Source of the DNA: Peribolospora baueri
Lineage: Eukaryota
Reading direction: 5' to 3'
DNA: 62,341 bases
NCBI GenBank assembly: GCA_029717555.1
Contig: JAMDHS010000112.1
Coordinates: forward strand, 1-62,341
Below, in pieces: positions 1 to 62,341 of the stretch. The notes beneath the pieces were generated by a model. The model was not told the DNA's origin, did not search any database, and saw only the letters and a program-made list of their open reading frames with translations. Position numbers and translations under genes: made by a program. Numbering within the stretch: the first letter of the stretch is position 1; every line of letters starts with the position of its first letter.

Positions 1-363
1 CGGCTACTGGACGGGGAATGGAATGGACGATCGATGTACTTGTTGCGAGAGCTCGATGGGCAAGAAGAAAACAGCTGACCGCAGCCGAGTAGCCGAACAG
101 CCGAACAGCCCACCGAACGCAACTCGACGTCGTTGCCAAGACGCTTCGACCGGCGAAATGGCTACCAGTTGTCGTCCCTCATAGACGACCCCGAGCTCGA
201 GGTGCGCTGTCACTGGACGGGACGTACGTACGCTCTCTCAAACAAGAAACGACCGTCGACCTATATATTTATGTGTGTGTGTGTGACAGAGTGATGAGGT
301 GGCGTTCCAAGTTTCAGACAACTGCAGTCTCAATAGAGTGCATCACAAAGCTCAATCCTCCAC

Positions 364-1737
364 CTAGTCCTTCCTGAAGCTTCCGCCCTGCTTCACCCAC
401 TCGTCCACATACGCCCTCGTCTTTCTTTCCACCTCCTTCTCGCTTGAGCTCTTCCCGAACGCGTCGACGAACTGACCGTTGGGGTCCATGAGGTAGAAGA
501 AAATGCTGTGGTCTACCAGGTAATCGTCCCCCGGCTTCGCGTTCGGCGGCGTGGAGAAGTAGACTCGATAAGCTTTGCAGGCCGCCTTCACCGCGTCGTA
601 CGTGCCCGTCAAGCCTACGAGGCGAGGGTGAAAGTCTGCCGACAGAGTAAAGTGGAGTGTTTCACAACACGACGTTGATTATTAGCGTCGATCGTGAAGT
701 TGATTCAAAGAGAGAGCGCGAAATGCCAGGGAAACGCACCTTGGATGTATGTCTTCACCTGGTCGACAGTGTCCCGAGCAGGGTCGCATGACACAAACAC
801 GGGTGTTATGATGTTCCCGTAGTCCTTGTCTGCTCGAACAAGGCGCCAAGAAAGACATCAGTCGGCTACTACCAAAGGCAGTGACGATAGACAGAATGGA
901 CAAAAGAAACGAGAAGGGAGGCAAGATTGACAAGAGTGCAACACATACCGATGGCGGCCACGACTTCGCTCATCTTGTCCAGCTCCTCGGGGCAGATGTC
1001 CGGACAATTGGTGAAGCCGAAATAGATCAGGCTGAACCTTCCAAGAAGGTCCTTGTCCGTGAAGGGTTTTCCATCCTGCGTCGTCAGTTCGAAGGGCCCG
1101 CCTATGCGCGGGCGGCCTACTTTTGCTGAGGCAGTTTCTTGCCCTGGACCGGCCAGAAAGCACCAGCGACGCAGACGGTCAGGAAGAAATGTAGGCACGT
1201 TGGGGAAACAGCGGCAGGAGAGTGATGGGACTCACGCTTCCGCTCCTCCAGCTTCCTCTTTTCGTTCTGGAAGTAAACGTAGAGGCCGATGCCGGTGATG
1301 ACGAAGAGGACGCCCGCCTTCCAGTTGAAGGGCTGCGTCAAAAGCGTAGGACAGGAGAACATGAGAAATGAGCACGCGTGCGCGTGTTGCGAGAGTAGCT
1401 TGAAGCAAAACCCCCGGTGGCGCCTTCTTGCACTCACGCCGATGTTGGCCTTATCCCTAACCTCATCCTGGCTCGTCACATAGGTTCTCCTCCATTGTTT
1501 GGAGTTCAAGCCAGGGAAATAAGCGGACAAGGAGCTGCGCTTCGTGAGACGGCTCTCCGAAGAGCGACATGGAACGACCGAGGCAGAAGAGGCAGCGCAG
1601 GAGGAAAACGACAAGGATGAAGATGAAGATGCCGTGAGGGGGGTGTGATCGGCCACAAGTCGTCGCCGAGCGAAAAGGGTGGCTCGGCTAAAGGAGCGAA
1701 CCTGAGCGGCGGCGAAGAGTGTCCGAGGCGTTGTCAT
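364..1737 (-). CDS. SCO1: Mitochondrial copper chaperone for cytochrome c oxidase (SCO1/SCO2 family), multi-exon
   Basis: Arg/Ser-rich presequence (MTTPRTLFAAAQVRSFSR), TM segment PFNWKAGVLFVITGIGLYVYF, GRPRIGGPFELT, CxxxC motif YFGFTNCPDICPEELDKM and YLVDHSIFFYLMDP, spread over ORF pieces separated by GT-AG introns. Confidence 0.95.
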
Positions 1738-2525
1738 GGTCCGTCGTACTGGCCTTGCTGCTCGACCTCGACGACTTACTTGGGTTGGTGAGACGGAGCC
1801 AGGAGGAAGCGGACGTCAGATGCCGGGAAGCGATCGGAAGCCGGCGCATAGTATATTTCGTGTACGGCCGTAAGCGGTCGTTTACACATAACTCCGTTGT
1901 CGCCGCTGACTCGTGATCTCGCTCCATCCGCGACCACTCCTTCTTGCCATCCATCATCCACCGTGTCGACCTCGCTCTTCTCTTGTCCTCGGTGAGTCTT
2001 CCTTCGCGCCGACGACATCAGAACAGACCGACAGGCGCAGTTGGAAGCCTTCTTCCCCTCCTTTTTCTCTTTGCCTCCCACGCATTCGTCCCTGTTTCGT
2101 GTCTCGGTCGCGTCCTCGCTCCTTGCTGGCGGGCGTGTACCCCGTCGGCGTCCCTCTTGCCCCCCCGCAACACCATCCCACCCGCCCCGACCATCCTCCT
2201 TGACCCCTTTCTCTTATCCCTCCCTCTGCATTCATTACCTTCTTTGATTCTTCTTTCCGTTTGCCACTCCGTTTCCGCATCTGTTTACGATATTATCGCT
2301 TCCATCGTTCTCGTCACTCGGCCTCGTCCACCGCCCACCATGATCCTGACGATGCTGCCTCTTTCTGCCCTCGCCCTCTCTCGCCCGGACAGGTAGGTCT
2401 GCCAGGTCAAAGGCCAAAGGCCAAGGAACCGGGGCTTTTGAGCCGCGATCATCGAGCCAAAGCATTACCTTATCCCCACCCAATCAGCCATCCATCCGTA
2501 GCCTCGCCTTCCGGTCGCTGCCGTC

Positions 2526-5500
2526 ATGGGAGACTCTTATCGCCCTGGAGAGTCGCGCCGTCATACCCGTTCGCCCTCTGCAGTGGCTCCATTGGCCGCG
2601 CCCATCGCAGCTCTCATGTCCATGTCCGCACCATCGGTAGGAGGGGCGGGACCTCTAGCCGCCGCGCCTCCCATGGATTACCGGGAGGCTTACCGTCGGT
2701 ACGAGGCTATGGGCGCTCTCGGCGGTCCTGGAGCGCCCATGGCGACCAGCATGCACTCCGATTGGAGCCCTAGTAGAGATAAAGGCAGCGTCGACTGGGA
2801 AAGGGAACGAGATCGAGCGCCGTGGCCGAGAGAGCGCGACTGGGATACCGATTTGGACCGCGAGAGGGCTTGGGACGAATACGAGAGGGAGAGGAGGGAG
2901 AGGGCGTGGGAGAGATGGGAGTGGGAGAGGCAGAGAGAGCGCGATTATGGTGAGGACCTTCACGGCCGTTTGTTCTGTTCGCGGTTGAAAACAGGCATAT
3001 TGGTGCTGACGGCGGCTATCACGCTACCTAGACCATCGCAAGCGACCTCGCTCGCCCACCCCTCCACGCCGTGGTCGTTCTCGTTCCCGCTCTCATGATC
3101 GACTCGATTCGTACGCATACTCCCGCGACCGTTTTGACGACTGGGACAGGGAGCGTGGTCGCTACGAGGATCGGAACAGGGAACTGGAGAGGGCGTCAGA
3201 TCGGGACAGATACGAGCCGCGGCCTCGGTATAGCGACCGGAGAGAGAGCGATAAGGACCGAGAACATTTGACGGCTTTGCCGGGCTCGTATGGAACGCCT
3301 GGAAGCGATTTCGGTGCGTTCAATTCTCTGGATCCAATGCGAGTTGGCTGTCACTAACTTTCGTTTCCTCGGCGGTTCCCTCAGGACGTTACGCTGGTCC
3401 GGGCGGTCCTAACTCACTCCCGAGTGGCTCTCTTTCCGGTATGGCTCGGGCGCCCTCGTTCGATCCCATGTCATCGCCAAATCTCTTGACCTTCCGCGCC
3501 TTTGCAAGTTACATGCGCCCTTCTCTTCCCTCCTCCGTGGGCAACAACGACAGCGCATCAAGCGGGGCGCTTACGGCGAGTTACCAAGCGTACCGCCAGC
3601 GCTTCCAAGCCCGTCAGCTCTGGAAGTTCTTCGAGCAACGCAAGGAAGAAACGTGGTTCAAGGAGAAATACGGCCTTGGCGAGGCGGAGAAGGAGCTGAG
3701 GAGGCGCACGAAGGCCGCGGGAAGGAAGGGTCGTAAGGAGGCTTGGAAGGCCAGGATGGAGCAGGAGGGCGAGGTGGAAAAAGTCAATTTCGACATAAAC
3801 GGTGAGCTTTCGATGACGACGTCCAAAGTAAGCATATTGTCTGACTTGTGGGACTGCTCTCTTGAAAAGGAGGTGCTCCACCCGCTCTTTCTAATCGCTT
3901 GGGCGAGCCGATGGAGCTAGTGGCTACAGTCGGCAACGACGCCGGGAACGATGCAGCAGATTCTTCCGCTGTTGGCACCGGTGGCGAGGGCGAAACCGGC
4001 GAAGGCGACGACGATGGTGCGCATTCCACTCCTTCCACCCCGGCCCACGGTGGCAAGGGAGCCGACGAGTCGGTCAAAGCGCAGATGGACGAGGGCAAGG
4101 AGCGAAAGGGCGACGCAGAGGCGGATTTGCTTTCCGTCCCTGCGGATCCGTGGCAAATTTTGATCAAAACCATTCCGCCGGACCTGAGCCGTGACAAGCT
4201 GGAAGAGGTGAGCGGATCCCAGTTTGAGTCTTTTTTTCCCTACCCCTCCATGCTAACGACGGCCGTACCCGCCGCGTCAGGTCTGTCGAAGCTTCGATGG
4301 TTTCCGCTATCTCGCTCTTGGAGAACCGAACTCGTCCAAAAAGTTCCACCGCGTGGGCTGGGCGCAGTACGAGCCTGGCACGGACATGGAGGCGGCTGTG
4401 TCCAAGCTTGACGGCTCTCGGATCGACAACTTCACCCTCCACCTCGGCCTCTCCGTCCGCCCTACGAATGCAAGACTTCGCACGACGGCTGAATATGCCA
4501 ACGCGTCGAGTAGATTGGAGAAGGACATCGACCAGGCCAAGAGCATCGTCGAGGCGCTCGAGAAGGAGGACAGGGAGTTCCTCGGCGACGCGCTGGAGCC
4601 TGTCGGTGCTGAAGTCCAGGAGAGCGGTCTGGCGCTCATAGAGGCCGTCGCTCGTCGGCATGGCGTCCCTGAGCGTTCTGCCGATCAGTCGATGAAAAAG
4701 GAAGACGTGAGTGTCCGTCGTGTCGGGACCGTTGGTCTGTGATGATGATCGATGCTAGCTCTCGATGCTAACTCCCGAACTGTTCACACGATAGCTGAAA
4801 AAACTGCTCGATCTGCACATCGACTACCTTCGATCTGTGTATCACTGCTGCTACTACTGCGTCGCCGTGTGCGACTTTCCCGAAGAGCTCATACGCAAGT
4901 GCGCCAAGCACGTGCGCAAGGTGCCACCGGAGGGTACGAGCGTGGAAGAGAAGCGCGCGGGCACGGGGGACGAGACGTGGGCAAGGAACATTGATGATAA
5001 GGTGCGGCTGATCACGGAGAGGGATCAGGTGGATCCCACGAAATACGGCGGGAAGAGCTTTGACGCGTGAGTCTTGAGTTCCCTCCTATCCTCAAGAACC
5101 CGTCGAAGACGAAGTTTGGGTTTTCGCTGACCACGGCCTTGTTGTCGTTGTTCCCCGATTTCGTTTCACAGCGAGCTGGCCAAAATCGCAGCACCATACA
5201 TCAAGCAAGAGGACGACGAGAAGCATCGTTGTAAGGAGTGCAGCAAGCTCTTCAAGGGAGCGCAATACGTTGAGAAGCACATTTTCAACAAACATAAGGA
5301 CCTCCTAGGAGACTTTCCTGACGTGGTGAGCGTTCGAGTCTCTTGTCGTGCTCTCTGTTCTTGGGTGCGCAAGGGCAAGCTCTGATCATGCGGCGGCGTT
5401 CAACCTCGGTCATACACATCTCCAGTTGGCCTACTTTAACAACTACGCGCTGGACTCAACGCGAGCGCCGCCGTCGATGGCTCCAACGCCGACGGCTCAG

Positions 5501-5995
5501 CCACCGGCGATGATGGCCAACTCGATGGCAGCAGGTGCGGCTGGAATGATGATGGGTTTCCCTGGTATGGGCTCGTCCGGATTCTTCTCTGCTGCCTTCC
5601 CCATGGCACCTTTCACGGCAGCCAACGGGGGGGCGGCGGCGTCCATGTCGCCGTTTGGCGCGCCCGCCGCTTCGCCTCTTGCGAGCCGGATTGGCGGAGC
5701 ACCGCTGCGGCTGAACGATCGGATCGGAGGGATGATGATGCCGAGCACGACGCCGGGAGGGGGTGGCATGGCGGCCAACGGGGGGAGCCCGGCTGGAATG
5801 TCCATGTCGATGCGCTCCGGCCTTGGTCCGTCGTCGTCGAGCTCGGCTCCGCCGCCGCCTCCGATGGACCCGGCGACGGTGGCGGCGGTGACGGCGCAGA
5901 GGCCGCTCGACCCTCGGGCCAAGGCGCAGCAGAGGGTCAGCTATCAGGACCTGGACAGCGCGGCGGAGGGTGAGGTGGGCGAGTTGAATTACTGA
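2526..5995 (+). CDS. ARS2: ARS2/SERRATE-family RNA-processing protein, multi-exon
   Basis: N-terminal MGDSYRPG and RE/RD-rich region; YQAYRQRF..LWKFFEQRKEETWFKEKY; QILIKTIPPD; FHRVGWAQY; YCYYCVAVCDFPEEL..KC..H; C2H2-like HRCKECSKLFKG..YVEKHIFNKH; C-terminal DPRA..VSYQDLD...ELNY. Confidence 0.9.
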
Positions 5996-7424
5996 CCGCG
6001 GGTCCGTCGGGTTGGGCTAGGGTTAAATGTGAAGTGTATCTACGATGTGTTTGTTGTCCTTCCTTTAGTCCGGCGCGCGCTGGGGATGTGGCGCGGTGGA
6101 ACGGATGAATCGAGGGGTCTTTCATTCAGTTCGCCCAACGACACGACGGGAGGTGTCTTGTTGGTCGACGAGAGGCGGTCCCACGTGGTTAGATGATGCA
6201 GATATTGCGTAGCTGCGGCTGCGGCTGCGGTTGGCGATGGAAGCGGGGCAAAATGAAAGTCGGTGAAATGAAGGGCGCGGGAGAAGAGGAGAGCGGCGAA
6301 GGGCGCGTCGGCAAAGTCGGCCGACGGTTGGCCCCTCCGTGGCGGCTAGGCCACTCTGCTCTGAAATATGTGCTCTCCTCAAGCGCAGCACGCACGTAGA
6401 CTGACCACGGACGGTGCTCGCGGGCGCTCGAGCACGTACGTACTCGACTGGGCTCGACTCGGTCCATGTCCTTCTCGGACGAACGGGCGGCGGCGGCGGG
6501 GAAGGAGGACGAAGGCAGGGGGAAGAAGGCGGAAGGACGGAAAAGAAAGGCGAGACGGGGAACGTGAGGGAACTGGATGGGCGGCCATGTACAGCCCTCC
6601 GAATCGAGCGGGGTACCGACCATGTAGCGGAGGTGGTGGAGGCGACGTGGGTGAGTTTGTGGGTCCCGCTTCGCTCAGTCTCCCTTCGTCTGAAGGATAA
6701 CCCAAGCGGTTATGGTAGGCGGCGCCACCATCACGGGCCCCGGCGAGTTTCGCTGAAGTGAGGCGACCGAAGCGAACGACGGCGAGTCGACTAAGCTGGC
6801 CAGATTGGGCTGGTTCGGGCTTTGTTTAGGGTGGAAGATTGGAGGGCGAGGAGATGGCGTTGTGAAGGAGGGATGGAGAGAGTGGGCGAGGTGGGCGAGT
6901 ATGTGCGTCGCCGGGCGGTGACCGAGCAAGGCCGAGCGCCGCGCCTACCGTCGTGAGCCGGGCAAGTATTGGCGGGTGTCGAGTCGATCCGAGCCGAGTC
7001 GCGTCGGTGAGAAGGTGGAGTGGTCGTCGGGTCGGCGAGGAAGGGGGAGGAGAAGGAAGAGGACGACGGTGACGGGGACGGGGACGAAGCGGGAGAGTCG
7101 GAAGATGGAGGAGAGACCGATAAGGATAGGCAAGGACAGGTGGAGGGCAGGCAAGGATAGACACGCGACAGCGACGGCGACGACGACGACGACGAGAACA
7201 AACGAACGAACGACGAACGACAACAACAACGTCGAACGACGGTGACGGTTGTCAGCAGACCACCAACACCGTCCTTGCTCGATTGACATCCTCGCCCTCG
7301 CCGCGCCCACCACTCTGTACTGACATTCCTTGCTCTCCCAGCTTTGTCCTTGCTCTCGCTTGCTCGCCCTCACTCGACTCCCCCGTCACCATCCCGCTCT
7401 CCATCCAACTAGCTCTTCAAGAAA

Positions 7425-8629
7425 ATGGACGACCGCACCATCAGCCCCGCCCACGACACAAGTTGCGGCCCCCCGACGTCCATGCCTCCGACTCGCACTC
7501 CGCCGCCGCCCCCGCCGCCACAGGCGCAAAGAAGAGGGACCCTCTCCGTCGACACCAAGCCTGCCGCTCCTGCCGCCGTCGAAAGCTCAAATGCGATGCC
7601 CAGAGACCGACGGGCGGCACATGCGCGAAGACTTGGTCCGCCTACCAACCTGCCGACAATGCTGCCGCCGTAGCACCTCCTCCCTGTGTCTACGATACCC
7701 CCTCTCTCCCTCACTTCCTCTCTCCCCACGCCGCCGACCCCACGACGAAGGACTCACGAGGTTGGTACCGAGGAGTTCGAGGTAGTTCGCGCCCTCTCGC
7801 ACTCCCTCTCGATAGTGATAAATTGCTCGTTGCGCGTGGAAATCGGCGAAAGAGAGGTTGGCTGATTTGGCTGTCGGCTTGCCGCCTTCGGACATGTGGG
7901 ACGCGATGCGCCCCGGACTCTCGGTGCCGCCAAGTCCATGGCGGCCTGGGCCCAGGCTCAGACTCGGCTGAGAAGGGGTCTGCGTCGTTGAACCGGGAGG
8001 ACAGGCCGAACGCGTCGATGGCCCACCCGAACGTCGTGCTCGCCGGTCCCGACGTGGAGGAGGGCTTGAAACAAAAGGCGAGGGAGGGCGTGGACATGGC
8101 CAGCGCGGCGGCCGCACCCGCTGACGGTTTTGCCCGAGTTCAACCAGACTCGTCGGCGTCGTGCGGTGACAGTGGCGCAGCCACGGCCTCCTCCGCTTGG
8201 TCGTCCACGCCGATGATGAGCGTCGTCGAAGCTCGCGTGAGCGCGACCAGAGGGATGGTCAGCGGCCCAACTAGTCCGACCCCGGTGGAAGACCCGGTGG
8301 TGGAGCAGCAACAGCGACAGGCTTGGTTCATGGCTCATCAGTACCAACAGCAGCAGCAGCAGCAGACGACGTCCCGCCAGGCGCAGGCGTACGATAGGGC
8401 GACGGCGATCCACGTCCCGTCGAGGGCGGAGCCGCAACAGGCTCAGATCCACCAAGCTCCTCCCAAGGTCTTTTCCTTCGCTCCCCCCAGCGCCCACGTA
8501 CCTCGGATTCGAGGGCATGGACTGCTTCCCAGGCGTGGAGACGCCCGCATCCGCGCCTGGCCCCCCTTCAACCCCTCGCATGCGCCGCCCGTGACGTGGG
8601 ATTGGACCATGTCGCTTGACCAGGTGTGA
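7425..8629 (+). pseudogene. Zn2Cys6 transcription factor, apparently damaged
   Basis: PLRRHQACRSCRRRKLKCDAQRPTGGTC...PPPCVYD. The 4th Cys is GGC (Gly, 7613-7615), and the upstream ATGs (7425, 7482) are out of frame with the zinc cluster. The 3' extent is uncertain. Confidence 0.6.
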
Positions 8630-9863
8630 AGGCCTTCTTTTCTTCCTACCGTTTCGTCCTTCCCTCGTCCTCTGGCTGGCTGACCATGCGCTCCGCTCAC
8701 CTGACCCTCTCGATACAGCAACCACGACCTTGACGGTGTGCGTTCGGAAAAAAAAAAATTCATGCAAGCCGCCGGACTAGACCCTCCATCCTCTCGGGGT
8801 AGGTGACCTGACTGGCCATCCTTCGCCTCCTTTTCCATCTCAACCCGCTGATCGCTCCCACATCGCCGTTATTTTATCGTCCATTCATGCCTCGGTCGTC
8901 CGTCCTTGGAATGGCCGACGGGTTGGCACAGAAACGTTGGCTGGGATGGAGCTCGACCTACGTTCGGTGGCCAAAGGACGGACGGTCGTTGGCGGCGAGT
9001 GAGTTAAGTGGCGTTTGTCCCCGCTAGTGCGGGCATTGTGCGGAGGCGAAGCCAGCTCACGGTGGGCAAATTTTCTTTCTTTCTACGCCCACGAGTATAA
9101 GACGAGTCCATCTTCACCGTTTGTACGTACGTATGCGCGACCGAGACCCGGGCGCGAAGGTCTGCGAAGCTTCCTGCTTCCTGTCAGTCCCCTTCCTAGA
9201 CGCCGGGTTGTAACGTGGTTGTTCATCTTCGGGGAGCGCGAAGGGATGCTCTCTGCCAACCGAGACAGAGCCGAAGACTAGCCCCTCCTACTGGTCTTTG
9301 AAAGTTGCCTGCGATGATCGGGCGACGCAAATTCGTCGGCCTCCGACTGTGTGACTGCTCGACGAGGGGCCCGACGACGTACGTTCGCTTTTTGGGAGAT
9401 CCTTCGAGACGATAAGATAGGCTGATAGGCCCGGACGATGTGGGGCAAAGATGACGACATCATGCGGCTAACGCTATCGGTAGGCGAAACGAAACCTGCC
9501 GAACCGGCTAGGTAGAGTTGAGGCGGGGCTTTGGAAAAGGTTTGATAGGGCTAAGGAGGCAGCGACGTTGCATGCTTTTTTTTTTTTTTTTTTGCTCGCG
9601 TCGGTCTCGTTCCTGTGAGAGTGGAATGACTTAAAGTTTCCAAAATGTCTTTTGGTTGCGAAAATACGAGTCCGCATCGTCGACGGTTCGGTTGGTCCAG
9701 GCGCGGAGAACGAGATGGCCGATTGCGCATCGATGGGCCTATTCCGCACCTCGTGTGCGTAGCTACAGGATATAATGCTCGCCGCGCGAAACGGCGCAGA
9801 TATGGCTGCCATCTAAAAGGAGGGACTGCCCGACCGGATAGGTCGACGCAACCGGACCGGACC

Positions 9864-12800
9864 TCAGCGGCCGAACTGCATGGCCACATCGACGCGATTG
9901 ATAAAGTCGATGCCTTTGGCGCGGAAGCCGTCCTTTTCGATGAACGTGCCGCCTTTCGTATCACCCGGGGGATGCGAAGAGGACACGGGAGGTGTGGTGT
10001 GGGGCGGAATGGCAGAATGAGCCACCACCCGGTTACCAAATGCCATCGCCGGCCGACGTTTTTGTTTTTTTTTTTTTCGCAAAGACGTTGGCCATTCAGC
10101 CCCTCGAGCTCGACGCTCACCTTCGGTAGAGTTGCGGTAGACAATGTTCTGTCCTCCCTGCGAGTACTCAGGCCAGTGCGGTGCGCCATCGACTGTCGAC
10201 GTCCGAGTGGCCGTGCGTACAAGCGAGCGGGGGAAGAATTTCAGCGGCGAGTAACGGAGACGGTCCCCTATTAGATTGTCACATCGCTACTCCCTGTTAT
10301 GGTAGCCCCCCAGCTCACCTCCGTTCAAGTTAGGGTCGAGGTGATTGGCAAAGCTGACCCAGCTGCTCTGCATGAGCGCGGCCAGGTAGAGGTCCTGAGG
10401 CGAGTCTCCGCGAGGGTTGTTCGTCTGGGCGGAGGTGAGGGGCGAGTCAAAGACGTAGGGAGCTGCTTGTTCATTCGTCCACGGGTGTCGTTCAGTCCGT
10501 GAGCGAACGATTCCGGAAGACGCGATCGACCGTTGGTCGCAGCGGAACTCACTCTCAACAAAGTGGGTCACTGGTCATCCGGAGAGGTAGGACCGCCCGG
10601 GGAGACGAGCAAAATAGGAAGCTGTCAGCGACGGTCAGAAGCGCAAATTTGGTTTCCGCACGGCGACGTCGATTCCAACCCCCACCCCACCGGGCCTGCG
10701 CACCTCCTACATCAGGAGCTTGGTAGAACGGCAAGTGATCGAAGCGATACGAGAAGCAAGGCTGGGTCTTGCTCATGATCTGCATCATGTTGCGCCGTGT
10801 GCCGATCATCGTCAGGTCACCAAACTGCGTGCATGCATGGCCCGGTCGTCCAACGGAACGAAGAAGGGAAGAAGCGTGAGTGCCTTTTGTCCAAGTGAAG
10901 CCGACGAACGGAGCTAGTCCCTTCATTCGGAAAAGCTCCGGGTATCGAGTCGGAGTATAAAATGGCAGAGGCGGGAAACCAACGCACAATGGCCTGGCTC
11001 TTCTTATCCAACTTGCCCCCACTCGCGGCGGGAAGATCGCCGGTGCCAAAGGGACATCCCTGGGCCGGGTCGTCAGGGTATAGTGCGACGAGCTCGTCGA
11101 TCGTGGAGTTTTGTGCACGACCGGATGAGGCGGCTTTGTCGGTTCGTACAAAACGACGAGGTAGGAAAGGGAGGAACGGAAGGGTGAGATGGGCGGGGAC
11201 GGATGAAGATCTGACGCTTCCATCAACGCCTCTCACCGTGCAGCGCGTCCTTGAGCTGCTGCTCGGTGTTCACTCCGTGCGCTCCGAACGCTTGTCCTTC
11301 GTCCGTGTTAGCGCCAGCGAGGACGGCGACACCTTTGACGTACCTCCCCAGACTGAGGAGCACGCTAGGGTAAGTGGCGATGAGTTGGCCGTCGATGACG
11401 GGGTAAAAGTCGCCGTAGGCTTTGGCGTTGGCCTTGGCGGCGGCGAAAAAACCAGAGTAGGGAGCTTTGCGTAGGCAGGAGACGGACGCGGAGGAGGGGC
11501 TCAACGGGCAGGAAAGGTTTTTAGCGATCAAGTCGTACGACGGTTGGTAGCTGACGGCGGAGAGAAAAGCGGAAAGGGATCAAAAGGTGGGCCAGGTCGT
11601 ATGAGCGCGACTTGATGGTGGCGGAGCATACGCAGGATCGCTAGGACGTGGAACACGTAGCGCTCACAGGGCCGGAGTCTCATATCGGAGTGTGGTCGGA
11701 TTGCCGGATCTTGATGGACGCGGGAAGCATCGCAGTGGCACCATGGCGGAAAAGGGGGATTTAGCACGTCCCTTTCCCTTCTAACCACGCTCCCGGATAG
11801 GACAGCCAGACTCACTCCATGATGGCGGCCCTGAACAACTTTTCGTCCTGTGCGACGAGATGGATTCCAATCGACTCTGCACCCGCGCTCTCTCCCCAGA
11901 TGGTGATCTTGTTCGGGTCGCCACCGAAGGCTTGGATCTGCGGGACGCAGGAAGGGGCCGATTTCCAAGGGAGGTGAGCATCGTCGGAGAAGGACATGGG
12001 GCGGCAAAGGATGGAGAAAAGACCCACGTTGTTCTTGATCCAGTGCATTGCGAGGCGCTGTTGTCACGAAGCCATGTCGCGTCGAAGGACGCAGTTTGCG
12101 TAAGTGAACTATGAGCTCAAATCATTGACGCACCATCCTCGTTTTGAAAGACGGCGTGAGGGGCCTGTGAGGCCAAAGGGACAAAGAACGAAAAAAAAAA
12201 AAAGGCGACTGCCGGCGCACCTGATCCCACAAGCCAAGGTTCTGCACGCCCTCATCCTCGACCTGCTGTCCGCTGAGAAAACCGAAAGCGGAGACGCGGT
12301 AGTTGAACGAGACGAAGAGGACTGGCTGTTTCATCGCTTCGGACGCGCGGTGGACTAGTAGATTGGCCCGCAAGCGGAGGAACGGGGTTTGGATGGACGA
12401 GCGGAGGGACGGGACGCTTGAGACGTTGTGCAGACAAGAGCAGGGATGGAGTAAAAGGTTGAGCGTAGAAAAGCGATGGCGTACCGATGTAGGAGCCGTT
12501 GTAGCGAATGTCGGCGCTCCCGCCCATCTTGAAGCCGCCACCTAGAACGGGGGGGGGAGAGGGAAGGAAAGAGGAGCAGGTGGAGTCAGTTCGACTCACT
12601 GCTTCGGCAGACGAGAACGTTGGCGACCTCACCGTAGATCCAAACCATGACGGGAAGGTTATCCCCTGCTTTGACATTGTCAGGACGGATGACGTTGAGC
12701 GTCAGGCAGTCTTCATCGAGGGTATAGCTGAGCGGTGGGGCAGGTCGAGTGTGATGGATGAGAAGAGGGAGGTGGAAAACGGCGAAAGGGACTGTGAGAG

Positions 12801-13176
12801 GAAGGACAAGGGGACGCGGAATGGAGGCAGTGACTGACCCGACGTCATCGCCGCCTGTGCCGGGACAGATAGGCCCGTAAGCCTTGGCGTCCTTCGTGGC
12901 ATTCTTCTGGCCTGCCCTCTTCGCCCCGGAGGAGGAGGAAGTAGTCACAGCGCGAGGCTTCCTCAGCCGGTAATCGCCGACGGGGGGGAGGGCGTAGGGC
13001 ACTCCACCGAAAAAGTGCTGAGAGAAGGTGGGGAGCTCGATGCCGGCGTAGGTAGTGCCGTCGGAGAGTGTGGCTGAGGGACCGGAAACGGAGGAGGGGG
13101 AGTAGTTGGCTGCGCGGGACGAGGAGAGGAGAGCGAAGAGGAGGAGGAAGACGGCCTGAAGGATGGCGAGGGCCAT
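9864..13176 (-). CDS. Secreted type-B carboxylesterase/lipase, many introns
   Basis: Signal peptide MALAILQAVFLLLFALLSSSRAA; GVPYALPPVGDYRLRKP; EDCLTLNV; LPVMVWIYG/GGF; NYRVSAFGFL; NLGLWDQ; FGGDPNKITIWGESAGA; GANTDEG; FGDLTMIG; GVTHFVE; WVSFANHLDPN; last exon EKDGFRAKGIDFIN. Confidence 0.92.
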
Positions 13177-13873
13177 CGTGGGCGACTCGTGTGGATAAGG
13201 AGCGTGGGGGGTGGATGAGTGTGCGGGGTAGGAGATTAGTGGAATAGGTGAAGACAAGCGAGGCGACTCGGGCGTGGAGAAGGAGCGTGGGGGCGGAAGT
13301 GGGCGACGAGGCGTGTGGAGTATAAATTAGTGGAGCAGGTGAATACAGAAGAGAGCGTCGGAGATGGAGGAGAGAGGAAGAGGCGACGTGGTGATGATCA
13401 CTTGCGATCGTTGCGGTCCATCATCCATCCATCCATCCATCCTGTCTTCGTGTTCATGCTCTCCATTCTTGCCCCGCAGCGTCGCACAAGGCTCGGAAAT
13501 GGCTGGACGACAACGACGAGGAGGACCGGGCGACAACGTGTCATGCACGCCGACGATCCTTCTCGTGCGGCAAAGTGAGACAAACAGGAACGCTCGCTTT
13601 CCCCATCCATCATCCACTGACCAGCGTTCCTCCAGCCGACGTCGAGAACACAGGAATCGTAGTTGTCGCCCATTCTCCCTCGCACGGCACCGACGCGGCA
13701 ACGACGGCTCGGACGCGGCGGGCGCGCGCGGGGAATAGCGCCCGGCCATCAGATAACGGGAAAGACGGAAAGGAAGGCGTCTGTCTATTCGGCCGTCGTA
13801 TATAACCACGATCGGACGTCGTCGCCTCTGTCCCGCCGCCGTCTATCTAGCGACAACACGACGCCCACCGAGC

Positions 13874-15269
13874 ATGCCCGTCGCCCAGTTGCCCGCCGCC
13901 GACAGTCACTCCGCCGCCGTCCGACTCGCCTACATCGACAGCTGGAACCTGGACGACGGCGACCGCGGTCCTGTTCCCCGCGTCCAGGGCCGCGCTTATA
14001 CCACCATTATCGCCTTGCATGGCGCTGGCTTCGATCACGGTAAGCGGGGGCACATGCGAGTCGGCGGTGCGACATGACGTGACGTGCTGAGCCGTCCGTC
14101 CGCTTCCCGTCCCTTCCTCAGAGGCCTTCCGGCCGCTCGCCCGGGTCATGCCGCCGACGGTGCGCTTGCTCGTGCCAAACCAACGCAGCTACCCAGGTTC
14201 GTCTGCGGCTTACCTTGGCGACGGCGTGACCGACATGCCCGTCGACGACGCTTCCTCCAAGCCCGACCCCGACCTCGACGCCGACCCCGCTCCCGCACGA
14301 GCCGTACAGCCGCCACGCAAGGCCGAGGTGGCCAGGAGGTACGCCGAGGACGTGGCCGGCTTTGTCCGTTTTGTCGTCGACGAGCTCGGCGTACCGTCTC
14401 GTGCCGTCTCTGAGAGCGGCAGCGGGAGGGAGGGCGGCGTGGTCTTACTGGGTTGGTGAGCGTCGGTCCGATGACAAACAAACAAACAAACAAACAAACA
14501 GACTGACTGACGACGATGACCACCTGCCGAACGCGCGGACAGGTCAAAAGGCACGGTTCCGCTGCTATCCATCATGCTCTCCCTCCTCCCATCCCGTACC
14601 AAATCCAACCTCAATCCATCAGCCCACCTGGCGCCTCTCCCACCGACTCTCCAAACGACGCTCGAAAGCCACGTGCGGGCGATCCTCCTTTACGAGCCGC
14701 CTGGATCGGCTCTCGGCCGCGTGCCCACGCCGGACTATACGGCGGCGATGAATGGGCCAGGGTACGAAGAGTGGACGAAGGAGCGGTTTGCCAATGCGTT
14801 CCGGCAGTTTATCCTAGGCGTAGCCAAAGAAGAAGAAGTGGAAACGGAAAAATCAGGATCCGAATCCGGGGCGGAGACGATCCGTAGGTCATGGCACCCA
14901 GAGTGCGTCGCACACGCCTTCTCGTGGAACGTCGGCGTGACGCCAGACGAAGGGGCTGCGCTGTGCCACAAGGCGTTTACCGAGGACGTGCGTCTCGGCG
15001 ATCGGGAGGTGGGCGTGGGGTACCTGTACGGCACCGCGTCGCCCGAGTACGTCCTCGATGCGGTGCGCACCGTACGATCCTGGATCGTCGAGCAGAAGCA
15101 GGAGCACAGCGGGGACAAGAAGAGGAGGAGGAAACTCGCGTTCGTCGAGATGCCGGGATTAGACCACTTTGCGATGGCCAAGGACCCGCGCGGCTTTCTG
15201 CGCTTCGTCCTGCGCGCTTTGGCCGAGGCCGAGGCCGAGGAGGCGACGGTGGTGAGCGGCGGGGCATGA
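13874..15269 (+). CDS. Alpha/beta hydrolase fold protein
   Basis: LAYIDS, YTTIIALHGAGF, LLVPNQRSYPGSS, spliced nucleophile elbow VVLLGW|SKG, ILLYEPP, and C-terminal MPGLDHF. Confidence 0.8.
14474..14510. repeat. (CAAA)n then (GACT)n microsatellite inside an intron
   Basis: acaaacaaacaaacaaacaaacaaacagactgactgac seen directly. Confidence 0.9.
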
Positions 15270-15495
15270 GGGAGGAGGGAGGGAGGGAGGCGCCCTGCCG
15301 CTCGCTCGCTGTCTTGTGACGAACGTAGCTATCGATCGATCGAGACGGCTAAGCGCCGCCGTCGTCGTCGTCGTCGTGGCAAGCCGGTTGTGGGAGGGCT
15401 AGAAAGGGCTGCTCTGCGTGTTCTGTTATCGTGCATGGGACGACAACGAGTAGTATACAAAAAGGCGCGAACGAACGAACGAAGGGCGATGATAA

Positions 15496-17210
15496 TCACC
15501 TGCTAGGCCTCGAGAGATCGGCCCTGGAATCGGTCCTGGAAGAAGCGGAGGCGGAGGCAGAGGCGGAACCGGACGAAGGAGGCCTGCTAGCACCGCCAGG
15601 CATCTCCCTGCTCCTTGCCACCCTGTCCAACAAGCCGCTTGCGCTCCTGTGCGTCCCCTTCCTTCCTCCCGAGCCAGACCCTGTCGCCGGCGGAGACCCG
15701 GCACCGGCGCCGGTACGGCCGCTGCCTACCGTTCTCCCGACGTGCGGATGAGCCTGTGCTCCGCGAGCGTCGCCTCCCCGTTCTCCTCGAGGAGAGCTGC
15801 CGGGGACCGTCTCGGCGGGCGTGCCGCGCCTGTGAGCGTACACGTCCGGAACGCGCACGTCCGTAGCGTCGCCCTCCACGAGCCTCACGGTCGCATTGTC
15901 GGCGATGGCGAGCGGGGCGTCCTGGCGGATGCCAGATGGGACGGCGGGTACGGAGTCGATGCCTCCCCAGTAGGAGGCGCCTGGGATGAGCAGCCGGTCC
16001 ATGGTGGAGCGGAGGGCGGAAGGGGGAGGGAGGGCGGTGCCGGACTTGGTGATCGCGGAGCGAGGTCGTTCTGCGAGCAGGTGGGCTAGAGAGCGGGAAA
16101 GCGTACGGGCTGGGCAGGAGGGACGAGTGGATGACATGGTGAGCACACACACGGAAGGAGGCGAGGAAAAGACCGTTCGACTCGGTCACTCACCCAGGCT
16201 TTTCTCCGCTTCCCCAGGCGCAAGCGACCCTCGTCCCTCGCGCAGTCTCCAAGTCTGCCACTCCTGCAGGGCGCGAAGAACGGCGGCGTTGTCGGCCAAC
16301 CGGGCGGTCGTCCGTTCTTCTCGATCGAGGTCGCGCAGGCCCGAGGTTAGGAGGGCGGGGTCGAGTCCGGCGGATTCGAGTCCGGCGGATTCGAGTCCGG
16401 CGGATTCGAGTCCGGCGAGGTCGAGAGCGTCGGGGGTAGAGTCGACGGCTGCGGCCGGAGACGGGGAAGAGGGCGGTCGGAGGTGATAGGATTCGAGGCC
16501 GGCGAGCGAGGACGGAGCGGTGGTCATCGTCTCTTCCGTGCTTCCTCGGGACGCCCTCCTGTTGAGCGGAGCGACGACGACTTCGTCGTCGTCGTCGTCA
16601 TCGCCCTCTCCAAGAGTTCCCCTAGGCCTCCCCCACGACTCATCCAACACCTTCCTCCTCTTCTCCTCCCTCTGCTCCATCTCCAAACTCTGCTCCAGAC
16701 CAAGGGTTGCCTGGGCAGAGTCGTAGGTCGGGGCAAAGCTGGCATAAGGCGAGTAGTAGAGGTGACGGACGGAGGCAATGTTGGGCTCGACGCCCTGCCA
16801 GCCGGAGTGGCGGGGCCGCTTGAGGGAGGTGTGGCGGTGGACGCGCGAGCCAAGGTGGGGCGGGGGCATGGAGGCAGAGAGGGAGGCGAGGGCGGAGGGG
16901 GCTACGGAGATGACGTCGGCGAGGCCTGGGGAGGTAAAGGTAAGATGACGGAGTCAATGGTGAGTCAGAAGGGAGGCGGACGGCGGCCGTGGTCAGGGAA
17001 CGGGCGAGCGCAGACACTACACTCACCGGTGTCCAAGTGGACGACATCGCGATCATGGAGGTCGACGGCGCTGGTAAAAAAGTCACCGGCGGGCAGCTTG
17101 ATGTGCAGCGCGTACTTGGCCGGGCTCGCGGGGGAAGCGGACGTCGAGGCGGAGGTAGAGTCGAAGAGAGGGCCGTCGTGCCGCTCTTCCTCCTTGACGG
17201 TGGTCACCAT
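15496..17210 (-). CDS. Conserved hypothetical protein with a BRD7/BRD9 DUF3512-like motif and no visible bromodomain (3 exons)
   Basis: Exon 1 KYALHIKLPAGDFFTSAV (to 17027) splices in frame to exon 2 (from 16925) containing HLYYSPYASFAPTYDSAQATLG and LADNAAVLRALQEWQTWR; exon 3 ARTLSRSLAHLL..RPR. Confidence 0.65.
16361..16405. repeat. 15-bp coding tandem repeat (about 3 copies, LESAG on the minus strand)
   Basis: tcgagtccggcggat repeated head to tail. Confidence 0.9.
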
Positions 17211-20200
17211 CTTGTCGTGCCGTCCGAATGGAAGAATGGACGCGGTCGGTGTCCGAGGTGGGTGTGGAGGCGACGATGGAAGGACGACGTGCCGCAGTCA
17301 CGTGCGCGGCGGTCGTGACGAAGGAGACCGAGGACGCCGGCGGGCTCGGACGGCGATGATGGCGATGATGGCGATGGACGTGCGTTGGACGGCGTGGTTG
17401 TATGGCGACGGAGCCATCTCGGACTGGATTGATCACATCATGCGGTCCGTCGGTCGATCTCATCGTCCGTACGGTCTCCTTCGACGACGACGAGGATGAC
17501 TGTGAGTCGTAGGAAGGCGAGTGCGACGTTGGCGATCTATTTTGCATATCTCGATGCATTCGAGGGTGCATAGGACGTGCGCAGGCGGCCATCGTGTCGT
17601 GTCGGTCGTCGGTCGCTGTACGTACGTACGTACAGTACGTGCAGGATGTACATATGTGCGCACCTCCTTTTCCTGTGATGCGGTCGCGGGGGGCGAGCGG
17701 GGTTCGGGAGATTAACGTACATGTATGTATGTATGCGCAGGACGGGTTGACTATGTTAGTTTAGTTAAGGACAGGAACGTGGCTCCTGTGAGTAGAGAGC
17801 GCACAGGGAGCGCTGTGTGTCTGTGCGTGTCTGTCCTCCCGTCTTTCCGTCTGTCTGTCACCAGGACGGGCGTGGGCATACGCTGCGCTGCGCAGCGGAA
17901 AAAGGGGAGGCGATGAGATGAGATTGCCGACGGATGTGGTCACTTGATTCGAGCGGGGCGCGAAGAAGCAAAAGAAAGGATAAGGAACGGAAAGACGAGG
18001 CGGAGGCGGGAAAAGGAAGGAGGGGAGGGGGACGGCGGGGCTGCGGAGTTAAGGAGCAGGACCCGCTTCGACGGAGGCTGGCTGGCTGGCTGCTCGCCGG
18101 CTGGATGAACGGTTCCTACAGACAAGTGCCGCGCTTCCGGACGGGAGACGGCGGCGGCGGCGGCGGCGCCCAGCTCTTTGGCCCGCCGCGGTCTGCGACC
18201 AGTTACGGTCAGCAGCGTGAGTTGCGATCACGTGATGCAGCGAAAGAGAGGTTCGTTTGCTATGTGCTGTGTGTGTGCCGTCGGGTAGTAAGCAAGCGGG
18301 CGGGCGACGTCGTGGTGTATGTGCGTCGGGCGTAGTCCTGCAGTACTCGTCCGCTTTGCAGTGCCGTGGGGGTCCTCCGGTTCCTGGGCTGTTTGCTGCT
18401 TAATTCACTTCATCCATCTGTCCATCCATCCATCCGTCCATCCCTCAGCGGTGCATGGGGGTGAGCGGCGAGAAGATGAGCGTGAGGACAGAAGAATGGG
18501 AATGACGAGGGAACGGGAATGACGAGGGCGATCGATGTGCGAGCGATCCAACGTTCTTTTTCATCATCATCATCATCATCTCATCATCATCAATCCACCC
18601 ACGTCGTCCCACCCTCCTTCCCTCCCTCGCTCACTTACGTTGATCCTCATCCGACGCAGCCCGCGACGGCCCCGGCGGGGGTTCAATTGGCGAGCGAGCG
18701 GGGCGTGGCGTCAGAAGAGGGGACGGGATGGATGGATCCGGCGAGTGAGTGGGTTATGTATGGAACTGCATTGCGGTCGGGGCCTAGTCCTTAAACGGGG
18801 ATACTTGCTTACGTACTGTATTGTATTGTATTGTACTGAACCCCGCGCCAAGCTAGTTCGCTAGCTAGCTACTGTAGCTAGCTAGTCGCGCTTACGGTCG
18901 AGTATTGGTATTGTCTGGCTAGTATTGTAACGTAGTCCTTCTATTACGGCCGCTACCCTTCCCTTGCCGAGCGAGCCCAGCCAGTAGTAGCCAGTAGCCC
19001 ACGCCAGCGTCCGTCCGTCCGTCCGTCCGTCCTTACCTCCGCCCATCCGGCCGTCCCACTCCAGCGCCTGGGAGAGGGAGGGGATCCAAGGAAGGCCTAG
19101 ACCGCCTCGCTTGGCTGTCTGCCAGTCCAGTCCATCCGTCGTCGGTGTGTGAGTGTGTGTGTCTGTCCTTCCTGGCGCGCCGCATGGCGTTCTCGGTCGG
19201 TCGGGCCGTCGGTCGTCGGCGTGTGTTCTTTGCCTTGCCTTGTCTGGCTAGTTAAGTCTGCATTCGCTGGTCTGGTCATCGGTCTGGTCTGGTTCGCTCG
19301 CTAGTCCGTCACTCACTCAGTCCGTCGTTTGTCCACACGCTCCTTTCCTCGCGTAGTCCACGAGTCTAGTCTGCCCGCTGCCAGCCATCAATCAGTCAGT
19401 CAGCAGCAGGCAGTCGGCCGCCGGTCGCGTATTCACGGCCAATCTTCACCTTCGCTCCATCCCATCCCAACCTCGCGACTTTCGACTCGCCCCCATTTCT
19501 CTACGCCCCTCATTTTCCTTCTTTTTCTTTTTCCTTTCTCTTCCTCGCTCCTCCCTCTTCCATCTCCGACCCCTCCTCCCGCCTCGCCGCGCCGCGAGCC
19601 CCCACCGGTCCCCGCGTGGAGCCAGCCCAGCCCATCCCAACCCAACCGACGAGCGAGCAAGCGAGGAAGCGAACGCAGCCCAGCCCACTCAACCGCTCAC
19701 TCGAGCCCACCCCGATCCCGGTGTAAGTGCAGTCCAAGTCCAAACCTCAACACTCATTCGCGCGCGCTACCTTTGCCTGCCTATCGCCGCCGCCGCGTCG
19801 CACAACCAACTAACCCAAGTCCGCGTCTGTCCACCCACCGACCAGGCCCAACCACCGTCTCCTCTTCTCCTCTCTCATCTCATCTCCTCCCCATCCTTTC
19901 CTCTTCACCACCATCCCCGCCGCCGCCGCCGCCGCCGCCGCCTCCTCCTCCCTCTCCACTACCACCCCCTTCCCCTCCGCCCTCCCTCGCCATCCATACC
20001 CCGCCCACCTCTTCCTCCCTCCCTACGCCCACAACCGCGCTCGTAGCCGAGCTAAACACCCCCCCGACCTTGCGTTAGCCCCCTCCGCCTACCCCGGTTC
20101 AGTCGCATCGTCTCGTCGCCTTCCCCTCCCTAGCGGCAGAAAGGACGGCAGAGATAACTGGGCGAGTCGTCTTTGAGAGTTTGCGTACACCGTGAGCGTC

Positions 20201-20744
20201 CTCCTTTTTCCCTTTTTCTTCTTTTTTTCATTTTTCCCCTCGCTCTTTCTCGTCATCATTCAGTCTTCCGTCCGTCGTCTCGACGCTGCTTCGTTCGACC
20301 CTTTTTTGCTCTCCCCCCTTTCATCCATCCTCTTCCTCCTTGCCCCCTTCCTCCTTCCTTCTCTCGCCCCTCGAATTTACTCTCGCCTCCCTTCGGCCCC
20401 GTCGCGCATGAACGGCCAACCGCAGGCCTCTATTTACTCCTTCCTCCGTCTTCTCTTCCCCCTTCTCTTCTCTTCCGCCCCTCGGCCGTCCTGATCGGAT
20501 CACTCACATCCGCTCACATCCATCCAACTCACTCACTCTTCTTCTCGCCCTACGTCCACTCCTTTCCACTCCTCCTTCACATCACATCCTCCTCTTCTCC
20601 CTCAACATCCACCCTCTTTTCCTCATTCTCTCCGCCCGACCCCCACCGCCGTGCCCTCTCTCCGCAGCCTCCACGCCTGGCCACATATCCCCCCTACGCC
20701 GCCGCCTTTGCTGCTCCTCCCAATCCTTCCCCACCGCCTCGGCG

Positions 20745-23027
20745 ATGCTCGAAGCGCCCACACAAGGCGTCAACGGCACACAGCCTCCCCCGGCCTCCGC
20801 GCCCCCCGTCTCCAGCATGCTCCCAGTCCAACCCCCCCAACAGCAGGCCTACACCAACTTCTTTCCCCCCTATGTCGTGACCAGCTCCCCCATGGGCCTC
20901 CCCCCCTCCTCCGCCCCCTCCGCTGGTCCTTCCCCCGCCGTCGCCACCAGCCCTCACACCGCCACCTATCCCCCCATCTCCTATCCCGGCAGTCCCGGCT
21001 ATCCTCCTGCCTCCTACTCGTCCACCGCCAACCCACACTCCACCTATACTCCCTCATACCCCGCCCCTCAGCCTTACCCCCAGTTCGCCCCCGCCAGCAA
21101 CACCCAGGGCGCTCAGACTGCCGCTTCCATCGCCGGCCAGCACGCCACCAACTTCTCTCACCCCGGCTCTTCCGCCAACGCCGCCCACGGCCCCACCGGC
21201 TCCATGCAGCCTCCCTCCGGCTACCCGCCAGCATCCATGGCCAGCCCCGGTGCTCCCATGGGCGGCGGCATGATGACCTACGGCTCCATGTCCCCCGGCG
21301 CCATCGGCGCGCCCTACGGCGCGCCTGCCATGGCCCCACAGCCCACCCACATCGCCGCTCCCGGCTACGGCTCCTTGTCGCACCACTCGACGGCCGCAAT
21401 AAACCCGTACGGCTACTCGCATCATCCCCACCACCACCCTCACACCCACCATGCCCACCAACCCATGCACGGCCGACATCGCGTCACCACCACATTATGG
21501 GAGGACGAGGGCACGCTCTGCTTCCAGGTCGACGCCCGGGGCGTTTGCGTCGCGCGAAGGCACGGTTAGTGTGCCCCGCCGTTTTGGCCGGCCCACCCGT
21601 CTTCTCACTCGCCTTGCCTTTGCCTTCACCCTGCAGACAACAACATGATCAACGGCACCAAGCTTCTCAACGTGTGCGGCATGTCCCGCGGCAAGCGCGA
21701 CGGCATCCTCAAAAACGAAAAAGAGCGCATCGTCGTCAAGGTCGGCGCGATGCATCTCAAGGGCGTCTGGTGCGTCGTTTGAGGTCCTCTCCGCCCGTTC
21801 GTCCGTCCACCCACGCGGCCGCGCGTGTATGCGTGCGAGCGTGAAAAAAAAACGACTTGTGTCAGCTAACCTGCGTTCTATAATGCGCGTGGCCCTTCCT
21901 CTTACCGCTCTCACAGGATCACGTTCGAACGTGGAAAACAGCTCGCCGAGCAGAACGGCATCGCCGAGATCCTCTACCCCCTCTTCGAAACCAACATTTC
22001 TTCCTTCCTCTACCACCCCGACAATTACCCGCGCACCGCCGCCGTCATGGCCGCCGCTCAGGAGCGCCACCAGTCCCGACAGCGCACCGCCAACGGCAGC
22101 CCCGGCGCCGCCGCTAGTACGTCGACCGCCCCCGGCGCCGCTCCCATCGGCAGCATGGCTGCTCCGCCCCCTTTGATCCGTGCCAACACCACCCCCCTCG
22201 GCTCCGGTAGCTCCGGGTACAGGGTCGGCGAGGTCTCCGGCGCTGGCAGCTTTGCCTCCGGACTCACTCACCTTCCCTGGCAAAACCACGGCGTGAGCTC
22301 CGCTGGCGACCTCTCCTCCTCCGTCACCCAGCCCGGCGCTCCTGCTTCTCTCACTGCCCACGTTTCCCTGCCCGAACCCCACTCGGCCTCGTACGCCCAC
22401 CAGCCGTCCTCCATGCACTCCGGCATCCTTCCAGGCCTCACCGGACCCCTTCCGCCCCCGCCGCAACAGCAGCAGCCTCAGCCTTCGACTTTGCGCCCCC
22501 TCCCCCCCGACCGTCGGCACTCTATGCCAGTCACGCTCAGCCAGATCCAGAACCACGACGCGGGCAACGGATATACGGACCCGCGACCCACGGCCGGCGT
22601 CAAACGCGCCTTCGAGGACGACGACGCGGGCAACAAGGACCCGTATGCGGCGACCTACGACCCGGCGCAGAGCGCTTACCATCACCACTCGGCCAACGAC
22701 GGAACGACCAATGGTGTGTCCGTGTCGTCCATGACGGGCGCCAAGGCCATGGGTCCCAACGGACCGTCGCCCACGGCGGCATCCAAGCGAACCAAGTACG
22801 AACCCGATGCCCTCTCCGACGTCTCTGGCCCTCGTGACTCGCTCTCCAGGAATTGGGCCACTGGATCGGCGTTCGATACCGGCTCGTCGTCGTCGGTGGG
22901 CGCGGGACCAGTGTCGAAGCACGACTACCGGGACGACGCGTTCGTAACCGCGGCGGGCGCAGGCGCCGGTGGCGTCGCCCAGGGCGTTGGTCGTCCCAGG
23001 CCTGTCGGCGAGAGCCGCGCTCTGTGA
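20745..23027 (+). CDS. stuA: APSES transcription factor, StuA/Sok2/Efg1 type (3 exons)
   Basis: [97 protein letters not shown] after removing two GT-AG introns. Confidence 0.95.
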
Positions 23028-24370
23028 CTGGCCGGAAAAGGGGGGGTGGAGGGGGCCAGGCCGCGAACGGATGGTGGTGGCCTGACTGGGAGCGCTTACG
23101 ACCGGCGTTGGGATCGTTCCTTGTTTTCCGCCTCACCGCCGTTCCTCCATGGTCCTCGAGCTGGTAGCTCTCGTCCCCGTTCTCCTGCTCTCACCTCCCC
23201 CCACCGCCTCGGCCCGCCCGACCGTTCGTCCCTTTATGCCCATTTTTCGTCATGCCCTGTCCTCTCGCCTCCGTCGGCCAATCGTCCGACCTCGAACACT
23301 TCTCTCTTCCTTTTCGGTCTCAACCTTGCGTTCAGGGACCGTTCCCCTTTCGTCCAACTTTCTTCGGTCGGTTCTCCTCCCTTTTCCGCTATCCGCACCA
23401 TGCTTTGGGCTTAATTTCAGTTCCTCCTTCCGTCCCCAGCCTTCTTTTCTTCTTCCTTTCGTCTTTCGCCATACAGTATCTATTTCGAACCCCCCCCCCC
23501 CCTTCTTCCGTCGGCTCGCCTGTGCCTTCGCTTTCAAGCTCATCCAGCTTCTTTCCTCTTCGTCGCTTTGCGCTCCCTCGCACATCCCAGGGCGAGACGT
23601 CCGTCCAATCTCTTTGCGGGCGCGGCGCGGCGCGACCTTTTTTTTTTTTTTTTTTTTTTCGATCTACTACCCTCTTCTTGTTGGATCGTCACCGGGCGTT
23701 TGGTGTCTTCCTTTCCTCTGGTCTAGGTTTCGTTCGGCTCGATCCGAAAAAAAATGCCTCGCCTTTTGTCTTCCCCTGTCTTCTCCCGTCTCTTCTCCGT
23801 TCCATCTCGTGCTATGTCCTATCGTCCTCCTCTCCCCGCGCCATACCTTTCGTGCGTATTCTTCCTTTTGTCCGTAGGCTTCCCTGTCAGTCATTTTTCA
23901 CCGTCGTCTTTCTCTCCGTCTCTTCTTCGTGCGCCTTGCCTCTCTCTCTCCGGCCCCCACTCCTGTTGAAATACCATGAGACGTTGCACACTGGTCAGGT
24001 CCGGCAAGGCGTGCGAGGCCTAGACGTAGTCCCACCCTCGCCCAGCGAGAGGGGAGTGGAGAACGACGGCGGACGACTACGCGCGTGCCCGGATGTGCGC
24101 TGCCGGGCTCTTGCTCTCGGCTGCGGTAAACGGCAGCGGTAAGAACATTGTCGGGTTCATCGTTCCGCGGGCCGCGAAGGCGAGAGCTCTCCAGGCAGGA
24201 AGGAACACGAGCCGAGGCAGGCTACTTGTATTTGTCGTTTCGTTCGTTCGTTCGTCGTTCGCCCGCCGTCGTGTCGTCCTCCTCCTCCTTCTCGCCTCTT
24301 CCCCACTACCTCTTCCTCTTCACCACCTTCTCTTCACCACCTCGCACCCATCCAATCCCCTTTATTCACC

Positions 24371-25784
24371 ATGGCCCCCACAGCTACAAACCCCGTAAAA
24401 GGCACGCGCGACCACGAAGGCATCGAAAACTATACCAAGTTTTGGCAGAGGGACGCCAAAGACGATTCGGAGGTGGATAAGGAGAATCGGTTGGATCAGT
24501 ATACTGCTGTTATTAATGGTGTGTTGCGTTGCGTTGTGTTGCGTTACGTTGGATGGGGAGGTGTAGAGAGGGAGATTGGAAGGGAAATGCGTTTGCGTGG
24601 CGCTTGCTGACCTCGTCTACCGGCTTTTCAACACGCCGTCCGTCGCTCTTAGGCTATTATGATGGCGCGACTGCCTTCTACGGTGAGTTGTTGTGCAGTC
24701 TCTTCTGAAGCCTACCCCCGCCAGTTTCCTGACCGGCCCGCCTTGTTTTGTTTGTTTGTTAAGAGTACGGCTGGGGCCAGAACTTCCACTTCGCCCGCTA
24801 CTACCCCGGCGAGGCCTTCTTCCAGGCCATCGCCCGGCACGAGCACTACCTCTCCGCTTCGATGGGCCTCAAGCCGGGCATGCGCGTCCTCGACGTCGGA
24901 TGCGGCGTCGGAGGTCCCGCCCGCGAGATTGCCCGCTTCTCCGACGTGCACATCACCGGCCTGAACAACAATGCGTACCAGGTCGCAAAAGCCCAGGCGT
25001 ACACTGAAAAGGCCGGCCTGGCGGGACAGGTCAACTTTGTCAAAGGCGACTTTATGAAGCTCGACGAGCAGTTTGGCGAGAACACGTTCGACGCCGTTTA
25101 CGCTATCGAAGCTACCGTTCACGCTCCCAACTTTGAGGGCATTTACGGCCAGATCAAAAAGGTCCTCAAGCCCGGTGGAGTGGTGAGTGAGAACGGCGGC
25201 TCGTCCAGCGTTGTTCGCGACGCTTGCTCACGTCCTCCACCTTGACACCTCTGCCCCAGTTCGGCGTGTATGAGTGGTGCATGACCGACGCCTGGGACCC
25301 TTCGAACCCGGACCACAAGAGAATCGCACACGGCATCGAAGTCGGCGACGGCATTCCTGAGATGCGTAACATTGCCAACGCCCGCAACGCCCTCAAGGAG
25401 GTCGGCTTTGAGGTCGTCCACGAGGAGGATCTCGCGGACCGACCGGACAAGATCCCGTGGTACTACCCTCTCGAAGGCGACGTTCGCAAGGCCCAGACGA
25501 TGTGGGACTTGGTCATGGTGTGGAGGTGAGCCCTTCCGTCTCTCGTTTTCACCACCCTCCGCCTTCTCATCCGATTTACCTTTTCGTCTCGGTTCAGGAT
25601 GACCGCTTTTGGCAAGTTTATCACCCAGAACGCCGTCTGGGGTCTCGAGAAAGCGCGCTTGATCCCCAAGGGCTCTTATGACGTTGGCGAGGCGCTCAAG
25701 ACGGCCGCTGACGCGCTCGTCGAAGGCGGCCGGACAAAGCTCTTTACGCCCATGATGCTCTTCATCTGCAAGAAGCCCGAATGA
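24371..25784 (+). CDS. ERG6: Sterol 24-C-methyltransferase
   Basis: [98 protein letters not shown]. Confidence 0.97.
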
Positions 25785-26192
25785 GCGCCCGTACGGCGCG
25801 CTCGTCTCGACCACTTTCCTTTTGGTTCCAACCTTTCCTTTGATCGCAAGCGTGATCTCCGATGGACGTCCGTTCTCTTCGCCCTCCGTCATCCTCCCCC
25901 ACGATGTGGCAGTGCAGTTACGGCCGGCAGATACCCGACGGACGCTCGTTCTTGTCCCCGCTTCTTTCCAATCCGCCATGTACATACCCACCTAGACCAT
26001 CCCTATTTCTTCCAAGGCCCCCCGTGGACGGCCGCCACGCTCCTTCTATTCTGTTTGCTTTCAATACGGTATCAGACAATCTATCCCCGTTTCAATGTCC
26101 CCGGGCACGACGTCCGTGACGCATCTTCTCTTCTGCGGACGCTTGGCGCGTCACATGCGTCATCCCTTCGGCCGCCATATATATCATTATCA

Positions 26193-27705
26193 TCACCACT
26201 CGCGAATCGCCCCATCCGGACCCCTCCAAACCGGGTTGCGCCAGGAAAAGTCGGCGTGCTCGTCAGCGCTCTTGCGGACGAGGGCCTCGTCAATGTCGAC
26301 GCCGAGGCCTGGGCCGGTGAGGAGGTCGATCATGCCGTCTTTTACTTTGAATACCTCCGGGTTGGTGATGTATGTCAGCAGGTCGTAGTCGCCTTTGTTG
26401 TAATGCATCTGGCAAAAAGCGGGCCGCAGAGAGTTCCGGGGAGTGAGCGACAAGCGGGCTGCGGAGAAGAAGGGCAGCCGAACCGCCCACCTTCCACGAC
26501 ATCTCAGCGATCAAAAAGTTGGGCGTAGAAAAAGCAATCTGGAGCGAAGCGGCAAAGGCGAGTGGGCCGAGTGGGCAATGAGGCGCGAGGCCGACGTCGT
26601 ACGCTTCGGCCATGTTGGCGATCCTTCGCGTCTCGGAGATGCCGCCGGCGTGGGCAATGTCTGGCTGGATGATGTCGATGCAGCCGGATTGCAAGTAGGG
26701 GCGGACGTCCTGTCTGGTGAAGAGCCTCTCGCCGAGGGCGATGGGGATCGTCGTCTGTTGGTAGATCTTCTCCAGCTCTTCGTGATGGCCTGGCAACAGC
26801 GGCTCTTCGATGAACAGCGGCCGGTGCGGTTCGAGGGCGCGAGCGAGCTGCTTGGCCAACGTCTTGTGCACGCGCCCGTGAAAGTCTAGGCCGACGTCCA
26901 TGCCGATCGACTTTACTTCTTCCACACGCTTCACCGTCGCATCCAGAGCGTGAGGCGAGTCGAGCCAATCGAGCGACTCGACCGCGTTCATCTTGACGGC
27001 GGTGAAACCCTGCTGCTTGCGGACCTTGGCCTGCTCGAGCACGTCCGACGGCCTGTCGCCGCCGACCCAGCCGTAGACACGAGCGCGCTCGCGGACCATG
27101 CCCCCTAGCAGCTGCCATACGGGAACGCCGAGCGTCTTGCCTTTGATGTCCCAGAGGGCAATGTCCAGTCTGCGGTCGGTCGAGCGATGCAAGGGAGGCA
27201 GCGGGAGGAGAATATATGTGTGTGTGAGCACGATGGAACGCTGTCGCGATAATCGATGATCGATCATCACTCATGCTCACAAGACGCTCACCCAGAGATG
27301 GCGCTCATGAGTACCTCTCCGCCGCGGTAGAAGCGATGGCGGTAGGCGGTTTGATAGATGTCTGTGGGCACGTTTGGCCAAGGATCATTGAGCTCGAGCG
27401 ACGACGCCGGCCTTGGACTGGACTGGACTGGACTACGCCCGCTCGCGCGCGCACCCACCTTCGATGTTCGCCGGGTCCCACCCGACGAACCTCTCTCTGA
27501 GGTCAGCAAAGGAGCCTTCGACGGCCTCGGAGTGGCCCTCCAGCGTCGCCTCTCCCCAGCCGACGATGCCCTTCTCCGTCCCGACCCTGACAAAGAGCCA
27601 TCGTGGACAGACGCGAAAGGTGTCTATCGACTTGATCCTGTCGCTGTCCGGTCGGAGGAGGCCCTTGTTATATGTGTCCGTCTGCTGTGCGTTGTTGTCG
27701 GGCAT
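26193..27705 (-). CDS. dgoD: D-galactonate dehydratase (enolase superfamily, mandelate racemase subgroup)
   Basis: PRWLFVRV..GWGEATLEGH, YRHRFYRGGEVLMSAISG, LDIALWDIKGK, VKMNA, LDFHGRVHK, FIEEPL, ALGERLF, QPDIAHAGGISE, APHCPLGP, C-terminal WRNPVWRGPDGAIREW. Confidence 0.93.
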
Positions 27706-30700
27706 GCCGAGAGCGAGTGCAGAGAGCTAGCTGTGGAGGAAACGATGGCGGGGGTGTGCGTGGCGTAGTCGAACGGGGGCGCTGAGGCGAAGCGACAAGC
27801 AGCGAGAGGGGACATCCATCCTCGCTGCTTGCCTCGAACGGTGCGGGAGCAAGACGCGTTGCTCTCCCCGCCCTCTCCACACCTGCTTGCTGTCCGGAGC
27901 TCGGACCGGCGAACGGACCGCGGACGGTCGATCCAGCACAGCACATGCCGGTTTTCCGGCGTAAGAAGGGCGATCCTCGCTAGGAGGCGGTCCCGTCGTC
28001 GCGACGTCATATCGTTCATTGTGACAACGGCCTTGCTCATCACGGACGACCTGGGCCGCGTTGCGTGCCCGCACGAGCGTGGCTAGGCACCGTAGTCTGG
28101 TCTAGTCGTCTTCTTTCTTCTTTGTCGTCCGCCCACGAGCTCGCTCGTATATATGAGATGTGAGGGCCTCGTGTCATCTCGACAAGCCAAAGAAGGGCCG
28201 CCTCCCACACCAGCCGCGACCTATAGCGTCCCACGTACATAGTCTATCAGGACGCGCGCTGGCCCCCTGCAACAGAAAAGAGAGAGCGAGAGAGAGAGAG
28301 GCGTCGCGCGCTTTCTCCACCTCGTTCCAGCGCCGGTCAAAGCCGAGCAGATCGTGTGGGGAAGGCAGGCTGCCCGCGACCCGTACGACTCCTGCGTGTG
28401 GAGGAAGTGGAGGATGTCCGCATCGTTCCTCACCGGTGGCACGGCGAACGTCGCCTATTCTATTCTCCGCGGCAGCGGCTAGCCGCCGTATGTACCGCAG
28501 TTAGCCGCCTACTCGTCCCCGTAGGCGGCCAGGCGACGGCGTCGTCGTCGTGGTCGTCGTACACAGATAGCAGCGGCGTAGGCACCTAGGAGGTGTGCTT
28601 GCCATCGACGGGGCCGTCTACAGTGGCCGGATTTCTTTTTTCAGCGCGAAAAAGGGAGGAGACACGCAGGTCGCGTCTTCGTCTCACACTCTGCACTTGC
28701 GACTGCTTGCACGAGCTGTCCATTGAGAACCAAGTCGGCGTTCCAAGACCTCGCTCATCCTCTTCTCGGGCCCCCCGCCGATCCTCGGTCCTACTTTCCT
28801 AACAGAGGTGGGTGGGGTGGCTGACATGGCCTCTGATCGCCCTGCATGAGGCGAGAGAAGAGAACCGATTCGCGCTTGTCTGATCCACCCAGATCGTCCG
28901 TCTCCCATCACCGCGCGCTGAGTTGCGAGCCGCTGAGGAAGACGTGATGACGTGCGCGATGGATGGCGTGGATGAGCGGTGATGAGACCGGCTGGCTTCA
29001 TTTACCTGCGTTGAGAGCCGCTTTGTCCTCCGTCGTCTGCCCTAGACGAGAAGGACGCAAGCCAAGCGAGCGTTTTCTACTCACGGTCCCACCGGACGTC
29101 GGCCTACCGCGCGCCGACGGTGGTCGTGCGTGATCTAAGCGTCGTCGCCTGAGCTAGGTCGGCGACGGTGGTCGCCTGCCTGCCGTCGACTTCCGACGTC
29201 GTTCGGCGTCCACACGAATCGATTATTCATTCCGTTCCTGCCCGCTCCCTCCCGCTCGCCGACCGGTCGGCGGCGGCACGGCACGTCCTTCTTTGTCCCG
29301 TCCGGCAAGCCCGTCGCCGGCGTCATGTCAGCATCCACGTGGTTGACGGGGAAGGACGTCTCCGTCGGCGAGCACCTTGGACCGCCAATGCGGTCGACGG
29401 ACGGCCGGCGTCTTAACGTCGAGCGGGGACGTCGACGTCTTTCTTTCCCTCATTCCGCTTTCGTGTGTACCTGCCTTGCCTCCTTCATTCTTCGATCGCC
29501 GTCTGAGACGGAGGCAAGGGCACCGACCACGTGAGGAATGAGAGAGGAGGCGTCGACGGTTTATTATTATCTGCTTCCCTTTCGTTTGTTTGCCGTCCAT
29601 CCAACAGTCCATCCAATCATCCAATAAACCATCCATCTATCTATCTAGCCATCCATCGAACAATGCCACGCCGTCGTGGTTGTAATCAATCATGTTTCTG
29701 GCCTGCATGCCTCCGTCGATCCTCTCTCATTTCGTTTGCGATTTGCCCGATCGATCGATTACTTACATCCGCTGGGTCGTGGCCAGCCCGGTGGGCCGGG
29801 CTTGGCTTGGCTCGCATCATAATCCTGTCAGGATATGTCATGCCGCGCCCGGGTTCGGGATCGGTTGGGCAAAGCTTGGCGACGGAACGAGGTCGAGATC
29901 GGCGACTCCAGTGTTGCTTGCTAGCAAGTCTCGGCATGGTTGTTGACGGGCCGTCCGTCCGTCCCGGACGTCCGTCTGTTACGCGCCGACCCGATGTGGC
30001 CCGGGCTGGTGTAGTCGGGGCAGCGCGGCGTTGCGGGTGTCCGTCCGTTGGGCTCTTGTTCGCCGGGTGCTGACGTCAGCAGCGGGCCGGGAGAGATGTG
30101 GTGCCGCTGCGAAGGCCGATCATCGGATGTGTTGTGGGGAAGACGAAGTACGGCGACTTATTAGGCCAGATGAAGGTGGCGCGCACCGACGAGCTACGCA
30201 AGCGACGGCGATGGCGAGCCAGCCTGCGTCCACGCGCTGCGTAATTCAACCGAAGCGGATGCGGGTCCGCCAGCGAGAGCGACAGTCGTCGTCGCCGTCG
30301 CCGTAGCCGGACGAGGTCGGGCGGGCGAGACGAGACGAGGCGAGGCAAGATGAACGACTCGACGTGACACGAAGGACATGACACGAACGACGGGCGGAGG
30401 CCGGCGGCGGCCTCAGGTCAGGGCCGGACTCGCCGTTTCAAGAAGGCATCCATCATCGAACAAGGAAGGAAGAAAAGAAGGCACACCCGACGGACGACTG
30501 ACTGACTGCTGGCTGCCGTGTGGGAAAAGGAAGCCTGACGAATCCTTCCATCCCATCCGTTTCATACACGCAAGACAGAGTGGACCCGGTCGTACGCGAT
30601 GGATTGGCTTCCCTTTCGCTCGCCGTCTATCTATCTCTCTGTGCAAGCCTTGGCCATCCTCGCTCCTCGCTGGATCATCATCGATCATCTTCCGTTGATT

Positions 30701-30956
30701 CTCCTCGGTTCGCCTTGTGATGACGGCGCGACGACCGCCACGGCCACGGTCGGGTCGAGCATACTTATTTCGCCCGGCCAGTCGCCCCACCGCCCATGTA
30801 CCTCGTCTCTTGCTTCCCACCCATCCTCCCTCCTACTTCTCCCGACCCACGCCACGCAGCTCGCCGTGCCCCACCCAGTCGATCACCGGCCCTCCCTCCA
30901 CCTGCGACTACTTAAACCCTCGCTAGCCCCTGCCCCGCTCCCTCTTCCTTCCCACC

Positions 30957-32668
30957 ATGATCCGCAGCTCCCTCCTTCGCACCCTCCCTACTACTCTTCG
31001 CCCCACCGCACCCTCGCTCGCCCACTCCAAACCCAGACTCTTCTCTACCTCCCAGCCCAACATGGTCAAGGTCGTTGCCGTTCTCTACAGTGGTGGCAAG
31101 GCCGCCAAGTGAGTCCAGTCCCGTAACTCCTCCACCTTTCCCTCTCCCGCCATCCCTCGTCGCCGCCTGCCAGCGACCCTGAACGCTCGCTCATCCCACT
31201 CGACCCTTTTCCTCCCTCTTTTCACTGCGTCCCCCCTCCCCCAGGGAAGAGCCTCGCCTCCTCGGCACCATCGAGAACCAGCTCGGCATCGCCGACTGGC
31301 TCAAGCAGCAGGGCCACGAGTTCATCGTCACCGATGACAAGGAGGGCCCCAACTCGGTCTTCCAGAAGGAGGTCGTCGACGCTGGTGAGTGCCGCACGCC
31401 CGCCGGTGCCACCCTCCGTCTTTACCCCCCGACCGTCGATCTCGGAGTCTGATCGCATTGCGCTGCTTCCGCCTCCCCTCCACAGACGTCCTCATCACCA
31501 CCCCCTTCCACCCCGGCTACCTCACCCGCGAGCTGATCCAGAAGACGAAGAACCTCAAGCTGGCTGTCACCGCCGGTGTGGGCTCCGACCACATCGACCT
31601 CAACGCTGCCAACGAGAAGAACATCACCGTCGCTGAGGTGTCCGGCTCCAACGTCGTCTCCGTCGCCGAGCACGTCATGATGAACATCCTCCTCCTCGTC
31701 CGCAACTTCGTCCCCGCTCACGAGCAGATCGAGAGGGGTGACTGGAACGTGGCCGAGGTCGCCAGGGACGCTTACGACCTCGAGGGCAAGGGTGAGTACC
31801 TACCTCACTGGCCTTAGACGGACTGGGCAACGTGTATGCGAACGTCGGCGTCCGCTGACCTGACGTGTGTGTCGCAGTCATCGGCACGATCGGTGCCGGC
31901 CGTATTGGCCAGCGTGTCCTCCACCGCCTCAAGCCCTTCAACCCCAAGGAGCTCATCTACTACGACTACAACGCCCTCCCCGCCAACGTTGAGAAGGAGA
32001 TTGGCGTCCGCCGCGTCACCGATCTCAAGGATTTCCTCGGCCAGGTCGACGTCCTCACCGTCAACTGCCCGCTCCACGAGCAGACCCACCACCTCATCAA
32101 CAAGGACACCATCAAGCACCTCAAGAAGGGCTCTTGGATTGTCAACACCGGTCCGTGTCGCACACCTCTTCCTCCCACCGCTCTTATGGCCTCTTTATGT
32201 CTACCCGCTTTGGCTGACTCCCTATCGGCTGCCTTCATTATCCCTCTCTTCCAGCTCGTGGCGCCATCTGCGAGGCCGACGCGATCGCAGAGGCTCTCAA
32301 GTCTGGCCAGATCCGTGGCTACGCCGGTGACGTTTGGAACAAGCAGCCGGCACCCAAGGACCACCCGTGGAGGACGATGAAGAACATCCACGGTGGTGGT
32401 AACGGCATGGTTGCTCACTACTCTGGCACCACCCTCGACGCCCAGAGGCGGTACGCCGAGGGTACCAAGGATATCTTGGACCGCTGGTTCAAGGGCCAGG
32501 CCCAGGACGCTCAGAACGTGCGTTTTTCTTCGGATCACTCGTTTCATTCTATCTGGCCGAAGTGGACCGCAGACGCTGACTTACCCATGACGCCGTTCTG
32601 TGCCCTCATCTGAACAGATCATCGTTGACGGCGGCAAGTACGCCACCAAGAACTACGGCCAGCGCTAA
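30957..32668 (+). CDS. FDH1: NAD-dependent formate dehydrogenase, with an in-frame 35-aa N-terminal extension (second ATG at 31062)
   Basis: [105 protein letters not shown] stop. Confidence 0.97.
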
Positions 32669-33522
32669 GTCAGTCTATCCGGCCCAACCCGTCTTGCGCG
32701 CGCGAAGGATCCATCCTGCTTTCCTCTTTCTTCTTCCTCGCCGTTTCCTTGTTGTATGACGTAGGGTCGAAAGATGAAGATGAATGTTCAGGAATAATCG
32801 GGTGCTTTGGAGAAGGGAATGAGAATAAATCAATTGCTATACTATTCGACCGGTTGTCGATTGCCTGGCCCGTGCGTTTCCATGTCACGTGCAGTCACTC
32901 GTCTGTGTACACATAAAGCGCATTGCAGCAGTGCACGTGCCAATTGAATGGTTACTGGCTTCTGTTTGCGCCATTCGACAAGCGTCGTGAGTCAAGTCGT
33001 CTTGCCTAGAACCTCGTCTCACAAATTTCACAACTACACCGTGATGCGATTGGATGAGCCTTTAAAGTGCCCGTAACGGATGCTGTTGAGCTTCTCGAAA
33101 AACTCGACAGCACGGACGACAGGGTGAGTGAGCAAGGATGATCATCTCTGGCAGCGAGTGCACGGGTCTAAAAAGCCCACCCCGGTCCTACCGCCCGCGC
33201 GTCCGAGCCGCCCACGGCCTTGCTATCGGGCAAGAGAGAGGAACGAGCAGGGAAAGAGGAGATGGGGAGCACTATGCCGTGGGGAGAACGGAGCGAAGGA
33301 CAGGAAGGACGACGGGCGAAGGGGGCGAAGAAACCAGGGAACCGGACTGAGATCGACAGCTGCCGCAGCAGGAGCCAATTTGCTGCTGGCGACCGGACCG
33401 GGTTGAGAGGGTCGCGAAGACTGTGGTGGGTGGTGAAATGGCTTCCCTACCTCCATCTCCTCCCCATCCAGTTGTCTTCCTCGGCTGCTCAGGCGCCGGT
33501 TCCTGCAGGAGGTTGGCCAGAG

Positions 33523-35869
33523 ATGACTGGCTCGATGCGTCCAAGCTCGTCGCCCACGTCGCCCGCCTTGTCACTCCCAGATGGGGGGCGTCGTATCTCC
33601 AAGCTTGTCCTTTCCTCTGTCTTCGTCCTCACCACCGCCCTCTCCCTCCCACTCGTCCTTCTCCCCTTCCTCTCCCCCCACTCCAACCTGCCTCCACCTT
33701 TCTCGCTCCTCTTTTCCTCTATCCTCTCCCACTTTCCCAAACTCCCACCTCCCCCCGAATGGCTCGTAAATCTCGACGCCCGCCTGCCAGGACTGTGCCC
33801 GGCGATCGGCTTCTCGGTGCTCGCCGCTTGGGCCACCGGCCTCCTCATCCCGATTCTGGGGCAGACGTTTAAAGAGGCCGGGTTCAAGGGCAAGGATTTG
33901 CTGAAGAAGGAAATGAAGGAAATGTGCGTCGAACGAACTTGATTTCCCCCCCGACGGCGGATCGAGCTTTCTCAAGAAGCGATTTTGTGACAGACTGTTC
34001 GCTCGTCTTTTGCTTTTTCTTTCTTTCTTTCATTCTTTCTCTCTCGGTTTTCTTTACAGTCCCGAATCGATGGGAACGGTGGCTGCGTCGGTGTATCTGC
34101 TCCTCCTCTTTATCTTTGTTCCCTTCCGTTACTTCGGCTCCTTCTCCTCCTCCCTAGACCCGGACTCGTCTCCCCGCTATCTCACCTCTTCCTTTGAATC
34201 GTTGAGCCGATCTCCGGCCATGGCGGCCGTCCAAGGGCTCGGAGCAAGGCCAACAGGTGCCGCGGGAGAGACAATCAACAGCTTGCTTTCCGGCCTCGGA
34301 GTCGGGGTGCATGACGGAGATCCGACCTGGGAAGGAAGGATGGGCGGCCGCGGAGGTTTCCCTCATCATGAGGTGGGTAGCCGTTCGCCTGCTGCTCAAT
34401 CCTCTGGCTCTTTCTAAAGCTCATAGATTACTTTTTTTTGCCTTCTGTCTTCCTTCTCGTCATGTTCCGCGGTCACAGCTTGCCTCCTTCCTCTCGAGCC
34501 TCCTCTCGCTGCTTACCGCCACCTTCCTGGGCTTTCTTGATGACACCTTTGACATCCGATGGAGGTACAAGCTACCCATCCCCATCGTCGCCTCTGTGCC
34601 CCTTCTCGTCGTCTATTATGCCGGAATGGGCGGCACGCACGTCGTCATGCCCAACTTTGTCCGTGCATGGGTGGGAAGGGTGATCGATCTCGGTCAGTCC
34701 TCAGTCATTCATTGATCCTCCGCGCCGTGCCCCATCCAACTTCTTCTTACCGGCCTTTCACCTCGCTCTTGCGTGCACTAGGCCCGTTTTACTATTTCTA
34801 CATGGCCCTCCTCTCCACATTTTGTACCAACAGCATCAACATCCTCGCCGGTATTAACGGCGTCGAGGTCGGCCAGACTCTCGTCATCGCCCTCTCCGTT
34901 GCTCTCAATGACCTGCTCAACCTCGATTTGATCGGCGGGAAAAGTGTCACTGGCGAGGCCGTACGACGACATTTGTTCAGTCTATACTTTGTGATGCCCC
35001 TTATCGGAGTCTGTCTGGGTTTGCTATGGCATAACCAGTGAGCTCGTTCCCTACAGGTGTCCCAGTCTTCTTTTCCCGTCTTTCTAACTCGTCCCGTGCC
35101 GTCCACCCTACTCCAACACGCTCACAGCTATCCGGCTCGCGTTTTCCCCGGCGACACTTTCTGCTATTTTGCTGGAATGGCCTTCGCCGTGGTGGCCATC
35201 CTTGGCCACTTCTCAAAGACCATTCTCCTCTTCTTCCTGCCACAAATATTCAACTTTCTCCTCAGCGCGCCTCAGCTGTTCGGCATCGTCGAGTGCCCGA
35301 GACACCGATTGCCCAGGTAGGTGAACGGGTTAACGGCTCGACGATGATGAAAGATCGAAGCTGACGGTCTTGCTTCATTTCACACGAATTGCAGACTGGA
35401 CCCGTCGACAGGCCTCCTCCAACCTTCTCTCGTTTATTTCGAACGCCCGCCGTCCCGCCTCACCTCGTCCACGCTTACCCTCTTTTCCGCCCTCGGTCTC
35501 GTGCGTCTTGAGCGGCTGGGCGCCCCGTCGTCGGCGTCCACGGGCAATCCCTCAGTCCCTGGCAGCAGCACTGCCACGAACAGAGGTCTGGCGAATTCGA
35601 ACAGCTTTGCGAACGGCGAGGCGTACACCAAGCCAAACTCAGCAAAGCGGGATGGCGCCGCCAAGTTGCCTCCAGCCGGCGGTCGAGGACGAGGCGTGAT
35701 CCTCTCTTCGACCAACTTGACGATCATCAACTTTGCCCTCGTACGACTAGGACCCATGCGCGAACCCATGCTTTTCGCTGCCATCATGGCCCTCCAAGTG
35801 TTCGGCACCGTCGTGGCTTTCGGCGTGAGATACGGGCTCGCGGGGTGGGTTTACAGCTATAGCTCATAA
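33523..35869 (+). CDS. ALG7: UDP-GlcNAc:dolichyl-phosphate GlcNAc-1-phosphate transferase (DPAGT1/GPT)
   Basis: [103 protein letters not shown]. Start codon is a best guess. Confidence 0.95.
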
Positions 35870-35986
35870 TGAAACATCAGCTTTCGTCGAGCTCTTGGGG
35901 CCCCATTAGTGAAATTCGTTGTAGTGTTACACGGAGAAGGACCTTCGACTCGCAGCGCCAGGGTATACCCCGCCACCGCTTCCCCT

Positions 35987-38495
35987 TCAGTGATCCACAT
36001 GCAGCTCGCGACCCATGACCAGCTTGGCCTCCGCTTCGTCCGCCAGCTCTTCTGTCTCGTCATGGTTGTCAGACGGATGGAAGCTGCCAGAAGGCGTTCG
36101 TGACAAGCGCTTTTCGTCAAAGGCGGCGGTGTCGGCATCCGTCCAGAATGTGTAGGAGCTGGTACAGTCCAATGCGAGTGCACAGATGAGCAGACGTCCT
36201 GCCGCACGCACCTGACCCAGCAAGGACTGATCCTGACTTACGTCTTGGTGACCTGATAAGCCCCAGGCCGGATTTCCACCAACTCGCCTTGCTGGATCTC
36301 CACCTTTGGAATCTCCGAGGGTACGGTGCCAGTAAGGTAGGCGATGAGGCAACGCAGTACGCTCGCGTGACCGATGATCAGAAGGTCATCCTGTTCTCGT
36401 TCGATCTCGCAAATCACGGGCTCGAGGCGGACGGAGAGGTCGTGATAGGACTCGGCGCGGGGATAACGATGGGAGTATGGCTATGAGGATGGGACAGTGG
36501 CGCGAGTTAGAACCTTAAAGAGGTTTAGGGAAGCAGGTTTGGGGAGGGCAAAAGGGACGACCAACCTCCTGCAGCTTGCGGGCCCATTCGTCCGGATACC
36601 GCGCCTTGATCGCCTCCTCACTCATCCCGTCAACGACACCCGGGTTGATCTCGCTCAGCTGGCTGCGCTGAATCACCCGGTAACCCGCGGCCCGGAATGG
36701 CAAGGCTGAATTGTGCGAGCGTCGACGTGTAGAGGTCCAAACCTAGCCGAGTCGTTCAAAGTTGAGGCACATAAGTCCACGATAGCGATGAGCTCGACGC
36801 GCCCGAAAAAAAGTAAGAACTCACTGTCAGGCGTCTGACCTCCGGCACAGAGCTGTCGAGCTCGTCCCCGGCCTTTTTGGCAGCCGTTTTGCGATGCTCG
36901 ATGAGGAAGTCTTTCAGCCGTTCGGCATAAGCTTTTCCAACCGGCGATAGATCCGCGTCGGCCTAAGTTGGGGACACATTAAGATGGGTCATAAGCTTCC
37001 GTATTCCGGCTGAGCATAAGAGTCGAGCACCGACCTTGTAGAGGTGCTCAATAGTCGCCTTTCCGGCCTGCATGGCACATGAGGATGAACGGATTAGCGA
37101 CAGACTTCCAGCTCCGGGCAAAGCAGTCTCACCCTGGCAAAATAGATGGTTCGGGCCTTATTATGGATGTTCATGAGGAAGAAAGCGACTCTAGACTGGA
37201 AGCACAAAAAATGCAGAGAGAAACTTTACGTCACGACTGTGTATTGCACGGGCGCCTTATAGGACAACAGGCAGCATACCTGCAGATAGCCTTGTATGTT
37301 GTTGACGATGATTTGCTCGCCCACCTGATGATTCAAAATGCCGACCGTGAACGGGAGGGCTCGTCTACCCTTCAATGAACGAGACCAAGCACGCACATTG
37401 ACCACCTTGATGTAAGGAAAGCTGGGATTCTCGATGGGCTCGTAGTACTTCTCGTGCCCCTTGATGCGTGTCCAATAATCCGCTACTGCTTTCTCTGGAT
37501 CCCAACCGACGTACTGCACAAGACGATGTATACACGGCATTTCAAAAGGCGGAATGCATCAGACCGATCGATAGACGCCGCGGCCACTCACGTCCGGGCT
37601 TGAAATCTTGACGCTTCTGATATTTGTTTCGATGATCGCCTGATCGTCACATATGGATTCTGAGCACGCACCGCCGGGTGGGAAGCAGGGTGAGGCCTTT
37701 TTCTTGAGGCTAGCCGCAGGCGCGACTCACCTAGGAACATGACATGGACTCCCATCTTCCCATATCTCTCCCGAAGCCTGTACCTCGTACTCTGCAAGCC
37801 ATTGTTCGCATCGTATATGACTAACTGCCCGCCGTCCAAAAAAAACTTCTCCACTTGGGCGTCCAATCCGTCCTATAGAAGCAAATGAAACGCGCAGACC
37901 AAGTTGAGCGCATAAGATAGCATAGCACGGAGCAATGAACGTACCTGGATCTTCTTGCGGAGAGCGATCGTCTGCTCCGACTTGGGACCTGTGCAGCAGG
38001 CGCGGGCGCGGCGACTGACGTTTAGGGGCCATGAAAGATTGCGAGGCCCAGGGGGCAAGAACAGATCCATCGTCCTTAGCTCACCACTCTTAAAGTAGTC
38101 AGACGGCACGGACTCCGCGCCGCCCAGGGCCTTCCTGCGATAGTCTCCAAGGGAGAGCACGGCACACTTGACGCCGATCCATTTGAGATAGCGTTCCAGG
38201 GAGTGGCTCATGTGAGTCTTGCCACGAGCCGGCAACCCGACTGTAACAAGCAAGATCTTTCCAGCATGGTAGAGCTACGCGTGATGGGAATAAGAGGTCA
38301 TGAGCTGAGAGGCCAGGTAGGGCAGGCAAACCCCACTCGTCTTGAGCTGGCTGATCTCTCTCACCTGCCCGGACTGGGTTTGATAGAGTGGTGCGGCCCT
38401 GATCAACGACCGAGGAAGATTCAGTAACGACCGCACAGGTCCTCTCAGCATTTCATCCCGACAGCCATGGACGCGAGAGAGCCCAGCGCTCACAT
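35987..38495 (-). CDS. 6-phosphofructo-2-kinase/fructose-2,6-bisphosphatase family protein (YLR345W-like; phosphatase His replaced)
   Basis: [118 protein letters not shown]. Confidence 0.92.
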
Positions 38496-38750
38496 GCTCT
38501 TTCCTGAACGACGTTCCTGGAGGGTGTGAGTGTGGGTGTGTCGCGACAGTGGTACCCGAGTTCGATCGAGGACGGAGGCACACTGGCTGCCGCAGCATTT
38601 GAGACGGAGAACAGCGGGGGTTGCACCCAACGGCTGTGCCTGCAAGAACTTCTTACGTCCACCCACTTTGACTACTTCGACTGCTTCGTCTCCCTCACCC
38701 GTATATCGACTGACCACTCGCGCAAGAGGGCCCACAGCAAAGCTGCGGAG

Positions 38751-40292
38751 ATGGCCGGGGTTGCCTCCTCCTCCTCCGTCGTTTCCTCTCTTGCACCGTC
38801 TCTCCCTACCGCCACTGCCTCCGTCGGCAAGGCGCCGTCGGCGGAGCAGCAGGTCGAGTCTGGGCCGTTCGAAGGACCGGAGAAACTTCTCGAGCTCTGG
38901 TTCGCCCCTTCACCCGCAGAGACTGTAGGAAGCGATGGAAGAAAGTACAAGGACGCGACGTCGGCCTTGGAGAAGAGGACGGGACTGAGGATTGTTGCCA
39001 GGGAGGTGTGGGAGGACGTGCTGGATTTGGTCTGCTGCAAGGTCTTAAGCGTCGTGCAAGGCGACGAGCTTGATGCCTTGCTTTTGAGGTGAGCTTTGCA
39101 CGCTTCCAGATCTCTTGATACAGAGATAATGACCACCGTCCTGATGATTATACATCCTCCAGCGAGTCGTCCATGTTCATCTACCCTCACAAGCTCATCC
39201 TCAAAACTTGCGGTACGACCACGCTGCTTCTCGGTCTGCGTCGACTCCTCGAAATTGCTGCAGGAATCTTTGCAAGCACCCCGTCCTTGCCCAAAGATCT
39301 CAATTCGTCGAGTGCCAACGGTGCTTCTGTTGGCCAAGACGGCGATAAGAGCAGTGCGGATCAGGACCGCGCCCTGGGCACTGTTGTCTGGCGCTGTTTC
39401 TACTCTCGCAAAAGCTTTATGTTCCCGGAACGCCAAAAGGGCCCTCACAAAGACTGGATGCTCGAGGTGGCCTCGTTGGACAGGTTCTTTGGTATGTGTC
39501 TTTCTCTCTTTAGAGCTCATTGGGCAGATTGGATACTGATCCGTCGTCGCGTCATCGTACTACTTTCCAGCCGACGGGGCAGCTTACACCGTTGGAAAGA
39601 TGAATGGGGATCACTGGCTGCTGTACATGTCTTCTTCTTCCCCCAGCTCTCCCGGGCGTGACATCGTCCGACTCCCGTCCGAGCCACCCACTTCGCTCCA
39701 CACCACATCGCCCAGCTCGCCATCTCCACAGGACCAGACGCTCGAGATTCTGATGACACATCTTGACCCGAGCGCCTGTTCGCCTTTCTATTTCCCGCCT
39801 TCAAATGGAGAGTCATCTAAGTCGGGCGCCGTCCAGGGTCAGACTCTCTCCTCCCAACTGGACATCACCGGGCTCTTCCCTGACGCGACGCTCGATGCCT
39901 ATGCGTTCGACCCGTGCGGATACTCGGCCAATGCTGCGCTTGGCGAGGGCTATTGGACGATCCACGTCACGCCGGAGGAGCAGTGCTCGTTCGCATCCTT
40001 CGAAACCAACCTTGTCCCATCTTCCGCCTCCGCTGCCGCTGGAGGTCCGGCGGACGTTCGCGCATTGGTCTCTCGCGTGATCGACATCTTCAAGCCCGGT
40101 CGGCTGACCATCACGCTGTTCCTGAGCTGGGAGGAGGGAGAGGAGGAGGGAGAAGTGGAGAAGGGCAACGACTTGCACCGCTTCGGCCTCCAGGGGTACG
40201 TCAGGAAGGATCGGATCGCTTACGAGTTCGAAGGGTACGACCTTGTCTACGTTTGTTTCGAGAAGGAAGGCTTTGTAGCGTCAGAGCGATAG
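38751..40292 (+). CDS. SPE2: S-adenosylmethionine decarboxylase proenzyme
   Basis: [14 protein letters not shown]; spliced [22 protein letters not shown] (self-cleavage site); [55 protein letters not shown]. Confidence 0.97.
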
Positions 40293-40569
40293 TACTCGCT
40301 TCGCTGTGTCGCTGGGATAGACAACATTGGGAAGGAAAAGACTTGCGGGCCACAGTTGCCTGATGACCTCGATACCATCGGCGTTCGTGAGCACGTTGTA
40401 TATAATACCAGAGCGGAGGACAACGAAAACGTTGACCGCCTGTCCGTCTGACAACGTATGGAACTTTGTTGTCGGGGGAACCACGTGCGGAGAAGACTTA
40501 CTCGATCTTCACTCTTTCCTTACCGTGGGGTCGCTCGTTTATTCTCGAGCATGTTCGACCTGCTCCATT

Positions 40570-41095
40570 CTGAGGAATGACAAGAACGCGTACAAATCGT
40601 ACTTGGCCTCGGTATGGAGCAATGCTCTCAAAGAGCGACGCTCCGTTCGCCTCGTTTCATGTGCTCTCATCTTTCTCTCCTCCCTCTACTACGCTGATAT
40701 GTTGCCTCTGTCCTGCCAGTTCAAGTCTTCGTGACGGAGTGAGTGCAGCCTTCTTCGAGCCACGCTACGCGCTAGGTGAGCGTGATGGAAAGACATCGTG
40801 CATTTTGGATTACCACCTCATGTGGAAGCGCTACACGAGCACGTCGAGCGAACCCTCTGGCGGAAAAAGACATGCTTACGGTTCAGACTGCTTCTCTGGG
40901 CACAAGTGCTGGTGCCCTTCTCGGCGATACACCGAAAGCTATCCAACCAGACTGAACATTTGCACGACCCTGGCTCATGACCATGGCCGAGGTGCGATCG
41001 GTAGAATTTGACATATGATGCCGATTACTCTTACGCAGGAGGATGCACACAAGCTATGGAAGCTGAGCGAGGACCTCGTTGGGCAGAAGTTCTGA
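40570..41095 (+). pseudogene. Remnant of a retinol-dehydrogenase-like short-chain dehydrogenase
   Basis: After a CAG acceptor, 41039-41095 reads EDAHKLWKLSEDLVGQKF-stop, a typical C-terminus of this SDR subfamily. Upstream only degraded traces remain, with no GxxxGxG N-terminus. The left boundary is approximate. Confidence 0.55.
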
Positions 41096-41729
41096 GGTTG
41101 TGAGGGCGCCTCGCAATAGCTTCTAGATCTCGACGTCCTGGTGCCCCGAAGGGCCCATGCGTTCTTCGGCCTCGTTGTGTGCGCCTCTTCGCTCTCAGAG
41201 ACGGACCATGTGATCATCGGGAGCTGACAGATTCGGGGTTAATAGATAATCTTGCTTGATAGGAATTGAAACTGGATTATCTTATCCAGATCTTGAACGG
41301 ACGCACCCTGGGAATGGTTTTGCGAGCCCTTTTCGAGTTCTCGCGCTCCCGGTGCACCCTCTCGGTTGTGACGCGTAGAATTGAAGCCAGAGGCGACGAT
41401 TCTGCTTCCGCCCGCGAGGTGTTGGCCGACGCCGCCGAGACCGTTGTCGGAAATTCTGCGTTGCAGAGTGCAGATCTGCTCCAATCAGGTATATGAGCCT
41501 TTGCCTGCACCTCTTCTTTCCACACAACCAAAAGGTGACCAGGAAGTACGGAGGTACACAGCTGATGGATGCGCGTTTGCCAAAGTCAACCTGCATCGTC
41601 ACTGTGAGTATAAAGCCGAGATCATGGATAACACAAAAGATCAGGTAAGCAGCAGATCCAGCAACCTCCTATCCTCATCAAGGCAACCCATCTCTCTAAC
41701 CGTCATCCTGCTTCGTCTCCATTACCACC

Positions 41730-42356
41730 ATGTCCTTGGACGGCCCCATCACGGTCGTGATTGGCGCCTCTCGCGGGATTGGCGCTGCACTAGTGAAAGA
41801 GCTGAAGGCCAAGGGGCACCATGTGGTTGCGACGATGCGAAAGCCGACTCCGGTGGAAGGCGTTCAGGTCATTCCGCTCGACATTACCAGCGACGAGTCT
41901 GTCAGTGCTGCCGGCAAGGAGATTAAGCAGGCGGTGAGCGAGCGGGGCGGCAGCGGAGGAGACATTGTCGTCCTTCGGCCTGACGCGTTTTTGGTTTCTC
42001 CGTCCTTCCCTCTCTCCTTCGACCTGTCGTGCTTAAGGACACGCTGATCATCAACGCCGCAGTGGGCGAGGACGAGAAGCTGCTCGGGATCTCCAGTGAG
42101 ACGCTAACCAAGTGTCTGGATGCGAATGTCGTGGGCCCGCATCGCATAGTGAAGGCCTTCCTTCCTGCCCTTCGGGCGCGCAAGACGCGCAAGATCGTCA
42201 TCATTAGTAGCATGTCTGGATCCAAAGCTGTGCAGATTGACAGCAATTATGCCTTCGCTGGGCCGTACGCTGTCTCCAAGGATGCGGTCAATATGATCGC
42301 CATCCAGCTTCATAACGAGTTGCACAAGTCCGAAGGCTTCATCAGTGTGCCGTTAA
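41730..42356 (+). pseudogene. CsgA/C-factor-like SDR, 5' half (gene broken inside an intron)
   Basis: VVIGASRGIG, LDITSDESV, LIINAA, NVVGP, IISSMSGS, YAVSK..VNM; ends ISVPL+A at a GTGAGT donor (42357). TATAAA lies at ~41610. Confidence 0.88.
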
Positions 42357-42410
42357 GTGAGTTGTGTCTGGGCGGTCGGGAGGGAGAGTCGCGAACCTTA
42401 GCTGATGAAG

Positions 42411-42551
42411 GGCCGCGTAGGGCATCGAAGAGGTCATGTGGCCCACATCGAGCAGCACCTGGAACCGCTTCTTCCCTTCCTCCTCCGAGCCGTTGAAGAA
42501 GGAGATCGCGACGACTGCAGGCTGTGGGGAACGGACGAGGACGCCGAAGGT
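42411..42551 (-). pseudogene. FAD-linked oxidase (BBE-like) middle fragment
   Basis: TFGVLVRSPQPAVVAISFFNGSEEEGKKRFQVLLDVGHMTSSMPYAA, which continues in frame as INTLQN at 53032(+). Confidence 0.75.
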
Positions 42552-42799
42552 CTATCTGTTTGTGGTGTTGGTCGGCATGTCCAAGTTGGCAGGAGGGCGG
42601 TACGTCGGGGCGCCGCTCGGCTGCGGCGGGGCCGGCTGCGGCGGGGCCGGCTGCGGCGACAGGGCCCGCCGAGGGATGGAGTGCGTTACTTGCGTGTCGA
42701 CCGAATCTACATCCACCCAGTTCTTGACGAGCTCATTCCAACTTCCTTGCCCGCCCTACCTCTTCTCACACAACCCCTCCCGCCTTGGCGAACAGAAAT

Positions 42800-45707
42800 A
42801 TGGTGGACCCGTCGCCCGAGGATGCAAAGGCGAGGGCAGAAAAGGTTGCGAGAGCCAAGGCGCAGGTTGGTGTCCGGTGCTTCTCCGTCCGCCGACCTCT
42901 AGGGTTGCTGACATGTGGGCACGCTCTTTCTTCGATGCGCGTAGCTCAAAAAACACCAGAAGAAAAAGGCGGGGGGAGCCAAGGCCGGTAACGCGGCATC
43001 CCCTTCTCCCTCAGCGAGCACGATATCGCCCGGCTCGGCGCCGACGATCGCCGAGTCCTCGAATTCCGGAGATGGAGGGGCAGAGATGACAGATGCTGGC
43101 GCGAAGAAGCGGGAGGAGGAAGAAATCGCTTTGAGAGACACGTCGTCTCTATTTCCTGCCGACGATGCCGGTCAGGACGCCGACTCAGACCGCGCCTTCT
43201 TCTCCTCGCCTCCCATGTCCGCCTTGGCGTCGTCGCAGGGCTTTGAAGGTCAGCATCAGAACCGATTCGAGGGCAAGCCCGACGCCGAATCTCTTGGCGT
43301 CGAGATCGCCCGCGCGGAGCAGCTTGAAATCGATTCTCTGAGGAAGGAGCTAGCGGACAAGCAGGCCGCCATCTCGGTCCTCGTGTCCGAAAAGTCTGAG
43401 CTGAGCGCCAGGGCCGACGAGCTAGAAGGGCGGCTGGAGGAGCGAGAGGCGGCGGCGAAGGAGGGAATGGATGAAACGGAACGGTTGAGGAAGGAGCTGG
43501 AGGCGATGAAGATAGAGAAGGGTGAGGCCGAGGGGAGACTGGCCGAGGAAAAGAAGACAGGGGAAGAACAAAGGGACAAGGTGAAAACCTTAGTGAGTGC
43601 CGAGCCAGACTCGTTGTCACTACCCGTGCCGTGCATCCCCCATTGTTTCTCACCGTTCTCTCCGTGCTTCACTGTCCCTCGCCGTGTACAGGAACGCGAG
43701 CTTGATGTCTCTCGACGACAGGCGACGGAACTCCGCTCGACGATCACTTCCAAAGATCAAACAATCGCTGATCTCGAAGAACGGGCTTCTTCAACGGAGG
43801 AGGTGGATGGCCTACGCAAATCGCTCGCTGGCGCGGAGGACCGCGTATCCGGCCTCGAGGCCGAGCTCTCCCGCCGGGCGCAGACCTTGAGCGACCTCAA
43901 GGAGGAGCGCGACAAGCTCGAACGAGAGGCAAAGGCCGCCAAGACGGAAGGGGACGAATGGCAGCAAAAGCTTAGAGCTGCCAATGCAGAACTGGACGGG
44001 GCCCGAGAGGAGCTGGCAACGACCCGAGGTAACCTCGATGAGCTGACGGGCAAGCATAAGACCGTGTCATCCGAGCACGAGACGGTTAAAGCCTCCCTCG
44101 CGGCCGCGCAGACGGAGATCGAGGAGCACAAGAGCACGATCGCCACGCACGCCGATTCGCTCAGGGCCGCGCGAGACGATGCTTCCGCCGCTCACAAGCG
44201 CGCCGACGCCGCCTCCAAAAAGGTGGATGGCCTGCTCGTCGACAACGAGCGGCTGATCAAGAGCCTGGACGAGGTCAAGGAACGGGTGGGACAGCTGACG
44301 GCCGAAAAGGCCGAGCTGGGAGACCGGATCGAAGGACTAGAGCGTAGGATACGTGAGACGGACAAGGCGTCTCAGGCGGACAAAGAGAGGGTCGAAGGAC
44401 TGGAGCGAAGGCTACGGGAGGCGGACAAGGCGTCTCAAGCGGATAAGGAAAGGGTCGCTCAGCTGGAGGAAGGCTTGGAGAACAAGCAGGGCGAGCTTGG
44501 CGGTCAAATTGCCGAACTTGAGCGGAAGCTAGAGGCCGTCCGGGGCTCGTTGGCGGAGAGGGACTCGGAGGTGGACAAGCTTTCGACCGATCTTACGAGG
44601 CGGCAAGAGTCTCTCGACGCCACGTCGGCCAACCTCGCGGAGGCAAAGACGCAGGCCGAGCGGTCACGGGAACAGATCGACAAAGTCGAGGCTAGCCTCT
44701 CAAAGACGCAGGCCGAGCTAGACGCTGCAAAAGGCGAGGTCGGCGTCCTGACTCGGTCCGTTGAGGAGCTCAAGGAGGAGCACCGCCAGGAGACGGGCCG
44801 TCTGCAAGCAGAGCTGGACGAGGCTCGCGCGGCTGCTCGTGCAGCAGACGGGGAGCTCAAGGCGATGGCTGAGGCGAAGGAGAAGGAGAAGAAGGAGAAG
44901 GAAAAGGAAAAGGCCAACGGGGCCGTCGCGGAGGGCGGAGACATGGTGGCAAGGGACGTGTTTGACTCGATGATGCAGCAGCATGAGCTCGACCTCTCGA
45001 CGGCTCGATCTCAAGTCCGCTCCCTCGAGGCCAAGGTGTTTGCCGCGGAAGACACGAGCCATGGCTTGCGTCGCCAGCTGGGCGATCTGACACGGCAGCT
45101 GGAGGAGCTCAAGAAGAGCAAGGCCACAGTGTCTCCGTCTCCGTCTCTCGTTGGCGGCGATTCGCTCTTCGTCCCCGCCTCCGCTCCGATGCCGCTCGCC
45201 TCTTCCTCACGTTCTCACCGTCGTTCAGCGACAGCGATGAACCTGCCCACGCTGTCCGAGTCGCTCGAGTCGACACCTTCGCCGTCCTTTCTCCGCTCTC
45301 CGGCGCCAGGCCTGACGCCGACTCGCGCCCGAGGCATCCGCACGCAGTCGCCGTCAGAACTCAACTTGCCCCCGGAGACGCGTCACAGGAGAAGAGAAAG
45401 CTTGGGCATGCTCAAGGCGCGCATCGAGGATGAGCAGGGCTTCGGTGGTTTCCCAGGATCGCCCTCTCCGCTTTCTGGCTCGGGCGCTCAGACCCCTTCG
45501 ACGGGGGTGACGCCGCAGACGACTGCGAGCGGAAAGCCGTTCAGTCCCAATGTGGAGGTCACAGAGGACGGCTACGTCGGCGCCAAGCCTTTGCCCGTTC
45601 TCAGCTCGGGCACAGACGTCCTCGCGACGACGACCAAAAGGCAAGGCCTGCACCCCGACGCGCTGTTGTACTGTAGTTGCTGTCAAGGGGACCTGTTCGT
45701 CATCTAA
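42800..45707 (+). CDS. Long coiled-coil golgin-like protein
   Basis: Exon 1 MVDPSPEDAKARAEKVARAKAQ, intron 42866-42944, then LKKHQKKK; about 600 aa of heptad-rich sequence with a probable in-frame intron at ~43593-43691; RHRRRESLGMLKARI; C-terminus LLYCSCCQGDLFVI. Confidence 0.8.
44331..44456 (+). repeat. 63-bp (21-aa, three-heptad) diverged tandem duplication in the coiled-coil gene
   Basis: EGLERRIRETDKASQADKERV followed by EGLERRLREADKASQADKERV. Confidence 0.9.
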
Positions 45708-45922
45708 GCCATCAAGGAAGAGTCGCACGGAACGGTTCTTACGTCTCCTTCACGCGTGACGTGTTGCTCGACCGCCGATTGCATTAATCCAAAAGGAGAG
45801 GGGTAAAAGTCTAGGTGTCCGGATCACCTCATGCGGAGCATCTTATGCTCTTAGAAGTACGTGATTACGATGGAAAACGTGATATATAGAGCGGCGGAGG
45901 ACTGCTGACGGGTGACGACCGT

Positions 45923-48735
45923 TCAAAGCGTGTAGACGAATGCAGGGTGACAGTCACCAAGCTTTGCGTGGACCTCTTCCTCGTTCAAACCCTGCTCCTT
46001 CAACGCTTTGACCTTTCCGTTCCGCTTGCCATCCCTCCTGGCCTTGTTCTCGTGCCAAAGATACGCCTCGAGCACGAGCGTCAGCGCGAAGCCGACGACA
46101 TTGAGTGCCAGGTTCACCTCGTGTCCCTTGCGGTAACGCGGAGCGCCCGAGTCCTGATAGATCCACGTGCTGGTGATGCCGCCACTGCAAGTTAGGACGG
46201 GTGGAAGACGGATGAAAGGTTAGATGAGGCGTCAACACGGTCATCACCGATTGAAGGGATTGAAATACACGAACCAGTTGGTGAAGATGATCCTGCGACA
46301 GAGAATGCGACGCCGAAATAGAGGATTTGCTCGTCAGCCGGAGTATGCGCTAAAAAACTAAAAAAAAACTAAAAAAAAAATAAAAAAAAAAAAAAAACGT
46401 ATACTCACAAAGAGGCGATGGCCGTCGCCCTCTTGTACTATGACGGACGGAAGGCAAGCGTTAGTCTACGGGGTGCCACTCCAGCCTGTGACGAGAAGAG
46501 CGCGTTGTGAGTGACTCACATGACCAGCCGTGTTGTTCGCCATCCAAGCGAGACCACAGGCAGGCCAAGCGAAGGCGCCGGAGACTGCGTGCGAAGCAGG
46601 AAAATTGTGTATAATGAAAGGCGGAGAGGAAGCGGATCGGTCAGTCATAGATAGACCTTGGTGACGACGCACAGGTCCCTGAAGATTGAGAACTCACCCA
46701 GCAAGAATGTGGCGCCATACTGGACGTGGCTGTTGGAACTAGCGTATGCCATGGAAAAGCCAATGATCGACAGTGCGAAGCAGAAGAGTGCGGCAGTCGC
46801 GCGCTGCTTGAAACGGTCCGCGTAGATGGCCGTAACGATGGTGACTGAGAACAGGAGTCATGTTAGAAAGGGAACGAATATCCACTGAGGCCTGACTGAT
46901 GGGCGCACCGACGAAAGCTGCCGCGAAAGGAGGAACCGTGAGCAGCTGCGCGTGCGTGGCAGTATAGGTGCCAAGGCCCTTGACGATGGTCTGACGAGTC
47001 ACGAGACGAAAGCGTCAATGGAGGTCCGAGGGGACTACTGGGATGGGTTGATAGAGTTCGAAGGCATACCGGGAGGAAGAACGCGGCTGAATACACCGAC
47101 GTCGCATCACAGTATCCTTGAAAACATAGGAGCCAGACAATGGGAGACTTGTAGGCGTCGAGGACGTAGCGCCATTCGAAGCTGTGTCGCGTCGGGGGCG
47201 GAGCGGATTGAAATGCCGAGGTCAACACACCGCGACTCACGCACTAGACTCGATGGGGCTCACCGGTCGCCGGAGTGTTCGTCCGCCGCCGCAGGTACGA
47301 CGCTTTCCTGCTTCTCCTCCACCTTCTCTCCGGTCTTCACGTCCGCAGGCTGGACGCCAAACCCATCCTTGCCCGACGTCCCCTGGCCGAGGTCTTCCGC
47401 CTTTGCGCGCGCCCAGTCCATCTCGAGACGACGGACGGCGAAAGCGCGTTCTTCAGCGGTAAGGAACTTGGCCGTGCCGGGGGAGCGCGGAGCGAGGAAG
47501 AAGGAGCAGACGCCAAAGAGGACAGTGAAAATGCCTTGAGATGGGAGAAGGGAGACGAGGAAACGTCAGAGTTCGCACGGCTTGTTTCAGACGGGGATAT
47601 GCTCACCTTCCAGGATGAAAATCCAGCTCCATCCGTGCAGTCCCGCCCTGCCGTCCAAGTTGCTGATCGCGGCGGCGAGAAGACCGGAGAAGGCGCCTGA
47701 AAGAGAAGCGGCAGAGAAGAAGAGACCTTGTCGTAGCTGGAGCTCGTGGCGCTTGTAGAAAAAGGTGAGCCAGACGGAGATGCCGGGGAGAATGCCGCCT
47801 TGGGGGTGGGTAGGGAAGGAAAAAAATGGAATGCCATTAGATGAGCAGCTTGGCTCCGACGGGCGCCAGAAGGAAGAAAGACACGTTAGGCAAACCTTCA
47901 GTGAGGCCGAGGAAGAAACGAACGACGTAGAGACCGGTGCGGGATGTGACAATGCTGAAGAGGGCAGGTCGGAATGCCGAGGATACGAGGACGAAACGGT
48001 GAGATTCATCTCAATTACATAAAAAGAGACGAGGACGAGGCGTACCCTTGCAATGTGGCGCAAACGCCCCAGCAAGTGACGAGGAAGGGCAGCCAGAAGT
48101 TAGCACCGACCTTCTTGAGGACGAGGTTGGCGGGCACCTCTCCGACGATGTAAGGCACGTAGAGGATGGTGAGAGCGACGCGGTAGTCGTGAGAGGAGAG
48201 GTTGAGCTCCTTCTGCAGGCCGTCTAGACGCGCTTGACCGATGTTTGTCCGGTCGAGGAAGGAGAGAAGGTAGAGCTAGTGGTGTGGGAGGGCACGGGGA
48301 GGGAAGACGGGGTAGAAGGGGGGGAGAAGGAAGGACCGCAGGGTTAGAAGGACTGGAGTGGGAGGGCAGACGCGAAAAGAGCTCACCATCGTAGCCAAGG
48401 GGATGACCGTCGCGTCGAACTGAGCGGCGAAGCGAAGCATGCCAGAGCGATGAGAAGAAGGAGGATGAGCTAGCCGGCTCGACGGCGGGAACTGGCGTCA
48501 CGGGTCGCCAAACTCGTCGGCTGCGCACCTTGGCGGCGATCCTCCTGTCCATCCTTCTCTCCTCGGCGGGTGACATGAGCACCGCGTCCTCCCCGCCATG
48601 TTCGCGCCCCGATCCATCGCTCCTTCCTTCCGTCACCGTCGCTTGCGGGTTGGGGGAGCGAGAGCGGTCCGTCTCCGTCGGAGCGGGAGCCTCCGCTGGA
48701 GCCGTGCCGGGCTCAGGGTCGTGCTGGTGTGCCAT
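45923..48735 (-). CDS. MFS transporter, Dal5/Tna1 (allantoate/nicotinate permease) family, many introns
   Basis: FDATVIPLATM|LYLLSFLDRTNIGQARL, YVPYIVGEVPANL, EGGILPG, FYKRHELQLR, SGAFSGLLAAAI..LDGRAGLHGWSWIFILEG, AQLLTVPPF, WMANNTAGH|YKRATA, DCHPAFVYTL. Confidence 0.93.
46350..46397. repeat. Interrupted poly(A) tract in an MFS intron
   Basis: ctaaaaaactaaaaaaaaactaaaaaaaaaataaaaaaaaaaaaaaaa seen directly. Confidence 0.9.
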
Positions 48736-49546
48736 GGCGGATCGGAGGGAGTGAGGGGGGAGAAGGAGAAGGGAGGAGGAAAGGATGGCGGATGGTGGGG
48801 GGAGGAAGAAAAAGGATGATGAGGGGAAGAAGACTGCGGAGAGGGCGATGGAAGGGGACGGCGGGCCGGGCGGGGAAGTGTGAGTCTAGGAAGACGCCGT
48901 CCGGCACGTGGGCAAAAAAATGCGCGTCGAGCGCAAGACGAAGACGACAGGAGATGACGACGCAGGCTCGGAATGCAGAGGAGTTAACAAGAGTCATCGG
49001 TGTCGAGAGGCAGAACGAACGAGCAAACGAACGAACGTCTTCCTTCGCCGCAGACGTTCATGTCGAGATGTAACACCACCTCTCCTTCCTCCTCACCGCC
49101 GTCGCTCTGGCCGCCATCGCGCCCTCGCCTTGCTCACCCCGCTTCTCCTGACTCGACCGCTTGTTACTTTTTCTTCCTCTTCCCCCACATTCCGCCTCCG
49201 CATCTTGTCGATCCGTCAGCCGCAGCACGGCACCTTCTCACGCTGACAGTTTTTATCTCGGCAAGTGGAGGTGGCTTTGGCACGTGTATGCATCTAGAGA
49301 AAGGGAGAAAGAGAGTAAGAAAAAAAAAAAGAGGGCTTTCTTTTTCAACTCGCTGGACGGCATAGCGAATCACAATCCCTTTGCCATCATCTTAACAAAC
49401 AGTCTCATCCGCCGTCTTTCTTGACCTATGACGCTCTCAGACCTCTCGAATTGCACGACACAGAACGAAACGAGATTCCAATCCTCCACCGCCTGGAGAA
49501 GGAGTAGCGCACAATGAACAGAAGAAAAGCAGTTAAAAATGTTTTT

Positions 49547-52236
49547 TTAGTCGAGAGCCTCTGCGGGGAAGGAAAGAAAGAAAGATGAAAGAAAGGGCAT
49601 GCACGTGTCAGTCACGTCAACTGTCATGTCACCAGATCGTCGGCCGGCATTTCGGACACTCACCCATCTCGTTGCTCTCCGCGCCCGTCTCCGCCGGCGC
49701 CTCGACGGGAGCAGGGGCGGAAGGCTCGTCGATGGCCAAGCCGAGCGAAATCAGCTTGAACAACCTGTCGGCGAAGCTGGACGGCTCATCAAGCGAGAAG
49801 CCACCGGTGAGGAGGGACACCTCGAAGAGAAGCAGGGTCAGGTCCCTGACCGTGGCGTCGTTCTTGTCCTTGGCCACCTTGTCCTTGAGCTCCTTGATGA
49901 TCGCGTTGCTCGGGTTGAGCTCCATCGTCTTCTTCGACGCCATGTAGGACGACATGCTCGAGTCGCGCAGCGCCTGGGCCCGCATGATGCGCTCCATGTT
50001 GGACGACCAGCCGAACTGACCCGTGACGAGAACGCACGGCGAAGTGGTCACGCGGTTCGACACAACCACCTTCTCCACCTTGTCGCCAAGGATCTCCTTA
50101 ATGGCCTTGCACAGGTCCTCGAACTGCTTGGCCTCCTCCTCGCGCGCCTTCTTCTCCTCCTCCGTCTCCTCCAACTCGAGACCCTCCTTGGACACGCACA
50201 CCAACTTCTTGCCCTCGAACTCCTTCAGCTGCGTCACCGCGTACTCGTCGATGGGGTCGACCATGAGCAGCACCTCAAAGCCCTTCTTCTTGAGCGCCTC
50301 GAGGAAGGGAGAGTCGCGCACGCTGCTCAGCGACTCGCCGGTGAGGTAGTAGATCGACTTCTGGATCTCCGGCATCCGAGTGATGTAGTCTGCGGGAAAG
50401 ACGGACGCGGTGGTCAGTCAGCGACTCGGCCATACCCGCGAGAGACGATGCTGCGCGCACTCACCCTTGAGGCTGGTCAGCTCATCACCACTCTTGGTCG
50501 AGTGGAAGCGGAGGAAGGAGGCCAGCTTGGCACGGTTGGCAGAGTCCTCGTGGATGCCAAGCTTAATGTTCTTGCCGAAAGCCTCGTAGAACTTGTTGAA
50601 GTTGTCCTTGTCCTGGGAACATGAACGTCCGATAAATACACAATCAGCCCTCACCTTTCCGGCCTCGGAATGCCCAAACAACACAGGGAAAAGCATCCGA
50701 TTCGGCAAAGCACACTCACCTCCGCGATCTCGTCGAACATTTCGATGGTCTTCTTGACGACGTTCTTGCGGATGACCTTGAGGATCTTGTTCTGCTGCAG
50801 CGTCTCACGGGAGATGTTGAGGGGGAGGTCTTCAGAGTCGACAATACCCTTGATGAAGTTGAGGTACTCGGGAATGATGTCCTCGCAGTCATCCATGATG
50901 AAGACGCGGCGGACGTAAAGCTTGATGTTGTTGCGCTTCTTCTTCGTCTCGAAGAGGTCGAAGGGAGCGCGCTTGGGAACGTAGAGGATGGCCTTGAATT
51001 CGAGCTGGCCCTCGACGGAGAAGTGCTTGACAGCGAGGTGGTCCTCCCAGTCATTCGAAAGCGACTTGTAGAAGGAAGCGTACTCATCGGCGGTGATGTC
51101 CTGAGGGTTACGAGTCCACAGCGGCTTGGTCTTGTCTGTGGTAGAGAAACAGAAAACAATAAGCGTCCTGCCTCGCCATGTTTTGGACATGCGCCACCGA
51201 GCATACTCACTAAGCTCCTCGTTCTCCGTCTGAATCTCCTTGATCTTCTTCTTGCCCTTCTTCTTGTCCTCGTCCTCAGCATCCTCGATCTTCGCCTTCT
51301 GGTCGTCATCCTCGGCCTTCTCCTCCTCCTCCTCCTCGACCTCCTTCTCCACCTCCTTGGTCACGACGAGCTGGATGGGGTAGCCGATGAACTCGGAGTG
51401 CTTCTTGACAATCTCGCGGATCCTCTTCTCCTCGACGTACTCCACCTGGTCCTCCTTGAGGAAGAGGCGGAGCTCGGTACCGCGGCCAAGGGGAGGGTTG
51501 GTGGTGTCGGGAGTGATGGTGAAGGTGCCACCGGCGGCCGACTCCCAAATGTACTGTTCGTCGTCGTTGTGCTTGGTGATGACCTGAACGCGCTCGGCAA
51601 CGAGGTAGGCGGAGTAGAAACCGACACCGAATTGACCGCTGTGGAAAGGAAGAAAAACGGAACGTCAGCACAGAGTGTGCGAACGCGGCTTTCCCGAAGC
51701 TCTGGATCGACTCACATCATGGAAATGTCGGCGCCGCTGCTGAGAGCCTCCATGAACGCCTTGGTGCCGGACTTGGCGATCGTACCAAGGTTGTTGACGA
51801 GGTCGGCCTTCGTCATACCGATACCCGTGTCGCGAATCGAAAGCACCTTGTTCTCCTTGTCCGGGGTAATGCGGATGTAGAGCTCCTTCTCATGCTCAAG
51901 CTCCGCGGGGTTCGTCAGCGCAGCATAGCGGACCTTGTCGAGCGCGTCCGAAGCTGTAAGGAGGGCACAGGAACGTCAACGTACAGTGTTAGGATACGGA
52001 CAGGGGAGAAGACGAGTACCGACGCCGCCGACGCTCGCACACTCACCGTTAGAGATAAGCTCTCGGAGGAAAACATCCTTCTGGGAGTAGAAAGTGTTGA
52101 TGATGAGGTCGAGCAGCTGGCTGATCTCAGCCTGGAAGCTGAGTGCGGCGCACGGGGGTGGGTAACACAAACGGTCAGAACGGACGTGACCTTTGTCGTC
52201 GTTGAGGAGAAGTACTCACCCAAAGGTTTCGGCCAT
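49547..52236 (-). CDS. HSP90: Cytosolic heat shock protein 90
   Basis: [108 protein letters not shown]; last exon 49560-49547. Confidence 0.98.
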
Positions 52237-52489
52237 TGTGAGAGCGGTTCTAAAGGATGAAGGTCTGTGAGATGAGGCCGCGTCACGATTACAGTAAAGT
52301 GTAAAGGAGTTTTGGGGACAGAGGATTCGAGGTGAGCGAGTGTCTTGGGCTTTTGCGTGGAGGAGAGAGGCAAATGGAGGCAACTGCTACTGACCGGAAG
52401 TGGTGAAGGAAAAGGAAGGTGAGGGAAGAAATACTCGCTCTGTCCTCGTCCGCCCTCGTCGCTGCATTTTCCGTCTCACCGCATCAGGC

Positions 52490-52508
52490 CTTCGAGAAGC
52501 ATCCAGAG
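52490..52508. promoter_or_regulatory. Imperfect heat-shock element upstream of HSP90
   Basis: cTTCgaGAAgcATCcaGAG, about 255 bp upstream of the ATG; a second imperfect array GAAagCTCgaGAAct lies at 52649-52663. Confidence 0.5.
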
Positions 52509-52766
52509 CGATCATCCGTGTAAAGCCGCTTGTCGCCGCCTAGCCGTCAATGCCGTAGCTGACTACCGCGGCCTAATCTTTCTCGCTGTGAGACAATGGT
52601 CACGCATCCTTCCAGTCGTTTGTCCTGTCGCCTGTCTTGCTTGCGACGGAAAGCTCGAGAACTTTGTCTACTTGTCCCCTCGGCTATATGTCCCCTTGTC
52701 TACTTGTCTACATGTCTACAGGTCCCCGCAGCTCTCACTCTGGCGCCAGCGACTCTCCACTCCGTA

Positions 52767-53003
52767 TCACCATGGGAGCTCGGGGCCGTCCCATCCGAAA
52801 AAGTGAGCGCTGTTCTCGAGTTTGAGTCCTTCAATGACCTTGACGATGCCCGAAGCGCACGTCTCCGGTGTGATTCCGCCTCCTCCGAGCACGTCGCTGA
52901 CCTTCCGACCCATGTCGGTGTTCTGATCGCAAGGGTAGAAGAAAGACAAATAAAGAACATTGCACGCTCAAAAGGTCACTGCTACTCACCACCCAACCCG
53001 GGT
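52767..53003 (-). pseudogene. CsgA/C-factor-like SDR, 3' half (2 exons)
   Basis: Exon 53003-52990 (AC CCG GGT TGG GTG = N-PGWV), intron 52989-52923, then exon NTDMGRKVSDVLGGGGITPETCASGIVKVIEGLKLENSAHFFGWDGPELPW-stop. Confidence 0.88.
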
Positions 53004-53031
53004 CTATGTCGTTACCGTGGTCATTTCAAAT

Positions 53032-53660
53032 ATCAACACGCTTCAGAACCATTGCCACGCACGGTGATCGCAAGGCATTCAAGGCCGCTCGCTGCCTTTT
53101 CCCTCCCGGACGCGGCGCTATTCCAAATGTGAGCGCGACCCCGGCCTGCGTGCCCTCCCGCTCGCTCTCCACGGCTGACCCCCCGCCCTCGCCTCGCCTT
53201 CCCCTCCCCCGTCCCCTGGTTGGCCGTCGTGCCGGCGCAAACAGGCTGTTCAACAACTACGTGCATCTTCTTAAGGAAGTCCCCGACGCGGGCCAGACGG
53301 GCCTACTGATCGAGCTGCACCCCTACGCCGCCGTGCTGGCGAACCGCAGCAAGTGATGCTTTGCCAACCGCTGTCGGTTCTACAACATGAACATTGCCGC
53401 GCGTTGACGTCGCCGGAGAACGACCGGAGGATCCGCGACTGGTCGCGGACCCACGCCGAGGTGGTTCGGGCGGCGGAGAGCCAGCGTCCTGGTTCGGAGC
53501 TCCCCTCGGGACAAACCAAGGGCTACGACAACTACGGCCTGGGGGACGAGCGGGTTCGCGACGTGTTTGGCGAGAACTACGAGCGCCTGGGCAGCTCAAG
53601 GCGCACTACGACCCGGAGATGCTTTTCAACAAATGGTTCCCCATTACACCGGCTGCATAG
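53032..53660 (+). pseudogene. FAD-linked oxidase C-terminal part with BBE domain, frameshifted
   Basis: INTLQN/IATHGDRKAFK, LLIELHPY, CFANR..FYN, GYDNYGLGDERVRDVFGENYERL/QLKAHYDPEMLFNKWFPITPAA. The motifs fall in different frames and there are internal stops. Confidence 0.85.
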
Positions 53661-53794
53661 AGTTCCGCTCCGCTCCCACCCTCCCCCGTCCTCTACCTTT
53701 TCGCCCCGGCTAACCCTGTCCTCCTTCGAATCCGTTGGAGAGAGGCAGGTCTGTGATGTAGTCCATCGAGACATGTGCTTCGTTTTTATAGAAT

Positions 53795-53821
53795 AGAAAA
53801 AAAAAAAAAAAAAAAAAAAAA
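53795..53821. repeat. Poly(A) homopolymer of about 26 nt
   Basis: Seen directly. Confidence 0.9.
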
Positions 53822-56800
53822 GGCCTTGGGTCCCGCGCTCGCTTTTCCTTCCCGCTCCCGCCGCCGCCGCCGACCCTTCCCTCCCCTCTCCCCCCAAATC
53901 CACTCCACCCCGCCCCGCACTGTCGGTCATTGTGAGCCGCCGCCGCCGCCGCCGCTGTCGCCGCCTTGCAAAGCTATCGAGCGTTGAGACCGGGAAAAAA
54001 AAGAAAAAGGCACGAGAACGAGAACGAGCGCAGTAGCAGTAGCAGCAGCAGCATTTCGTAATAGTAGCAGGAACAAAAAAAAGAAACAGAAACGGAAACA
54101 GTTGCTGAAGCAGAAGCAGAAGCAGAAGGTAACAGCGCGATTCGTACAAAGTCGGGACGCGGGCGACGGACGGGACGTGCATTTTTTTCTTTGCTCGGCA
54201 GGAGGGACGGACAAGGCAGATGTACTTTTTTCCTTCTTCTTCTTTGTTTCACTCTTTTGACTACGTGTACGCGTACGCCACAGCCGCGGTCGGCGCAAGA
54301 GAGAGAGAAAGGAAAAGGGAAAATGAGAGTCGATGTGGGGAGACGGGCGGAGGGAGGGAGGGACGGGAAGGAGGGGGGCGGGATGGAGAAGAAGGGAGGA
54401 CGGGAAAGGAGTGGGTCGGCCCACCTGTCCACCTGCCTGCCTGCCGGCCACGATGGTCCAGAACAACGATTTGCTGCGGCACCACTGCGGCCGTCGTACG
54501 ATGAGAAGACGGAAAGATACGGCGTGTGCCAAGGGAAAAATACGGAGAGCGAGAGCGGAAAGATACGGAGTGTGCCAAAGAGCGAGAGCGAGACCCGGAA
54601 AGGAGCGCGAGAGCGACGAACGGGAGACGGTGGCGGACAGAGACCGGGAGAGAGGCCGGAGAGAAAGAAAGACTAGGTGAAGGTGGGGAAAGACGAGCGG
54701 CGTAGAGGGCGGAATTGTCAGAACCCGTTGCCCGAACCCGTCTTGTTGCCGAAGCACAGTACTGTGCCGATGTAGCGGGTACGAAGATGGAAGTCCGAGT
54801 GCAGACCGTCTCGGGGTTTGTACATATGGAGCAGCGGGGCGACGGTGCGCACGCACGCGACCGGAGAGGCGCGGGGGAGCGTGCGCGACGTACCGTACTG
54901 CTCTCCCGTTAGGTTGAAGAATGTCTCTAAGGAAATGCGTATGATTTGCACCGAGGGGCATGATCGCCGACGTGGGCGGTGGATAACCAGAGAAGCCCGT
55001 TACGCCCACTAGCACGCGAGGAGGTTTAAAAGGGTTCTGGAGTGTACCTGCCCCAGGTTCCAAGCCAAACGCCCACCGATCGCTCTTTCCCAAGGACAAA
55101 TAGCGTCGCAATCCGAGGGAGAGACGTATCAAGAGGGCACAATCTCTCACCTGGCCTCCCACCGTTAGCAAATCAATCCACTGCGCAAGCCTTCATGCCA
55201 CGCAACGCACTGCTCGTGCTCCCACAGCGATGACTGAACTCGGCATTTCGAGGCTTACGGAAGGTTAAAACCAATGGTTGACAAGGGTTGTCGATTGGAC
55301 AGAGTTGGAGCTGGTCTACGGCGATAAGCCGCCAGGACGACGTTAGACTTGGATGTCGTACCAGCCTTTTGCGAGCGGCCAGAAGGAATATTCCTCGCGC
55401 CAACCACACTTCGGTCGGCCCTAAGCTGATGTCCTGCATCTCACTAACCTAACCGAACGAACACGCCTTACCAACCGCCTTTACTGAAGGTGCAATGCTG
55501 AGGGTGACCAACCAGTCGACGCTCTGCATTCAACCCGGTCGTTCCCGCATTCTCCTCTTCCCCACACGCACCTAGTTTTCGCCTTCATTCCGCCGTCTCC
55601 CCTCGTCGGCCTCACGGTCTCCCTGATTTCGTGGCCACCGCGTTTTCCTCTGCTATTCGTCTCCACTTCTACCAGTATCCAGCCATTCGCCCCAGCCTAT
55701 TATCATAGCTTCCCGGGTTCCAACCTTGCCACCTTCTTTGTGGGACTGCGTTATCGATGACAGGTGAGCGATGTCGCCGGCAGGGACAGAAAGGCAGTCG
55801 TATATCCGTTCAAAAACAAACTTTGGAAGCGATCCAGCTAGGCAACTTGCTCCAGCGAGCGTGTCATGACTACATTCTCGATCGCGAGGATCTACCCAAA
55901 CAAAGGGAGACCACGTCGCTGGCGCGCGAAAGGCGACACATCTGCCCTTGATGTCTACGTTCATACATTATGCGTCATAGCAGACCGAGATCGACGATCG
56001 TGCAGCGTGCTATGTGATTTAGATTCTCTGAACCTTCTACATCCGTTCGGTGTTGGTCAACCGCATCGTGTACTAATGACGGTCGAGCGGGGCTCAAACT
56101 CTTCCCCGCTCACCATCCATCTTCGCTTACATCTCAACACTGCCCTCATCTGGCTATATCGGCCTAGCGTCTTGATTGAGTTTATCTAGGAAGGGTGCTA
56201 GTGCATTGCTTCTTGGGCAACGGAATCCTCCTTGCGTTGGTTCTTGGGCGGCGGTGGACGCCGAAACAAAAGCGAGCAAGACGGCTTTGCTGATGAAATT
56301 CATCGTAGCAAGCGGACGATGGAAACGAGGGCGACATGCGAGATGAGGAGCGGTCAAGGGACAAGGACGCGGTAGGGAGACGCCTTCACGAATCGCCTAT
56401 ATTTTAATCTCTATTATTTATGCCTTTCAGGGCGATTCAAGTTTTACAGGGCTTTTTAGGGGACGCTAGCATCATTCGCAACGCGGGCCGCATCGCAACG
56501 TCCAAAGGTGGAGGTGGAGTTCTCCGAGCTTTACCTAAATGCCCAAACCCAAACTACACTTGGCGCCATGCCCTTTGAAGCAGAGCTGTCACCGCTGGGA
56601 TGTCAAGAATTGGGTCACGATAGGGCTGGGGACTGGGACTGGAAACCTCCTACCGTCCTTAGCTCAGGTCGCTAGACAGAGAGGGGACAAAGGATGGGTC
56701 GATGGTGCCAGTCCTGGGAGCTGACAGCTCGGGCTGGAAAGGGGAGTGTTGGGAGCTGAGGCTGGACAAGGAAGACTGGGCAGGAGAGTAGGCAGGGGAA

Positions 56801-57296
56801 AATTTAGGCATGACAGGTGCAAAAAGCTGGGGAAGGAAACGGACAGAGAAGAACCTGAGGACGGAGCCAGGTGACAGGTGGGGATCTCCGGGAAGGGCGG
56901 GGAGACATGGAATGGACCTGGGCGGCCCGGACAACTGGGAGGGGTTGGAACGTTAAGTTCCATCAGTGCGGATGAAGTTTTATCTATGCGACTAAAGTTA
57001 ATGCCGATGACGAGGGGGATGCAAAGCTTTGTCAGGAGACGAACTGTGGAGGATGGCCGTGGTCCAAATCGACAAGATCGGCCTTCGTCGCTCCGATTTG
57101 CGAAGACATGTTGGAAAGGATGGCACTCGCGCAACGGCTCGGCTGTCCGTGCAAACGTGCGCACTCGTGTCCTGACTCTGCCAAGCCGACCCAAGCGATA
57201 TCCGGCAGGAATATAAAAAGCGAAATCAGCTGAACCGACCTTTCCCCAGCGCACCCACAAACGGGGCAGCGGAGTTATGACGGGAGATGGACTCAT

Positions 57297-60095
57297 ATCA
57301 GGCTTGACGAGCAGAGCGGATTGCAAGCAGTCTACCGCCTTGTCATAGTCCTGTCGACAGTCCCATCAGAATAGAAACGGTCAGTGCTTCGGTCCGGAAG
57401 AAACGAAACTGCCAACCTCTACAGACTGGCATGCCTTGCACTCCCTTCGCTAGTGTTGAACAAGACGCCCAATGCGATCTCTACGTCCACGTTCACCTCT
57501 CCGACCGGAGCGCTCCTGGTCAGCTGCATAAGCAAGCCGGTCAGGTCGAGGTGCTTGGATGCTTCCGCGCTCCCGCCGTCGCCTAGTTCGAGGGGCGAGC
57601 TCTCGCCGCCGACCTCTAAAGGTTTGGGGCGGCGGTGGACCTGGCCCGGTAAGCGCGGACGAGGTCGGCGTAACGGGGATTGTGCTCGATCCACCTCTAT
57701 GGCCTCATACGCGCTTGCACGGTCATTCTCGTTGGTGTAACTGACAGCGAGGGGGCGGGTCGGACGGGTCGAGCTCGACGGCGCGACGGAGGGCGCGGAT
57801 GGCGAGGCCCTCTCGCTCATTGGCTTGCCTGTACTCCGAGCTCGAACCACGTCGATGCGTCCGCCGGATCGCGTTGAACGGCGGCTTGGCGCTCTAAAAC
57901 AGTCTCGGCGACCGAGTCGGGGCCGCGGCCGGCGTGGCGAGCGTGGTGGAAGGTGGTGTCTTTTTCCAGGTATGGGTTCTGACGCTGGAAGGGATAAGCG
58001 CGGTCCTGGTCCCGGTGCGACACAGGCCGGATACCAGCCGATGCTGCCTCGAAGGCATCCCAGTCCCTCTGAAGCGTGTCCTACTCCGCGCCTGAGGGCC
58101 AGGCGCCTGAGGGCCAGGCACACCTCTTCTTTGAGTGCCTCTCCACCGCCTTCCCACAAAGTCCTCGTCCTCCCATCGCTCCTATTCGTCCTCCTTGTCC
58201 TTCTCCTCCCACTTTTCCGTCGCACCGGAAACGCGCGTCGACATACCATGCCTGGACGACTCGGCGCGGAACTTGGACGCTGCCTCCTCCAAGAGAGCGT
58301 CTTCATCATCTGACTTTTGGATCCCATCTCCATCGCCCTGGAACTGCGCGCCAGACCTCCGACGAGCCTCCTCCCTCTCGCGCTCCTGTACGACAGCGTC
58401 TTCATCGGCCCAAAGCTCGTTGAGCTCGCGTCGGCCCTCCAGCTCCTGTGCAAGAGGGAGTGCGGACGGAATGCCGGTCGTCCTTCCCTGCTGGGCAAGC
58501 TGTCCGGCCGCAACGTATTCGCCCAGCGGCAGGTCTCCGCATCTGGGGCGTTGCTTGGTTCAGAGACAGGCTGATGCATCTCGATGTCCTGTCCAAGGTC
58601 TCTTGCCTTGCCCTTTCCCTTGGCACCTCCAACGCCGTCGCTGACGCCGGCAGAAGGTGACCCCTGTCCTTTCTCGACCATCTCGTTGCCCTCTATAGTG
58701 ACCTGTTTATCCCTGATCTGCTTCATGAGGCCCAGGAAGGCGCTCTTGCCGAATTTGGGGTTCTGTTCGTGCTCGACAGACGAGACCAGAAGTTCGGCAG
58801 TGCGTGCCAGCTAGTCCCTCTCCTCGTCGTCATTGAAGTCTTGCCTGGGCGGCGGGGCGCTGTCTCAGCGACGACGGGAGCGGCTTGCGCGAGCGCATTT
58901 AGGGCCTGGACGGGTGAGGTGGGCCCTTGGTCCCCTTGCATCTGCTCGTGCGCCATGAAGGCCTCATCCTACGAGGGATCTGCGTGTGCGTGTGCATGTG
59001 CGTGTGATATGTGCCATGCGCAGAAAAAGGTCATCAGCTCGCTGGGTCGACCTTTGCACATCGGGACGCGATATCGCTCACCCAATCCCAATCTCGTCAT
59101 TTCCTTGTCCAGTTCATCGACCGCCGCAGGCGACCTGGACCCCGCTTCGAGCATGCGATCCCTCATCACGCTGTTCTCCCTCATCCATGCCTCCTGACGC
59201 TGCTGCCTGTACATGCCTTGCATCATCCTTGCCCTCATCATGTCCTCCTCCATGTTCCTCATCGCGTTCACGCTCGCCACGCCATTTCCACAGCGCTGGC
59301 TATCCCAGGAGAAGCCCTCGGAGATGAAGTCTGGAGCGCACCGGGCGCTGAGCGGTCCTTGTTGATCTCACTATGACCTGCCGGCAGCTGGACGAGTTCT
59401 GCTTCAGGAAGTCGGCCACCCATCCGGCGTTTCCAAATCCCACTCCCGTCGTCGCACCGGGGCCTCCGCCGAATTGATGGTGTGAACTCGCGCCAGCGGC
59501 TCTTGCGGCGAGGAAGGCGTCCTCGAAGTCTTCATGCGACGCCGGATGCGGACCCTGTTGGTGCTGCCCCTGAAATGAGAGTACTGGAGTGGCGACGGCG
59601 TCGGGTTGGAAGAGACAAAGGCATGCGGAGGAGGCGAAGGTGACGGCAAGGTTTGCAGACGAGTCTGATCGAGTGGGGACGGCGTCCCGGGCCCGAAGAA
59701 GCGAGAGGCATCGGTGTCTTGCCCAGATGAAGGGGCACGCTGGGCGGAGCGGAAGGGCTGTGAACCAACAAAAGTGCGGTGGTAGGGTGCAAAGAAACGG
59801 CGATGCTACAAGAGGTCAGCGTCTATTAAGCGGACTACGCTCACCGCGGACGAGGGCCCGGCTTGAGGGACAAAGCGATCCTGCGGAACGGTAAGGAATA
59901 GAGGCGTATGATGAGCGATGGTATCAGAGCGCGACGTAGAAAAGTCGCTCCAGCCGCTTTGTCTACCATGCCCAGCAGGATCCGCATCTCACCTGCTGAG
60001 TCCCAGGGATCCTGACCAAACGTCTTGGCGAAGCCCTGCAGCAGCTTCGACGGCCCGCATTCAGCGCCGCCGCTTACGAGCTGGGAGAGCGACAT
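57297..60095 (-). pseudogene. PEX5: Peroxisomal PTS1 receptor PEX5, multiply frameshifted and 3'-truncated
   Basis: MSLSQLVSGGAECGPS (conserved N-terminal Cys), QQ|DRF, WxxxF motifs (WVADF, W|DEAF), NPKFGKSAFLGLMKQIRD, YPFQRQNPY, TPRs AAVQRDP..WFELGV, LAVSYTNE, DVEIALGVLFN, DYDKAVDC..AL.VKPD. Confidence 0.88.
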
Positions 60096-60470
60096 GGCGA
60101 GCACGGCGGCGGGAGCGCCTGCTGCGGCGACCCGGTCAGTCCGTCAGTCAGTCCCCCCTTGTCCCCCTTCCTCCGCACCCCCACGTCGGACGATTGCATA
60201 CGACTGCTGGGAAGGCTTTCCGCCAATCATCTTCCAGACCAAGTCGATGCGCCCTCGCTTGCGCACTGACTCCTTCTCCTTTTCTTCTTTATCTATCCTC
60301 TTTCTTTCTTTACAGCCGTCTCGATCTGCTGACGATGCCACTCCGTGGGCCCTCCTTTTTCAAAGCAGCGTCTCAGCATCGCCTTAGTTAACGCTCTTCG
60401 GTTGACCGGGAACGTAGTGCTGCTTCCTCCTTGTCCACGTTTACCACCCTCCCCCTCTCCCTTCCCTGCC

Positions 60471-61495
60471 ATGAAGAGCTCGCCTCTCCTCTCCTTCGTG
60501 GCCCTGACCCTGGCCATTGCTACTGCTCAGCCCGCGACGGCTGCAGCGTTGACCAGCGTTATCCCTTCCTCCCATGCGGTTGGCAGCGCAGTCAGGCGCG
60601 GTGGCGATAATGTCCCTCTCGGCTCTGGCAACCAGCAGTCTAACGGTTCGGGCAATGGCAACGACAAGAGCAACTTTTCCGGAAACGCCAAGGCCATGCA
60701 GATGGCCCACGGCGGCATGGTGCGTTTAGTCCTTTAACCTACATATTCCACCTTACCTCCCTCCTTACTGTCAATTGATCTTGGTGTCCTTGCTTCGGCC
60801 GAAACGAGCAGGGCGGCAAGGGCGGTTCGGGCCATAACGCTGCCAAGGGCTTCCACAAGGGCGGCTTCGGCGTCTTCTCAGGCACCGGTCTCGCCATGGG
60901 CGGCAATGGTGGCAAGGGCGGCATGGGCGGCATGGGTGGCAAGAACAAGAACAAAGGTATATAATCTGTCGAGGATTTTTTTTGAATGAAGTTGGGCTTT
61001 CCATGGGCTCATTCGGTTTCCTGTGCCCGTGTTCCTCATTTGTGTGCCCTTCTAGGCGGCCTCAACATCTTCAATACCTGGGACAATGGCGTCGATGGCG
61101 GCTCCCACCGCGCCGCTGTCGATCCCCCCATCGTTAGTGGTTCCATGACGGTCTCGGCCCCCATGGCAAGTTCCCTCTTCACGGCATCGGCAAGCGCGGT
61201 GGCAATGATGTCAAGCGGCGTGGCAATGGCAAGTGGAGCAAGTGCGGTAACGCTAAGTCCAAGCGGATTGCCAACGGTGTCTTTGTGAGTCTTCTGCACT
61301 CTCTGTTTCCTTCCTTCGCTTCCTCTCTCGAGGTTTATGCCGACCAATCATGTTTCCGCATCCATCTCATTGTGGTACAGGGCGGCAAGGGCGGCTCGGG
61401 CCACTACGCAGCCAAGGGCTTCCACAAGGGCGTTTGGACTTGGTGACGGTAACGGTGGCATGGGCGACATGGGTGGCAAGAACAAGAAACTTGGG
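60471..61495 (+). pseudogene. Secreted Gly/Lys/Asn-rich repeat protein, second repeat frameshifted
   Basis: Signal peptide MKSSPLLSFVALTLAIATA; exons 60471-60719, 60812-60956, 61056-~61283 and 61381 onward; exons 2 and 4 are near copies (GGKGGSGH.AAKGFHKG...MGGKNK). Confidence 0.65.
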
Positions 61496-62112
61496 CGGCC
61501 TCAACACCCTCTTTGGCGGGAACTGAGCGTCTCGCCGGACTCCATCCCGTGCACTCTGCGACTGCGCTCCTGCTCTTGTCGGCGGTTAGCAGTATCGGAT
61601 CTTATCTAGACTGGCAGAATGATGAGCAGCCAGACGTTGTCACCGGACGTACACGCCACTTAGGTCGCGATGGCGGCTTGTTCCGTCTGTTCGTGAGAAA
61701 AAACGTACGATATCGTACCACACGGTGCTCACTCCACTCAAGTCTTTGTGGGAGACGCTATTCATGGCAGCCTTATCGAAATGTGTCCTTCGATACCTGT
61801 CTAGATTGCTTGTACAAGATGCCGACTTGTCTCTAACGCCGCCTCCGATCCGGGGGTACTGTCACACCTCCGCTCATGTCAGGGATCGCTCCCTACTCAG
61901 GTCGTCGGGTGGCAAGGCAGGAGGAACAGAAGGGGTTGCACCAGGAGTCGACACCGAACCGAGACAGGAGGAGGAAAGAGAGCAAGGGAGCAGAGAGGCA
62001 AGACAAGACTCAAGGACCTGAGCGGTGACAAAAGTATTCTTAGCTTGGGGGAAAGGAGAGGTGGAGGCCCTGTCGGGCCCTCATATATATTCAAGGCAGT
62101 CGTGTCATCTCG

Positions 62113-62164
62113 GATCGGAGGCGGCGTTCATGACAGTCCCAGATCGGAGGCGGCGTTCGTGACA
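62113..62164. repeat. 23-bp direct repeat, 2 copies at 29-bp spacing, just downstream of a TATA-like TATATAT
   Basis: gatcggaggcggcgttcatgaca at 62113 and gatcggaggcggcgttcgtgaca at 62142. Confidence 0.85.
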
Positions 62165-62341
62165 CACTTACTTGTTCCCCGCCGCAGTCCGATCGATCAG
62201 ACGGCAGTCCCGAGAGCTCTGGTCGCTGATGAGAACCAGCTGATGGAGTTAACGTCGGAGAGCGGGAGAGTTACTCTATCTATGGTGCAGATGTACCATT
62301 CTCTACCGTTGCAGCCTCTGCATGCGAAAGTGTAGCGGTAC

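Follow-up and report, generated by a model that had tools for sequence, protein, structure and literature searches.

The question raised by this locus is how a short-chain dehydrogenase/reductase (SDR) gene came to lie in two pieces on opposite strands. Within the window, by which we mean the whole 62,341-nt stretch of Peribolospora baueri DNA that was analyzed (contig JAMDHS010000112.1), the SDR is not one uninterrupted gene, as its final 56 codons are located 10.6 kb off on the other strand. A preliminary description of this DNA had proposed a repeat-independent inversion that splits two genes. The 10.6 kb inversion was confirmed as a genuine feature of the window's organism, with no repeats and near base-exact breakpoints. 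An inversion without repeats that cuts a gene is an ordinary, already described type of rearrangement.

The 5′ half of the SDR gene lies on the plus strand. Exon 1 (41730..41933) comprises 68 codons from the ATG, contains the nucleotide-binding motif GASRGIG, and corresponds to homolog residues 5-68. Intron 1 (41934..42037; 104 nt, GTGAGC...AAG) fits in phase and is skipped by the homolog alignment. Exon 2 (42038..42356) carries the catalytic Ser and YxxxK positions and ends in phase 1 before GTGAGT. The 5′ part of intron 2 (42357..42410; 54 nt), with this GTGAGT donor and a GCTGAT branch-like site, stops at the left breakpoint. On its own, this half reads on to a stop codon at 42494. The other half lies on the minus strand, where the 3′ part of intron 2 (53004..53032; 29 nt, with a TAG end) touches the right breakpoint. 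It is followed by exon 3 (52990..53003; 14 nt), which encodes NPGWV together with the final base of exon 2, intron 3 (52923..52989; 67 nt, GTGAGT...CAG), and exon 4 (52767..52922; 51 codons plus stop, ending in ELPW), where homolog residues 181-226 aligned at 52919-52770 for all seven homologs. The junction sequences given previously, namely the exon end at 42356 followed by GTGAGT and the minus-strand TAG before AC CCG GGT TGG GTG from 53003, were present as stated, as were the minus-strand fragment ending in TAC GCG GCC at 42411 and ATC AAC ACG from 53032.

When the four exons were joined in phase, they gave a 693-nt, 230-aa frame with neither frameshifts nor stops, and this frame aligned over the full length with six homologs (226-232 aa), in agreement with the proposal that the halves join in the correct phase. 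All seven SDR homologs were collinear over both halves. The identity of exon 2 to the best homologs was 63-65%. The Pfam adh_short profile (PF00106; 195 positions, cut-off 26.6 bits) matched exon 1 over positions 2-72 (29.9 bits) and exon 2 over positions 79-171 (49.7 bits). GASRGIG, the serine of ISS, YAVSK, and PGWV-TDMG were conserved in the alignment with the six homologs, of which five have PGWV and the sixth has PGNV. We take the glycine-rich nucleotide-binding motif and the Ser and Tyr-x-x-x-Lys catalytic positions to be the hallmarks of an SDR. The two parts of intron 2 (42357-42410 and 53004-53032) together form an intron of 83 nt.

We compared the window with assembled contigs of its own organism (organism A; runs X1 and X2) and of a close relative (organism B; runs X3 and X4, the latter contributing hardly any aligned sequence). 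X1 and X2 each yielded one 37,379-nt contig that covered 38500-53766 with no differences and spanned both junctions (depth 108 and 84). The window may itself have been assembled from the X1 and X2 reads, which limits their independence from it. Reads showing exclusively the un-inverted order had been named as evidence against the inversion; the contigs of organism A show the inverted order instead. In organism B, contig record 11 (22,162 nt, depth 101) runs along the plus strand from 38500 to 42410 and then along the minus strand from 53032 to 51544. The joint between 42410 and 53032, on opposite strands, contains no intervening and no ambiguous letters. The un-inverted order was thus seen at the SDR-side junction, where the coverage of the B contig is 38500-42410 plus 51544-53032, and the suggested comparison of synteny with a relative bore the inversion out at this junction. 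The divergence between A and B amounted to 90 substitutions in 5,333 aligned bases (1.7%).

These data place the inverted segment at 42411..53032 (10,622 nt, no strand assigned). Of the extent proposed earlier (42411-53031, with an intron of about 82 nt), the near-exact breaks held, and the organism B joint shifts the right end to 53032 and the intron to 83 nt. Words of 41000-44000 were found in X3 and X4 at a share of 0.52, which hints weakly that organism B has more of this region than the 1.4 kb aligned there. Joints from 43123 and 45118 to 51316-51319 were dismissed as spurious, as only 20-23 letters of a CCT/GAG-type repeat lie behind them. A tRNA scan of 38000-58000 found none.

The organism B copy of the SDR bears two deletions, one of 67 nt, through which a splice site and a conserved motif are lost, and one of 2 nt. 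Organism B thus damaged its SDR independently. Because this copy carries deletions of its own, the SDR gene was probably dispensable. A second copy of the SDR 5′ region, approximately 85% similar, is located elsewhere in the genome (X1 record 2). A near-length protein search for orthologous SDR fragments belonging to organism A or B returned one match, which was unrelated (65% identity).

At the other break lie pieces of an FAD/BBE-type oxidase. The upstream piece (42411..42551, minus strand) has 47 codons that end in MPYAA at the breakpoint, with an in-frame stop just upstream at 42552-42554; tblastn placed residues 253-295 of homolog P0072 and residues 114-159 of homolog P0069 at 42524-42396. 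The downstream piece (53033..53660, plus strand) encodes a BBE-type C-terminus whose sequence is distributed over three frames and interrupted by an in-frame TGA at position 53354. P0072 residues 289-379, 382-439, and 441-458 aligned at 53012-53404, 53410-53589, and 53592-53645 in frames 2, 1, and 0, respectively. Together, the pieces correspond to residues 253-458 of this 462-aa FAD_binding_4 plus BBE protein, and P0072 residues 1-252, which include FAD_binding_4 at 41-174, had no match in the whole window at E ≤ 1. Within about 770 nt, the open reading frame is interrupted by one or two stops and by frameshifts, of which there are at least three. The BBE fragment alone scored weakly (E 0.079; 13.4 bits, with the cut-off at 20.6) and is split by a frameshift at about 53590; it aligned to the BBE part of five homologs that themselves pass the cut-off. 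In a Pfam search with six oxidase pieces, five had no match to this family and the sixth had only the weak BBE match, and a PDB sequence search with two short pieces returned no matches at E ≤ 10. The representative library gave seven matches, among which P0073 was left out of the analysis and P0070 was dropped because its matched stretches numbered 14 and its Pfam families were unrelated.

When the segment was re-inverted in silico, the oxidase homolog alignments continued over the junction. The expectation that each pair of halves would align to single homologs was borne out: the SDR halves were collinear on seven of seven, and the oxidase pieces fell on the same homologs. The oxidase is a truncated, frameshifted pseudogene remnant from which the N-terminal ~252 residues are missing, and with them the FAD-binding domain. 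The statement that the inversion splits two genes must therefore be corrected, since the oxidase was already a truncated, frameshifted relic. Because the oxidase has no FAD-binding half in the window and contains frameshifts and a stop, the inversion broke just one apparently intact gene, the SDR.

Three genes lie inside the segment. The coiled-coil protein, previously described as golgin-like, is encoded by a long open frame of 920 codons (42945..45707, plus strand; first ATG near 43083), for which all Pfam coiled-coil matches were below threshold (best TPR_MLP1_2, 24 bits, where the cut-off is 36). An MFS transporter gene of several exons occupies approximately 45923..48272 on the minus strand. 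Its open pieces are collinear with the MFS_1 profile (positions 5-88 at 48272-48015, 99-157 within 48099-47587, and 255-305 at 46854-46645), each alone being below the cut-off. The aligned part of the HSP90 gene lies at 49677..52143 on the minus strand, and its upstream region (52144-52766) is likewise within the segment. Pfam HSP90 (PF00183) matched with E values of 3.8e-94 and 1.3e-96, and for each of the three full-length homologs, three minus-strand blocks together covered residues 7/8 to 677/689. From this homolog and profile evidence, the HSP90, MFS transporter, and coiled-coil genes appear whole within the flipped segment, as had been claimed. A heat-shock-element-like consensus pattern occurred eight times in the window compared with 15.1 expected by shuffling, indicating no enrichment. 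One-mismatch sites of this type upstream of HSP90 (52491-52503 and 52649-52661) were counted as no evidence.

We examined the breakpoints for traces of homology. Among the 25 longest of 488 inverted repeat pairs in 13.5 kb, none had one arm at each junction. Within 40 nt of the two junctions, the longest word shared in inverted form was 5 nt; in a random control of 500 window pairs, the median was 6 nt, and a word of at least 5 nt was found in 489 of the 500. Neither microhomology, transposon ends, nor duplications flanking the segment were detected at either break. Both the repeat listing and the shared-word control agree with the earlier remark that the junctions show no inverted repeat, transposon end, or microhomology. 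A 24-nt inverted pair, I11 (42414-42437 / 52834-52857, 79%), near the left break was rejected as a chance occurrence.

We propose that two double-strand breaks on the branch leading to organism A would have been rejoined the wrong way through non-homologous end joining (NHEJ), flipping 10,622 bp. The ancestral order would have been SDR, HSP90, MFS, the coiled-coil gene (opposite strand), and the oxidase relic, with one break in SDR intron 2 and the other in the dead FAD/BBE-type oxidase remnant. Exons 1-2 of the SDR, with the promoter and start codon, would thereby have been parted from exons 3-4, destroying the gene, and the HSP90, MFS, and coiled-coil genes would have moved with their own flanks and stayed whole. 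The missing homology points to NHEJ as the probable repair pathway. From gene continuity alone, we infer that the inverted order is derived and that of organism B is ancestral. The net loss at the breaks would be at most 1 bp. Organism B has a T after 42410, the oxidase homology needs an A before TCAAC, and the base pair needed by both sides is present just once in the window, at 53032. The oxidase sequence INTLQN aligned with LNGIQN, VNGVQN, and VNGAQN in three homologs, and the re-inversion supported by organism B (42411-53032) likewise leaves a continuous frame over the oxidase junction. This reading frame within a pseudogene suggests that 1 bp was lost; alternatively, the inversion may have been perfectly conservative, with no base pair lost. 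We give a probability of roughly 0.88 to the account as a whole, namely an NHEJ inversion of 10,622 bp that broke an SDR intron and a dead oxidase and lost at most 1 bp.

An assembler that misoriented the segment could produce the same picture from an un-inverted chromosome, and X1 and X2, perhaps being the source reads, would then agree with the window non-independently. This is very improbable because the X1 and X2 contigs each match the window over both junctions. The separate re-assembly of the two runs by Logan gave a single 37,379-nt contig over both junctions at even depth (108 and 84), the alternative joint was absent from all X1 and X2 contigs, and misorientation arises at repeats, of which neither junction has any. 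Inverted repeats or transposon copies, since lost or decayed, could instead have recombined ectopically; ectopic recombination is one of two major inversion mechanisms in the available text of PMC3355041, and the 24-nt, 79% pair adjoins the left break. However, this pair has both arms within the segment, its right arm is 175 nt away from the break, and the frequency of pairs of this kind (488 in 13.5 kb) is at chance level. The SDR-side junction in organism B is a plain intron with no extra letters, and a repeat has no space at breaks that restore the intron and the homologous frame with an accuracy of 1 bp, making such recombination scarcely credible here.

It is also conceivable, as the preliminary description implied, that both genes were intact when cut, with the decay of the oxidase setting in only once the segment had been inverted. 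Its identity of 43-56% to homologs over most blocks indicates that the decay is not ancient. Nevertheless, no counterpart of residues 1-252 was found in the entire window (E ≤ 1), the coiled-coil gene begins about 500 nt from the final aligned oxidase codon, and three or more frameshifts plus one or two stops are present in the relic of ~770 nt and none in the 693-nt SDR, with a total A-B divergence of just 1.7%. We consider this late decay unlikely. The comparison comprised organisms A and B without an outgroup, which would allow the window order to be ancestral and organism B to bear the derived inversion. Chance would then have to build an in-phase four-exon SDR, a proper 83-nt intron, and collinearity with seven of seven homologs, which is hardly imaginable. 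The NHEJ inversion in the lineage of organism A thus remains the preferred reading.

Gene-breaking inversions of the NHEJ type form a class that has already been described (available text of PMC3355041 and PMC4591017). The human inversion HsInv0379, attributed in the accessible part of PMC4591017 to "breakage and erroneous repair" (NHEJ-type), spans 415 kb and disrupts ZNF257. Both inversions have simple breakpoints without repeats or microhomology, a break inside a gene that parts the promoter and first exons from the remainder, and an ancestral state recognized by interrupted elements regaining continuity. They differ in that the window inversion is 10.6 kb in a compact fungal genome, and in that HsInv0379 is a genotyped polymorphism whereas the window inversion is a difference between two close relatives known from DNA alone. 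Fixed inversions in Drosophila are ascribed, in the available text of PMC3355041, to staggered breaks with NHEJ or to transposon-mediated ectopic recombination. There, too, breakpoints were located at the nucleotide level through a non-inverted relative, and genes were altered at the breakpoints; in contrast, the window inversion has no flanking inverted duplications or transposon copies, and at most 1 bp was changed. Because no inverted duplications flank the segment, its breaks were not widely staggered. Small-scale inversions are also described for sister species of the Cryptococcus amylolentus complex, which are basidiomycete yeasts (PMC6561019, available text). These resemble the present case in that they are small, intrachromosomal, and seen between genomes that differ by a few percent, but their breakpoints, where examined, had inverted near-identical gene copies, unlike the repeat-free junctions in the window.

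After the inversion, the coiled-coil gene is preceded, at a distance of about 670 nt and in matching orientation, by the promoter, start codon, and two exons of the SDR together with an orphan GTGAGT donor. This arrangement may have given rise to a transcript fusing the SDR to the coiled-coil gene, or may have provided the latter with new promoter input, for which the inversion at ZNF257 offers a human precedent (available text of PMC4591017); alternatively, the changed neighborhood of HSP90 may affect the heat response between the sister organisms. We regard these consequences as speculative and improbable. For annotation, pseudogene fragments, rather than short genes, is the proper label for both SDR fragments and for the pieces of the oxidase. 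The locus provides an example, clean at the base level, of a compact fungal genome reshuffled without repeats at the cost of one gene.

The short-chain dehydrogenase/reductase (SDR) gene is split by an inverted segment of about 10.6 kb. Its ATG start codon is read at 41730 on the plus strand. Exon 1 (41730-41933) matched positions 2-72 of the 195 of the Pfam adh_short profile, and exon 2 (42038-42356), beyond the 104-nt intron 1 between 41933 and 42038, matched positions 79-171 of 195; each scored over the curated cut-off. Exon 2 stops one base into a codon, before GTGAGT. The 3' part lies 10.6 kb from the 5' part on the minus strand, and consists of the 14-nt exon 3 (53003-52990) with TAG directly ahead, a 67-nt intron 3, and the last exon 4 (52922-52767), which terminates with a stop codon. 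Splicing the four exons in a script gave 693 nt, encoding 230 residues. All sequence statements of the preliminary description on this region matched the window.

With exon 2 as the query against longer proteins, 68 of 253 candidates were matched at E ≤ 0.001 (best, 63-65% identity), and these included many full-length fungal SDRs 226-232 residues long. Seven of the 68 (one Logan-derived; the others full-length and drawn from several genera) were mapped back to the window by tblastn. All seven placed residues ~5-68 on exon 1 and ~70-175 on exon 2 of the plus strand, and residues from ~181 to the end on the minus strand at 52919-52770. The two halves thus align collinearly to a single homolog in 7/7 cases. 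The joined protein aligned end to end with six homologs, with GASRGIG, the serine, YAVSK, and TDMG conserved and the PGWV motif kept in five of the six. A homolog search of the whole window found no second SDR match.

The left-junction region was contained in four runs, two from the window's own organism (organism A; possibly the source of the window) and two from a close relative (organism B). When contigs were mapped on 38500-57500, each organism A run yielded one 37,379-nt contig over 38500-53766 with no differences to the window, at depths of 108 and 84. As these contigs, possibly built from the source reads, span both breaks, both junctions stand in an independent k-mer re-assembly, and the reads support the inverted order. 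In run X3 of organism B, a 22,162-nt contig matched plus-strand 38500-42410 and then switched to the minus strand, where it ran from 53032 to its end at 51544, with zero letters and zero positional ambiguity at the joint. Organism B therefore carries the un-inverted order, seen at the SDR-side junction in this run, with SDR intron 2 continuous. Organism B contigs mapped neither to 42411-51543 nor to the oxidase side, and its second run contributed very little; a filter drops records from these contig sets, and gaps in coverage are uninformative. This intron retains the GTGAGT donor, the GCTGAT branch-like site, and the TAG acceptor as first described, at 83 nt (54 + 29) and not the ~82 nt proposed. 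The two organisms differed by 90 substitutions in 5,333 aligned bases (1.7%). Thus, the inversion is real. The organism B contig also has 2,394 extra letters between 41001 and 41002, upstream of the SDR, which were either gained by B or lost from the window's organism.

The near base-exact breakpoints proposed earlier held to within 1 bp, as the right limit had been set at 53031 and the organism B contig places it at 53032. We re-inverted the segment in a script using both sets of limits. With 42411-53031, the oxidase reads ...MPYAA then INTLQN, followed by a 2-nt frameshift before IATHGDRK. With 42411-53032, the frameshift disappeared, but the six residues lost their resemblance to the homologs, three of which reach this region and have LNGIQN, VNGVQN, and VNGAQN. 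The simplest reconciliation is an ancestor having both the T found in organism B after 42410 and the A opening the ATC codon, with one of these two base pairs lost at rejoining. Alternatively, the inversion may have been perfectly conservative, in a pseudogene already without that A. On either reading, the inversion is precise to one base pair. A G-rich run (42363-42378) with one GG and three GGG blocks is a possible fragile spot; it lies in the SDR intron, 30-45 nt short of the left breakpoint.

The right breakpoint lies in a relic of an FAD/BBE-type oxidase. A 65-residue piece of its downstream fragment matched seven proteins of a representative library at E ≤ 0.001. One of these, P0070, proved an unrelated repetitive match and was set aside. 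BBE was detected by Pfam in five of six proteins scanned from the oxidase search (P0073 was left out). The full-length homolog P0072 (462 aa; FAD_binding_4 plus BBE) mapped with residues 253-295 to 42524-42405 on the minus strand, and with residues 289-379, 382-439, and 441-458 to 53012-53404, 53410-53589, and 53592-53645 on the plus strand, in frames 2, 1, and 0, respectively. The downstream part is interrupted by an in-frame TGA at 53354, and another stop (42552-42554) lies immediately upstream of the first block. No match in the window at E ≤ 1 was obtained for residues 1-252, which contain the entire FAD-binding domain, and the coiled-coil gene starts only a few hundred bases past the last aligned codon. 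These features indicate that the breakpoint fell in a truncated pseudogene and not in a working gene; of the two genes said to be split, this leaves the SDR. The oxidase was probably dead before the inversion, since the SDR has 693 nt without a lesion, the relic has many, and A and B diverge by only 1.7%. In the upstream part of the relic, a 15-nt unit is perfectly repeated in tandem (2.7 copies, 42618-42658). In each of the four runs, contigs that are short or of high depth matched a 46-nt stretch (53726-53771) just downstream of the relic, with a depth of 550-585 in organism B against ~100 for single-copy sequence; the long organism A contig ends at 53766. This stretch probably belongs to a dispersed repeat.

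The cargo had been described as intact. This was borne out for HSP90 (minus strand; Pfam E 3.8e-94 and 1.3e-96), whose residues 7/8 to 677/689 were covered by 3/3 full-length homologs and which has ~870 nt of upstream sequence inside the segment. Its best full-length fungal matches were Ustilaginomycotina proteins (77-79% identity). The MFS transporter (minus strand) comprises open pieces collinear with the MFS_1 profile, each below the cut-off alone, and the coiled-coil gene (plus strand) is a 920-codon open frame with only sub-threshold coiled-coil matches in Pfam; that both are whole is an impression from the sequence. The coiled-coil gene contains an in-frame 63-nt tandem duplication (44329-44475; 2.0-2.3 copies, 82-86% matches) repeating a 21-residue unit. 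An 8-nt periodic array of ~7 TTGTCTAC-like copies (52664-52727) lies between the SDR stop and HSP90, downstream of the former and upstream of the latter, and intergenic A-rich or poly(A) tracts occur at 46352-46397 (46 nt) and 53797-53821 (25 nt). An S-adenosylmethionine decarboxylase gene is located upstream of the SDR.

The SDR of organism B lacks 2 nt at 42195 and 67 nt at 42029-42095. The larger gap takes away the acceptor site of intron 1 together with the opening 58 nt of exon 2, where the conserved DTLIINAA stretch is encoded. Exon 1 of the B copy also lacks 6 + 8 + 12 nt (26 nt) at 41788-41815, where five inserted letters fall outside the difference listing, so that this change could be in frame. 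From these losses, the B copy looks disabled too, independently and by different lesions. A second organism A contig (11.5-13 kb) shares about 85-94% identity with the window at 41024-41107, 41422-41489, and 41699-41998, and ~85% over the SDR 5' region (41699-41998) and the two upstream stretches together; these alignments mark it as a paralogous copy, in part or in full, of the SDR 5' region plus upstream pieces. The differently damaged B copy and this paralog suggest that selection on this SDR is relaxed.

As originally noted, the junctions have neither inverted repeats nor microhomology. Among the 25 longest of 488 pairs listed by a repeat finder in 41000-54500, no inverted pair had one arm per junction. 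The only pair touching the left break (42414-42437 / 52834-52857; 24 nt, 79%) was rejected, as both arms lie inside the segment and it is at chance level. The longest inverted word shared within 40 nt of both junctions was 5 nt, below the median of 6 in 500 random window pairs, 489 of which reached at least 5. Flanking duplication around the segment was absent; widely staggered breaks are described in PMC3355041 as leaving such duplications. Two breaks would have been rejoined by end-joining repair, with no homology, no duplication, and at most 1 bp lost. Rejoining without homology, duplication, or loss of more than 1 bp is the classical end-joining picture. The same reasoning was used in PMC4591017 for a human inversion disrupting ZNF257, and sister species of basidiomycete yeasts are recorded in PMC6561019 as differing by small inversions. 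The inversion is thus real and well resolved, but is a further instance of an already known type of event.
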